In this document: positions 1-47,496 of the stretch, one piece after another
Position numbering within the stretch: the first letter of the stretch is position 1
Layout: every line of letters starts with the position of its first letter
Source of the DNA: Gemmatimonadota bacterium
GTDB taxonomy: Bacteria > Gemmatimonadota > Gemmatimonadetes > Gemmatimonadales > GWC2-71-9
Direction: 5' to 3'
Length of the DNA: 47,496 bases
Assembly: GCA_039588295.1 (NCBI GenBank)
Contig: JBDHAB010000036.1
Location: forward strand, 1-47,496
Position numbers and translations under genes: made by a program
The notes under the pieces: generated by a model
Database searches by the model: none
Seen by the model: only the letters and a program-made list of their open reading frames with translations
What the model was told of the DNA's origin: nothing

Positions 1-1784
1 GTGCCGGGAGGCTCAACCCCCGCCTCGGCGAGATGATCGACGTTGTACATGAGCATCATCGGGTTGGTCTTCCACGGCATGGCGTAGATCCCGCCGTCGG
101 GAAGCCGCATCGGCGCAAGCATCGGTTCGCTGGCGCGCTCGCCGAGGCGAGCGGCGGTGGCCGCCAGTCCGTCGAGGCGAACGAGAGCGCCCGCCCTCAC
201 GAGGCGCCCCAGCAGCCCCGACGACACATTGGAGCAGATGTCCGGGGTCGCGTTCCCTACCACGGCCGCCAACAGGACCTCTTCGGAAGAGCGGCCGGCG
301 GGGATCGGCTGTATTTGCACCTGTATGTCAGGGTGGCGGGCGTTCCACACGTCGGCCAGTTGTCGCGCGAGGCCGACTTCCATTGGATTCGCGGCCGGCC
401 AGTACTTGAGCTCGATCGGGCTCGCGCCTGCTCGCTCCTGAACCGCAAACGTCGCTCCCCGTCGCGACACCGTCACGCGTTCGCCCTGCGGGCCGGCAAA
501 CTCGCGTTCCGCCGCCGCGTCTGCGGGAGATGAGACGATGGGTCCAACGGGACGGTAGCCGAGGTGGACGGCGGCCTCCGGACGAGTGGCCACCGCACCG
601 AGGGCAAGCAGTGCCTCGATGGTCGACTCCGCGCCCGAGTTGCGATTCACCTCGTCGGCTGACGGACCTCCCAGGCCATCGAACGTGCGGCCCGTAACGC
701 TGTCATACATCGTGATCCCGGGCCGGTTGGCCCCCAAGAACCAAGCGGCCATGAGACCGGCCAGGACGTCGTAGCGGGGTTCCCCGGTGGCCTCGGCCAG
801 GGCCAGGTAGCCCTCGACCACGGGGGAAACACCGTAGGCGATCTGCGGGAAGGGCGTCGTGCTTCCGTCTGCGGAGACCGCCGCCGGGACCTCGCCCGCA
901 AGCAGGAACCGCACCCAGAGCTGGTCGCCCTCGCGCTGTGCGGCGGCGACGAGATCGGGTCGGGTAAGCACGCGTCCCGCCAGAGCCAGTGCCTGGGCTG
1001 CACGCGCTCCCCAGGCGTGCCAGACGCCCTCTGCGGGATCGACGCGCGCTCCCCAGGGAGGGGTGTCGGCATCTCCCTGCGCCAGCGGCACAAGCAGGTC
1101 GGCCGTGCGGCCGGCGAGATCGGCGCGCTCCCGTGTCGGTTCGACCTGTTGCAGGGACAGCAGCCCGAGCAGGGCCTCCGCGGTGGCGGTCGCCGATCCA
1201 CCGACCAAGTGTCCGCGCTCGACATCGCGCGCAAGCCTGTGCAGCACACGCTCGAGTGCAGGTCGCAGTGCGTCGACATCCGGGTCGTCAGGACCCAAGA
1301 CCCGGACGGCCTCTCCCATGGCCCACAGTGCGCGAGCCGCCCAGTAGGAAAAGGATTTCCGGCTGGTCGGGGCCGCGTGGTTCGGCGTCCCGTCTGCGTG
1401 GATGAAGTTGAGGAACTCACCGTCCCCCTGCTCCATCGCCGTCACGAACGTCAGGAGACCCAGGGCCTCCTGTTTGGAGCGCGGGTCGGCGGTTCGCTCG
1501 AAGTGCCGCAGGTAGACGACGGCAGCGCGCGCCGCGTCGTCCACGGCGGCGAGTCCCTCGAAGCCATCGCGAGCCGGAGAGCCGATCGGTCGGTAGTCGG
1601 GTGCTTCCGCATAGAGTGCGACGGCGCGTGCGGGCCGTCCCGCCACGGTCACGTCGAAGCCGAGGTGACGCAGGTGGTCCAGGCGCAGCTCGATGGGCTT
1701 GGCACCGGACGGAACGGCTACGGGCGGCGGGCCCTGCCCGCAGCCCAGAACCATCAAGGCCGCGGCGGCGACCGTTGATCTCAC
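1..1784 (-). CDS. Partial (runs off left edge) lipoprotein: N-terminal six-hairpin/(alpha/alpha)-barrel-like domain fused to an ABC sugar extracellular solute-binding domain
   Basis: Absent from the ORF track; translated by hand and open from GTG 1784 to the edge. Signal peptide MRSTVAAAALMVLG-C. N-domain motifs VDDAARAAVVYL and YDSVTGRTFDGL...VNRNSGAESTIEALLAL. C-domain WNARHPDIQVQIQPIPAG...PDIC...GGIYAMPWKTNPMMLMYNVDHLAEAG is typical of carbohydrate SBPs. Confidence 0.8.
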   Translation of the reverse strand, partial: MRSTVAAAALMVLGCGQGPPPVAVPSGAKPIELRLDHLRHLGFDVTVAGRPARAVALYAEAPDYRPIGSPARDGFEGLAAVDDAARAAVVYLRHFERTADPRSKQEALGLLTFVTAMEQGDGEFLNFIHADGTPNHAAPTSRKSFSYWAARALWAMGEAVRVLGPDDPDVDALRPALERVLHRLARDVERGHLVGGSATATAEALLGLLSLQQVEPTRERADLAGRTADLLVPLAQGDADTPPWGARVDPAEGVWHAWGARAAQALALAGRVLTRPDLVAAAQREGDQLWVRFLLAGEVPAAVSADGSTTPFPQIAYGVSPVVEGYLALAEATGEPRYDVLAGLMAAWFLGANRPGITMYDSVTGRTFDGLGGPSADEVNRNSGAESTIEALLALGAVATRPEAAVHLGYRPVGPIVSSPADAAAEREFAGPQGERVTVSRRGATFAVQERAGASPIELKYWPAANPMEVGLARQLADVWNARHPDIQVQIQPIPAGRSSEEVLLAAVVGNATPDICSNVSSGLLGRLVRAGALVRLDGLAATAARLGERASEPMLAPMRLPDGGIYAMPWKTNPMMLMYNVDHLAEAGVEPPG

Positions 1785-1797
1785 AACGGCGCGCCTT

Positions 1798-4305
1798 TCA
1801 CCGCTGCGGCAACCTGTCCAACAAATAGCGAACGGCGACGTCGGTGACGTTCCAGAGTTGGATGTCAGAGCTGGTGCCGTAGCGAACCGGGCGGAGTGTG
1901 CCGCCATCGATGCGGTAGCTCCACAGCTCGTTGTGGCTCAAGCCAGAGGCCTCGACCGCCTCTCCCGTGGTTTCGAGCGCACGACGGAGCGTCTGCACGT
2001 ATGTACGGAATGGGTCGCTCTCGTCTCGCAGTCGACCGGACTCGTCGTAGGCAGCGTCGATCTGATGTGCAAGGCCGAGGAACAGCAGGTTCACCTCACG
2101 GCCCCACACCACGCGCGGCGAGTGGTAGGGGTCGTGGCGAAAGCGCTGCTGCACCGCAGGGCTCGCATACGCATCGTTTACGACGAGTGGTCCCAATCCT
2201 CCCACAAACAGCCCGACGGGATACGGCCGTACGAACACTTCGAGCATTTGCAGCACCGCGGCCGGATCGGTTGTCCCCTGCAGGATCTCCTCGGTGTAAT
2301 CCTCGAGGAAGAGGTCGGTCGCGGGGTCGGTATTGGCAGCGGTGACTGGCCGGCCGTCGCTGTCGAGCGAAAGTGCCAGGAAGGAGAGCGGGCGCTGAGC
2401 AGAAGCCGTTTCGTTGAGGCGTCGTCGCCAGAACTCCCGCTCCGGGCGGGACAGCGGCTCGAGGGATGCGTGCACTCGCCCCAGAATCTCGTCCACGTCC
2501 AAGCGAACCTCGAAGTGCCGGCGGGCTCCCTGCCACGTGGCGATGGCCGCATCGAGCGTCGCTGGCTCACGGAGGTACCGCTCGAGCGCCATGGTGCCAC
2601 CCAGCACGCGCGAAACGGCGTCCCCGGCTGAGAGGCCGAGTTCGTCCACCGTGCGCAGAATGCTCGCTAGGGCCTCCAGCCCTTTGGGAACCCACACCAC
2701 GTTCACATCCATGGCGAAGCGGCCGCCGCCGTAGCCCACCCTACTGTCGCGCCAACTTCCTGGGAGCCACCCTTCGTCATCGCGGTGGAAGAAGCTCACC
2801 AGGTTCGTGGCCGCCGGTCGCTCCCCATAGGGACCCGCGAGCTGGGCCACAAATGCCAGGTTCCGGACCAGCGCCTCAAGTCGTGACTGGCCGGGCACGG
2901 CGGGATCGGTCAGGAAACGCCGCTTCCTCTCTGCCGGCACGTCCGGGCGCGAGAGGTATCGCTCGACGAGGATGGGCAGCTGGAAGTCGTCATCGACCAT
3001 GCGGTAGTTCTCACGGACGGCTTGCAGATTCTCCAGTAGCTTCCGGGCGTCAGTGAGGTGCTCGGCTGCCGCTACCGTGTCGCTCCGACTGGCCTCCTCC
3101 CAGGCACGGATCAGCGCGTTGTACTCCGCGGCGTTCTCGCGGATGGCCTGCCCCCCCAGCGCCTCCTCGTGACTCGCGTTCCCCGTAGGCGACAGCTTGC
3201 GGAGCACGCTCGCGATCACGAGCTCCTGCAGATCGACTGACGCAATCGGCTCGAGCATGAGCACGGACATCATCATGTCACGACCGAAGTACGTCGCGTA
3301 GTTCGGCATGGACGCCATGAGCTTCTCTTCGAAGCTCAGGAGCTCGAGGCCGAGCACCTGGCGCTCGAAGCGCCGGAAGGCAGCGAGCCGTGGATCGCGC
3401 GCGACCTCCGCCGCGGTCAACGCACGACGCAGGCTGTCGGCATTCCTTCGCTGCCGCGCATAATAGTCTTCGAAGCTGTCGTTGAAGAGCCGCTCCCGGC
3501 CGAGCGGCGTCAGGGCACCGGCGTCCGTCGTGACGGCCACGTCGAGCTCGATCTGCGCGCCGGAGCGCGCGCGCACCGAGAGTCGGTCGTTCGAGACGGT
3601 GGCAGTCGAGGTGCTCGGGTCGCCACTCAACTCGAGCGCCAGGTGGTTCCGCCCATCCAGGCTCGTGTGCACGACGAGAAGGGTCCAGGCGGCTTCGGCC
3701 TCCGAGAGCGTGACTTGCGGCTCGAGCCGGGACTCGAGCTCCTCGAGGTCGCGGGCACCCAGGAGCGTGAGATGGCGCCCGCGTTCTTCAGCGGGGAGAC
3801 GCTTGAGGCTAGCGATGAGATCGGTCAGCTCGCGCAGGACGAAGCGTGCATCGCCGTACGGCCTAAGGTGCCAGTCCGCGTATTGAAAATCCCGCTCCTG
3901 GCGCATGGTCCCGAGCAGGAACCAGCCGATCTCGAGCGCTGCGACATCTACGGCGAGTCGGTGCCGCACGATGCGACTTTGCCCCTCCGACTTTGCCACC
4001 GCCCCGGGGCCGCCCCAGACTACGGGTGCCGGACGACCCTCCACGTCGCGGACGGTGAACGCGGCGCTCTCGTTGGCCGCGTCCGCCCACACGTGGACGA
4101 CGCGACCGTCCCGCTGATTGAGATAGACCTGAAACGTGTTGCCGCCGGCATCCCGGAAGAAGCGCGTCGCGTATCCCTCGTACGCCGCCGGGTCATCCAC
4201 GCCGGCCTGGGGAAACTCCAAGACCGGCCTCTGCTCCGCCCCTTGAGGCGCCTGACACGCCTGCAGAAGGACCGGCACGACGAGGAGATATGCGCGCACT
4301 TGCAT
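1798..4305 (-). CDS. Secreted lipoprotein, glycogen-debranching/amylo-alpha-1,6-glucosidase-like (alpha/alpha)6 glycosidase
   Basis: Track ORF 1798..4407; start moved to ATG 4305 (MQVRAYLLVVPVLLQA-C lipobox). Motifs YATYFGRDMMMS, HEEALG, WRDS, YHSPRVVWG and IQLW resemble GDE_C-type barrels. Lies next to a GH13. Confidence 0.6.
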   Translation of the reverse strand: MQVRAYLLVVPVLLQACQAPQGAEQRPVLEFPQAGVDDPAAYEGYATRFFRDAGGNTFQVYLNQRDGRVVHVWADAANESAAFTVRDVEGRPAPVVWGGPGAVAKSEGQSRIVRHRLAVDVAALEIGWFLLGTMRQERDFQYADWHLRPYGDARFVLRELTDLIASLKRLPAEERGRHLTLLGARDLEELESRLEPQVTLSEAEAAWTLLVVHTSLDGRNHLALELSGDPSTSTATVSNDRLSVRARSGAQIELDVAVTTDAGALTPLGRERLFNDSFEDYYARQRRNADSLRRALTAAEVARDPRLAAFRRFERQVLGLELLSFEEKLMASMPNYATYFGRDMMMSVLMLEPIASVDLQELVIASVLRKLSPTGNASHEEALGGQAIRENAAEYNALIRAWEEASRSDTVAAAEHLTDARKLLENLQAVRENYRMVDDDFQLPILVERYLSRPDVPAERKRRFLTDPAVPGQSRLEALVRNLAFVAQLAGPYGERPAATNLVSFFHRDDEGWLPGSWRDSRVGYGGGRFAMDVNVVWVPKGLEALASILRTVDELGLSAGDAVSRVLGGTMALERYLREPATLDAAIATWQGARRHFEVRLDVDEILGRVHASLEPLSRPEREFWRRRLNETASAQRPLSFLALSLDSDGRPVTAANTDPATDLFLEDYTEEILQGTTDPAAVLQMLEVFVRPYPVGLFVGGLGPLVVNDAYASPAVQQRFRHDPYHSPRVVWGREVNLLFLGLAHQIDAAYDESGRLRDESDPFRTYVQTLRRALETTGEAVEASGLSHNELWSYRIDGGTLRPVRYGTSSDIQLWNVTDVAVRYLLDRLPQR

Positions 4306-4483
4306 CGGCGAACCGTCCAAGCCTGGCCAGAGGAAACCGCGACCAGAGTCTGTAATGTACGTGGGGCGCGCGACCTCGGCGACACGATCGGACACGTCCG
4401 ACCCCATTCTTGTTCGTGGGCCAGACCGGGGCTACGTTGTTCACCTCCCAAGCCACCCGCGATCAGTCGGAGGCGTTTGCCGG

Positions 4484-6127
4484 ATGCCAATGCTCCACCG
4501 TTCCATCACCGCGCTCTGCGCCGCGCTCTTCGCCATCCCCACCCCGACCGCTGCGCAGCAGCTGAGTGCGTCCGTCGCCCCCGGCTGGACGCGCGGCACG
4601 GTCTGTTACGAAATCTTTGTCCGCTCGTTCTCCGACAGCGACGGCGACGGCGTCGGCGACCTGAACGGGCTCATCCGGAAGCTCGACTACATCAACGACG
4701 GCGATCCGGATACGCAGCGCGATTTGGGCGCCCGGTGCATCTGGCTCATGCCAGTGACCGAATCGCCGAGCTATCACGGCTATGACGTGACGGACTACTA
4801 CCGCGTCGAGCGCGATTACGGCACGAACGACGATTTCAAACGTCTCGTTGTCGAGGCGCACCGGCGAGGCATTCGCGTGCTGGTGGACCTCGTGTTGAAC
4901 CATGCGTCCAGCGAGCATCCCTTCTTCAAGGATGCGTTGCTCAACCCCGGCTCACCCTACCGCGACTGGTTCATCTGGTTGCCGTCGCATCCCGGCGTTA
5001 AGAACCCCTGGGGTGGCGACAACTGGCACCGCTCGCCCGTGCGTGAGGAGTACTACTACGGGTTCTTCTGGGGAGGCATGCCAGACTTGAACTACGAGAC
5101 GCCCGCCGTCCGCGAGGAGGCGAAGAGGATCGCCACCTTCTGGCTGGAGGAATTGGGGGCCGACGGCTTCCGCCTCGATGCCGTCAAGCACCTGGTAGAG
5201 GAGGACGACGGGAGAGTCGTCGAGCATGTTCCCGCCACGCATGCGTTCCTGCGCGAGTTCGCTGCCCACGTGCGCAGCACCGCGCCCGAGGCGTTCACGA
5301 TCGGCGAAGTGTGGGACAGCATTGGCGCCATGATGCTCTACTATCCAGATCAGCTGGATGCGTATTTCGCCTTCGAGGCGTCGGAAGCGATCATGGAATC
5401 GGTACGCACGGGTTCGGCGAACACGCTCCTCCGCCCGTTCCTGCGGTTGCAGCGCGAACAGCCCGCCCATCGTTGGTCGCCCTTCCTTCGCAACCACGAC
5501 CAGACCCGCTCGCTCACCGCGCTTGGCGGTGACGTCGCACGCGCGAAGGTGGCGGCCACCCTTCTGCTGACGTTACCTGGTCTCCCATTCATCTACTACG
5601 GGGAAGAGATCGGGATGACCGGCGACAAGCCGGACCCGCGCTTGCGGACGCCGATGCAATGGAGCCGCGAGCCCGGCGCCGGCTTCACCGACGGCCTGGT
5701 GTGGGAGCCCCTCCAGCCGGATTCGCTCACCGCGAACGTGGAAGTGCAGGAGGCCGACCCCAACTCCCTGCTCAACCTGTACCGCCGCCTCATCCACCTG
5801 CGGGCGGAGCATCCAGCGCTTGGGATCGGTGAGCTGGTGCCGCTCGCCGCGAGCACGAACGCCGCGGCCGCTTACGTCAGGCGCGACGGGAATAGCGCGG
5901 TGCTCGTGGTGGCCAACTTTGGTGCGACACCGCTCTCAAGTATCAGGCTCTCGTCGGACGGCCGAGTACTCCCGGCAGGCCGGTATGACGCGCAGAACTT
6001 GTTAGGTGGCCCGCAGGGCGCGTCGCTCAGGGTGCGAGGGAACGGGCGGATCGACGGCTACGTCCCGCTGCGATCGCTTGGACCGTTGGAGAGTCACGTC
6101 TTCGAGTTCACTGCGGTTGGGCGGTAA
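4484..6127 (+). CDS. GH13 alpha-amylase family glycoside hydrolase, secreted
   Basis: GH13 conserved regions DLVLNH, GFRLDAVKH, GEVWD, FLRNHD, plus YHGYDVTDY and IYYGEEIGM. GGAGG at 4469-4473 precedes ATG 4484, followed by a signal peptide. Confidence 0.93.
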   Translation: MPMLHRSITALCAALFAIPTPTAAQQLSASVAPGWTRGTVCYEIFVRSFSDSDGDGVGDLNGLIRKLDYINDGDPDTQRDLGARCIWLMPVTESPSYHGYDVTDYYRVERDYGTNDDFKRLVVEAHRRGIRVLVDLVLNHASSEHPFFKDALLNPGSPYRDWFIWLPSHPGVKNPWGGDNWHRSPVREEYYYGFFWGGMPDLNYETPAVREEAKRIATFWLEELGADGFRLDAVKHLVEEDDGRVVEHVPATHAFLREFAAHVRSTAPEAFTIGEVWDSIGAMMLYYPDQLDAYFAFEASEAIMESVRTGSANTLLRPFLRLQREQPAHRWSPFLRNHDQTRSLTALGGDVARAKVAATLLLTLPGLPFIYYGEEIGMTGDKPDPRLRTPMQWSREPGAGFTDGLVWEPLQPDSLTANVEVQEADPNSLLNLYRRLIHLRAEHPALGIGELVPLAASTNAAAAYVRRDGNSAVLVVANFGATPLSSIRLSSDGRVLPAGRYDAQNLLGGPQGASLRVRGNGRIDGYVPLRSLGPLESHVFEFTAVGR

Positions 6128-6136
6128 CGTGGTCGC

Positions 6137-6222
6137 GATTGCAGAGCAGATTGCAGATTGGCGATCGGCGATTGGAGAGGGCCGAGATCAGTCGCTGATC
6201 TGCAGTGTGCAGTCTAGCATCT
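6137..6222. repeat. Imperfect inverted repeat built from 7-nt units (TTGCAGA/TTGGCGA ... TCGCTGA/TCTGCAG)
   Basis: Left arm GCAGATTGCAGATTGGCGATCGGCGATTGG and right arm TCAGTCGCTGATCTGCAGTGTGCAGTCT pair with G-U wobbles, directly after the GH13 stop. Confidence 0.5.
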
Positions 6223-6493
6223 CCTTTGCTCACGAGGAGTAGGTCCATGCCAACCCGACACTCACGACCACCAACAGATTCAAAGGCAGATGTCGGCGGC
6301 CGCCTTGGACGTACTGATCGTTCTTGCGTCTGTAGCGCACGCGGTACGGCAGGGGTTCTCCGCGCGAGCGTTGTCCCGGCATTCTCCGTTGTCCTTTGGC
6401 AGTCCATGCGGTACTTTAGCACGTTTGCCAACCGCGGTTGGCTGTAGGAAAGCAGTGATCCGGTCCTCATCCCGCTAACAAGAACTAGGCGCC

Positions 6494-8095
6494 ATGGGTT
6501 TCTCCGCAATCGACTACATCGTATTTGCCGCCTATGTGCTCCTGATTGTCACGATTGGGCTGTGGGTCTCGCGAGAGAAGCCAGGGCATGAGAAGGACAC
6601 GAAGGACTACTTCCTGGCCGGCAAATCCCTCCCCTGGTGGGCCATCGGTGCGTCGTTGATCGCGTCCAACATCTCGGCCGAGCAGTTCATTGGCATGTCC
6701 GGGTCCGGCTTCCGCCTCGGCCTGGCGATAGCCACCTATGAGTGGATGGCTGCGGTGACCCTGCTGCTGGTCGCGTGGTTCTTCATCCCGATCTACCTCA
6801 AGAAGGGCATCTTCACGATGCCGCAGTTCCTGGAGGTGCGTTACGATAATCGGGTCCGGACGCTCCTGGCGGTGTTCTGGCTGCTGGTCTACGTCTTCGT
6901 CAACCTGACGTCGGTCTTATACCTGGGCGCCCTGGCGCTCGAAGGGATCATGGGAGTGAACCTGTGGGTCGGGGTGATCGGGTTGGCCCTCTTCGCCACG
7001 GCGTACAGTGTCTACGGTGGGTTGAAGGCGGTGGCCTGGACCGACGTGGTGCAGGTCACGTTTCTGGTCGGCGGCGGTTTGCTCACCACGTATCTCGCGC
7101 TTGACGCCTTCGGTGGTGAACAGGGCGCCATCGCCGGGTTTTCCAGGCTGGTTGGCGAAGCGGGCGATCGCTTCAACATGATCCTCTACAGGGACGAGCT
7201 GCTCTACGTCGACGACGCAGGCGTCACGCAGGACGCCTACGATCTCCTGCCGGGTCTGGGCGTGTTGATCGGCGGGATGTGGATCGCCAACCTGTTCTAC
7301 TGGGGGTGCAACCAGTACATCATCCAGCGGACCCTCGCCGCCAAGGACATCAAGGAAGCACAGCGCGGGGTCGCCTTTGCCGGCTACCTGAAGCTTCTTC
7401 TTCCCATGATCGTGGTTGTCCCGGGCATCGTAGCCTACGCGCTGAACGCCCCGATTACCCGCGGTGACGAGGCCTACCCGTGGCTGCTCAACGAATACGT
7501 CGGTCCGGGGTTGAAGGGGCTGACGTTTGCCGCCCTCATCGCCGCGATTGTGTCGTCGCTGGCCTCCATGATGAACAGCACGTCCACCATCTTCACGATG
7601 GACCTCTACCGTCACTACTTCAAGAAGAACGCGCCGGAGCGGGAGCTCGTGCGCGTCGGGCGCATCGTGGCGGTGGTCTGTATGCTCATCGCCGTCCTGC
7701 TCGCCCCGCAACTGGCCTCGCTCGACCAGGTCTTTCAGTACATCCAGGAGTACACGGGCATGGTCAGCCCAGGCGTGCTGGCGATCTTCATGATGGGGTT
7801 GTTCTGGAAGAAGGCCACACCGAATTCGGCGCTGGTGTCCGCCCTCCTCAGCATTCCGCTTTCCTTCTTGATGAAGATCATCTTCCCCAGTCTGCCCTTC
7901 ATCAACCGCATGGGGATTGCCTTCCTGGTCTCGGTGGCGTTGATCGTAGTCATCTCCTACGCGGAAGGAAAAGGCAAGGATGATCCCAAAGGCATTTCAG
8001 TGAGCCGCGACATGCTCGTGACAGATCCGATCTTTGCTGCTGCGGCCTTTGGCATCCTGGGCATCACCACCGCGCTGTACGCGATCTTCTGGTAG
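6494..8095 (+). CDS. Sodium:solute symporter (SSS), vSGLT-like Na+/sugar cotransporter
   Basis: DYFLAGKSLPWWAIGASLIASNISAEQFIGMSG, YGGLKAVAWTDVVQ and NQYIIQRTLAA motifs; many TM helices. Confidence 0.95.
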   Translation: MGFSAIDYIVFAAYVLLIVTIGLWVSREKPGHEKDTKDYFLAGKSLPWWAIGASLIASNISAEQFIGMSGSGFRLGLAIATYEWMAAVTLLLVAWFFIPIYLKKGIFTMPQFLEVRYDNRVRTLLAVFWLLVYVFVNLTSVLYLGALALEGIMGVNLWVGVIGLALFATAYSVYGGLKAVAWTDVVQVTFLVGGGLLTTYLALDAFGGEQGAIAGFSRLVGEAGDRFNMILYRDELLYVDDAGVTQDAYDLLPGLGVLIGGMWIANLFYWGCNQYIIQRTLAAKDIKEAQRGVAFAGYLKLLLPMIVVVPGIVAYALNAPITRGDEAYPWLLNEYVGPGLKGLTFAALIAAIVSSLASMMNSTSTIFTMDLYRHYFKKNAPERELVRVGRIVAVVCMLIAVLLAPQLASLDQVFQYIQEYTGMVSPGVLAIFMMGLFWKKATPNSALVSALLSIPLSFLMKIIFPSLPFINRMGIAFLVSVALIVVISYAEGKGKDDPKGISVSRDMLVTDPIFAAAAFGILGITTALYAIFW

Positions 8096-8648
8096 GGCGT
8101 TGCGAGTGGGAGGAATCGTATCGGGCTCCCGCCCGAAAATCGTTCAGTGCAGTTGGCGGAGGATCTGGCCGAGTGCCGAAAATGGGAGCTACGGTCAACG
8201 GCCGCAGGTTCCGCCGGCGATTCGAAGAAACGGGGAGATTGTCGGACTGCCTCAAGGGGATTCCCACCTACGTGGTGACCCACGCATTGCCAGCATTTCT
8301 GCGTCTCGCCCATCTGCTGGACTCCGGGCAGTAGCGCGGCCTGCAGCTGGGATTAGGACTGGCTACTTGAGACACTCGATTCAGTTCGCGTCGGAGAACT
8401 CCGCTACCGACCGGTAGCAGAACACGGAGCCTCCATTGCCGAAGTCGGTCTTCGGTTGGGCTCCGCGGCTCGTGGCGTGGTCGATGGATCCGGGGGTGCC
8501 GCACGATTGGTCGTGCCATTTGCTCACTCCGGGCGGAGTCTCGCGATTCTGCTGGCGATCGAGTCACGGCAGGCAGGTGACTTCGCCCACCGCTCCGTCG
8601 CCTTGCGCCGCAAATCCACAGAATCTAGCTTGCGTGGCACCCTACTCC

Positions 8649-11600
8649 ATGAGCAACTCACCAGACATCACCGGTCACGCCGCTTTGAGATTCGTTCCTC
8701 AGCTTCCCGCCGCGCTCCTTCTCGCTCTGGGTGCTGCGGCCTGCGAGCGCACAGGCTTGCCCGATCCCTCGTCGCCGACCTACGCCGAGACCGTTGTGGC
8801 TTTCTACCGGGGTGTGGCCGCCGCTCAGGTGGGCGAGAGCGGACTGGCCTCGGCAGCGTTTCAGCGCGTCACCGAACTCGTCCCCGGGGAGCCGGCCGGC
8901 TGGGCCAATTCTGGCCTGATCGCGCTCCAGCGGCGCGAGTTGGAACAGGCGGCCGATTGGCTGGAAGAGGCGCGCAAGCGGGCGCCGGAGAGCAGCCGCA
9001 TCCAGCTCGTCTCCGCGCTCGTCGAGCGTGAGCGGGGCCGCCTGGACACGGCTACGGAACACCTCCGCAGCGCCATCGAACTCGACCCCCGGAGCCTGCA
9101 CGCGCTCTATCTCCTGGCGCAGGTCGTTGAGCAGGAGGATCGCCCCGGGAGCGCGGTCGAGGCGCAACAGCTGATCGACCGGATCCTGGCCGTGGAGCCC
9201 GGGAATCTGGCCGGCCTGCTCGAGCGCGCGCGTCTCGCCGCCAAGTTGCGCGACATCGAGACACTGCACCAGACGCTCGACCGCATTGGAGCCCGTGCCG
9301 ATTCCCTGTCTTCGCCCCTCGTCGCCGAACTCGGCGCGGTGCGGACAGCCGGAGACACTGGGGAGTTCGGCCGCGCCGCCACGCTGATCGCGTTTCTGCA
9401 GACGGTGTTGCAGCGCCTGCCCGCCTACCGCGACGACCAGGACGCCGTGCTCATATCGCCGAGCCGAATGGACCTTCTACTCACGCGCTTCGTGCGCCTG
9501 CCGACCCCTTCCGCTCGGTCGGCACCGCCGGATACGGGTCTCAGGTTCGAGGCGGAGACGCTTTCGGTGGTTGAGGGACCCGTGGCGTGGGTGCGCACGC
9601 TGTGGCTCAGCGATGAGGCGCCGCTCGCATTGGTCGCCGCAAGTCGCGGGACCCTGTGGGTTTCCACCGAACCCGGTCAGGCTGAGGCGTTCGCTTTCCC
9701 GGGCGGCGCGTCCGCCGCGCCGCTCTCGCCATCAGCCGTCGCTCCCCTCGACTACAACTACGACTTCCGCATGGACCTCGTGCTGGTAGGTCCTGGTGGA
9801 GTTCGCCTGCTCCGTCAGGACGGGACCGGCTCCTTCACAGACGTGACCGGCGAGGCGCTCGCGCCCGCAATCGCTCGTGCCGCGTACGCCGGCGCCTGGG
9901 CCGCCGACCTGGACATGGAGGGCGACTTGGACCTCGTGCTCGCCGGAGTCGAGGGTACACCCGTCGTGCTGCGAAACCGGGGCGACGGGACATTCGAGCC
10001 CTATCCCGCCTTCGGCGGCGCGACCCGCCTGCGCGATTTCGTGTGGGCCGATCTGGATGCCGATGGTGACCCCGATGCGGCTCTCCTCGGTGCGGCGGGG
10101 CGGCTGCAGGTGTTCCTCAACCGGCGCTACCGCGTCCCCCAGTTCCAGCCACACCCACTGCCGGACACGCTCGGCTCCGTGCAAGCGATCGCCGTCGCCG
10201 ACCTAAACCAAGATGCCACCCTCGACCTGATCCTCCTCGGGGCGGACGGGACGCTGAGCCGCCTCTCGCTGGACGAGGCCGGTTGGGAAGGCCGAGTGCT
10301 CGCGCGGTGGCTGGACTTCTCTGCGGCCGGCGTCACAGCGACGCGGCTGTTCGTCGCCGACCTGGATAACAACGGCGACCTCGACCTGGTGGCCTCCACG
10401 CCTGAGGGCGCACGGGCGTGGCTGAGTACGGAGCCTGGTCTGCGGCCGCTCGCGCCGATCGATGTTCAGATCACGAGTGTCGCTGACATCAGCGGTGAAG
10501 GTCGCCTCGATCTGATCGCGGTGTCGTCGGACGGCGAATCGCGGTTGCTCGCAAACCAGGGCACCATGGACTATTACTCGGCGACCATCCGCCCGCGGGC
10601 AGCACAAACCACCGGTGATCGACGCATCAACTCGTTCGGCATTGGTGGCGAGATCGAGATCCGGGCGGGCCTGCTCTACCAGAAGCAGTTGATCGACGGC
10701 CCTACCGTCCACTTCGGAACGGGGGAATCTCCGCAAGTCGACGTCGCCCGCATCATCTGGCCGAACGGGACCGTCCAGCCCGAGTTCAATCTCGCCGCCA
10801 CCAACGAGACCATCATGACGCGCCAGCGGCTCAAGGGCTCGTGCCCCTGGGTGTTCACGTTCGACGGCGTGGAGATGCAATTCGTCACGGACTTCCTCTG
10901 GCGTACGGCACTCGGCCTGCGCATCAACGCGCAGGGGGACGCGGCGGTGATCCACAGCGAGGATTGGATCAAGATCCGGGGCGACCAGTTGGCTGCCCGC
11001 GACGGGTTCTACGACGTGCGCATCACGGGGGAGCTGTGGGAGACGCACTTCTTCGACCACGTCGCGCTGATGGTCGTCGACCATCCAAATGGCACTGAAG
11101 TGTTCGTCGACGAGCGCTTTACGCTTCCGGCGCCCGCGCCCGCCGTTCACGCAACACAACCGCTTCGCCCCGTAGCGCAGGCATGGGATCAGACGGGCCG
11201 CGACGTGACCGCACTTGTCCGAGTCCGCGACGAGCGCTTCTTGGACACGTTTGAATTGGGTCCCTATCAGGGCATCGCCGGCGAGCACTACGTGGAAGTC
11301 GCGCTCGGTGACGATGTTCCAACCGAGGGACCGCTCTGGCTAGTGGCATCCGGATGGGTGTATCCCACTGACGCCTCGATCAATGTCGCCGTCAGCCAGG
11401 GCGACAATCGATTGCCGCAGGGGCTGCGGCTGGAGGTGCCGGACGGCCAGGGGGGATGGGCGATTGTCGAGGCCGATCTCGGATTCCCGGCCGGGAAGAC
11501 GAAGACGATTCTCATCGACCTGCGGGACGTGTTCCGGCCCGGCACAGCGCGCCATGTGCGCCTCAGCACCAACATGGAGATCTATTGGGACCGGATTGCG

Positions 11601-12140
11601 TGGGCCGTGGGCCAGCCCGCGGCCCAGGTCACCCGTCGGCGGCTCCTCCCCGCGACTGCCGAGCTGCGGTATCGTGGCTTCTCGGAAGTGGCTCAGGCCA
11701 GCCGCACCGCACCCGAGCTACCCGACTACAACAGGATTGCCACCGCGGCACCGCTGTGGCGGGACCTCGTGGGCTTCCACACCCGCTTCGGCGACGTGCG
11801 GCCGTTGAACGAGGCGGTCGATGACCGGTATATCATCATGAACGCGGGAGATGAACTGGTCCTCCGGTTCCCGGCACTGCCTCCTCCGCCCAGTGGCTGG
11901 ACGCGCGACTTCGTGCTCATCGGCGACGGCTGGGTAAAAGACGGGGATTACAGCACTGGTTTCTCGACGACCGTCCTCCCGCTGCCATATCATGGGCTGG
12001 CTGACTATGCCCGCCCGCCGGGCCGCTTGGAGGATGATCCGGCGTACGGTCGCCACCCGGAAGACTGGAAGATCTTCCACACCCGCTATGTGACTCCGCG
12101 GGACTTCCATCGTGCACTCGCGCCCGAACGCCACCGCTGA
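8649..12140 (+). CDS. Lipoprotein with TPR region, FG-GAP repeats, ASPIC/UnbV-like domain and an unknown C-terminal (KGSCP...) domain
   Basis: Track ORF 8436..12140; probable ATG 8649 with lipobox LGAAA-C. TPR-like helices, several DxDxDGxxD repeats and VHFGTG...IIWPNG. Confidence 0.8.
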   Translation: MSNSPDITGHAALRFVPQLPAALLLALGAAACERTGLPDPSSPTYAETVVAFYRGVAAAQVGESGLASAAFQRVTELVPGEPAGWANSGLIALQRRELEQAADWLEEARKRAPESSRIQLVSALVERERGRLDTATEHLRSAIELDPRSLHALYLLAQVVEQEDRPGSAVEAQQLIDRILAVEPGNLAGLLERARLAAKLRDIETLHQTLDRIGARADSLSSPLVAELGAVRTAGDTGEFGRAATLIAFLQTVLQRLPAYRDDQDAVLISPSRMDLLLTRFVRLPTPSARSAPPDTGLRFEAETLSVVEGPVAWVRTLWLSDEAPLALVAASRGTLWVSTEPGQAEAFAFPGGASAAPLSPSAVAPLDYNYDFRMDLVLVGPGGVRLLRQDGTGSFTDVTGEALAPAIARAAYAGAWAADLDMEGDLDLVLAGVEGTPVVLRNRGDGTFEPYPAFGGATRLRDFVWADLDADGDPDAALLGAAGRLQVFLNRRYRVPQFQPHPLPDTLGSVQAIAVADLNQDATLDLILLGADGTLSRLSLDEAGWEGRVLARWLDFSAAGVTATRLFVADLDNNGDLDLVASTPEGARAWLSTEPGLRPLAPIDVQITSVADISGEGRLDLIAVSSDGESRLLANQGTMDYYSATIRPRAAQTTGDRRINSFGIGGEIEIRAGLLYQKQLIDGPTVHFGTGESPQVDVARIIWPNGTVQPEFNLAATNETIMTRQRLKGSCPWVFTFDGVEMQFVTDFLWRTALGLRINAQGDAAVIHSEDWIKIRGDQLAARDGFYDVRITGELWETHFFDHVALMVVDHPNGTEVFVDERFTLPAPAPAVHATQPLRPVAQAWDQTGRDVTALVRVRDERFLDTFELGPYQGIAGEHYVEVALGDDVPTEGPLWLVASGWVYPTDASINVAVSQGDNRLPQGLRLEVPDGQGGWAIVEADLGFPAGKTKTILIDLRDVFRPGTARHVRLSTNMEIYWDRIAWAVGQPAAQVTRRRLLPATAELRYRGFSEVAQASRTAPELPDYNRIATAAPLWRDLVGFHTRFGDVRPLNEAVDDRYIIMNAGDELVLRFPALPPPPSGWTRDFVLIGDGWVKDGDYSTGFSTTVLPLPYHGLADYARPPGRLEDDPAYGRHPEDWKIFHTRYVTPRDFHRALAPERHR

Positions 12141-13947
12141 GGGAGCTGCCGCGCCGCCACGTCGCCTCCTCCGCGTCCTAGCGGCCCTCGTCTTCCTCAC
12201 GCTCCTCGCCATGCCGCTTGCCGTTCGGCACTTCTCGTCGGCCTCCCAGGCCGCCGATGCCGGGCTGAGCGTGGCGGCGGCGATCGAACGGCATGGCTTC
12301 GCGCTCCGGGAGGTATCGGCCGCCGCCGGCATCCGGTTCAGCCACGAGCCGCCGGTGCTCGACCCCAAACTCGAGCCCATTATGCCGGCGGTGGCGGCGT
12401 ACGGCGCCGCCGTCTCGGTCATGGATTTCGACCGCGACGGCTGGCAGGACCTGTACGTGACGAATAGCGCGGTGGGTGGCCACAACGCGCTCTACCGCAA
12501 TAGGCGCGACGGCACCTTCGAGGATGTGGCCGCTCGGCTGGGTGTGGCGAATGTGAATCAGCGAGCCACCGGCGTCTCGATGGGTGCTGTCTGGGGCGAC
12601 TACGATAACGACGGCTATGAAGACCTGTTCCTCTACAGATGGGGTCGCCCCGAGCTGTTCCACAACGACGGCGGCCGGGGCCTCACGCGCGTCACCGAGC
12701 GCGCTCACCTCCCTGCCTGGATCAACGCCAACACGGCCGTCTGGTTCGACTACGACCGCGATGGCTGGCTCGATGTCTTCGTGGGCTGCTTCTACCCTGC
12801 GGATCTAGATCTGTGGAATCTGGCACACACTCGCATGATGCCGGAGAGCTTCGAATACGCGCAGAACGGCGGGCGCAACTACCTCTTCCGCAATCGCGGC
12901 GATGGCACCTTCGAAGAGGTCGGGGAGGCCGCGGGTCTGACCAGCAGGCGGTGGACGCTCGCCGCCGCGACGGCGGATGTGGACCGTGATGGGGATCCGG
13001 ATCTCTTCGTAGCCAACGATTTCGGAGTCAACGAGCTCTATCTCAACGAGGGAGGGCGTCGCTTCCGCGAGATCGGCCGCGCGGCAAACGTGGCCCGCAC
13101 TCCGAAGAGCGGCATGAACGCCTCGTTCGGGGACGTGTTCAACGGGGGCGAGTGGGCTCTCTACGTGAGCAACATCTCGGAGCCCGGGGTGCTCATCCAC
13201 GGCAACGACCTGTGGGTGCCCACGCATCGGCCCGGCGAGGACCCCAGCTATCGGAACCTGGCCGGTGCCACGGGCGTCGAGCTGGCTGGCTTTGCCTTCG
13301 GCGCCCAGTTCGGCGACTTGAACAACGACGGTTGGCTCGATCTCTTCGTGACGAACGGCTTCTTCTCCGGCGAAACGCGCGAGAGCTACTGGTACGATTA
13401 CTCCATGGTCGCCGGTAGCCATCGCAACATCATCGCCGATGCGCGCAATTGGCCGGCCATGCGCGGCCGTAGTCTCTCCGGCCATCAGGAGGACCGCGTG
13501 TGGCTAAACGACGGCGCAGGCCGCTTCCACGACGTCACACGGGCGGTCAGGGTCGTCAACGCGTACGATGGGCGCGCGGTGGCGTTCGCCGATCTCTGGA
13601 ACCGGGGCGCGCTGGACGCCGTGGTGGCGCACCAGCGTGGACCGCTCCTGATCTACGAGAATACGGTCACCCCGCAGCACGGCTGGATCGCGTTCGCGTT
13701 AAAGGGCACGCGGAGCAACCGGAGCGCGATCGGAGCGGAGATCCGCCTCTATTGGGCAGGCATGGAGCAGGTGCAGCAGATCGAAGGCGGTAACGGGTTC
13801 GCCGCGCAGAACCAGCGCCGTGTACACTTTGGGCTCGGCCCAGCGTCACGCGTCGACTCAGTCGTGATCCGCTGGCCCTCCGACATCGTGCAGACGATTC
13901 CGACGCCCCGCATCAACACCCTGCACGACATTACGGAGCCTGAGTGA
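12112..13947 (+). CDS. CRTAC1/UnbV-like protein (FG-GAP repeats + ASPIC/UnbV)
   Basis: DFDRDGWQDL, DYDNDGYEDL and DLNNDGWLDL repeats; C-terminal NRSAIGA...RVHFGLG...IRWPS; N-terminal TM anchor. Confidence 0.88.
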   Translation: MHSRPNATAEGAAAPPRRLLRVLAALVFLTLLAMPLAVRHFSSASQAADAGLSVAAAIERHGFALREVSAAAGIRFSHEPPVLDPKLEPIMPAVAAYGAAVSVMDFDRDGWQDLYVTNSAVGGHNALYRNRRDGTFEDVAARLGVANVNQRATGVSMGAVWGDYDNDGYEDLFLYRWGRPELFHNDGGRGLTRVTERAHLPAWINANTAVWFDYDRDGWLDVFVGCFYPADLDLWNLAHTRMMPESFEYAQNGGRNYLFRNRGDGTFEEVGEAAGLTSRRWTLAAATADVDRDGDPDLFVANDFGVNELYLNEGGRRFREIGRAANVARTPKSGMNASFGDVFNGGEWALYVSNISEPGVLIHGNDLWVPTHRPGEDPSYRNLAGATGVELAGFAFGAQFGDLNNDGWLDLFVTNGFFSGETRESYWYDYSMVAGSHRNIIADARNWPAMRGRSLSGHQEDRVWLNDGAGRFHDVTRAVRVVNAYDGRAVAFADLWNRGALDAVVAHQRGPLLIYENTVTPQHGWIAFALKGTRSNRSAIGAEIRLYWAGMEQVQQIEGGNGFAAQNQRRVHFGLGPASRVDSVVIRWPSDIVQTIPTPRINTLHDITEPE

Positions 13948-14765
13948 GGTACGACCGGCGCCTGACGGCTCCCCTCCTCATCACGTTCATCCTGATCGCC
14001 GCCCACTGGTCGTACGGAGTGCTGCGCGGGTACGAGGCGATCGCCCTCGCCGTCCTCTCGGCCATTGCGACCGAGTTCTCGCTGCGGCGGATCCTCACGG
14101 GTCAACGGCCTCAGCTCGCCAGCGCATACATCTCCGGCATCAGCGTAGCCATCCTCGTGCGTTCGCCCGTGCTGTGGCCCTACGCGCTCGGGGGTGTGCT
14201 CTCCATCATGTCGAAGTACGTCCTGCAAATGAAAGGGCGGCACCTTTGGAACCCATCCAATTTCGGCATCTGCGCTCTGCTTTTCCTGGCACCGTTCGCC
14301 GTGGCGCCGTTGAGCGTGCAGTGGGGGAACGACCTGTGGCCGATGCTCGTCATCTGGGTGGTGGGACTGATCACGATTTGGCGGGCCAAGCGCGCGCATA
14401 TCACGCTGGCCTACGTGGTGTCCTTCTTCCTCTTCGCCTTCGTCCGAAGTCTGATCACAGACAGCTCGTACGTGACCGAGGTCGCACCGATTACCGGTCC
14501 CATGTACCAGCTCTTCGCGCTGTTCATGATTACGGACCCGAAGACCACCGTGTCGTCCACGTGGGGCGCTGTCACGGTCGCATGCTTGGTTGCGTTCGTG
14601 GAGATGCTCTTACGGCTGGCCGAGGTGATCTATGCGCCGTTCTACGCGCTCTTTCTCGTGGGGCCGGTTGCGCTGCTCATCGAGATGTGGTGGATCACTC
14701 GTGTGAAGGCAAGGCAACCTGATGCGGGGCAACCCACTCCTTCCCCCCGCATCAGGGCGCGTTGA
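13944..14765 (+). CDS. UnbU-like / RnfD-NqrB-related integral membrane protein
   Basis: GTGA overlap with the upstream stop. SAYISGISVAILVRS, SKY...HLWNPSNFG and FMITDPKT motifs; hydrophobic throughout. Confidence 0.75.
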   Translation: MRYDRRLTAPLLITFILIAAHWSYGVLRGYEAIALAVLSAIATEFSLRRILTGQRPQLASAYISGISVAILVRSPVLWPYALGGVLSIMSKYVLQMKGRHLWNPSNFGICALLFLAPFAVAPLSVQWGNDLWPMLVIWVVGLITIWRAKRAHITLAYVVSFFLFAFVRSLITDSSYVTEVAPITGPMYQLFALFMITDPKTTVSSTWGAVTVACLVAFVEMLLRLAEVIYAPFYALFLVGPVALLIEMWWITRVKARQPDAGQPTPSPRIRAR

Positions 14766-17700
14766 TCAAATCGGCCCGGTAAGGGGAGCGTAGTGGGCGG
14801 AGGATTTGGAGTGTGTTGTCGTTCCGCGCCACGACGATCAGTTGGCCGCCGTCCGCATGCTGTAGCAACTCCAAGTCCCTTACCTGGCCGTCGATCACCA
14901 AATTGCCTGCCTCCAGGTCGACTGCTGCCAAACCGCCTGCTCCGTTTCCCCGAAGCAACAGACCGTAGCTGGCATCGTACCGCCCGCGCACGGGCGGGAC
15001 CCCAAAGAAGTTGCCGGCGACGACGACATCGGTGTGCCCGTCGCCGTCGAAGTCTCCAGGCAGCGCAGCATAGATCGGAGCGAATTGGGCTTCGGTGGGG
15101 AGGGGCGTGAGGTCGAAGGAACCGTCGCCGTTGTTCAGGGCCACGGAGCTGGCAAAAAGATGCGCTTCCCGCACCTCTGCCTGTCGCAGTGCCGACCTTG
15201 GGAAGATGTCCTGGATCCGGCTGGCACCGAAATCGGCGTAAGAGGTGTACCGGTCGCGCAACTGCGGAATCGCGCGGACCAACTCGTCCCGACCTGCTAG
15301 CGGGTAGCTCACGCCGTTCTTGTAGAACGTCAGAATCTGCTCCGGCGCGCCGTTCTGAGAGAAATCATGGATGTACAGCCGCGCGGGTTCGTCGCGTGAT
15401 GCCTGGATAAGGGAGTTCAGTCCCAGGTTCCCCAGAACGAGATCAGGGAACCCGTCTGCCTGCAGGTCGGCCACCGTCACGCTATTCCACCAGCCGTTCG
15501 TTTGCGAGAACCCCGCCTCGGCGGTGCGTTCCACGAAACGGCCATCCTGCTGCCGAAAAACGCGAATCGGCATCCATTCCCCGACGACGATCAGGTCGAG
15601 CTGACCGTCATCGTCGTAGTCCAGCCACGCGGCCGAGGAAACCATGCCAACTTCGGCCAACGCCTCCGCTTTCTCGACGGTCACGTCGCGGAACTGCCCC
15701 GTGCCATCATTCTGTAGTAAGTGATTTCGCGGGGTGAGGCCGTAGCGCCGGGACACTACCCGGCCGCCGACAAAGAGATCGAGATCACCGTCCCCGTCGA
15801 AGTCGCCCGGCACCACGCAGGAGCCATTCTCGAAAAATGGCGGCAGGGCATCTCCGTCTCGCTCAAACCCACCCTGCCCATCGTTGACGTACAGCCGATC
15901 CCGCAGGGCCTCGTGATCTCCCCAGAACTCGTTCCCGGCGCTGACGACGTAGAGATCCTCATGTCCGTCGCCGTTGGCATCGAAGAAAACCGCGTCCACG
16001 TCTTCTTGCAGGCTGTCGGCCTGAAACACGCGCTCACCGGTGCGGCGGAAGCTGCCGTCTCGTCCCTGCACCAGGAGCTGCCCGGCCTGCCACTTGGCGC
16101 CGCCGACGTAGAGATCGTCCAGCCCATCGCCATTCACGTCACCGACGGCCAGCGCCGGTCCTTCGGTAGACAGTTGGTGCGGGATGAGCGGCTCGCTGGT
16201 GTAGTCGAAGAACCTGTTCTCGTCATGTTTGTAGTCGATGGCCAGCTGATTCGTGAGCGCCTCGAAGAGCGGCTCTGCTGTCGGTTCGTGCTGGTACACA
16301 TGCCGGCCCGCAGCATCGTCCTGTGAGAGCGTGATTGCCTGGTCGACCGCCACATCTCGCAGCACCTGATAGCGATGATCCGGCCAGATGACGATCAGCG
16401 AATCGAGCTGCAGGGAAGCCCCCAACCCGAAATGGAGCCTCGGGTCAACGGACGATTGGAAGCCGCGGGTTGGCATCTGTTCCAGCAGCTGCATGATGCC
16501 GTCATGTTCGATGATGACCTTCGTGCCGATGCCGCTCGTATTCGCTCCCGATCCCTCGAGACGCACGGTCAGGTAGTGGTGGCCATTGATCTCGCGCGCA
16601 CGGTTTCGGTAGATCGCGGCGGGCTCGTTGATGTTGTTCATTACCAGATCGAGCGCGCCGTCGTTGTTCAGGTCCACGTAGACGGCGCCGGTCGAGAACC
16701 CCGGCTGCGCCAGGCCCCACGCCTCGGCCCTGTTCGTGAACGTCAGATCCCCGTTGTTGCGATATGCGTAGTTGGGAATCGGGATCTGGGGCATCTTCTC
16801 CTGAAGCGTCGCCAGGAGCTCTTCGGTAACCCCGTCCGCCAGTGATGCTTGAACCTCCCGGTCGGCCACGTAGCTGATGTAGTCCAGGTCGTTCGGCCGC
16901 CGGTAGATTCCGTTCGTGACGAGAAGATCCTTGTCACCATCGTTGTCCAGGTCGGCGAAGAGCGGCGTCCAACTCCAGTCGGTCGCATACACACCGGCTA
17001 GGTAGCCAATCTCGCTGAATCTGCCCCGGCCGCGGTTCACCTGCAGTGTGTTCCGCACGTACTGGGGGTGGTAGCCGGCATCGAGCTTCATCTGAGCGAT
17101 GTGCAAGTCTTCGGCACTGACGGCGCTCTTGAGCACGTCCTCGCGCTCGGGAAGCATGTCGAGAACCACGAGGTCCGGTCTGCCGTCGTTCGTAAAGTCA
17201 GCGGCATCCACGCCCATAGAAGACAGGCTGGTATGCCCTGTGGAGGTAGTAATAGACTCGGTGAACGTGCCGTCGCAGTTGTTGAAGTAGAGGAAGTCGC
17301 TCTCGTGGAAATCGTTGGCCACGAAGATGTCGGGACAGCCATCGACATTCAGGTCACTGACGATCACACCCAGACCGTACCCTTGGACGCCGCCGTAGAT
17401 GCCGGACGCTTGGCTGACATCCACGAAGCGGTTACCGTCGTTCCTGAAGAGGCGATCGCCCGCTCTCGGATGTCGCGTCTCGCGCTGCGGATCCCAGACT
17501 CTCCCGCGCTCCTCATGGGTCGAATGGTTCACGAGGTACATGTCCAGGTCGCCGTCCCCGTCATAATCGAAGAAGGCAGCCTGGGTCGAATAGCCGACGT
17601 GCTCGAGCCCGTATTCCGCAGTCCGATCCGTGAACGTGCCGTTGCCGTCATTGATGTACAGCACGTTCCCGCCGCGCAGCGTGAGATGAGTGACGGTCGA

Positions 17701-18120
17701 TACGTAGATGTCGAGGTGTCCGTCGCCGTTGAGGTCGGCCATCGTGGCGCCGGTCGTCCAGCCCTGCTCCTCGCCCACGCCGGCCCGCTCCGTGATGTCC
17801 TCGAACCGGTAGTCGCCGTTGTTGCGATAGAGTCGGTCGGGACCGAGGTTCGATGTGAAATACAAGTCTGCCAGGCCGTCGCCATCAACGTCGCCAGCGG
17901 CCACGCCCCCGCCGTTGTAGTAGTTCAGATAATTGATGATGTTGATCTCTGGTGTTTCCGGTAGCTCATTGATGAACGTGACTCCGGTCCTCTGCGCGGG
18001 GAGAAGCTCGAACAGGGGCGGGGAGTGCTCCAGCCGGTCACAGCCGGTGAGCACCAAGATGCCGGCTGCGAGGAGGCGACGAGCGTTCACCGCAGAGATC
18101 GCGGAGATCGCAAACGTCAT
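14752..18120 (-). CDS. Large VCBS/FG-GAP repeat, ASPIC/UnbV-domain lipoprotein
   Basis: [16 protein letters not shown], many DxDxDG repeats, [16 protein letters not shown] and lipobox LTG-C. Start is ATG 18120 (overlapping the upstream stop) or GTG 18090. Confidence 0.88.
18086..18106 (+). repeat. GxxExxY-flanking repeat, copy a (TTCACCGCAGAGATCGCGGAG)
   Basis: Perfect 21-bp inverted match to 18321-18341. Confidence 0.9.
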
Positions 18121-18311
18121 TCGGGAAGCTCGTTGACGAAGCACGGGAGCCCTCTCGTCAGTGCATTCCGGCGCTCGATGTGCCGCTTTCGCTGGGCTAA
18201 CTCGCGCGACAGGCATGCTTCATATGCGGACTCCAGCAGACCAGGTCCCAACACACGGCGGACTTGGATCGCAGCCCCGATGATCTGCTCCGTGACCCCA
18301 TTAACATTCAT
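18117..18311 (-). pseudogene. Internally deleted copy of the GxxExxY gene (64 aa)
   Basis: [34 protein letters not shown]...ERRNAL|TRG...VNELPE aligns to the adjacent full copy with an in-frame loss of 63 codons, including IDLLVE/VELKA. Confidence 0.85.
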
Positions 18312-18320
18312 CTCTGCGTC

Positions 18321-18341
18321 CTCCGCGATCTCTGCGGTGAA
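18321..18341 (-). repeat. GxxExxY-flanking repeat, copy b
   Basis: CTCCGCGATCTCTGCGGTGAA, the inverse of copy a. Confidence 0.9.
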
Positions 18342-18384
18342 TGAATGCGCAGCACTGCGTTTCATAGATGCGGTGCGAGCGGTA

Positions 18385-18402
18385 ACCGCAGAGAACGCGG
18401 AG
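18385..18402 (+). repeat. GxxExxY-flanking repeat, copy c
   Basis: ACCGCAGAGAACGCGGAG, one mismatch to copy a. Confidence 0.85.
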
Positions 18403-18412
18403 ATCGGAGAGG

Positions 18413-18796
18413 TCATTCGGGGAGCTTGTTGACGAGGCGCCGAACGCCTCTGGTAAGTTGTTTGACGTTGAAGTTGATGAGCAGGCCGACGCGACACCCG
18501 GAGAGCTTCAAATAAGAGAGTAGTTGGGCCTCATGAATAGGCTCGATACGGCTCACCGCCTTGAGCTCGACAATCACCTCGCGTTCCACCAGCAGGTCGA
18601 TGCGATAACCGCAATCGATGCGGACCCCTTTGTAGCTCACTGGCAGTGCCTTCTGCCGTTCGGCTCGAAGGTTTCGCTCAGCCAACCCGTGTGCCAGGCA
18701 CGCCTCATATGCGGACTCCAGCAGACCAGGCCCCAGCGCACGGTGGACTTGGACCGCGGCCCCGATGATCTGCTCCGTGATCTTGTTCACGTTCAT
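18413..18796 (-). CDS. GxxExxY protein (PD-(D/E)XK nuclease-like family), 127 aa
   Basis: [39 protein letters not shown] and GLLINF motifs; start ATG 18796. Confidence 0.93.
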
Positions 18797-18805
18797 CTCG
18801 GCGTC

Positions 18806-18825
18806 CTCCGCGATCTCTGCGGTGA
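18806..18825 (-). repeat. GxxExxY-flanking repeat, copy d
   Basis: CTCCGCGATCTCTGCGGTGA, the inverse of copies a/c. Confidence 0.88.
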
Positions 18826-18894
18826 GTACCGCACCGCTCCTCCGGGGGAGTGTACTAGCGATGGATGCAATCCGGGACATGGAAATCACCACCG

Positions 18895-20918
18895 CTACCT
18901 TGCCGGCCGAATCCGAATTGCTTGCCCTCCCCCGGGAGCCAACGAGAGGGTGAGGCGCGACCCCGCGTCGACGGTGCGCTGGGAGATCTCGATCGATAGC
19001 GGGTTGTGCAGCCAGTGTGCCCCAGGCCCGTCCGCATAGATTTCGGCTACATAGCTCTGGCCGGGGACGAGGAACGAGAGCGGGATCTCCAACGTGCGTG
19101 CTTCCTCGTCCGTGATTGCTCCCACGAACCATTCGTCCCCATCACGCTCCTGGCGCGCGACCACCACGTAGTCGCCGATCTTCCCGTCGAGCACGCGCGT
19201 GTTCTCCCAGTCGACCGCAACGTCCTGAATGAACTGGAGCGCGGGCTGCTTCTCGTAGTTCTCGGGCAGGTCGGCCGCCATGTGGAGGGGCGAGTAGAGC
19301 ACCACGTAGAGCGCAAGCTGTTTCGCGAGCGTCGTGCGGAGCCGCGGTTGCTCGGGCCGACGAGGGCTGCCGTCTGCGCTCTCGATCAGGATGTCGAACA
19401 CCCCCGGTGTGAAGTCCATGGGCCCGGCCAGCATGCGCGTGAAGAAGAGGATGGTCTCGTGCTCCGGAGGGTTGCCACCGTCGCCCGCCCATGCGTTGAA
19501 CTCCTGCCCGCGCGCCCCTTCGCGCGTCATCATGTTCGGGTACGTGCGATCGGTTCGTGCACATCGAGCATAATTCCGTGCCGCGCGGCCGACTCAATCA
19601 CTTTCCTCCAGTGGCGCACCATGTACTGTCCGTGGTGAGCGTGGCCGTGGGACGTCTCATCTCCCACATATCCCGTCTTCACCGCTTCGATCCCAAGTTC
19701 CTCGAAGAGCCCGAATCCGTCTTCGAGCTGGCGCTCATAGTTCTCGATGCCCATCGAAGTCTCGTTGTGCCCGACCAGCCCCACGTTACGCTCTTTCGCG
19801 TAGGCAGCGAGCGTGGGCAGGTCGTAGTCGGGATACGGTTCGGTGAACGAGAACGCGTCCGCGTTGTCCATCCAGTTACCGTCCCACCCCACGTTCCATC
19901 CCTCAACCAGCACCCCCCCAAACCCATTCGCGGCCGCGAAATCGATGTACCGTTTCGTGTTTTTGGTGGTCGCTCCGTGTTTGGGCCCCGAGCTCCAGGT
20001 CATCGTGCCGATATGCATTCCCCACCAGATGCCGATGTACTTCATCGGTTTGATCCAGCTGGCATCGTCGAGCACGTTCGGCGGATTCAGATTCAAGCCG
20101 AGGACCGACGGCGCGAGACCCGCCGCGTTGTCGGCCATTTGGATCGTGCGCCACGGGGTAACGAACGGCGTGCGGCCCCGGACCAACATTCCGTCGGCCC
20201 ACGGCGCGAGGTACGCACGTAGTGTTCGGTTTTGCTCACGGCCGCCGACCAGTGTCAGTCCGGCGTAGTCCACCAAGTGAGCCTCGTGGATGACGAGGTG
20301 CAACCCGTCGCGGAATTCCATCGTGAGCGGGGTGTGTACCGTATCTAGCGTGCTCACCGGTGATGAACGGAACAAGTACTCGTACCGGTTTGGCTGGAAC
20401 GCAGGAATCCACCATGCCCTTGCATCGTCGGCAATCGCAAACTCGGTCAGTTCGGCAGTGATTTCGAACTCTCCAAGGTTGGGCTGCTCCGGCAGCTCGT
20501 ACCGGAAGCCGACGCCGTCGTTGAATACACGGAACACCACCACGAATTGCCGGCCGGGAGGCGCAGCTTCGGCCACGACGAGTCTCAGCTCGTGATGGTG
20601 ATCCCGCACACGTGCGACCTCACCCCACACCTGTGTCCATGTCTGATCGACCATCTGCCTGGTGGTATCTACCACGCGGAGGCCGTCGCGCAACGGCGGC
20701 GCTCCACGGAACTCAAAACCGAGCCCCGACGGCAAGAGCACCGCTCGGCCATCACGTTGAAGGCTGTAATAGAACTTGCCCTCACGGATCTCGACGGTGA
20801 CTTCGTTCCGACCGTCGGGCGAGGCAACGCGGGCCTGGTCTTGCGCAGAGGCGGTCGCCGCCATCAGCGTCGCGCAGGTGACGAGTGCGAAGCGACGAAC
20901 CGTGCAGCGCATCCTCAT
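18895..20918 (-). pseudogene. GH97 alpha-glucosidase (SusB-like), split by a frameshifting deletion near 19550
   Basis: N-part (19530..20930): KYIGIWWGMH, EGWNVGW, HNETS, KTGYV, LDVHEPI. C-part in another frame: RTYPNMMTREGARGQEFNAW, FTRMLAGPMDFTPG, AADLPENY. The usual ~6-residue linker between HEPI and RTYPN is missing. Confidence 0.85.
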
Positions 20919-20999
20919 TGGTCTCTCCATTCACATTCGTGAGGTCAGGAGCCCGTGCCGGGTCCGAGCGGCGGCCCGGGGACTGGCGTATCTTACATT

Positions 21000-21461
21000 A
21001 TGGTCTCACCGCGCGTCCTGTTGCCGATCGGTCTGCTTGTCGGGCTCCTGCTCGGATGTGCCCATGCCACTAGAACGCCCGAAGGCGACGTCGAGGATAC
21101 CCCGGATCAGACCCCGCCGAGCGAGCCAACAGTGACGGCGGAGGATATTGGGCGCGTCCCCGGCCAGCCGATCGAAGAGGTGCTCATGAGCCGGTTCGCC
21201 GGCGTGCAGGTGACGCGCACTCCTGACGGCGGCATCGCGATACGCATCCGAGGCACCACGTCGATCCACGGCAGCAACGAGCCGCTGTATGTGATCGACG
21301 GTCTCCCCATCCGGCCGGGACCGGGCGGGAGCCTGCACGGGATCAATCCGCACGACATCGAATCCATCGAGGTGCTGAAGGACCCCGCCAGCACGACGAT
21401 GTACGGCATGCGTGGCGCCAACGGGGTCATCGTCATCAAGACGAAGCAGCCGGATCAGTGA
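21000..21461 (+). CDS. Stand-alone TonB-dependent receptor plug-domain lipoprotein
   Basis: Lipobox LLG-C; IRIRGTTS...EPLYVIDG...INPHDIESIEVLKD...YGMRGANGVIVIKTK; ends with no beta-barrel. Confidence 0.88.
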   Translation: MVSPRVLLPIGLLVGLLLGCAHATRTPEGDVEDTPDQTPPSEPTVTAEDIGRVPGQPIEEVLMSRFAGVQVTRTPDGGIAIRIRGTTSIHGSNEPLYVIDGLPIRPGPGGSLHGINPHDIESIEVLKDPASTTMYGMRGANGVIVIKTKQPDQ

Positions 21462-24400
21462 CCCGCATGGGCAGTTGACACCCGCCCAACCGTGGCGGGC
21501 CGGAAGACGAGCGGGCGGTCGTCGTTCCGGGTGACGATGTACAAATCGCCCTTCCGGGTCCCGATACGCTGGATGTCCCGCGTCTGTCCGGGCACGAAGA
21601 ATCCGCTCTGCGATGTCCGAACCGGCGTGAATCCCCCCTTTCCGTCTCCGCGCAGAAACAGCCCGTAGCTGGCGCTCATCCTGCCAATCTCCGGCTTGAC
21701 GCCGTCGAAATTCCCGGCCAGCAGGAGGTCGAGCGTTCCGTCCCCATCGAGCTCGGCGGCCAGAATGCCGTAGACCGGCGCCAGTTGTGCTTCCAGCGGC
21801 AGAGGCACCAGCGTGAACGAACCGTCGCCGTTGTTCCGCGCCAGTGTCGTGGCGAACGTATAGGCCTGCTTCAGCACCGCATCGGCCAACTCGGCGGGCC
21901 CGAAGATATCTGCCACGGTCTGCCGGGCATACGCTTCGTGGGTCGGGTAGCGCTCCTCAAGGAACGGTAGGACTGTGAGGAGATCGTCACGCAGCGGCAG
22001 CGGGTAGCTGGTCCCGTTGGTGTAGTAGGACACGATCTGCTCGACGAAGCCGTTCCGATCGAAATCCTTGACATACATGGTCGCCGGCTCGTCCTCCGAA
22101 GCTCGCAGGCGCGTATTGAGCCCCAGATTGCCAAGGACGAAATCGGTGTGGCCGTCGCCCGTGAAATCGCCTGCGACGATTCGATTCCACCACCCGTGGC
22201 TCCGCTCAAGCCCCGGTAGGACCATTGGCTCGAGTTTCCCGGACCCCGTATTGCGGAAGATCGTGATCGGCATCCATTCGCCGACCACGACGAGATCCGC
22301 ATGACCATCGCCGTCCACGTCGTCCCACACGGCGTCGGTGACCATGCCGATGCGCGCCAGATCGGGCGCCGCCTGCTGGGTGACATCGCGGAAGCGACCC
22401 CGGCCGTCGTTGGCAAGCAGCGCGCTCGCGGGATCGATGCCGTAATGCCACGGAACGACACGCCCGCCCACGAAGAGATCGATGTCGCCATCGCCATCGA
22501 AATCGGCCGGCGCCGCGCGCGAGCCGCTGATGTTCATGGATGGCAGGTGGCCGTCTGCCTTGCGGAAGACGCCCCGACCGTCGCTCAGGTACAGCCGGTC
22601 CTGGAGCGCGGGCGCCATGTCCGAGAACTCACTGCCGCCACTGACGACGTAGAGATCGGCGTGACCGTTGCCGGTCGCGTCGAAGAACACGGCCCCCAGA
22701 TCTTCCGACACCCGGTCTTGCTCGAACAGGCCCTCGTTGCTCCTCACGAACCCACCCGCGCGCTGCTGGATCAGGAGCTGCCCCGGCTGCCCCTTCGCGC
22801 CCCCGATGAACGCGTCTTCCAGCCCGTCCCCGTTGACGTCCGATACGGCCATGAACGGCCCTTCGGTCGAGAGCATCTTCGGCATCAGGCGTTCCCGGCG
22901 GAAATCGTTGAACGTGTTCTCCCGGTGCACGAACCCCAGCGCCACACTGTCCGTGACATCGGTCACGATCGGGGCGGCCGTTGGGGGGGCGAGCGGCTCT
23001 CCCCCCGGCGCCGACTCCGACTGCCGCACCGTGAGACGCTGATTCGCCGGGACGTCCGTGAGCACGCTGACGCGCCCGTCCGGCCACTCGACCGTCACCG
23101 ACTCGACCGTGTCGAGCCCACCGATCCCGAAGGTCAGGACGTAGTCCACACTCGACTGGAAGCCGCGCGACGGCATCAGCTCCTGAAAGAACAGCCGGTC
23201 TCCGCTGCGGAGCGTCACCTTCGACCCGACGCCGAAGGCGTTGAGGCCCTCTCCTTCGAGCCTGAGCTGGAGATAGTGATTGTCAAACAGCGTCCGGGCG
23301 TTGTTGCGATAGATGAAGGCCTCCTCGTTGACGTTATTGACGACCAGATCCAGCGCACCGTCGCCGTCCAGATCACCGTAGGCCGCGCCGCTGGAGAAGC
23401 CCGGCGTGTTCAGGCCCCAGGCTGCGCCCGGGTTCGAGAAGGTCAGGTCTCCGAGGTTCCGGAATGCATAGTTTGGCAGCGGCGTCGAGGTCATCGCCTC
23501 GATGAGTTCCCGGAAGTCGACCTGCTCGCCCATGAGGGCTGCCCTCATCGTCCGCGCGTCGGCCAGGAAGGTTACGTAGTCCTGCGAGGTCACATCCGCG
23601 AGGATGCCGTTCGTGACATGGATGTCCTTGTAACCGTCTAGATCGAAATCCGCGATGAGCGCACCCCAGGTCCAGTCCGTGCCCGCCACGCCGGCCATCC
23701 GCCCGATCTCGCTGAACCTCCCGTTGCGGTTGTTCAGATGGAGCATGCTGCGCATGAACTGGTGGTGATAGTCGTGCTTCAGCCTGGCCTGGTAGGTGTC
23801 CCAGTCCTCGAACGTGGACGTCGTCTTGAGTCGGTAGTCGTCCTCCGGCAGCATGTCGGTCACGTAGATGTCCAGCCACCCGTCGTTGTCGACGTCCCCG
23901 ATATCCAGCCCCATCGATGAAACGCTGATGTAGGGCATCTGCCGGTCGAGCAGCTCGGCGAAGGTTCCGTCGCCGTTGTTGATGTAGAGATAGTCCCGCT
24001 CGAAGAAATCGTTCGTGACGTAGATGTCCGGCCAGTCGTCGCGGTTCACGTCGCCTACGGCCACCCCCAGACCGAAGCCGATCTCGCTTCCGAAGATCCC
24101 GGCCCGCTCGCTCACGTCGAGGAAGCGTCCGCCCACGTTGCGATACAGTCTGTCCCCCCCGAGCGGATGGCGCACGTGGCGGATATTTCGCAGGCCGAAG
24201 CTCGAGACAGCCCGTGGCGAGTTGTTGACCAGGTACAGGTCCAGGTAGCTGTCACGATCGTAATCGAAGAACGCCGCGTGCGTCGCATAGCCCTCGTCCG
24301 CGATGCCGTACGCGGCCGCCATCTCCTCGAAGGTGGGCACCCCGTCCGTGTTGAGGCCCTGATGGATGTAGAGCTCGTTGGCGCGGCGCTCGCCGGCCGC

Positions 24401-24859
24401 GTTCCCGGCGTAGCAGACGTAGATGTCGAGCAGTCCGTCACCGTTGATGTCCGCGAACGTGACGCCTGTCGCCCAAGATCCCCTCCCGGCGACACCGGCC
24501 TCCTCGGTCACGTCCCGAAAGCGGAACTCACCCTCGTTCAGGTACAGCCGGTTTGCGCCCAGATTGGACGTGAGCAGGAGCTCCGGCAGCCCGTCGCCGG
24601 TGAGGTCGCCCAGCGCCACGCCACCGCCGTTGTAATAGTTGCGATAGGTGAAGACGTTCAGCTCGTGAGTATCGGCGAGGCGGTTCTCGAACCCGACGCC
24701 GGTATAGCTGGACGGAAGCCTGCTGAAGAGCTGGTCACCGACCGCAGGTGGCTCACGCAGCCCGGTTTCCCGAGCAGACCTGTCTGCACCGGAGCAGCCG
24801 GCGAGCAGGCACGACGCCGCAAGCAGGAGCGGAAACCTGCGGTCTGATTTCGCGTTCAT
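21455..24859 (-). CDS. Large VCBS/FG-GAP repeat, ASPIC/UnbV-domain lipoprotein
   Basis: Lipobox [20 protein letters not shown] repeats and RGFQSSVDY; paralog of 14752..18120. Confidence 0.9.
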   Translation of the reverse strand: MNAKSDRRFPLLLAASCLLAGCSGADRSARETGLREPPAVGDQLFSRLPSSYTGVGFENRLADTHELNVFTYRNYYNGGGVALGDLTGDGLPELLLTSNLGANRLYLNEGEFRFRDVTEEAGVAGRGSWATGVTFADINGDGLLDIYVCYAGNAAGERRANELYIHQGLNTDGVPTFEEMAAAYGIADEGYATHAAFFDYDRDSYLDLYLVNNSPRAVSSFGLRNIRHVRHPLGGDRLYRNVGGRFLDVSERAGIFGSEIGFGLGVAVGDVNRDDWPDIYVTNDFFERDYLYINNGDGTFAELLDRQMPYISVSSMGLDIGDVDNDGWLDIYVTDMLPEDDYRLKTTSTFEDWDTYQARLKHDYHHQFMRSMLHLNNRNGRFSEIGRMAGVAGTDWTWGALIADFDLDGYKDIHVTNGILADVTSQDYVTFLADARTMRAALMGEQVDFRELIEAMTSTPLPNYAFRNLGDLTFSNPGAAWGLNTPGFSSGAAYGDLDGDGALDLVVNNVNEEAFIYRNNARTLFDNHYLQLRLEGEGLNAFGVGSKVTLRSGDRLFFQELMPSRGFQSSVDYVLTFGIGGLDTVESVTVEWPDGRVSVLTDVPANQRLTVRQSESAPGGEPLAPPTAAPIVTDVTDSVALGFVHRENTFNDFRRERLMPKMLSTEGPFMAVSDVNGDGLEDAFIGGAKGQPGQLLIQQRAGGFVRSNEGLFEQDRVSEDLGAVFFDATGNGHADLYVVSGGSEFSDMAPALQDRLYLSDGRGVFRKADGHLPSMNISGSRAAPADFDGDGDIDLFVGGRVVPWHYGIDPASALLANDGRGRFRDVTQQAAPDLARIGMVTDAVWDDVDGDGHADLVVVGEWMPITIFRNTGSGKLEPMVLPGLERSHGWWNRIVAGDFTGDGHTDFVLGNLGLNTRLRASEDEPATMYVKDFDRNGFVEQIVSYYTNGTSYPLPLRDDLLTVLPFLEERYPTHEAYARQTVADIFGPAELADAVLKQAYTFATTLARNNGDGSFTLVPLPLEAQLAPVYGILAAELDGDGTLDLLLAGNFDGVKPEIGRMSASYGLFLRGDGKGGFTPVRTSQSGFFVPGQTRDIQRIGTRKGDLYIVTRNDDRPLVFRPATVGRVSTAHAGH

Positions 24860-24905
24860 GTCGTTGGGCCGGAGTCACCGGGGAGATGTATGATGCAAGG
24901 ACGCG

Positions 24906-24960
24906 GCCTGATGCGCCATAGCCTGCCCTCGGTACGAGAGCAGGCTATGGCGCATCAGGC
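24906..24960. other. Strong stem-loop between susD and the downstream gene (mRNA stabiliser or partial terminator)
   Basis: GCCTGATGCGCCATAGCCTGC (24906-24926) is the perfect reverse complement of 24940-24960. No long U-tract on the minus strand. Confidence 0.7.
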
Positions 24961-24975
24961 AAAGACGACCCTCAA

Positions 24976-26556
24976 TCAGTACCCGGGGTTTTGCGTGAGC
25001 ATCGGGTTGGCGTCTAGCTGCGGCTGCGGAATCGGAAACAGGACAAGATGGGGCTGCCCCGCCGGCTTGTGCGTCCACGCCAGGGTGAACTTGCCGTGCC
25101 GGATCAGATCCTGTCGCCGCTTGGCTTCGGTGGTGAGCTCGAACAGGCGTTCCTGTAGGATCACGTCACGGTCGACGGCCGCAAGCGGCTCGTCCGGCTC
25201 GAAGACCCGCTCGCGCAGCGTATTCAGCAGCTGCAGGGCTTCCCCGCTCCCCGGCGACAGCTCGTTCAACGCCTCGGCCTTGATCAGATAGATCCCGCCG
25301 AGGCGGTAGTAGGCGAAGTCGTTGCCGCTCTCGTGGGCAACGCGGTTCGGATCCGGAGGCCACTTCATGATGCGGGTGCCCTCAGCTTCCGTAGCCGAGG
25401 CCGGATCAACGATGTCCACCGTGAAGTCCAATCGATTGCCTTGCCGGTCGTCGACCGGATCGCCGGTGACCAGATCGACCTGCGGTCCTGCGAGGAAGAT
25501 CTCCCGACGCTGGTCGTCCGCATCGAAAGCGGTGTACGTCTCTGCCAAAGCCGCCCAGCCGTTCCAGGGGGTGAGTCCGCTGATCGAATTGTAGTGCAGC
25601 ATCCGCATTATGTAGTTGAATCCCAAGTTCGTCTGGTTCATGAACTTGACGGGAAAGATGATCTCCGGCGATGCGAAGTTGTCGGCCTCGAAGGTCGAGC
25701 GCCAGTCGGTGGCCAAGCTGTACTGACCGGAGTTCAGGATGCGGTCCGCAGCTTCGATGGCCGCATCACAGGCGGTCTGGCTCCCCACCTGCACGCTCGT
25801 GCACGAGTTGTACGAGGTCACACTGGGCGCGTCCGTCGTGAACACTGCGGCGTTCAGATATGCACTGGCCAAAATGGCGTCGGCAGCCCCCTTCGTCATG
25901 CGTCCGTGGTCGGCCACCGGCCAGTTGTCCGGCAGGTCCGCCCGGGCCGCATTCAGCTCGTCGGTGACGAACTGGAACACCTCGGCGCGCGTGTTTCTCG
26001 CTCGCTCCCCGAGCTCGGTGTCCTCGACGATCGGCACACCACCGAAAAAGTCCATCAGCATGTAGTAGTAGAAGGCCCGGAGCGTCCGGAGCTCGGCTAC
26101 GATGACCGCCTTATCCGCCACGGTCACGTCCTCGATCGCTGCGAGCAGCAGGTTGGCCCGGGCGATGCCCCTGAAGGAATCGTTCCAGGCACTCTGGATG
26201 TTAGTGAGCCCGCCCGCGCTGATTGCCGTCCAGGTGTGGCGCTGATACTCGAGCCACTTTCCACCGTCGTCCCAGTCGCTGCCGCGCGTGGGCACGATCT
26301 CCTCGTCCGAGCTGACTTGGCTCACCATGAAGTAACCATCGCCGGTCGTATTGCGCAGCACCGCGTACACGGACGCCAGACTACCGAGGATTTCCGCCTC
26401 AGTCAGGAAGAAGTTGTCCGGTGTGATGACGCTGGTCGGTGATTCCTCCAGGTCTGTACAGCCTTGCAGCAATACGAATGTGAGGGCTGCGGAGAGGAGC
26501 AGTCGCGTGAAGCGCCTCGCCCCTCTGACCGAGTATTGGAAACGTGGTGTCATCAT
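24976..26556 (-). CDS. susD: RagB/SusD family glycan-binding outer-membrane lipoprotein
   Basis: Lipobox LQG-C-TDL; AELRTLRAFYYYMLMDFFGGVPIV, GRMTKGAA, ERLFELTTEAKRRQDLIRHG and QNPGY; directly follows susC. Confidence 0.95.
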   Translation of the reverse strand: MMTPRFQYSVRGARRFTRLLLSAALTFVLLQGCTDLEESPTSVITPDNFFLTEAEILGSLASVYAVLRNTTGDGYFMVSQVSSDEEIVPTRGSDWDDGGKWLEYQRHTWTAISAGGLTNIQSAWNDSFRGIARANLLLAAIEDVTVADKAVIVAELRTLRAFYYYMLMDFFGGVPIVEDTELGERARNTRAEVFQFVTDELNAARADLPDNWPVADHGRMTKGAADAILASAYLNAAVFTTDAPSVTSYNSCTSVQVGSQTACDAAIEAADRILNSGQYSLATDWRSTFEADNFASPEIIFPVKFMNQTNLGFNYIMRMLHYNSISGLTPWNGWAALAETYTAFDADDQRREIFLAGPQVDLVTGDPVDDRQGNRLDFTVDIVDPASATEAEGTRIMKWPPDPNRVAHESGNDFAYYRLGGIYLIKAEALNELSPGSGEALQLLNTLRERVFEPDEPLAAVDRDVILQERLFELTTEAKRRQDLIRHGKFTLAWTHKPAGQPHLVLFPIPQPQLDANPMLTQNPGY

Positions 26557-26633
26557 GAGATCCCGACCGTTACAAGGTTGACACTTGCTCTCGTCGCCGT
26601 CTGGGGCATGCGCCCACCACAACCGGGCCCGCA

Positions 26634-29600
26634 TCAGAACGAGAACCGAACGCCGGCCGTGAACGTACGCGCACGCGGATAGCTGAGATAATCGATCCCG
26701 CGCGACGCTAGACCGAGACCATCCGCCTCACGGCCTGGCCCGGAACTCGAGTGGGCTTCCGGATCATAGCCGGAATAGCCCGTCAGCAGGAACAGGTTAT
26801 CGGCCGACACGAAGACCCGCGCGGTGTTGCCCGTTCCGGACAACCAGCCCGGCACCTCGAACGTGTATCCCACCGTGAGATTCTGCAGGCGCAGGAACGA
26901 ACCATCTTCAATCCAGCGGGATGAGAAGATGGCCGCCTGGCTGATCGCGTCCTCGTCGTCCAATGACGAGCGCAGGAAGTTCCTGTCCGAATTCACGTTG
27001 CTCCTCGCCCCATGGACGAGCGCGGTGTTATTAAACACATCCCGCCCCTGCTCCCAGCGAAGGATCGTGCTCGCGTCGAATGGGCCCCATGTCAGCATGC
27101 TGCGCAGGCCGAGGGTGAAGTCCGGGTTGGCGTCTCCGATCACGCGAGAGTCATCTGCGGCCAACGACGTCGTCTCCCCGACCCGGTTGCCATCCGCATC
27201 ATAGTCATTGAACACTTGCTCGCCCGCGTCGTTGATGCCTACGAACTCCGGTCCCCAGAACGTGCCCAGCGGGAAGCCGGGCAGGATGCGCTGGGAGACC
27301 TGGTCGGACTGCCCCTGACCGCTCACCCCCCCGTTCCTGAGGAACTCGAACTCGCCCAGTTCCACGACTTCGTTGTTCTCCGCCGCGAACGCGAGTCCGG
27401 CCTGCCAGGTCAGGTTCCGCTGGTTGATCAGCAACGCATCGAGGACGGCCTCCAGGCCCGTGTTGCGAACCTTGCCGACGTTTTCCAAACGCGTTGTTTG
27501 CACTGCCGGCTGTGGTACGGGAACCGTCAGCAGCAGGTCGGACGTGTTCTTGACATAGTACTCGAAACTGCCCGAGATCCTGTTGTCCCAGAGACCGTAG
27601 TCGAGCGCCACGTTGAACTGCGACGTTTCCTCCCACTTGAGGTCCGGGTTCGCAGCCCTCGTCGGCGCCACCCCGACCGTCTTCTGATCTCCAAAGGGGT
27701 AGCTATCGCCGTCACTGGGCGCCAGCAGGGGCAGGGACGCGTAGGGTGCGACGGCCTCATTACCCTGCAGGCCGTAGCCCACGCGAAAGCGCAGCTCGGA
27801 AAACGGCCCGCCCTGCATGAAGCCCTCTTGGCCGATCCGCCACGACGCCGACACGGCCGGGAACGTCGCCCACTTGTGGTCGGCTCCGAACCGGGACGAC
27901 CCGTCACGGCGCAGCACACCGGTCAGGAAGTAGCGGTCGTTGAAACCGTAGGTGACCCTGCCGAAGAACCCGATGAGCCGATTGTCCGTTCTGTTGGACC
28001 AGGGAGTTTCGGGGGACGCGCCGCCCTCCAAATTGTCGAAACTGAATGCGTCGGTGAGGAAATCGCGGGCTTCCGCCCGGAACTGATCTACGGCAAAGTC
28101 ATTGAACTCGTAACCGCTGATGGCTTCAAACTCGTGCCGCTCGCCGAAACGCTGGGAATAGGTGAGGAGGGTCTGCAGCGTCACGGTCGTCAGTTCCTTA
28201 CTCTGCTGTCGTGCAAGCCCGTTCCACGATGCCCCGACCGCACTGGCTCCGGGGTAGTATTCACGCCGCGTGCTCTCGCTGCGGTCCACCCCCGCGATCA
28301 ACTGGAACCTGAGGCTCGGAACGATCTCCCACTGGGTCCTGAGGTTACCGAGCACGCGGGTCGTGCCGGCGAAGTCGGCGATCTGCTCCGTCATCGCCAC
28401 GGGGTTGCGCACCGACTGTGAACCGGTTCCGAGTTCATAGAACACACTGTCCCCGGTCGCCGGATCGGCCAATTTGACCGGCTGCGTCGGGTTGAACTGG
28501 ACCATGTTCTGGAACACGCCCCCTTCGAAGCCCCCCGTATTCTCGAATGGTATATAGTCGTTGCTGACGTGTGACGCCGTCAAATTGAGACGCAACTGCA
28601 GCCGGTCGTCCCAGGCGTAGTGCGTGGCGTTGAGCCGCCCCTGCCAGCGCTCGAAGGCGCTGCTGTTCACCACCCCCTCCTGGTCCATGTAACTGAGGGA
28701 GGCACGATACTGCGTGGACTCTGTCCCGCCGGAGAAGGCCACGTTGTGGTTCTGCGTGATGGCGGTGCGGGTGACCGCCCGCTCCCAGTCCGTGTTCGCC
28801 GACCCGAGTTGGTCGAGGCGCGCCGGGTTCAGGTTGCCCTCCGCGACCTGTTGCTCAACGAACTGCCGGTACTCTGCTCCGCTAAGCAGATCCAGATACG
28901 ACGCCGGAGCCGCAACGGACACATAGCCGTCGTACTCGAAGGTCGTGCGGCCTCGTTCGGCCTGTTTCGTCTCGATCAGAATGACGCCGTTTGCGCCCCG
29001 GGTGCCGTAGATCGCAGCCGCCGCGGCATCTTTGAGCACGGTGATCGATTCGATGTCGGCTGGGTTGATGAGGTTCAGCGGGCTGCGGGGCAGCGCGGCG
29101 GCTTTAGTGGCGTTTACTCCACCAGATCCGTCACCGATGCCGATCCCGCTCGCTTCGGTCGCCCGGTTATCCATGACGACCCCGTCGATCACGTACAGCG
29201 GCGTGTTGCTGGCGCTGATCGAGGTGGAACCGCGGATCCGGATCTGCGAGCCGGCGCCGGGCTCACCGTTGTTCTGCGTGATGTGCACGCCGGCGATCCG
29301 GCCCTGGAGCAGCTCGTTGGCGTTCGTAATCACGCCAACGTTGGCATCATCTGCGTTGACGGATGCGACCGATCCGGTGATAGTGGCGCGGCGCTGGGTA
29401 CCGTAGCCGGTTACCACGATCTCGTCCATCACCACGGCCTGACGTGGCAGCGCGAACTCCACCGTAACCGCCTGTCCGGCACTGACCGTGACTTCCTGCG
29501 TCTGGGGCGCGTACCCGATGAGACGCGCCGTCACGAAGTGCGTTCCCACGGGAACGTTGGTCAGCGTGAACCTACCGTCGGGTCCCGTGGTCGTCCCGCG

Positions 29601-29759
29601 CCGCGTTCCTTCAATCGTGACGACGGAACCGGATACGGTCTCCAACGTCGTGCCGTCCGTGACCCGTCCCGTGATGGTGCCCGTCTGGAACTGCGCTGCG
29701 AGCGGGCCCGCCAACAAGAGGCTGCCGAGGAATGGGAGTATGACCTTACGAGCAATCAC
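26634..29759 (-). CDS. susC: SusC/RagA TonB-dependent outer-membrane transporter
   Basis: CarboxypepD-like N-domain, VVTGYG, plug LKDAAAAAIYGTRGANGVILIETK, NPDLKWEET, IEDGSFLRL and C-terminal F. Probable GTG 29759 (track ORF extends to 29852). Confidence 0.96.
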   Translation of the reverse strand: MIARKVILPFLGSLLLAGPLAAQFQTGTITGRVTDGTTLETVSGSVVTIEGTRRGTTTGPDGRFTLTNVPVGTHFVTARLIGYAPQTQEVTVSAGQAVTVEFALPRQAVVMDEIVVTGYGTQRRATITGSVASVNADDANVGVITNANELLQGRIAGVHITQNNGEPGAGSQIRIRGSTSISASNTPLYVIDGVVMDNRATEASGIGIGDGSGGVNATKAAALPRSPLNLINPADIESITVLKDAAAAAIYGTRGANGVILIETKQAERGRTTFEYDGYVSVAAPASYLDLLSGAEYRQFVEQQVAEGNLNPARLDQLGSANTDWERAVTRTAITQNHNVAFSGGTESTQYRASLSYMDQEGVVNSSAFERWQGRLNATHYAWDDRLQLRLNLTASHVSNDYIPFENTGGFEGGVFQNMVQFNPTQPVKLADPATGDSVFYELGTGSQSVRNPVAMTEQIADFAGTTRVLGNLRTQWEIVPSLRFQLIAGVDRSESTRREYYPGASAVGASWNGLARQQSKELTTVTLQTLLTYSQRFGERHEFEAISGYEFNDFAVDQFRAEARDFLTDAFSFDNLEGGASPETPWSNRTDNRLIGFFGRVTYGFNDRYFLTGVLRRDGSSRFGADHKWATFPAVSASWRIGQEGFMQGGPFSELRFRVGYGLQGNEAVAPYASLPLLAPSDGDSYPFGDQKTVGVAPTRAANPDLKWEETSQFNVALDYGLWDNRISGSFEYYVKNTSDLLLTVPVPQPAVQTTRLENVGKVRNTGLEAVLDALLINQRNLTWQAGLAFAAENNEVVELGEFEFLRNGGVSGQGQSDQVSQRILPGFPLGTFWGPEFVGINDAGEQVFNDYDADGNRVGETTSLAADDSRVIGDANPDFTLGLRSMLTWGPFDASTILRWEQGRDVFNNTALVHGARSNVNSDRNFLRSSLDDEDAISQAAIFSSRWIEDGSFLRLQNLTVGYTFEVPGWLSGTGNTARVFVSADNLFLLTGYSGYDPEAHSSSGPGREADGLGLASRGIDYLSYPRARTFTAGVRFSF

Positions 29760-29898
29760 GATACGCCCCCCAGAGCTGGGAAGTGAGATGTTGTCCTGGT
29801 TCACTGCGGAGCCGGCGCTGCGAGCGACCCGGCTTCGCGAAAACGCCAACAAATCTTGGGAGGAACGCCTACAAAGCGTAATAGCAATGTATCGGTTC

Positions 29899-29928
29899 TA
29901 AATATCGGCCCGGGCCGGACGATGTCAA
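29899..29928 (-). promoter_or_regulatory. Putative sigma70 promoter for the susC operon
   Basis: Minus strand TTGACA-18 nt-TATTTA within an AT-richer patch upstream of susC. Confidence 0.4.
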
Positions 29929-30023
29929 GGATCGTGCGGGTGGGTTTTTCCCGGCCGAGGCCGGTCTCGGCAGCCTGCGGGAGTCACCTCAGCTCGCGGG
30001 AGGACCGCGGCGGTGCCGGCGCG

Positions 30024-30653
30024 CTACCCCTTTTGCTTTGCCATCCTCTTTCGAGGGGCCTTCTTCCTCGCCTTCTTCTGCGGCGGTTTCTTGCGGGGCG
30101 TCTTTGGGGCTCCTGGCTTACCGGCGGCGGGCTCGCCGCCGGATTGGGCTGGTTCGACCACTGCGTCCTCGATGCGGTGACGTCGCCGCAGCACCACCGG
30201 CACGGAGAACCCGTCCATCCCGTCGATCGCAAACTCCCCCTGGTATCCGAGGCCGGCGGCGAGCTTGCGGTCGATCGAGACCTCGGCCTGGACTACCTGT
30301 CGCTCCCCCGGCTTGAGGTCCAGCTTGGCCGGTTGAAAGGACACCTTCGCAGGCACGCTCGTGCCGTCCGGGTCTGTGAATGCTGATGCAACGAGCCGGC
30401 AGGACACCTTCCGCTCGAGATCGTTGGTGACCAGAAAGGCGCTGCGCACGGTGCTGCCTTCCTCGCCCTCCAGCACGAGGACACCAGCATCGGCGCCGGC
30501 ATCCGCGGTGGAACCGCTGTCTTGGGGCGTCAGGAAGATCTCGGACATTCCGCGGAGGTACTCCAGCGAGAGATCTAACCACCCCTGATAGAACTTGACG
30601 TTCGCCTCAACGGCCCGCCGGAAGATCTCGTTGACATCCAGCGTATCAGCCAT
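30024..30653 (-). CDS. Unknown protein: amphipathic N-helix + Ig-like beta domain + Lys/Pro/Ala-rich basic tail
   Basis: 209 aa; IFRRAVEANVKFYQGWLDLSLEYLRGMSEIF, a beta-rich middle, and tail KPGAPKTPRKKPPQKKARKKAPRKRMAK. Overlaps the upstream stop by 8 nt. Confidence 0.8.
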   Translation of the reverse strand: MADTLDVNEIFRRAVEANVKFYQGWLDLSLEYLRGMSEIFLTPQDSGSTADAGADAGVLVLEGEEGSTVRSAFLVTNDLERKVSCRLVASAFTDPDGTSVPAKVSFQPAKLDLKPGERQVVQAEVSIDRKLAAGLGYQGEFAIDGMDGFSVPVVLRRRHRIEDAVVEPAQSGGEPAAGKPGAPKTPRKKPPQKKARKKAPRKRMAKQKG

Positions 30654-31224
30654 CCTTCACCTTCACGTGGTCGACGTGCTTGCACGGCCGCGGGCAGTAG
30701 AAGTGATCGTACCAATGGTGGATGTGGTCGGGGCAGTCGTGCACGAATGCTTCGCAGCAGATCCGCGCGGCACATTCGCTGACGCTGACCTCGACGCGCA
30801 CGACGTGATCGTTACAACCGTGTACCAGGATCGGTCCCCTGATCGTCTGGCCGGGCTCGATGTCGTCCGGAATCTTCACGGTCACCACGATGGTCCGCTG
30901 TTCCTGCGGGTCGATGACAAGGGTCGTGGGTTCGAACGCCATCCAGCCGGCCATGCGTCCCATCGCCCGAGCCACGACGACGTGGCGCGACCAATCGCAG
31001 TTCGTCACGTGGATCCGAATCTTCCCGAAGCACCCCCGTGGGATGGCAAGACCGCAGGTCCCCGCCGGCTGAGGCTCCCAGCATGGCGGTGGAATTTCGC
31101 AGTGGTCCGGCGCCCGTCTCGTGAGAGCCCCAGCCAACGTGGCCGCCACCTGTGCCGGCGCCTCGAGGAGAACCGCGATGGCGTCTCCCAACGAGCCCGT
31201 CCGGGTGCTCTCGACGCGTCTCAT
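30646..31224 (-). CDS. Unknown Cys/His-rich protein with an Ig-like core
   Basis: ATGA coupling at 31221-31224 with an AAGGAG RBS; motifs CEIPPPCWEP and ICCEAFVHDCPDHIHHWYDHFYCPRPC. Confidence 0.8.
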   Translation of the reverse strand: MRRVESTRTGSLGDAIAVLLEAPAQVAATLAGALTRRAPDHCEIPPPCWEPQPAGTCGLAIPRGCFGKIRIHVTNCDWSRHVVVARAMGRMAGWMAFEPTTLVIDPQEQRTIVVTVKIPDDIEPGQTIRGPILVHGCNDHVVRVEVSVSECAARICCEAFVHDCPDHIHHWYDHFYCPRPCKHVDHVKVKDG

Positions 31225-31955
31225 GCCTTTCTCCTTCCGCGGCGCGCGGGTTCCTGTGCGCGTTTGGTGACCTCGACGTCGATAATGTGAGTGACGTTTC
31301 CGATCTGCCACGTGCCAGAATAGGAGTACCGGGCCTGCACGGTGACCGGAATCTCCAGAAGAGCGGCAAGCTCGCGCGACTGGCCCGGGTTGAGAACCCC
31401 GCCACCGCGGGCCACCGCCAGACGAGCCACCCCACCATGACCTTCGCGCAGTTCCTCAAAGAAGCGGTCGACCCGGCTCTCGTCCTCCGCGAGCTCGGCC
31501 CGCAATGCCCGACCCAACGCTCGATCCTGCCCGTCGACATCTTCCAGATCCAACTCGGCCGCGCGCGGTACCTCGTACGCCACGTTCCCCGCGTTGGCGA
31601 CCGTGACCCCGAACTCCGCCCGCCCCCCCGGTTCTGCTGAGAGGACCGTCCGCTTGGGATGGACGCGCAGCTGTACCACGGGTTCGACCTCGACCACGAT
31701 ATTTCGGTTCTTGCCGCCCACGGGCGCTTTGCCGCGGTAGGTGCCCGGCGGTGTCTCGCGGGGGAGCTGCAGTCGGATCTCACTGGCTTCGCGGCCGAAG
31801 GGTGCTATCCGGGCGCGTAGCAGGGCCGACTCGGCGGGGAGCTTCAGTGTCACGGGCACGACGGCACGGCTCGGAGTGCCGAAGTGCACCACGGCCGAGA
31901 GCCTGCGCGGCGGACCCCGAAGCGTGATGACCTCGCTTCCCTTGACGGATGTCAT
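31221..31955 (-). CDS. Unknown beta-rich (Ig-like) protein, 244 aa
   Basis: ATGA coupling at both ends; LPRETPPGTYRG, VTVANAGNV and LNPGQSREL are typical of Ig/CARDB-like strands. Confidence 0.78.
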   Translation of the reverse strand: MTSVKGSEVITLRGPPRRLSAVVHFGTPSRAVVPVTLKLPAESALLRARIAPFGREASEIRLQLPRETPPGTYRGKAPVGGKNRNIVVEVEPVVQLRVHPKRTVLSAEPGGRAEFGVTVANAGNVAYEVPRAAELDLEDVDGQDRALGRALRAELAEDESRVDRFFEELREGHGGVARLAVARGGGVLNPGQSRELAALLEIPVTVQARYSYSGTWQIGNVTHIIDVEVTKRAQEPARRGRRKA

Positions 31956-32371
31956 TTGGCGTCCTTCAGGTGGAGCACCGCGCCGATAGCTTCGCGCGGT
32001 TCATACACCAACCGCGACGGGCCGCACCGCTCGCACGGGTTCGGCTGATACGGTTCGGTGATGACCTGTGCCTCACCACAGAGGTGGAGGGCGGCGAGTT
32101 CCATGCCGAGAATGGACAGTCCCAGGCGGAAATTGGCCGGCACGTGTGCGCGCACCTGCGGGATCTCCTTGATCCGCAGGTTCAAGTCCGGCAGGCTGTC
32201 GATCGCGACGTTGTAACTGCTCGGGATGCCATTCAACGTCATCGGTCCCATGGGACCGATGGCCGTGATGCTGAAATCGGGAAGGTTGGTCACGTCCACG
32301 TCGACGGGGGGAAGGTCATTGACGTCGACGTCGACCTGGGGCATGCTGTTGACATTGACGGTGGTCGCCAT
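31952..32371 (-). CDS. Unknown 139-aa protein with 10-aa beta-type repeats and a C-terminal CxxC
   Basis: VNVNSMPQ/VDVDVNDLPP/VDVDVTNLPD repeats with a 30-nt DNA period at 32280-32369; LCGEAQVITEPYQPNPCERC; GGAG RBS. Confidence 0.8.
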   Translation of the reverse strand: MATTVNVNSMPQVDVDVNDLPPVDVDVTNLPDFSITAIGPMGPMTLNGIPSSYNVAIDSLPDLNLRIKEIPQVRAHVPANFRLGLSILGMELAALHLCGEAQVITEPYQPNPCERCGPSRLVYEPREAIGAVLHLKDAK

Positions 32372-32548
32372 GGTCCGCTCCGAGCCCTCTGTCCATCCCT
32401 GATTTATCCGCGCGGACTATGGGCGTCAAGCGCCCCTCGAACTCGCTGTGCCGAACTGCGACAGTCGCGCCCGTGACCGAAAGGGGTCTTGCGCGGGGCT
32501 GGACTTGCGCACACCGTTGCTGGAAGAACCGTCTCATGGGAGCGTGCC

Positions 32549-32902
32549 ATGTCCGCTCTTCGCTGGAACGCCGCAGTCGTCGACTCGCCAGATTCCGTTC
32601 CGTACACCGTCGTCGGCGATCTCCTGCTTGCCGTCCGCACCCCGCGGTCGCGGGACTTCGTCACGGTGGAGGTCGGTCCCGCGCCCGGGGGCCGGCAGCG
32701 ACTCTCCGCGTCGGGCGACGTGTTCAAATCACCGAAGCCGTATCCTTGTTTGACGGGTCAGTGGCAGGGTGAGGTTCACACAGGAGACACGGTGGATTTC
32801 CAGGTTGCGGGGGGATCCTATCATCTGACCCTGGCGCAGCTAGCAGAGAGCCCCGACGGCTTCCCGTGGGTCACGTGCCAGTTCTGTCTTGAGCGGGACT
32901 AA
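32549..32902 (+). CDS. Hypothetical protein, 117 aa
   Basis: GGGAG RBS before ATG 32549; ends WVTCQFCLERD and overlaps the GGR start. Confidence 0.6.
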   Translation: MSALRWNAAVVDSPDSVPYTVVGDLLLAVRTPRSRDFVTVEVGPAPGGRQRLSASGDVFKSPKPYPCLTGQWQGEVHTGDTVDFQVAGGSYHLTLAQLAESPDGFPWVTCQFCLERD

Positions 32903-34427
32903 ACCGCGTCCCGCGATTGGCGGGCGTCGCCGCGCGTACGACGTGGTCGTCGTCGGGGGCGGCCCCGCGGGCGCGGTCACGGGATGGGCGCTCGCGTCAC
33001 GCGGTGTGCGCGTCCTCGTGCTGGACCGGGCGCGGTTCCCGCGCGAGAAGGTCTGCGGCGATTTCGTCGAGCCCCGCGGCCTGCGTCTCTTCCGCAAAAT
33101 GGGGTGCCTGAGCGCCGTGGAGGCGACCGGGCCGCTGGCGATCACGCACGTCAACCTGTTTCTCAACGGGACCAGCGCGTATCGCGGTACCATTCCGTTC
33201 TACGCCTCCCACGCCGACCTCCCCCCGCACGGCTACATCATCCCGCGCGAAGAACTCGACCATCGCATCCTTGCCTCGGCCATCGAGGCCGGCGCTGAGC
33301 TGCGCGAGGGATGTCAGGTCACGGGTGTGGAGCGGAACGGAAAGGGTATGGCCGTCCGGGTGCGGGACGGAGGTTCGAACGGCGCGTTGCAGGCACCGAT
33401 CGTGATCGGCGCCGACGGCACACACTCCATCGTGGCGCGTTCGTTCGGTCTTCTCTCGGACGATCCCCGGTACATCGCGGTGTCCCAACGCGCGTACGTC
33501 GAGGGCGTCGAGATCTCACGCGGCGAGGCCGCCTTCCTCTTCGACCGTGAGCTGTTTCCGGGATATGGGTGGATGTTCCCCATGGCGCACGGCCGCGCCA
33601 ACGTAGGGGTGGGGATCTTGGCGGAAACGCGCGACCGATACCGGATCAGCGTGCGTAAGCTGCTCGATGCGTTTCTCCGAAAGCTCCGACGGGTACACCC
33701 GGGATGCCGCTCGATGCGTCTCGCCTCTAAGCCCATCGGGGGGATCGTGAAGACCTATGGCGGCAGCGGGCCGAACTACTTCGACGGGGGAATTCTCGTT
33801 GGAGACGCCGGCAGCTTCGTAGACCCGATGACCGGGGAAGGGATCACTCCCGCGGCCGAGTCGGCGCTCTTGGGGGCCACGGTCGTGGCTGACGCGTTGG
33901 AGCAGGGGCGAACGAGCGCCAAGTTTCTGTCGGCCTACGAGCGGGGCTTCCGCGCGTACTTCGACCCGGCCATGTGTTACGTGGACTTCTGTGCGTGCCT
34001 CATGCGCAATCGGCATCTTCGCGAGTTCTGGCTCAGTGTGGTTACTCGAGGGTGCGAGCTCGCGATGGGCGACAACTCGTTCGCCCGGCTCGGTGGTGCG
34101 CCCTTCGGTGGGATCGCGGTGCAACCGCTCGACATCGTCCTCCACATGTGGGCGAAGAGCGCGGGACAGCTCGCCGCCGACAGCGGCCGCATCATGACGG
34201 AATTACTCTCTGGAGGGACCCGTTCGTTGGTCGAGGCCGTTGGCGATGTGGGACGGTGGCAAACCGGATGGTGGTCGTCGGTGGTGGATGATCCAATCTG
34301 GCACTCGCGGTGGATGGCGGACGTGACGAGCAAGTGGTTGCGCCTGTATCGGACTACGCGGCTGCGGGATCCCCGGGTGCGAGGTCCGGTGCAACTCCGA
34401 TTGACGCCGTCCGCCAGGTCAGGCTGA
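32889..34427 (+). CDS. Geranylgeranyl-reductase/MenJ-family FAD oxidoreductase with a Trp-rich C-terminal extension
   Basis: GGGPAG, FPREKVCGD, IGADG, PGYGWMFP and LVGDAGSFVDPMTGEGI motifs. Confidence 0.88.
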   Translation: MSGTKPRPAIGGRRRAYDVVVVGGGPAGAVTGWALASRGVRVLVLDRARFPREKVCGDFVEPRGLRLFRKMGCLSAVEATGPLAITHVNLFLNGTSAYRGTIPFYASHADLPPHGYIIPREELDHRILASAIEAGAELREGCQVTGVERNGKGMAVRVRDGGSNGALQAPIVIGADGTHSIVARSFGLLSDDPRYIAVSQRAYVEGVEISRGEAAFLFDRELFPGYGWMFPMAHGRANVGVGILAETRDRYRISVRKLLDAFLRKLRRVHPGCRSMRLASKPIGGIVKTYGGSGPNYFDGGILVGDAGSFVDPMTGEGITPAAESALLGATVVADALEQGRTSAKFLSAYERGFRAYFDPAMCYVDFCACLMRNRHLREFWLSVVTRGCELAMGDNSFARLGGAPFGGIAVQPLDIVLHMWAKSAGQLAADSGRIMTELLSGGTRSLVEAVGDVGRWQTGWWSSVVDDPIWHSRWMADVTSKWLRLYRTTRLRDPRVRGPVQLRLTPSARSG

Positions 34428-35312
34428 GAGGCGCCGGGTATTCCGAACGAGCTTGAGAAGTGGGTCCGGGTTGGGGGCGACCGTGGTGGCCTCCGCTTCC
34501 GCCTCCATCGCGATCTTGTCGAGATACTGCTCCGCGGTCGGGAGCACCGCTTCCATCATCTCGAGGAATCGTTGCGTCCCTTCGGGAGTCGGGTTGCGAA
34601 AGTGCAACGCGGCTTCGGGGTTCTGAATTGCGAGGGCCGCCGGCAGGGTCAGGATGCCATCTCGAATGTCCTGCTCGCCCCCACCGCCGAGTGCCACGGC
34701 GCCCCTCACGTCACCGACGTCGTCGCACCCGTGGTATAGCATCCCCAGCAAGCGACCGAAGTGTCGTAGCTTCTCGTCGCCGGTTCCGAGGCAGGCACAC
34801 ACCTCGAACATGGTACCGGTGTCTTCTCCCGCGATGTGCCGCCAGTCCTCGACCCCAAGCGGGTGCCGCCGCAACCGCCATTGCAGCGCCTCTGCAGAAG
34901 CCAGCCGCTTGAACAACTCGCCGATCCGATGGATTGCAAACGGCTCTTCGGCGACCATTTGGTAGGCATCCGCCGCGATGTAGCCGGAGGCCATGAGCGC
35001 CGGGAGCAATCCGAAACGGCAGTGCAGGGTGAGCACGCCGCGACGAAAGCGGGAGCGGTCGAGAATGTCGTCGACGATGAGTGAGACGTTGTGCACCATC
35101 TCGACCGCCACCGCGGCCTTCATGACCTTGGCGTCGATCGGTGCGTCAGACATGGCCGTGTGGCAGGCGAACAACGCCACGGGCCGGAAGTACTTGGAAC
35201 GGCCGAGGAACTGCCACTCGAGTAGCGACTTGAGTTCGTGGTCGCTACGGTCGGTCCAACTACGCAGGAACTCCTTGAGCGCGTCGAGTTGCTGATCGAA
35301 TCCCTCGGCCAT
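34419..35312 (-). CDS. Polyprenyl synthetase (trans-IDS) fold enzyme, divergent
   Basis: SKYFRP, EMVHNVSLIVDDILDRSRFRRG (FARM), GCDDVGD (SARM) and DIRDGILTLP; probable ATG 35312. Confidence 0.85.
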   Translation of the reverse strand: MAEGFDQQLDALKEFLRSWTDRSDHELKSLLEWQFLGRSKYFRPVALFACHTAMSDAPIDAKVMKAAVAVEMVHNVSLIVDDILDRSRFRRGVLTLHCRFGLLPALMASGYIAADAYQMVAEEPFAIHRIGELFKRLASAEALQWRLRRHPLGVEDWRHIAGEDTGTMFEVCACLGTGDEKLRHFGRLLGMLYHGCDDVGDVRGAVALGGGGEQDIRDGILTLPAALAIQNPEAALHFRNPTPEGTQRFLEMMEAVLPTAEQYLDKIAMEAEAEATTVAPNPDPLLKLVRNTRRLSA

Positions 35313-35372
35313 GATGAGGCCGGCGGGCGCGGGCGACCGCGATGCAGGAGTGCCCACCGACCGTTCTCGGGA

Positions 35373-35819
35373 TCAGGCTTTGACGCGCCCGGCGCGCTTC
35401 CGGCGGGACTTGCTCTTCTTTCTTGCCGCTGCTCGCTTCGTCGTGCGGGATGTCTTCGTGTTCCGCTTGGCGGTGCTCCTCGTGCGGGCCGAACCTGCCG
35501 TGTCCGTCTTCTTCTTCTTCTTCTTGATCTCGTCCAGTTCTTCGATGAAGCGCGAAGCGGTATGGCGCGGCAGTTCGGTCATCGAGCGAATGCCGGCCCG
35601 TCCGGCATCGAAGACCTCCAGCAGGACCTCTTTCGGCTCGTGCTCTGCCGAATTGATCGTGCGCAGACTGTTCGAGGCCGACTTGACGAACTCGGAAGTC
35701 TGCTCGACCCACTCGCGCCAAAAGCCAATGCCCGCTTTGAACGCAGCGAGCTGGACTTCGATGGCGTCCGTGAGTAGCTGGCGCAGCTCTTCGTCGCGGT
35801 TGGCTTCGGTCGGTGCCAT
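35373..35819 (-). CDS. Unknown helical (phasin-like) protein with a histone-like basic tail
   Basis: ATG 35819; amphipathic LAAFKAGIGFWREWVEQTSEFVKS; tail KKKKKK...KRAAARKKSKSRRKRAGRVKA. Confidence 0.75.
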   Translation of the reverse strand: MAPTEANRDEELRQLLTDAIEVQLAAFKAGIGFWREWVEQTSEFVKSASNSLRTINSAEHEPKEVLLEVFDAGRAGIRSMTELPRHTASRFIEELDEIKKKKKKTDTAGSARTRSTAKRNTKTSRTTKRAAARKKSKSRRKRAGRVKA

Positions 35820-36163
35820 GCTAACACCCCCAACGTCAATGGGCTTGGCGTGCTGCAGGACGAAGATCGCGCAGTGGCCGGGGTTCTGCAACCTGGGCGC
35901 TGGTGAGTCAGGATAGGAATCTGCTTTGCCCACTCCCGAGTACGTCCCCGGGCATTGCTGGCGTCCCGCCGCACGGATGAGATCTGCCGGTCAGTCTCCA
36001 GTAGCTCGAACGCTGGGGTTGGAGACGGTTCGGCATGGCGGGATACCGCGCGGGGCCGATTGCTGGGTGCGCGGTTCGGTGGTCTCAGCGATCCCCATTC
36101 ACCGCCGCTGTGCCCTGGAGAGTGGGGGCAGCACCCGGGTGCCGGTGATCGCCGACTGGAGGC

Positions 36164-36869
36164 TCAGGTTTCGTGGGTGGGCGGATCGTCCGGGCGCTGC
36201 GCCTTCGCCGCCAGCGCGAGCCGCGCGGCCACTCCCTCCATTTGACGCCGGCGCAGCCGCGCCCAGCCCGGCAGGCGGAGCGCGCCGATGCCGAACATGC
36301 TGAGCCCGATGGCCGACAGGAATCCTGCCCCCGGGAATGCGCCGCCGAGCTGGCCGGTCACCGCAGACCCGATCAGAAGCGCGGCCGCGACTCCGAGACT
36401 CGCGAGCCCCGCGGTCATCAAGCCACGGGCGTCGCCTTTGACGGTTCGGAGGCGGAGCCGGTGGCCGGTCGCGGTCGGCTCGAGAAGGGCCTGCAAGTTG
36501 CCGTTGGTCCACTGGCGGAAGGAACCGTCATTTCTGACCGAGCCCCGCGCGTCGAACGTCTCGCGCAAATCAACGACCAAGCGCTCCCATTCCTCTTCTG
36601 AGATTCCGCCGGTCGAGGTCGACGGTCCGTCCGACGCCGATCGGAAGACCGAGGAAGGTCCGTGACGCCGGGAGTCCGCCTTGATCCATGGATCTCGCCG
36701 CCTGGGCCACCAATTCGGGTGGGATACCCACCTCGCGGCCGATCTCCTGCAGGTCGGAGAGCATCATGCCCTCGCCGGAGGGGAGCTGACGCCGGGCGGT
36801 TTGCTGCGCCTCGGCGGCCCGCTCGAAGATGGCGGCGACCTCCTCCTCGCTGTAACGTCGCTCGGTCAT
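36164..36869 (-). pseudogene. Membrane protein gene with a +1 frameshift near 36605
   Basis: MTERRYSEEEVAAIFERAAEAQ...GRTVDLDRR continues as ISEEEWERLVVDLRETF... plus 2 TM if one base is removed from CGG-A-ATC. Confidence 0.75.
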
Positions 36870-37215
36870 AGCGGCTGCAAGATCGCTGGACCCGCCTTTC
36901 GGGGCAAACCGCCGCCTATCGACGATGTGGGCAGAGGGTTGGTGGATGCTCGCGGCAGCAGGCAGGCTGTGCAGGGCGCGCTGTTGCAGGGGGAAACGCC
37001 AGTCGCGGAGATCGTCAAGACGGTGGCTCTTTCCCCTGAGCAGCACCGCGCCGACCGAGAATCGCGCGAGAATCTGCTGGTGCGTGACCTGCCCAAACGA
37101 CCGCAGCCAGGCCGGACCGCCAGGGCCCCGCACGAGGTCGGGCGCTGCTGGTCCCTTGACCGCAAGGAGTGACTGTTCTATCGCTCTGTAGTTACCAACT
37201 ACCGAGCATCTACTC

Positions 37216-37779
37216 ATGAACGTCATCCTCCTCGGTCCCCCCGGTTCCGGCAAAGGCACTCAGGGGGCGATCCTCGCTCGTCGGCTCGGCGTTCCCAAGA
37301 TCGCCACGGGTGAGCTCCTCAGCGACGCTGTCCAGAGGAGCACCGAGCTGGGCCGCCAAGCCAAGCAGTACATGGATCGGGGATCGCTGGTGCCGGACGA
37401 GATCATCTTGCGCCTCGTCGGGGAGCAGCTGGCGTCCCCGGATGCCGAACGGGGGATCGTCTTGGACGGCTTTCCTCGCACGATCCGGCAGGCAGAGGCC
37501 GTGAACCGCATGCTCGCGGCGCGGGGGGAGGGGGCGCGGGCGGTCGTGCTGTTCGATGTGCCCGAGGAGGACCTCGTCCGACGGCTGCTCGCCAGGGCGG
37601 CCGCCGAGGAGCGCAGCGACGAGACCCCCGAAGCGATCCGCCGCCGGCTTGACGTGTACCGGAGGTCAACGGCGCCGCTGGTCGGGTACTATCGCGAGCT
37701 GGGAGTGCTGACGATCATCCCGGGCACGGACACCGTGGAGGAGGTCGCCGAAGCGGTGAAGCGGGCTGTGGGGGAATAG
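37216..37779 (+). CDS. adk: Adenylate kinase (short LID type)
   Basis: GPPGSGKGTQ, GSLVPDE, LDGFPRT and RSDETPEAIRRRLDVY motifs. Confidence 0.95.
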   Translation: MNVILLGPPGSGKGTQGAILARRLGVPKIATGELLSDAVQRSTELGRQAKQYMDRGSLVPDEIILRLVGEQLASPDAERGIVLDGFPRTIRQAEAVNRMLAARGEGARAVVLFDVPEEDLVRRLLARAAAEERSDETPEAIRRRLDVYRRSTAPLVGYYRELGVLTIIPGTDTVEEVAEAVKRAVGE

Positions 37780-37813
37780 CATCAGGGGCCGCATCAGCGC
37801 CGGCGCGATCGCA

Positions 37814-37850
37814 GCCCAACACGTGATAGACGGACACCCTCTCGGAGCTG
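37814..37850 (-). repeat. Degenerate terminal attC half (R' GTTGGGC)
   Basis: Minus strand ...TGTCCGTCTATCACGT-GTTGGGC after the MBOAT ORF; no R'' box recognised. Confidence 0.35.
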
Positions 37851-37889
37851 CAACACTCCACCCGCTCACGAAGTCGCCGACTGTGCCCC

Positions 37890-38387
37890 TCAGAACAGGA
37901 GAAGAGCCAGTCGTCGCGCAGCCTCGAATGACCCGAGAAGGTACAGAACCTGAGCTCCTGCTCTGACCATGTAGGGTCGCCGGGACAGATCCATACCCAA
38001 TGCTTCTGAGGCGTATGCCCCCGCACCGAGCACAACGAACCACATGGTCACCAGGGGAATTCCCGTGAAGGCGATGTGGACTATGTCGTGGAGCAGAAAC
38101 CCGCAGAGGGCGAACGTGAGAATGAGAGCGATCGGACGCGGCAAGTACCTTCGCAGGGGCCGATACGACCAGTAGTAGAGAAAGTACCCGTACACCGGAT
38201 TCCAGTACCGCCAGAACGCGATAGAAGACCGCGCACCGAAGGACCGCGTGAGCATTCGTTGAGCAGCCTGCCACGGCCCGGTCGGCGTCCCAAGCCGGAT
38301 GAACGCGTAGTCTCTCACAGATGGCCGCGGTCGGGTTCTCCCGCGCCGGCGAGGCGGGGTGTCAGATGCTGAGTCACTGCCGGACAT
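37890..38387 (-). CDS. Cassette: short MBOAT-like membrane acyltransferase
   Basis: SFGARSSIAFWRYWNPVYGYFL...YRPL...GFLLHD; ATG 38387 lies 9 nt after the attC core. Confidence 0.7.
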   Translation of the reverse strand: MSGSDSASDTPPRRRGRTRPRPSVRDYAFIRLGTPTGPWQAAQRMLTRSFGARSSIAFWRYWNPVYGYFLYYWSYRPLRRYLPRPIALILTFALCGFLLHDIVHIAFTGIPLVTMWFVVLGAGAYASEALGMDLSRRPYMVRAGAQVLYLLGSFEAARRLALLLF

Positions 38388-38396
38388 CAGGTGTCC

Positions 38397-38537
38397 GTTC
38401 AACGGTTCTGCATGACCTGCAAGTACCCTGACCGCTAGCCACCCGATGGGCGAACGTATTTGTATCACCGCCAGGCGCACAAACCAACGGTTCCCTTTGA
38501 AAGGTACGCGCTCGACACGTGCGCACGCGTGTTAGGC
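38397..38537 (-). repeat. attC site
   Basis: Minus strand R'' GCCTAAC (38537-38531) ... R' GTTGAAC (38403-38397). Confidence 0.7.
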
Positions 38538-38540
38538 CAG

Positions 38541-38639
38541 TCATGACACCTGAGGGATCTGTATGAGGTTGCCGCAGGCGTCCTCGAATACGGCAACGAT
38601 GGCGCCACCCGCATTAGCCGGCTTCGCGGTGAAGACCAC
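38541..38639 (-). pseudogene. 3' remnant of a VOC/glyoxalase-family cassette gene
   Basis: Translates VVFTAKPANAGGAIVAVFEDACGNLIQIPQVS*, the typical VOC C-terminus; no 5' part present. Confidence 0.65.
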
Positions 38640-38662
38640 GCATGTTAGACACCAGCCCAATC

Positions 38663-38938
38663 TCACTTGCGTTTCCGCCTCGCACGCACCTCGCGCAACT
38701 GAGCATGTACACGGCCCGCGGACACGGCCATGGCGATCGCTTGGACGGCGCCAATCTCGTCGTCGGTGATGCCTTCGTCCTTGGCCACGCCAAGGTAGGA
38801 GTCCATTCAGGGATAGCAGCCCACCGCCATGGCAGTTGCCAAGTGGATCATGAGCGTTGTCTTCGGCTCGAGGATCTTGTTGTGTCGAGCTGATTCATAG
38901 AAGGCCGCGTACGCCTGCTTCTGCTCTTCCGGTAGCAT
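38663..38938 (-). CDS. Cassette: AhpD/carboxymuconolactone-decarboxylase-like selenoprotein (CxxU), 91 aa
   Basis: Hand translation MLPEEQKQAYAAFYESARHNKILEPKTTLMIHLATAMAVGCYP-UGA-MDSYLGVAKDEGITDDEIGAVQAIAMAVSAGRVHAQLREVRARRKRK*. In-frame TGA at 38809-38807; GAGG RBS; R'' box GTCTAAC follows the stop. Confidence 0.82.
38779..38795 (-). promoter_or_regulatory. Putative bacterial SECIS hairpin
   Basis: CCUUGGC-GUG-GCCAAGG: perfect 7-bp stem; the loop starts with G, 18 nt after the UGA. Confidence 0.72.
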
Positions 38939-38959
38939 GGTGTTCCCTCGCGGAGTGCC

Positions 38960-39087
38960 GTCCAACGATTCGCGCCCAAGCTGCTGGCGGAATGACTCAC
39001 CATGGGAGAAGATGGGGACCGAAGTAGGAGGCTGTCCAGCTACACGATCGTGGTATCTCGGAAACAGCAGCGCGCCAGTTGGTGGAC
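38960..39087 (-). repeat. Degenerate attC site
   Basis: R' GTTGGAC intact; the R'' side is mutated with an internal deletion relative to the 45771 site; shares CATGGGAGAAGATG with the 47267 site. Confidence 0.65.
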
Positions 39088-39130
39088 AGGTCGAGCGCGG
39101 CGCGACTCGACGGGGCGCAGGGCCAAGTGC

Positions 39131-39586
39131 CTAGCGGACGAACACCACGGTGACACCGACCTTGAGTACGAGCGACCAGTCGAAGTCCTCGAACGGTAGG
39201 GTGGACGCTATCAAGACGAACGATGTTCGCGGCACCGGTAGCGGGACGACGGTCGAGCTCACAAGCATGGGGTAGGGTCGGTAATCGTTCGTCTCCAGCC
39301 ACAGCAAACCGACACCCAGGCCCGCAAACGCGCGCCCCACATGAACGACCGGCCGCTCTGCGGCGGAGATGATGGTGGGCTTCGTGCTCTCGTCAGTCCA
39401 GGACAACGTCACATAGGCCCTGGCCCCGACCAGTGGAGGAGTCTCGCCATGCAACTCGGCCACCGGTTCGGTCGAGCGCTTGGTCACGAGCACACCGCCT
39501 CCGATGGTGAGCAGCTGTGCCGACGCTACCGTGGGAAAGACCAGCCACGAGAGCCCGCAGAGCAGTACTGCGCCCGTAGATGGCAT
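39131..39586 (-). CDS. Cassette: exported beta-strand protein, possibly a small outer-membrane barrel
   Basis: Signal peptide ending ASA-Q; alternating beta pattern ending WSLVLKVGVTVVFVR; the track start is 39667. Confidence 0.6.
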   Translation of the reverse strand: MPSTGAVLLCGLSWLVFPTVASAQLLTIGGGVLVTKRSTEPVAELHGETPPLVGARAYVTLSWTDESTKPTIISAAERPVVHVGRAFAGLGVGLLWLETNDYRPYPMLVSSTVVPLPVPRTSFVLIASTLPFEDFDWSLVLKVGVTVVFVR

Positions 39587-39684
39587 TCCTCCCCCGACCG
39601 CACAACGCGCGCTGCGTTTCAGTCGTTGGAGCACCTTGTGTCTGGTCGTCAATACCAAGCTCGACAAGCTGGAGTAGAGCCAGC

Positions 39685-39821
39685 GTCTAACGGTTCGCGG
39701 CTAAGCTGCGCGCGCACTCCGTCGTCGCGCAAGCGGAAGCCAAACGGTCGCGAATAGTCGTGCGGAGGACAGCCATCCCTTCCCCGACTCACGCCGCGGC
39801 AGCTTCAGGCGCGTGTCGGGC
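39685..39821 (-). repeat. attC site (R'' mutated)
   Basis: Plus strand GTCTAAC GGTTCGCGGCTAAGCTGC ... GCAGCTTCAGGCGCGT GTCGGGC. Confidence 0.8.
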
Positions 39822-39964
39822 AGCACGGACTTGGGCCCACTGACTCGCTAAGAGATGCAACTGCGGTGTCCCATCGCCTGGGGTTGCGATCCGACCTCTA
39901 GATATCTTCGTTTCTCTCCTACCCCGGACCTTCCATTGGACCGTTCGCCGGAGCGCTCGAGGTT

Positions 39965-40246
39965 ATGATGCTCGCCATCCTGATCGCCATTACAGTCATT
40001 TCCGTTGCTGGAATTGCCGGCTGGGCGACCGTGGCAAGCGCCCACGCGCTCGGCCGGAGCCGGAGAGCCGGGACGGATCCTGAGTCGTCGCGGCGACTTG
40101 ACGAGCTTTCCGCGGCAGTGGCGGAACTCCGTGCAGACCTAGACCAACTGGCCAACCAGCAGGAGGCCGACCGTCAGGTCCTCGAGGAGCGATTGGATTT
40201 CGCGGAGCGGCTGCTTACACGAGCCCGCGACCGTGAAGCGCCGTAG
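39965..40246 (+). CDS. Small membrane-anchored coiled-coil protein
   Basis: GAGG RBS; N-terminal TM; LEERLDFAERLL coiled coil. Confidence 0.7.
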   Translation: MMLAILIAITVISVAGIAGWATVASAHALGRSRRAGTDPESSRRLDELSAAVAELRADLDQLANQQEADRQVLEERLDFAERLLTRARDREAP

Positions 40247-40312
40247 GTCGCCTCACACGCTCGACTGAGCCTCCGGACCATCTCCGCCCCCCACGTCAGC
40301 AGGAAGCGCATG

Positions 40313-41614
40313 TTAGCTGGTACCCTCGGCCGTCGTTGGCTTCATGATCCCGAAGACTTGCAGGTACTGGACCTCGAGTTCGTCCAGATAGATGCCCATG
40401 ACGTAGTCACTGCCGATCTCGAGGATCCGTATCGGCGGAAGCTGTAGGGGTCCGAGGAGCTTGCCGGTCCGATCGAACACGAGGTACTCGGTTGACTCGG
40501 ATCCGTCGCTCGCCGTCGGTCCACGTCGTACCCAGAGGTTGCCGTTTCGATCGATCACAAGCTGCGAATACTCAGGGCGTTCGACGGGCACAGGAATCTG
40601 CGCGACCAGTCGCCTCGCCTCGTCCGGGCTGAGCTTCTGCCTGTAGAGCTCGGTCGTCGACTCGCGCCACGCCACCACCTCCCGCTCATTGTCTCGAACC
40701 GCGATCGGTTTCTCTCGCCACCGAAGAGCAGTGGCAGATCCGTCCCGTTCGAAGCATCGGACCTCCGGCCCTTCCTGGTCACCGATGCACACCCTGGGCT
40801 CAGTGGATTGGACCGCGATCGAAGTGTTCTTGGCAAGAGCCGGAACGACGGGCAGCGGCCCCCACGGCGACTCGACCAACACCTGCTCGACGTCACCGAA
40901 GAGCAGGACGGTGTCGATCACGGAGTAGTCGGGAGATACACGCAACGCGCCGCTTCCCGGTCGAAACCGGCCCGCGGCAGGGAGGTCCCTGCTCTTCTCG
41001 ATGAGACGGACCAACAGCTCTCCACTGCTCAGGAACAGCGCTGACCCAGGATAGAGAGGGGCGGTAACAGCCTTAGCGATCCTCGCGCGGCTAAACGAAT
41101 GGACCCCGGCGAGGTTGCCGGCCGAATCGAATCTGGTGAGTCGGTATGCGATGTCATCCCAGACGAGAATGGAGTCCTCGGCCTGAATGAGGATCTGCGT
41201 CGCACTCTGGAACTCGCCGGGACCCGAGCCGGCGCCTCCCACGATCCTCTTGAAGACCCCGTCGGGACTGTAGAGTCGGACTGTGCGCGCCCCGGCGTCG
41301 GCCACGACAAAGTCGCCATCCGTCTGACGTGCAGCTGCTGAGATGTCGAAGAACTGGTACGCCTCGTCGCCGTCCCGGACCCCGATGGTCTGCTGGGGCT
41401 GCGCAGGCACGCTCCAGGCCTCGCCTGCCTCCCACTGCGCCTTGTGGCTCTCTACGATGGTGACATCGGCTGCGTCCCCATCCGTCACCGACGCAGGTGG
41501 AGGCGGCTCGGAATCGCAGCCATGCATCGCGATCGTGGCGACCAGGATGAGACGGCGGAGGCGCAAGCAGGACGCCGGTACGGGGCTCCTAGTCAAGGGA
41601 CTCCATAGGCCCAC
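40313..41614 (-). CDS. Exported 6-bladed beta-propeller (NHL-like) lipoprotein
   Basis: IGVRDGDEAYQF, GGAGSGPGEF, IDRNGNLWV and YLVFDRTGKLLG motifs; HG-C lipobox-like; start uncertain. Confidence 0.75.
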   Translation of the reverse strand: MGLWSPLTRSPVPASCLRLRRLILVATIAMHGCDSEPPPPASVTDGDAADVTIVESHKAQWEAGEAWSVPAQPQQTIGVRDGDEAYQFFDISAAARQTDGDFVVADAGARTVRLYSPDGVFKRIVGGAGSGPGEFQSATQILIQAEDSILVWDDIAYRLTRFDSAGNLAGVHSFSRARIAKAVTAPLYPGSALFLSSGELLVRLIEKSRDLPAAGRFRPGSGALRVSPDYSVIDTVLLFGDVEQVLVESPWGPLPVVPALAKNTSIAVQSTEPRVCIGDQEGPEVRCFERDGSATALRWREKPIAVRDNEREVVAWRESTTELYRQKLSPDEARRLVAQIPVPVERPEYSQLVIDRNGNLWVRRGPTASDGSESTEYLVFDRTGKLLGPLQLPPIRILEIGSDYVMGIYLDELEVQYLQVFGIMKPTTAEGTS

Positions 41615-41615
41615 A

Positions 41616-43130
41616 TCACCAAACGAATCCACGGTCTCGAATGTAGGACTGATAGTCGTAGGCGCTGCCCTTCCAGACGCGTTCCTGCGTTTCGAAGTCC
41701 ACGTAGACTATTCCAAATCGCCGTCGAAAGCCGAATATCCACTCGAAATTGTCGAAACACGACCAGAGATAGTATCGCTTCAGGTTTACGCCTTGCTGGA
41801 TAGCCCGGTGTGCTGCCACAAGATGTCGTTTGATGTAGTCGCGGCGCAGCGTGTCGTTGATCTTGCCGTCCACCAACGTGTCATCAACAGCCCCGAATCC
41901 CGCACCGTTCTCGGTGATGTAGATGAGCGGCTTCCCGTAGTCCCGATCGACACGCACCAGTAGATCATAGAGCCCATCCGGGTAGACCTCGCCATTGAAC
42001 GCCGGCTGCTCGTCTGGGTTTGGCAGACGTTCGAAGCCAAAATGAGGCGACGCGGGAGCGGCCCTGACCCGGGTGGGGGCGTAGTAGTTGACGCCGAGAA
42101 AATCGACCCGGCTTTCGCCGATCCGCTCCATATCGCCATCCCGAATCCCGACATCCGAATGAGCGGAATAGAGCGCGAGGATGTCCTCCGGATACTCGCC
42201 TTTCAGGACGGGATCCAGGAACCAACGATTGTGTAGCCCGTCGGCTACGTGTGCCGCCGCCGCATCGTTCTCGCTGTTTGTTGCCGGATACGTCGGTGAG
42301 ATGCTGAGAGTGATCCCGATGTTGCCCCCCATCCCCAGTGCGCGGTAGATCCGGACCGCGCGTGCATGCGCGAGCATCCAGTGATGGCTAGCGATCGCCT
42401 GACCGGCCTGCAGGTCTGTGGGCATGGCGAAATAATCTTCAACGGGTTGGATCTCGGGATCGAGGAAGCTACGGATGGCACCGCCGATGATAAAGACGTC
42501 GATGAAAGGCTCATTAAACGTAATCCAGGTGTTTACGCGATCACCAAGAGCCTCGAACATCAGTCTGGCGTAATTGCCGAACCACTCCACGGATTCACGA
42601 TTGTGCCAGCCGCCGCGATCGGCTAATGCCTGGGGCAGATCCCAATGAAACAGGGTTACGACTGGCTCGATGCCCGCAGCAAGAAGCTCGTCGACCAGAC
42701 GGCTATAGTAGTCGATGCCAGCGCGGTTAACCTCTCCGGTACCCTGCGGCAGGACTCGACTCCAGGCAATGGAGAATCGGTAGCTTTGAATGCCCATCTC
42801 CCTCATCAATGCAACGTCTTCGACATACCGATGGTACTGATCGATCGCTACATTGGCAGTTTCTCCGCCCGAAAGGTTGTAGACGTTGGTGTAGGTATCC
42901 CACACCGATCGGCCTTTGCCGCCTTCCTGCCAAGCGCCCTCTACTTGGTAAGCCGACGTGGCAGTGCCCCACACGAAGTCATCGGGAAAGCGAATAGCCT
43001 GCGCAGCCGGCTCAGTTTCTGTCCTCATGGTGCAAGCGAAACTCAGACTTGCGAATACCGCAGTCAAGTAGGCTCTTCCTCGCAGGCGCACCGCTGTATG
43101 GGGTTCTCTCGTGACTCGCGGATGATGCAT
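41616..43130 (-). CDS. GH1 beta-glucosidase with a lipoprotein-like signal
   Basis: FVWGTATSAYQVEG, YRFSIAWSR, TFNEP, ITENG and DNFEW motifs; N-terminal LTAVFASLSFA-C. Confidence 0.93.
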   Translation of the reverse strand: MHHPRVTREPHTAVRLRGRAYLTAVFASLSFACTMRTETEPAAQAIRFPDDFVWGTATSAYQVEGAWQEGGKGRSVWDTYTNVYNLSGGETANVAIDQYHRYVEDVALMREMGIQSYRFSIAWSRVLPQGTGEVNRAGIDYYSRLVDELLAAGIEPVVTLFHWDLPQALADRGGWHNRESVEWFGNYARLMFEALGDRVNTWITFNEPFIDVFIIGGAIRSFLDPEIQPVEDYFAMPTDLQAGQAIASHHWMLAHARAVRIYRALGMGGNIGITLSISPTYPATNSENDAAAAHVADGLHNRWFLDPVLKGEYPEDILALYSAHSDVGIRDGDMERIGESRVDFLGVNYYAPTRVRAAPASPHFGFERLPNPDEQPAFNGEVYPDGLYDLLVRVDRDYGKPLIYITENGAGFGAVDDTLVDGKINDTLRRDYIKRHLVAAHRAIQQGVNLKRYYLWSCFDNFEWIFGFRRRFGIVYVDFETQERVWKGSAYDYQSYIRDRGFVW

Positions 43131-43208
43131 GATCGTTCCTCTCAGAAGCTGGACTGCCGAGATACCGAGGCGCAACAGCCGCAACCGCCTGTCAGGCGGT
43201 GCGTTGGA

Positions 43209-43703
43209 TCACCCTCCCCGCGGAACGGGTGCTGATGAGTGTCCGTTGAGGATGCGCCAACCGCCGGGCTCGTGCACCCAGAGCACGGTGAGCGCGCCGC
43301 CAAAGTCGAACCGCGCACCGCCACCGTCGGAAAAGGTCGTCTCGAACATGGTGCTCGCGAGTGCAAGCCCCGGCGCGAGGGCCTGGATCTCCGTGTCCCG
43401 GTAGTTGGTGGTAATACGCATGTCGGCCGGAAGGTTCGCGAGTGCGGAGCGCACCTCCGCCGCCGAACCATACTGGAGCTGGCCGCTCTCAAAGAAGCGA
43501 AACGTGGGTGCGTCAGAGTAGAAAGCCCCAAGCGAGTCCCACTCGGCTGCCGCCGAGTACTGTCGGAATTGGCTCAGTGCGGCGGCGACACTGTCCCGGA
43601 TCGCCTCGGCGTGTGCGTCGGTCAGGCGGTGCGAGGAGTACTGGCAGCCGGTGTTCACCAACAACCCCACGAGTAGGGTCGCGACGCTCGCTTTGCAGCG
43701 CAT
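43209..43703 (-). CDS. Cassette: NTF2/SnoaL-like (DUF4440-type) lipoprotein
   Basis: Lipobox NTG-C; TVLWVHEPGGWRILNGHSS; starts 34 nt after the attC core. Confidence 0.8.
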   Translation of the reverse strand: MRCKASVATLLVGLLVNTGCQYSSHRLTDAHAEAIRDSVAAALSQFRQYSAAAEWDSLGAFYSDAPTFRFFESGQLQYGSAAEVRSALANLPADMRITTNYRDTEIQALAPGLALASTMFETTFSDGGGARFDFGGALTVLWVHEPGGWRILNGHSSAPVPRGG

Positions 43704-43737
43704 GAGAATCTCCGAGAAGGAATGTCCTAGGGCGCCC

Positions 43738-43811
43738 GCCTAACGGTTCCGCTAAGCGACGGGGCCAAAGCGAGCAGTAGGACAGCCGTCCGCTTCAGCC
43801 GGTAGTTAGGC
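43738..43811 (-). repeat. Intact short attC site (74 bp)
   Basis: Minus strand GCCTAAC TACCGGCTGAAGCG...CGCTTAGCGGAACC GTTAGGC, with complementary R boxes and an extra base on the L'' side. Confidence 0.9.
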
Positions 43812-44097
43812 GGCATTCAGTCCTCTTCTTACCACGTTGGCTATCCGTTACGGATTCGACTTGGAGAACTAGTCCACTACGGTTCTTGGATCGGAGTAAT
43901 CCCGTGGAGAGCAACATGACCCGCTTCGTCAATATCCCGGTTCTCCAAACCGTACATAAAGTACAGAAAATCAAGCGGGGCGGCGCAGAATACTTGGTGT
44001 GAGTTTCATCGATGCATCTGTAGCTAGTGCTCTAAAGAACTCAACACGGCACTCTCGCGAGAACTAGCCGCCGTCTGATAACCGTCGGTGCCTCTTG

Positions 44098-45216
44098 CTA
44101 CTCAGGGACGGCCAGATAGACTCGGGCCGCGCGGCCAGAGTAGTCGAGAACGACGAGGTCGTCTCGACCGTCTGCATTGAGATCGGCGACCGCAAGTCCC
44201 CAGGGATTTTCACCTCCAGCAACTTCGGACGTGCGAATCTCCTCCTCTGCACCGAGCAGGATAAGGACTCCCGAGGTGCTGAAGTTCTGAATTGCCGCAT
44301 CGGACCGCCCGTCGGCATTGAAGTCCCCAACCGCAATGCCCTTGGCACCCGATGGCATCTCCATCTCAAACCAGGTGTCACTGGAGAAGAACCCTTTGCC
44401 ATCGCCTCGGTGAACGCGTACGGTCCCGGGTTCGGTGGCCAAGATGAGATCCAGTGCTTCGTCTCCGTTCAGGTCTCCAATTGCCACCGCAAAGGGTCTA
44501 TCGGCGGAAATGGTCCTGGGCTCTCCGAAGTCAGTGTCGGATGTTCCGAGCACAACGGCGATTTCGCTACGATTGGGCGTAACGAGATCGGACCGGCCAT
44601 CACCGTTCAAGTCTCCCAGGGCCATTCCCCGATACGGATCGCCGCCCACTGCAATACGAGTCGCTGATTGGGCGAACGCGCCGGCGCCCAACCCGTGCAA
44701 GACTATGATGCTCTCGCCTACTCTGTCATCGACCAGGAGGTCGAGGTGACCATCCAAATCCAGGTCAGAAGCGAGAACCGCGTGGGGATGCGGACCAATG
44801 TCCACACTCAGCGGGGACTGGTCAGCGGGCTCGAGTCCGCCGCTCCCGTCGTTCAAGAGAAGGGTGAGATAGAGCGTTTCGTGATTGGCGACCGCAACGT
44901 CAAGATCCCCGTCTTGGTCCAAGTCTCCCAGTGCCAGGTCAACCGGGTTCTCGCCAGCCGGGGAATCGTCGACTATGGTGAACTCATCTGTCCCCTGACC
45001 CCGCAGAACCGTCACGGTGCCGCTCACCGTGTTTGCCACGACCAGGTCCTGGTGCCCATCTCCGTTCATATCACCTGCGGCGACCGCCGAGGGAGCCTCG
45101 CCAACGGTCAGACGAGCGGCGAGAACGAACAGGTCAGGGGCCTGCTCGGCGGAGACTTGGCAACCTGAGGCTGCAAGCACCAGAGCGCCAAGCAAGGTGT
45201 GACGTCGAGGAGTCAT
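44098..45216 (-). CDS. FG-GAP/VCBS repeat lipoprotein
   Basis: Seven DxNxDG-type repeats; lipobox ASG-C; ATG 45216. Confidence 0.85.
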   Translation of the reverse strand: MTPRRHTLLGALVLAASGCQVSAEQAPDLFVLAARLTVGEAPSAVAAGDMNGDGHQDLVVANTVSGTVTVLRGQGTDEFTIVDDSPAGENPVDLALGDLDQDGDLDVAVANHETLYLTLLLNDGSGGLEPADQSPLSVDIGPHPHAVLASDLDLDGHLDLLVDDRVGESIIVLHGLGAGAFAQSATRIAVGGDPYRGMALGDLNGDGRSDLVTPNRSEIAVVLGTSDTDFGEPRTISADRPFAVAIGDLNGDEALDLILATEPGTVRVHRGDGKGFFSSDTWFEMEMPSGAKGIAVGDFNADGRSDAAIQNFSTSGVLILLGAEEEIRTSEVAGGENPWGLAVADLNADGRDDLVVLDYSGRAARVYLAVPE

Positions 45217-45224
45217 GCGGTCCG

Positions 45225-45265
45225 TAGCAACGGGGCGCCTCCGCCGGTTCGTGCGTCTGTTAAGC
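45225..45265 (-). repeat. Truncated attC remnant
   Basis: R'' GCTTAAC lies 6 nt after the upstream stop; the rest is too short and the R' match is poor. Confidence 0.4.
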
Positions 45266-45271
45266 TGCAAC

Positions 45272-45760
45272 CTAGCCACCCCACTGCCACGCATCGCGAA
45301 ATACGACCGGCAACGAAGCCAGCAGTTCAACCTCCGCCGGCTCGAGTCGTACGAAGCCGCCAAACTCGTGCGTAATTGCCCCGAGCATCAACTCACCATA
45401 CCGATAGAACCGTGGATTCTCCAGCCACCCGTCCGTGGAGTACGTGGGCGCTTCGACGAGTCCATCCGGGAGATAGCGCTCCAAAACTGCGATCGACTCC
45501 GCCGAGAGCCGCCACAGCGGACACGTCCGAATCAAAGGCACGGTCTTCGAGAACTCCAGGTGCTCCCGCTCGCCATCCGGAAGGCGAAACGGTTCCAGTT
45601 CCTTCTCCAGTGCGTCGATGAATGGCGACGGCCCGACCTTGGGATCCACTCGCATCAGGTTGACCGAGAAATCGGTGGCGCCCTGTCCGTGGACCCATGG
45701 AACGAGTTCCCATGTCTCGCGTCCGAGATTGTCTGAGCCGAAAAAGAACTTCTCAATCAC
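45272..45760 (-). CDS. Cassette: hypothetical protein, 162 aa
   Basis: GTG start 10 nt after the attC core; stop followed by an R'' box. Confidence 0.7.
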   Translation of the reverse strand: MIEKFFFGSDNLGRETWELVPWVHGQGATDFSVNLMRVDPKVGPSPFIDALEKELEPFRLPDGEREHLEFSKTVPLIRTCPLWRLSAESIAVLERYLPDGLVEAPTYSTDGWLENPRFYRYGELMLGAITHEFGGFVRLEPAEVELLASLPVVFRDAWQWGG

Positions 45761-45770
45761 TCGGGTTTCC

Positions 45771-45910
45771 GCCTAACGGCGCGCGCCTAAGCTGCGTGCG
45801 TGCTCCTCACTGGCTTCTTGATGCCTCAGACAACAGTGATGTTGCTTGGCTCACAAACCAACGACCTTCCTCTTTGACCTCGCGCCGGCAGCTTCATGCG
45901 CTTGTTGGAC
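45771..45910 (-). repeat. attC site (140 bp)
   Basis: Plus strand GCCTAAC GGCGCGCGCCTAAGCTGC ... GCAGCTTCATGCGCTT GTTGGAC. Confidence 0.88.
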
Positions 45911-45945
45911 AGCGCCCTCCACGACGCGCCCCGCCGAAGCGCGCG

Positions 45946-46482
45946 TTACTTCTGCGATTGGAGGCGCAGCGCTTTCTCCAAGTCTGGGTTCGGTACCCAG
46001 CGACCGTCTATGATGACCTCTCGATCCCAGGGGAATAGAACCAGAGCATCCGTCCGCAGAACCGTGATGTCCGGCGCGGGCTGCGCCCACGAATGGCCTA
46101 CGAGGGCCGCAGTCACAACCGACGAGGCGCCGTGCGCGGAGACCTCCTGGCGAACCATTTCAAGGGTTTCTCCGGTATCTGCGATTTCGTCGATCACCAC
46201 AACACACTTCCCCTTGACATGGTCCGTGACTGGCACCCGCCAAACAGGGTGGGAATGCCGTACCTCATCGCCTTCCCGACGGGACAGACGAACCGGAAAG
46301 AACTCACAGCGGAGAGTGCACGCGACTGCAGTAGCGGGGAACAAACCCGAGCGAGCTACTCCAACCACGAGCTCGATTCTCCGTGCGTCCAGCTTCAGTG
46401 CCAGATCGCGTGCGAGTTCACCAAACCTCTCCCACGAAATCGGTTCAACGCCGTCGCGATGCGAGTAGTCGTAGCTATGCAT
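45946..46482 (-). CDS. Type I phosphoribosyltransferase
   Basis: VGVARSGLFPA, PRPP-binding loop VVVIDEIADTGETL, and VLFPWD. Confidence 0.88.
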   Translation of the reverse strand: MHSYDYSHRDGVEPISWERFGELARDLALKLDARRIELVVGVARSGLFPATAVACTLRCEFFPVRLSRREGDEVRHSHPVWRVPVTDHVKGKCVVVIDEIADTGETLEMVRQEVSAHGASSVVTAALVGHSWAQPAPDITVLRTDALVLFPWDREVIIDGRWVPNPDLEKALRLQSQK

Positions 46483-46560
46483 GCTAGACTCGATTACAGC
46501 ATGGCCCGGGGGGGGTCATGCCGAGGAACACCATTCCGGAACTGCAGCCCTGCGCGACTC

Positions 46561-47259
46561 TCACTGTTCCAACATCGGTAGGACGGTTGATGCTATTCTC
46601 GTTTCTCCGCCGCGCTTGAAGCGGAAATCGCATCGACTGCCGCCTTCGGCGAGCGTGGTGGTACGGATGAGCCCCCATCCAAGGGCTTCGCTGGACACCT
46701 GGTCGAGGGCACAGATATAGGGTGCCAGTTCCGGCGTTCCTTGGGACTTGAGAAAGCTCAAAACAGCGCATTCGAGATAGTCTACGCCAAAGTCAAAGCG
46801 CTGTGTTTCTCCCTCAACATACTCGTATACAAAGTCTCCGCATTGACGGTGCTTCTGCGACTGTTTCGCCCGGCGACTCAACCGCTTCCGCAACAGCTTG
46901 GAGAACCACACCAATTCGATGACCCGCGCGGCGACCCGGGGAAGTGATCGGACGTAAGCAGCGGTCAAGGCATAGGCAAACTCCCCGGCCTCACGTACAG
47001 GCTTTCGGCTCTGAGGCAGAGCCCGATAGAACGCGAGAGACCAGCCCGTTGTGATGATGAACTGGGTGAATGGTTGCCTGCCTTGAAGGTCAGGGAGCTC
47101 GGGTATGAGGCGAGCGTACTCCTGACGCGCGTCTGTGACCAGGTTGCGGGCCAGCACCGGACCGTACCGAGCGTTCAGAAAACTCCGCATGCGTTTCGCG
47201 GCGCGGTCGAAACCGCGCAAGAGCCTCGCCGTACGGCGTCGATCGGGTCCCGTCCTCAT
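46561..47259 (-). CDS. L-2-amino-thiazoline-4-carboxylic acid hydrolase-like family protein
   Basis: DYLECA...PELAPYICALD...LIRTTTLAEGGSRCDFRF; starts 7 nt after the attC core. Confidence 0.78.
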   Translation of the reverse strand: MRTGPDRRRTARLLRGFDRAAKRMRSFLNARYGPVLARNLVTDARQEYARLIPELPDLQGRQPFTQFIITTGWSLAFYRALPQSRKPVREAGEFAYALTAAYVRSLPRVAARVIELVWFSKLLRKRLSRRAKQSQKHRQCGDFVYEYVEGETQRFDFGVDYLECAVLSFLKSQGTPELAPYICALDQVSSEALGWGLIRTTTLAEGGSRCDFRFKRGGETRIASTVLPMLEQ

Positions 47260-47266
47260 CCTCGCC

Positions 47267-47384
47267 GTCTAACCCTCAGCGCCTCAGCTGCGTGCGTGAT
47301 CGATCATCATGGGAGAAGATGCAGCCCGAGCGCCGGGTCCGTCCAGCCGAGTGAACACAGCTTCCTTCGAATCGGCAGCGCGCG
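47267..47384 (-). repeat. attC site interrupted by an IS
   Basis: R' GTTAGAC intact; homologous to the 38960 site until it breaks at GCAGCGCGCG. Confidence 0.7.
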
Positions 47385-47496
47385 GGATCTTCCCTCGGTT
47401 TCGTAGACACCCGTGTTCTACGCCGCGCGCGACTCGTAGTCAACCGGCGAACAGTACCCCAGTGCGGAGTGCAACCGTCGGTCGTTGTAGTAGCGC
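47385..47496 (-). mobile_element. Right end of an IS3-family element (transposase C-terminus + terminal IR-like sequence)
   Basis: Minus strand RYYNDRRLHSALGYCSPVDYESRAA* (47495-47418), then GTGTCTACGAAACCGAGGGAAGATC. Confidence 0.85.

Follow-up and report, generated by a model that had tools for sequence, protein, structure and literature searches.

Among the described systems closest to the locus reported here is the PHA granule, or carbonosome (PhaP, PhaF, PhaM and PhaC), in which a cytoplasmic enzyme for an insoluble product stands beside small helical proteins and Lys-rich-tail proteins; the tails of PhaF and PhaM bind DNA. A second parallel is offered by Family 2 encapsulins with polyprenyl transferase or terpene cyclase cargo, where a protein assembly is coupled genetically to an enzyme of the isoprenyl diphosphate synthase (IDS) fold, and a third by pairs of a geranylgeranyl reductase (GGR) or MenJ with a polyprenyl synthase. 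The window, by which we mean the whole stretch of 47,496 nucleotides of Gemmatimonadota DNA that was analysed, carries eight genes, A to H, that share something with each of these systems:

30024-30653, minus strand: D, 209 aa, helix, putative Ig-like domain and basic tail
30646-31311, minus strand: ORF of C; 30646..31224 from the true start, 192 aa, Cys/His-rich Ig-fold protein
31221-31955, minus strand: B, 244 aa, probably Ig-like
31952-32371, minus strand: A, 139 aa, amphipathic beta-strand protein
32402..32429, minus strand: conserved promoter-like element upstream of A, TTGACG-N16-ATAAAT
32489-32902, plus strand: ORF of E; likely start at 32549, giving 32549..32902, 117 aa
32889-34427, plus strand: F, 512 aa, GGR-family flavoprotein
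34419-35357, minus strand: G, 312 aa, divergent trans-IDS
35373-35819, minus strand: H, 148 aa, helical protein with basic C-terminus; start backed by alignment A6

The ORF check found all eight ORFs in the window, contiguous as the original prediction had them and with the overlaps it had given: A and B, like B and C, overlap by ATGA, and C and D by 8 nt. The convergence of F on G that it had noticed is also real, with an overlap of 9 nt; E and F overlap by 14 nt. Because C homologues are 192–196 aa long, the true start of C is placed at the ATG at 31224. No Pfam or NCBIfam family was matched by A, B, C, D, E or H. In Kyte–Doolittle scans with 19-residue windows no value exceeded 1.63 in any of the eight proteins, so all of them fit an absence of signal peptide and membrane span, in line with the earlier observation that none has an obvious signal peptide. 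Upstream of A, the TTGAC column of the promoter-like element is kept in at least 85% of 16 aligned intergenic regions; the site was not among the results of a consensus promoter scan. A search for RNA sequencing runs that cover the region listed none.

Linkage was assessed in 80 species genomes encoding protein A. ABCD remain together across this sample, with B invariably coming after A. Loci with window-type IDS and GGR genes (type 1) account for 48 of the 80, 47 of them with H; they occur in two gene orders and five phyla (Gemmatimonadota, Acidobacteriota, Fidelibacterota, Actinomycetota and Chloroflexota), the IDS lying 81–2318 nt from ABCD. Another 21 loci (type 2) carry a different IDS and a methyltransferase, along with one more protein of helix-Ig-basic-tail build and the protein c13, which is weakly SCP2-like. 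The first ORF clustering had also yielded a large conserved protein, "c12", which is really the type 2 enzyme genes read in an antisense frame. Eight loci are cut by contig ends, three have no IDS, and IspH adjoins six. In a metagenome scan that focused on divergent members, ABCD stood next to PKS-type or reductase genes instead. The partner sets of more distant modules are KS, AT-DH-PPTase and ACP-like genes in five loci (L034, L117, L118, L120 and L126), a terminal reductase with a type I PKS in L125, and DUF362/SDR genes, with no IDS, beside some others. For some neighbours of ABCD, among them DUF362 and DUF6603, a role in lipids is not obvious.

Because divergent ABCD modules adjoin PKS-type or reductase genes, the isoprenoid link holds for the window's clade, and the module is a general partner of hydrophobic-chain enzymes; a reading of it as isoprenoid-specific is ruled out by the ABCD loci that have PKS-type genes and no IDS. 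The tie between the four-gene operon and isoprenoid enzymes, for which a gene-neighbourhood search had been proposed as a check, thus survives for the 48 type 1 loci, and with another IDS for the 21 of type 2, but not as a property of the module itself. The analysis shows A–D to be an inseparable, translationally coupled module of four cytoplasmic proteins, wired in different bacteria to differing soluble enzyme sets that build long hydrophobic chains. The same four proteins occur in at least 10 phylum-level groups. As the same gene set was found again in dozens of species, the arrangement is not due to chance. The suspicion that this is an undescribed system is supported, and the system is a conserved one; full-text literature searches listed no paper describing such a cluster. 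The system is rare in its phylum (6 of 401 genomes). The whole block is absent from eight genomes of the same genus, where the two flanks lie on different contigs, marking a synteny break at 29.8 and 36.1 kb and not a clean insertion site. The eight genes are an accessory, horizontally mobile system.

Protein A is built of short amphipathic beta strands with prolines between them. It had been described as a 10-aa beta-repeat protein with a CxxC; the CxxC (C113 and C116) is firm, while the repeat, of 30-nt period, runs to no more than 1.9 copies in the DNA (32279-32335) and gives way to weaker strand-plus-proline repeats. Alignments A1 and A4 contain an invariant motif, LCGEAQ.ITEPY.PNPCE.C, and H76, C98, E100, Q102 and E106 are invariant across phyla along with the two cysteines of the CxxC. 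The sole confident part of the monomer model (pLDDT 53, too poor to serve as a fold-search query) is a long predicted beta hairpin, residues 74–104, and beta-amphipathic periodicity has z 1.7–5.5 in 30 of 30 homologues. A small, highly conserved protein with a long alternating-hydrophobic hairpin that is unconfident as a monomer resembles the gas vesicle wall protein GvpA and other proteins that line a hydrophobic interface; however, A has no match to the GvpA family, since it matches no Pfam family (at E<=0.1), and the window system has no other gvp genes and has lipid enzymes as partners.

Protein B is probably Ig-like, as its language-model neighbours in the atlas (fn3_5, NPCBM_assoc and HYDIN-type Ig clusters) indicate; beta-amphipathic periodicity is raised in B as well (z 2.3), which is normal for beta sandwiches. 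C had been read as a Cys/His-rich Ig-like protein, and both parts of that description hold. Its N-terminal helix is joined by a linker to a PapD/MSP-like Ig sandwich, and its end is Cys/His-rich (C.IPPPCW ... HHWYDHFYC...C), with C42, C48, C137, C177, C181, H169, H170 and H174 invariant in alignment A2, and its model (pLDDT 80) contains the helix and the sandwich. Residues 47–152 superpose on the MSP domain of VAP-A, on CupB2, Caf1M and FaeE and on HYDIN PapD-like domains with Z 8–9.6 over 92–100 residues, values that are common among Ig folds, and with Foldseek E of 8e-6 to 7e-4; the assignment is one of fold, with identities of 6–18% and no sequence-family match. Unlike PapD and MSP proteins, C is cytoplasmic, carries the N-terminal helix and the Cys/His-rich C-terminal motif, and has neither usher nor pilin partner. 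Two matches to longer, fused forms of C were both uninformative. In D, alignment A3 shows an N-terminal amphipathic helix (muH 0.57), a variable linker, a domain whose sequence pattern suggests an Ig-like fold, and a Lys/Arg/Pro-rich tail. Sequence-profile searches of the PDB gave chance-level matches for A, B, H and c13 (best E 0.02) and no match for c10. The predicted A+B+C+D complex scored 0.14 against a mark of 0.32, a result that speaks neither for nor against binding.

Of the two remaining small proteins, E is confined to Gemmatimonadota-type loci (tblastn matches in L002-L027 only) and matches no Pfam family even at E<=1. H is helical, with conserved motifs LAAxxAGxxFWxxWV and D..R.YLR..LP (alignment A6) and a linker of low complexity; its C-terminus is basic and conserved (RKRAGRVKA in the source genome), and its family numbers 193 representatives at E<=0.001. 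The sole type 1 locus without H ends at a contig end. The system is never without a basic tail: in the window D and H carry one, in type 2 the D-like protein does, and in L081 and L083 it belongs to B and D, respectively. The original prediction had linked H and D to phasins. Taken as a match to Pfam Phasin, Phasin_2 or PHB_acc, membership of that family fails for H and for the D helix: none of 24 H members matched at E<=1 and none of 61 distant relatives at E<=0.01, and one type 2 D-like protein reaches Phasin_2 at E 0.0029 and 18.2 bits, below the cut-off of 24.9. The D helix matches the H profile weakly (E 0.0018, probability 15%). The named language-model neighbours of H include the Phasin_2, Phasin, PHB_acc and PHA_synth_III_E clusters, at scores of 0.77–0.84 that lie below the 0.9 mark and serve as leads only. 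The likeness to carbonosomes extends to these neighbours; the locus differs in having no Phasin Pfam match in H or in the source genome, in a core of three Ig-fold proteins and a beta-strand protein that carbonosomes lack, and in products that would be isoprenoid or polyketide chains and not polyester.

F had been called a GGR/MenJ-type reductase, and the first half of that label stands: it scores 210.8 bits on the GGR superfamily model TIGR02032 (cut-off 158.8), contains PF01494 (FAD-binding) and PF22578 (GGR_cat), and has 3oz2 as its nearest solved structure. It falls far short of the MenJ equivalog NF045655 (141.5 bits against 700), lies below the BchP/ChlP and archaeal DGGGPL reductase equivalog cut-offs as well, and ends in a conserved Trp-rich extension of ~110 aa. 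G, predicted to have a prenyl-synthase fold, is indeed a divergent trans-IDS (PF00348, 101.9 bits, cut-off 27) with both DDxxD motifs (DDILD and DDV[GA]D) in 43 of 43 orthologues; it is closest to long-chain synthases, and its nearest solved structure is the T. maritima octaprenyl-PP synthase (69 bits). The source genome, which is 96% complete, holds three IDS and two GGR copies, separate housekeeping enzymes of both kinds included, and G is the weakest of its three PF00348 matches (102 bits against 170 and 213). Its best NCBIfam match is the encapsulin cargo model NF041169, at 81.4 bits against a cut-off of 450; unlike Family 2 encapsulins, the system has no HK97-fold/Linocin_M18 shell gene in the cluster or the genome, and A–D are far too small and differ in fold. 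From the GGR/MenJ and polyprenyl synthase pairs, to which F and G are alike in superfamily and Asp-rich motifs, the locus differs by the missed equivalog cut-offs, by the C-terminal extension of F and by the lack of a linked prenyl acceptor enzyme. These comparisons show the module's partners in the window's clade to be a dedicated, catalytically intact trans-prenyl diphosphate synthase, a GGR-family reductase, and H with its basic tail.

The explanation we favour, though only tentatively, is that the module receives the product of the linked enzymes and keeps it as a putative protein-covered deposit or particle. F would saturate the chain made by G, and the water-insoluble product would be taken up by the module in the cytoplasm, where the hydrophobic phase would be coated by the amphipathic-strand protein A and the Ig-fold proteins B–D. 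A phasin-like role at the surface may fall to H and to the amphipathic helices at the N-termini of C and D. Through the basic tails, either the particle or its enzymes would be anchored to DNA or another polyanion, and the conserved Cys and His residues of A and C are probably ligands of a structural metal. Consistent with a deposit are the co-occurrence of ABCD, IDS and GGR in two gene orders, nearly always with H; the other partner sets, which also make hydrophobic chains (a second IDS type, KS/AT-DH-PPTase/ACP-like enzymes, type I PKS); the additional IDS and GGR copies in the genome, which mark F and G, with its intact motifs, as dedicated; and the proteins themselves, namely a beta-amphipathic A that is not confidently folded alone, a C of helix and Ig sandwich, the ever-present basic tail, the absence of membrane spans and signal peptides, and, as leads, the four PHA-granule families near H. 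This interpretation must be made cautiously, however: the A and C motifs are invariant across phyla to a degree that one associates with active or cofactor sites more than with a loose coat, neither H nor D passes the phasin-family tests, the H–D helix similarity is weak, the Ig fold of B, C and D is generic and silent on function, the periodicity of A recurs in B, and some ABCD loci have neighbours, such as DUF362 and DUF6603 genes, that show no evident link to lipids. A bolder and rather doubtful form of the proposal makes A–D the coat of a putative, previously unseen bacterial organelle, a protein-bounded cytoplasmic body of neutral lipid. Instead of a phospholipid monolayer bearing phasins or proteins like perilipin, it would be coated by an amphipathic beta-sheet protein with Ig-fold proteins, interchangeable enzyme cassettes would supply it (isoprenoid in the window, polyketide or fatty chains elsewhere), and the basic tails would tether it to the nucleoid.

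One may postulate an alternative scenario, which we regard as unlikely, in which ABCD form a soluble carrier or chaperone complex that passes a hydrophobic chain to the membrane or another enzyme with no storage body, resembling SCP2, RhoGDI or the PapD-type strand-complementing chaperones. The PapD/MSP-like fold of C fits such a carrier, the short strand repeats of A could dock on Ig domains, the partner enzymes are all soluble with membrane-type lipids as products, and three of four c13 members match SCP2 (PF02036) at E 7e-4 to 0.12, albeit with a best score of 20.3 bits that is below the Pfam cut-off of 21.3. Four stoichiometrically coupled proteins with basic tails nevertheless exceed the needs of known lipid carriers, and the clusters have no conserved membrane acceptor of, for example, the UbiA transferase type. 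Less likely again, ABCD would be a metal-dependent enzyme or redox complex of a new kind, for a tailoring or coupling reaction that prenyl and acyl chains share. The Cys/His residues of C and A, together with E100, Q102 and E106 of A, are invariant across phyla, and the clusters resemble biosynthetic gene clusters; yet Ig folds, amphipathic helices and basic tails are unusual in enzymes, no likeness to an enzyme family or solved structure appears at the sequence level, and a shared substrate is hard to name because some partner enzymes work with prenyl diphosphates and others with ACP-bound acyl chains.

It is highly improbable that A or C is a prenyl acceptor, with G prenylating a conserved Cys or Trp and F saturating the chain to give a lipidated shell. 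ComQ, which prenylates ComX, has an IDS fold, G is divergent relative to the other copies in its genome, and Cys and Trp are invariant in A and C; G retains, however, the two motifs of chain-elongating synthases in every orthologue, and its 16 NCBIfam matches include no ComQ-type model. As ABCD are not isoprenoid-specific, the modules found with KS/AT-DH/ACP, PKS or DUF362/SDR genes and no IDS also count against the "prenyl-modified protein shell" that had been offered originally. That G and F make a saturated quinone or membrane-lipid tail in MenJ-like housekeeping, their adjacency to ABCD being meaningless, is scarcely credible: F does score on the MenJ model and G is like long-chain synthases, but the MenJ cut-off is far from reached, the linkage is preserved across five phyla and in both gene orders, G and F are not the only IDS and GGR copies of the genome, and the whole block is absent from the eight same-genus genomes.

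The locus suggests that bacteria have a so far undescribed means of dealing with intracellular water-insoluble products. Should the module package or escort such products, it would represent a new principle for water-insoluble metabolites in the bacterial cytoplasm. The principle would be portable as well, since these four proteins would serve both isoprenoid and polyketide-type enzyme sets, in at least 10 phylum-level groups; this would be relevant to cell biologists of bacterial organelles and to lipid biochemists, and useful to engineers storing terpenoids or other oils in cells. The predicted saturated polyprenyl products would then occur in Gemmatimonadota and Acidobacteriota, phyla that dominate soils. 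Cultured Roseobacter and Ruegeria strains carry the sister (type 2) version, which gives direct experimental access to the system.

The original prediction had described eight contiguous genes, four of them joined by short overlaps, and the open reading frames in this part of the window (GC content of the window 60-69%) bear this out; they are tightly packed between 30024 and 35819.

Genes of the locus at 30024-35819
30024-30653, minus strand: D, open reading frame of the four-gene operon ABCD
ATG start at 31224, minus strand: C, its start chosen by homologue length (192-196 aa)
31221-31955, minus strand: B, open reading frame of the operon
31952-32371, minus strand: A, open reading frame of the operon
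Probable start at 32549, diverging from A: E, small protein (117 aa) without family
32889-34427, diverging from A and converging on G: F, geranylgeranyl-reductase-family flavoprotein (GGR)
34419-35357, minus strand, converging with F: G, isoprenyl diphosphate synthase (IDS)
35373-35819, minus strand, upstream of G on the same strand: H, small protein without family

An ATGA is common to A and B and again to B and C, the latter overlap following from the ATG at 31224, which gives C a length of 192-196 aa matching that of its 220 homologues; C and D overlap by 8 nt, E and F by 14 nt, and the convergent F and G by 9 nt. No obvious signal peptide had been noticed, in agreement with a maximum Kyte-Doolittle value of 1.63 or less for any 19-residue stretch of the eight proteins. 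The earlier description thus stands, with two corrections: C is trimmed at its N-terminus, and the 10-aa repeat in A is less marked, amounting at the DNA level to 1.9 copies of a 30-nt period.

F scored 210.8 bits on the geranylgeranyl reductase superfamily model, above its cut-off of 158.8, and fell below every equivalog cut-off (MenJ, 141.5 against 700). Among solved structures it is nearest to the Thermoplasma digeranylgeranylglycerophospholipid reductase 3oz2, and its orthologues share a Trp-rich extension of about 110 residues at the C-terminus. G is a PF00348 prenyl synthase (101.9 bits), closest among solved structures to octaprenyl, nonaprenyl and solanesyl synthases (best score 69 bits), and both of its DDxxD motifs are intact in 43 of 43 orthologues. 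Since two other IDS genes of the genome outscore G (213 and 170 bits) and another of its GGR genes exceeds the cut-off, F and G are extra, dedicated copies.

We then scanned one genome per species with a profile of A and retained the best 80 of 106 relatives, among which ABCD is contiguous wherever the contig permits. The proposed coupling of the operon to IDS and GGR genes held in part: orthologues of G and F lie 81-2318 nt from ABCD at 48 of these 80 loci (type 1), but 21 have a different IDS (type 2) and three have none in the available sequence, the other eight being cut by a contig end (L007, L010, L016, L027, L028, L037, L041, L065). H is present at 47 of the 48 type 1 loci, and the sole exception ends at a contig edge. 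The IDS of type 2 loci is more canonical (about 170 bits on PF00348) and is accompanied by a class I methyltransferase, another protein with helix, Ig-like domain and basic tail, and three more proteins without family; these include a 187-aa protein, a weakly SCP2-like one and a Trp-rich protein of 332 aa with a YHDHNWGRWFWGED motif and only a faint DUF2804 match. Type 2 is found in cultured strains of Roseobacter and Ruegeria (L039, L042, L045) and also in several further phyla; examples are L039 7477-12061 and L052 2648-7327. The flanks of two IDS-free loci, L034 and L081, are full; those of the third, L058, extend only 2.2 kb upstream and 5.6 kb downstream. Gene order in type 1 varies: Gemmatimonadota have H-G and E-F on the upstream side of A, from which E-F diverges, in Acidobacteriota, Actinomycetota and Fidelibacterota D is followed by G-F with H also downstream, and in a Chloroflexota locus (L066) G, F and H are upstream of A. 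Only two changes between type 1 and type 2 are needed on the ABCD tree, which argues that module and enzyme set were largely inherited together. In addition, IspH adjoins the module in six loci, and an H+-pyrophosphatase lies near it in delta-proteobacterial loci.

In L034, ketosynthase (KS) and AT-DH genes adjoin D, and a metagenome scan was therefore centred on the divergent clade, using an alignment (A10) with the A protein of L081 as its first row. Of 80 loci recovered, 32 were at least 5 kb long: 14 with an IDS (4 type 1, 10 type 2), two with a methyltransferase and the type 2 protein clusters c10 and c13 (the latter weakly SCP2-like) but without an IDS, and 16 without an IDS in the available sequence. 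Pfam searches of 76 neighbouring ORFs from 12 of these 16 found other enzymes. Four loci (L117, L118, L120, L126) encode a ketosynthase, an AT-DH-phosphopantetheinyl-transferase protein of 1134-1167 aa and a type I phosphodiesterase, the whole set diverging from ABCD; their 106-124-aa ORF has no family match and reads like an acyl carrier protein. In L125 the genes directly upstream encode a type I PKS (AT-DH-ER-KR) and a 'male sterility' terminal reductase, and this locus also has a radical SAM protein and an ABC1 kinase. L081, L083, L139 and L143 encode a DUF362 protein (739-979 aa) near the module; its gene lies immediately upstream of A except in L143, where it is found some 3.7 kb downstream of D. 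L106 and L119 have a methyltransferase with SDR or 3-beta-HSD-type reductases. No polyester synthase was encountered.

A, B, C, D, E and H have no match in Pfam or NCBIfam, and profiles of A, B and H found none better than E 0.02 among PDB sequences. A is a row of short strands separated by prolines, the repeat number differing between species, followed by a predicted 30-residue hairpin (residues 74-104) and then an invariant LCGEAQ.ITEPY.PNPCE.C motif. Its hydrophobic moment at 180 degrees exceeded that of shuffles in 30 of 30 homologues (z 1.7-5.5); in the same test B reached z 2.3, and C, D, E, F, G, H and adenylate kinase fell between -2.8 and 0.6. The monomer model of A is poor (pLDDT 53). 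That of C is good (pLDDT 80) and predicts a helix (10-35), a variable linker, an Ig sandwich (47-152) and a lower-confidence Cys/His-rich end; the sandwich superposes on MSP/VAP domains, PapD-type chaperones and HYDIN PapD-like domains (VIA Z 9.6-8.0, Foldseek E down to 8e-6), a generic fold match. The N-terminal helix of D is amphipathic (muH 0.57) and leads through a variable linker to an Ig-like domain and then a basic tail. H is a helical protein whose basic C-terminus is conserved; its alignment with the N-terminal helix of D is weak (E 0.0018, probability 15%). The suggestion that H is phasin-type was refuted at the sequence level, as Phasin models matched none of 24 members of its family and none of 61 distant representatives; four PHA-granule families do appear among its language-model neighbours, at 0.77-0.84, below the 0.9 mark. 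Every system has a basic tail on one subunit or another: D and H in the window, the extra D-like protein in type 2, B in L081 and D in L083. The tail of B in L081 (10363-11364) has about ten GSKKG-type repeats, and that of D in L083 (9737-10411) has AAKKK repeats.

Our results establish that the four cytoplasmic proteins A-D are co-translated and form a conserved, mobile module. In this clade the module is strictly coupled to H, a GGR and a dedicated, intact IDS; elsewhere it is coupled to other soluble enzymes building long hydrophobic chains. As the partner chemistry varies and ABCD stays constant, the module most likely deals with a physical property shared by the products, their insolubility, rather than with one specific reaction. 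We tentatively prefer a protein-covered deposit, in which A would form an amphipathic sheet and B-D an Ig layer, phasin-like binding to the surface would fall to the helices and H, and the basic tails would bind polyanions. A soluble carrier or chaperone complex is a somewhat doubtful alternative. The invariant Cys/His motifs would suit a metal-dependent enzyme complex, which we consider unlikely. Protein prenylation is very improbable given the IDS-free contexts of the module and the intact elongation motifs of G, and a neighbourhood without functional meaning is scarcely credible. The core families are absent by sequence from Pfam, NCBIfam and the PDB, and full-text literature searches listed no account of such a cluster. 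As the original prediction stated, the composition fits no named system.

Homologues of A and of C each number more than 220, every named one being a 'hypothetical protein', and the closest are from Gemmatimonadota. C was found in none of 40 relatives of the same order, and the A profile matched 6 of 401 genomes sampled across the phylum, the window's own included. Eight same-genus genomes have both the left flank (SusC) and the right flank, but on separate contigs, which places the block 29810-36135 at a synteny break; homology to them ends at about 29.8 kb (29810, the SusC start) and restarts at about 36.1 kb (36135). A quick-method tree of concatenated A-D (69 rows) is at odds with the phyla: for example, one Acidobacteriota and one Fidelibacterota row fall within the Gemmatimonadota clade, and Actinomycetota rows cluster with Acidobacteriota type 1 rows. 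Rarity, same-genus absence and tree discord are consistent with an accessory block that moves horizontally. The module of L010, on a contig labelled Planctomycetia, is nested in the Gemmatimonadota clade with 60% identity to the window over 669 columns, possibly through a binning error or recent transfer. In L117 the region some 400 nt downstream of D encodes a phage-type integrase (10120-11124), and in L106 there is an rve-family integrase upstream of A (1910-3001), a hint as to how the module moves.

Between A and E, 16 Gemmatimonadota-type loci keep a TTGAC box followed by a TAnAT-like box; CAACGGTG is the window's version of a partly conserved stretch there (within 32488-32520).

Elements between A and E
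32429-32424 and 32407-32402, minus strand: promoter-like TTGACG, 16-nt spacer and ATAAAT (16-locus alignment)
32494-32488, second copy 32510-32504: GCGCAAG motif facing E, column kept in at least 85% of 16 related loci

Together these elements suggest promoters for two divergent operons, and the GCGCAAG element may be an E-F promoter or operator.

The rest of the window is a polysaccharide-utilisation locus unrelated to the module. Its genes (8436-29852 and 44098-45363) include a SusC/SusD pair (26634-29852 and 24976-26634) among five large FG-GAP/ASPIC (UnbV) repeat proteins, an alpha-amylase, an SSF transporter and a GH1 enzyme. Within 18413-20930, a GH97 glycoside hydrolase is broken by a frameshift or assembly error into two ORFs overlapping by 4 nt, and an ORF with a PD-(D/E)XK nuclease domain (18413-19132) overlaps its 3' part.

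Parts of the broken GH97 gene
19530-20930: first ORF, GH97_N and catalytic positions 1-162
18895-19533: second ORF, catalytic positions 173-274 and GH97_C

Follow-up and report, generated by a model that had tools for sequence, protein, structure and literature searches.

We consider it probable that the window (the whole stretch of 47,496 nt analysed here) carries an intact selenoprotein gene that was brought in as an integron cassette. The attC site of this cassette is now truncated, the gene is probably fixed in its present position, and its product would work through selenocysteine (Sec) in an arsenic-linked relay. The gene is encoded on the minus strand, where an open reading frame (ORF) running from an ATG at 38938 to a TGA stop at 38663 codes for 91 residues plus the stop and is interrupted by a second, internal TGA at codon 44 (Table 1). 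An earlier note on this DNA, which gave no strand, had described a 91-codon frame missed by the ORF track with a TGA within a CxxC motif. This was borne out on the minus strand, and the mechanical ORF list indeed lacks the frame; the plus-strand frame at 38663-38938 was rejected, as its translation is nonsense and no gene lies there. The context of codon 44 is G-C41-Y-P-U44-M, followed by AKDEGITDDEI, and CMD-like sequence was found to continue past the TGA, as the same note had proposed: the Pfam CMD domain PF02627 spans residues 7-75, across the TGA (E value 1.8e-11; 44.3 bits compared to a cut-off of 23). With PF02627 over its cut-off and a CxxU motif, the gene falls within the definition of a CMD-like CxxU selenoprotein that is tabulated in a review (PMC13188914).

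Table 1 Features called on the minus strand of the window, with the basis of each call.
Feature	Positions	Strand	Basis
Predicted CMD-fold CxxU selenoprotein gene (P0001), 91 aa	38663..38938	minus	ORF, Pfam, NCBIfam, homologue alignment, structure model
In-frame TGA, codon 44, predicted selenocysteine	38807..38809	minus	homologue codons
Predicted SECIS, 7-bp stem and GUG loop, overlapping codons Y48-D54	38779..38795	minus	folding and conservation
Likely ribosome-binding site GAGGGAA, 4 nt upstream of the ATG	38943..38949	minus	read from sequence
Core site R' of the cassette, GTTGGAC, 21 nt upstream of the ATG	38960..38966	minus	sequence; L'-R' half score
Upstream attC of the preceding cassette, with a canonical right and a degenerate left half (R'' GTCCACC)	38960..39087	minus	fold, model R1
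Inverse core R'' GTCTAAC, rest of attC missing	38644..38650	minus	sequence
Glyoxalase/VOC-family gene, 3' fragment adjoining the truncated attC	38541..38640	minus	phmmer
Degenerate, probably chimeric attC (GCCTAAC ... GTTCGCC)	38449..38537	minus	7.2 bits, E 2.3, filters off
Near-intact attC of the array	39685..39821	minus	49 bits; in model training set
Intact attC of the array	43738..43811	minus	bottom-strand fold z -2.33; 61 bits, in training set
Intact attC of the array	45771..45910	minus	51 bits; in training set

Reading of the internal TGA and the downstream hairpin

Homologues were collected as 168 DNA loci, namely the window, seven relatives from the phylum, the best 80 of 205 genome matches and the best 80 of 390 metagenome matches, a sampling by best matches that favours the nearest relatives; removal of identical genes left 152 distinct homologous genes. 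Codon 44 was TGA in 162 of the 168 loci and TGC or TGT in six, while TGG, TAA and TAG were never found, although the search pattern used for genomes and metagenomes permitted W at this codon. The distinct genes gave the same picture (TGA in 146, Cys in six, TGG in none), so that both of the homologue types the earlier note had proposed to look for, Cys and TGA, were present. The terminal stops of the same TGA genes are mixed (TGA 57, TAA 54 and TAG 34 among 145 countable genes), so the internal TGA behaves unlike a stop codon. Compared to its nearest homologue (L027), the window gene showed a pS of 0.52 and a pN of 0.075 before the TGA, and a pS of 0.56 and a pN of 0.096 after the hairpin described below; within the hairpin codons, pS was only 0.16. 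Codon 44 is likely read as selenocysteine, judging from these comparisons.

Two other readings of the TGA were weighed. The earlier note had held Trp homologues to be evidence against a selenoprotein, and the protein database seemed to contain them, with Cys in 80, Trp in 39 and Leu in one of the 120 listed proteins at position 44. However, translation of the TGA as Trp is contradicted by the absence of TGG from the DNA loci, by the use of TGA as a terminal stop in the same genes, and by the peptide that the hairpin encodes, Y[LF]G[VE][AT][KRE], which occurs in 36 of the 39 W proteins but in one of the 80 Cys proteins. We infer that the 39 W proteins are TGA genes translated with code 4, apparently on short contigs, which makes them a trap for Cys/Sec screens, and we give the Trp reading practically no chance. 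The second reading, raised in the earlier note itself, is a split gene, in which the TGA is a true stop and the next ATG restarts a second peptide of 47 residues. An ATG does follow the TGA directly in 138 of the 146 TGA genes, but Met45 is simply a conserved residue (117 of the 120 listed database proteins and all six Cys genes), the other eight TGA genes carry CTG, GTA, GTC or TTG instead, codon 44 is never TAA or TAG, and a break at this point would cut the CxxC motif. The split gene was rejected on these grounds as highly improbable.

The predicted SECIS element supports the selenocysteine reading. The hairpin CCUUGGC-GUG-GCCAAGG has seven pairs and the G-initiated loop of the perfect hairpin reported before, but the 18 nt given there as its distance from the TGA apply to the loop; the stem begins at 11 nt. 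Taken alone, the window hairpin is not more stable than shuffled sequences (z -0.4 to -1.9), and its weight as evidence therefore comes from its conservation across homologues. At least six of the seven pairs were found in 145 of the 146 TGA genes (all seven in 130) and in none of the six Cys genes, and the apical loop starts with G in every TGA gene (146/146). Pair 13-27 is C-G in 96 and U-A in 47 of the TGA genes, pair 12-28 is C-G in 131 and U-A in 11, and synonymous positions of the stem hardly vary: the alanine codon there is GCC in 138/146, whereas the commonest codon at three control alanine positions reaches at most 67, with usage spread over four codons. When the hairpin columns were left out of the tree, the site of pair 13-27 changed 11-14 times and that of pair 12-28 changed 5-6 times; a search for phylogenetically independent covariation yielded just one or two independent contrasts on branches with good support, which is not enough for a sign test. 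Overall, it is almost certain that SelB of the host would bind the GUN-loop hairpin that begins 11 nt after the UGA and insert Sec, which would place a C41-x-x-U44 pair where helix 3 begins.

The six genes with a Cys codon (L082, L086, L097, L103, L106 and L113) all belong to one supported Geobacteraceae group nested among TGA genes in the midpoint-rooted tree; the group lacks the hairpin, four of its six members adjoin hgcAB, and it likely represents a Sec-to-Cys reversion. A second, more distant CMD-family gene, in its CxxC form, was seen at L111:4505-4816, and such a gene lies near the CxxU gene in 4 of the 152 loci. Among 72,556 plasmid records, a single one matched, a 2.1-Mb Photobacterium replicon with an unannotated 48% homologue (NZ_CP119424.1:421194-421451), while 187 pattern matches in viral contigs contained no relatives.

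The genome that carries the window (96% complete) holds all four of the Sec genes that the earlier note had suggested looking for: a tRNA-Sec (selC; 75 bits) and selA, selB and selD, each over its cut-off. The selD gene carries a TGA of its own, followed by a hairpin with a GUC loop. Across the genomes tested (50 of the 80 genome loci), selA was present in 42 of 45 TGA carriers and in all five Cys carriers. One of the three TGA carriers without a selA match has selB and tRNA-Sec; the other two have no selB over cut-off and tRNA matches only near the threshold, all three being metagenome bins of unreported completeness. One of the latter two is flagged as unpublished and counts in this tally alone. 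The proposal that the gene works only in Sel-positive hosts is consistent with these numbers, but within the phylum they are a weak test, as selA was found in 321 of 401 Gemmatimonadota genomes, one of which is flagged as unpublished; this makes co-occurrence uninformative there. The selenoprotein gene itself was found in 8 of these 401 genomes and in none of the four other genomes of the genus. Elsewhere in the host genome (G000), 19 tRNA genes are clustered on one contig (G000:C14:47647-63751), including an unusual tRNA-His(atg) call. Taken together, the codon-44 counts, the hairpin conservation, the low pN and the host Sec genes strongly support the hidden selenoprotein that was proposed at the outset.

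Integron context in the window and in other genomes

The gene is flanked by both parts of a cassette boundary, as the earlier note had read from the sequence: the ORF starts shortly behind an attC core (GTTGGAC) and is followed by an R'' box (GTCTAAC) that begins 12 nt after the stop and is complementary to the core at 6/7 positions. The L'-R' half at the core scored 16.7, compared to 12.4 for the 99th percentile and 16.6 for the maximum of shuffled sequences; the left-half score at the R'' box fell below the threshold. The upstream attC folds with its two ends paired (z -0.56) and was undetected by the attC model R1, even with filters off. Behind the gene, just 6 nt separate the R'' box from the glyoxalase gene fragment, so that the own attC of the gene has no L'', L' or R'. 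This fragment matched residues 121-151 of PDB 4G6X in a phmmer search (E value 1.5e-4) and gave no match in a Pfam scan. From about 38.4 kb to the contig end, the window consists of unrelated minus-strand genes among attC sites, with the Pfam assignments CMD, SnoaL-like, GH1, FG-GAP, phosphoribosyltransferase and ATC hydrolase. The attC sites were detected with model R1 after three hand-made genome scans had been given up, of which one was too strict (1 match), one returned mostly noise and missed the window sites (120 matches) and one was narrow (8 matches, two of them real).

An integron integrase (IntI) over its cut-off was found on another host contig, C3, where one cassette behind it runs off the contig start. 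The orientation of this integrase would fit the head of the window array, and an end-overlap comparison of C3 with the window contig (C36) found no sequence linking the two. In the host (G000:C3:1-1790) as well as in G406 (L198), the integrase gene is codirectional with the cassettes, the first of which lies behind its 3' end. Several further observations were made on the host. Two more attC sites (G000:C54:14418-14560 and G000:C86:4972-5106) each lie among partly eroded sites. Contigs C3 and C83 share 114 identical nucleotides (G000:C3:1-114 and C83:1-114), each copy directly after a minus-strand GCCTAAC box, which is probably a repeated element inserted at attC sites. By eye, an IS3-type element seems to have entered an attC at the contig end: positions 47267-47496 of the window resemble the 3' end of such an element, and the right half of the attC survives at about 47267. 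Outside the array, a GH97 glycoside hydrolase at 18895-20930 is broken by a frameshift or an assembly error into two ORFs that overlap each other, covering Pfam positions 1-162 and 173-274.

The cassette origin of the gene, as part of the mobile integron cassette proposed earlier, is supported by the core pair, the attC array and the relatives described below, but the mobility of the window copy is not: because its own attC ends right after R'', this cassette-derived copy is probably no longer mobile. The truncation itself is observed; a deletion after R'' that took the L boxes and R' would, in our judgement, quite likely have made normal single-cassette excision improbable, and excision of the gene together with its neighbours through the intact upstream attC sites might still occur. 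One could go further and regard the window copy as a silent relic, a genuine selenoprotein gene left behind at the distal end of an array that is decaying and lacks a promoter. The attC sites on either side are damaged, a gene fragment lies behind the gene, no sigma-70-like promoter consensus was found between 38400 and 40400, the integrase is on another contig, and the IS-like end seen by eye interrupts the array at the contig end. Against this, the frame, the start, the ribosome-binding site and all seven hairpin pairs are intact, and pN/pS relative to the nearest homologue is about 0.15 before as well as after the TGA, a value averaged over both lineages. We consider a silent relic unlikely and retain an intact gene as the preferred reading.

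Relatives in other genomes were examined with an attC-half test, in which position-weight scores were compared to the 99th shuffle percentile and 146 of the 152 genes could be evaluated on both sides. Halves over the threshold were found beside 12 of the 152 genes, of which 11 were retained; L157 was dropped as a cassette copy because its score was at the threshold and it lacked an RYYYAAC box. The flanking sites of L062, L054 and L171 are part of the attC training set, those of L043, L120, L139, L063, L192, L027, L030 and the window gene are outside it. As 141 of the 152 genes have no attC half-site, the family is, by its sequence context, mostly an ordinary chromosomal gene for which cassette life is the exception. 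Complementarity of core and inverse core was complete (7/7) in L062, L054 and L027, the nearest homologue showing a perfect GTTAGAC/GTCTAAC pair. A complete own attC follows the ORF in L062, L054, L043 and L120, and in L054 and L062, the latter from Ca. Deferrimicrobium, complete attC sites lie on both sides of the gene.

The flanks of the 168 loci contained no IntI, while a whole-genome search found IntI in four of the seven cassette-bearing genomes. The genome of L062 (G406) has an uninterrupted IntI at the head of an array in which 22 attC matches fall within 18.5 kb. The selenoprotein gene forms the 12th cassette of this array and is bounded by the core GTTAGCC and the inverse core GGCTAAC; this intact cassette makes excision and Sec insertion directly testable. 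A close sister of the L062 cassette, L043, lies on a contig binned as Bacteroidota and is directly followed by a 58.8-bit attC. In this bin, no selA and no selB over cut-off were found; L043 may have been transferred into a host that lacks Sec machinery, or its contig may be mis-binned. At L043 and L199, a cassette with a Deferrimicrobium-type attC was seen between insertion-sequence-like ORFs.

How often the gene was captured was estimated on a gene tree of 150 genes (two of the 152 lacked the full stretch), with the set of cassette copies fixed before the tree was seen. The 11 cassette copies need at least six changes on this tree, with or without the hairpin columns, and a single clade of all 11 was rejected (p-AU 1.2e-5). 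Most simply, the six changes would be six captures; older captures with later loss of attC could also account for the pattern, the gene being short and the deep branches weak. It is very likely that an integron integrase inserted the gene as a package bounded by a GTTRRRY core and an RYYYAAC inverse core, and that the family was captured in this way several times. Because relatives adjoin cassette recombination sites in several unrelated bacteria, integrons are likely to have spread the selenoprotein. The broader proposal, to which we give an even chance of being right, is that integrons are a recurring route for spreading selenoproteins. In this view, an arsenic- or mercury-linked CxxU redox gene, whose short SECIS lies inside its coding sequence and hardly differs between phyla, would have become a cassette on six or more occasions and travelled between lineages that use Sec, as a plug-in that is active only in hosts with SelABCD and selenium. 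Repeated capture would be one concrete way for selenoproteins to have spread patchily from phylum to phylum.

Fold, gene neighbours and candidate function

The structure model (pLDDT 91.5) consists of four helices, with C41 placed just before helix 3 and U44 at its start. The nearest solved folds were 3BEY, TM1620, RclX and lpg0406, with TM scores of 0.75-0.77 to 3BEY and RclX. In the alignment, Leu29 and Tyr48 occupy the positions of the RclX Glu and His that flank the CxxC motif, which we take to be the proton-relay or catalytic residues of AhpD. Leu29 is found in 139 and Tyr48 in 151 of the 152 genes, and the Cys forms have L, F, Y, V or M at position 29 in 80/80 cases and never His at position 48; Asn20, Thr28, His32 and Pro43 are near-invariant. 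The score for the AhpD core model TIGR00778 was 12.8, below the cut-off of 27.8. The AhpD/CMD-like assignment made in the earlier note holds for the fold, by the model and its matches to solved structures, but does not extend to the catalytic Glu and His of AhpD, which are absent. Five catalytic residues are mentioned for AhpD-type enzymes in PMC7950407.

Arsenic resistance (ars) genes lie within 2.5 kb of 30 of the 152 genes, hgcA, hgcB or hgcC beside 17, and either beside 41 (raw counts); among genes with at least 2 kb of flank, the proportion was 36/128. The ars neighbours were arsM (16), arsC (9), acr3 (7), arsR (6) and an ArsP-like permease (6). None of 14 cassette-type copies had ars or hgc neighbours. 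The host genome encodes two ArsM homologues, ArsC and an Acr3-like gene, all on contigs other than the window, and gave no HgcA or HgcB match.

From these data, we propose that the protein would cycle between a selenenylsulfide and a thiol/selenolate form and act as a small reductant or as a relay for As(III)- or Hg-thiols together with ArsM, and not as an AhpD-type peroxidase; we regard this proposal as evenly balanced between right and wrong. A more tentative explanation, to which we give about one chance in three, accepts the same gene and the same cassette origin but sees a general oxidant-defence enzyme, a peroxide or HOCl reductase like RclX or AhpD, in which selenium replaces the missing proton relay and the ars and hgc neighbours reflect oxidative stress caused by metalloids. 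This would be consistent with the nearest solved folds listed above, with the protection against HOCl and HOSCN that PMC7950407 describes for RclX, and with the 111 of 152 genes that have no ars or hgc neighbour. However, Glu and His are gone from the Cys forms too, which argues that Sec is not their replacement, and fusions with ArsM and MduS exist as curated families. We favour a thiol/selenol reductant or metalloid relay for ArsM-type chemistry over a general oxidant scavenger, at the even odds stated for it. Either way, the missing AhpD relay and the ars/hgc neighbours suggest a testable function for a family without one.

Comparison with known systems

The protein family and the recoding mechanism are already known, and what is new is the integron cassette as their vehicle. 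In line with the earlier note, which had described CxxU CMD-like selenoproteins as known, a Sargasso Sea survey of 2005 (PMC1088965) described a CxxU selenoprotein with a CMD domain, and the 2026 review (PMC13188914) tabulates a CMD-like one with PF02627. A literature search that left out most subscription journals and supplements returned no report of a selenoprotein-bearing integron cassette. Term searches of the text at hand found no "integron" in the same review, in the BSepDB paper (PMC13326102) or in a 2022 preprint (10.1101/2022.07.06.499078), and no AhpD/CMD or selenocysteine in a preprint on hgcAB regulators (10.1101/2022.10.17.512643); the cassette set described in PMC1382264 includes a selenocysteine lyase, which is not a selenoprotein. 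Selenoprotein cassettes would be invisible in cassette catalogues, as the gene callers behind these either end the frame at TGA or take it for Trp.

The window gene shares with the CMD-like CxxU selenoprotein, as far as the accessible text describes it, a PF02627 match over cut-off, the CxxU motif, Cys homologues and a G-loop hairpin just after the UGA; the likeness is drawn at the level of PF02627 and CxxU and not by a match to the published example sequences, and the window gene adds the integron setting. Its best NCBIfam matches were MduS (NF045649; E value 5e-14), ArsM/AhpD (NF041537; 2.9e-12), the GSU3128 "distant AhpD homolog" (NF041047; 2.2e-9) and TIGR04169 (4.5e-6), all below their cut-offs (scores against cut-offs of 52/380, 46/510, 37/110, more exactly 37.3 for the GSU3128 family, and 27/120). 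MduS and ArsM/AhpD are fusion selenoproteins of which the C-terminal domain was matched, whereas the window gene is a stand-alone domain that has no NCBIfam model of its own at cut-off. As a point of likeness with the ArsM/AhpD fusion, stand-alone genes of the window family are often neighbours of arsM (16/152 cases). With AhpD, RclX and lpg0406 the protein shares the four-helix CMD fold and a CxxC/U motif at the same place, but their Glu and His are replaced by Leu29 and Tyr48, and His32, Pro43, Asn20 and Thr28 are near-invariant instead.

A cluster of attC sites without an adjacent integrase is known as a CALIN. Like integron cassettes and CALINs, the window has a single ORF between core and inverse core and an array of attC sites on the same strand, and G406 provides the complete integron. 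The window gene differs from ordinary integron cassettes in its truncated attC, in a cargo that needs the recoding machinery of its host, and in a recoding signal that lies inside the coding sequence.
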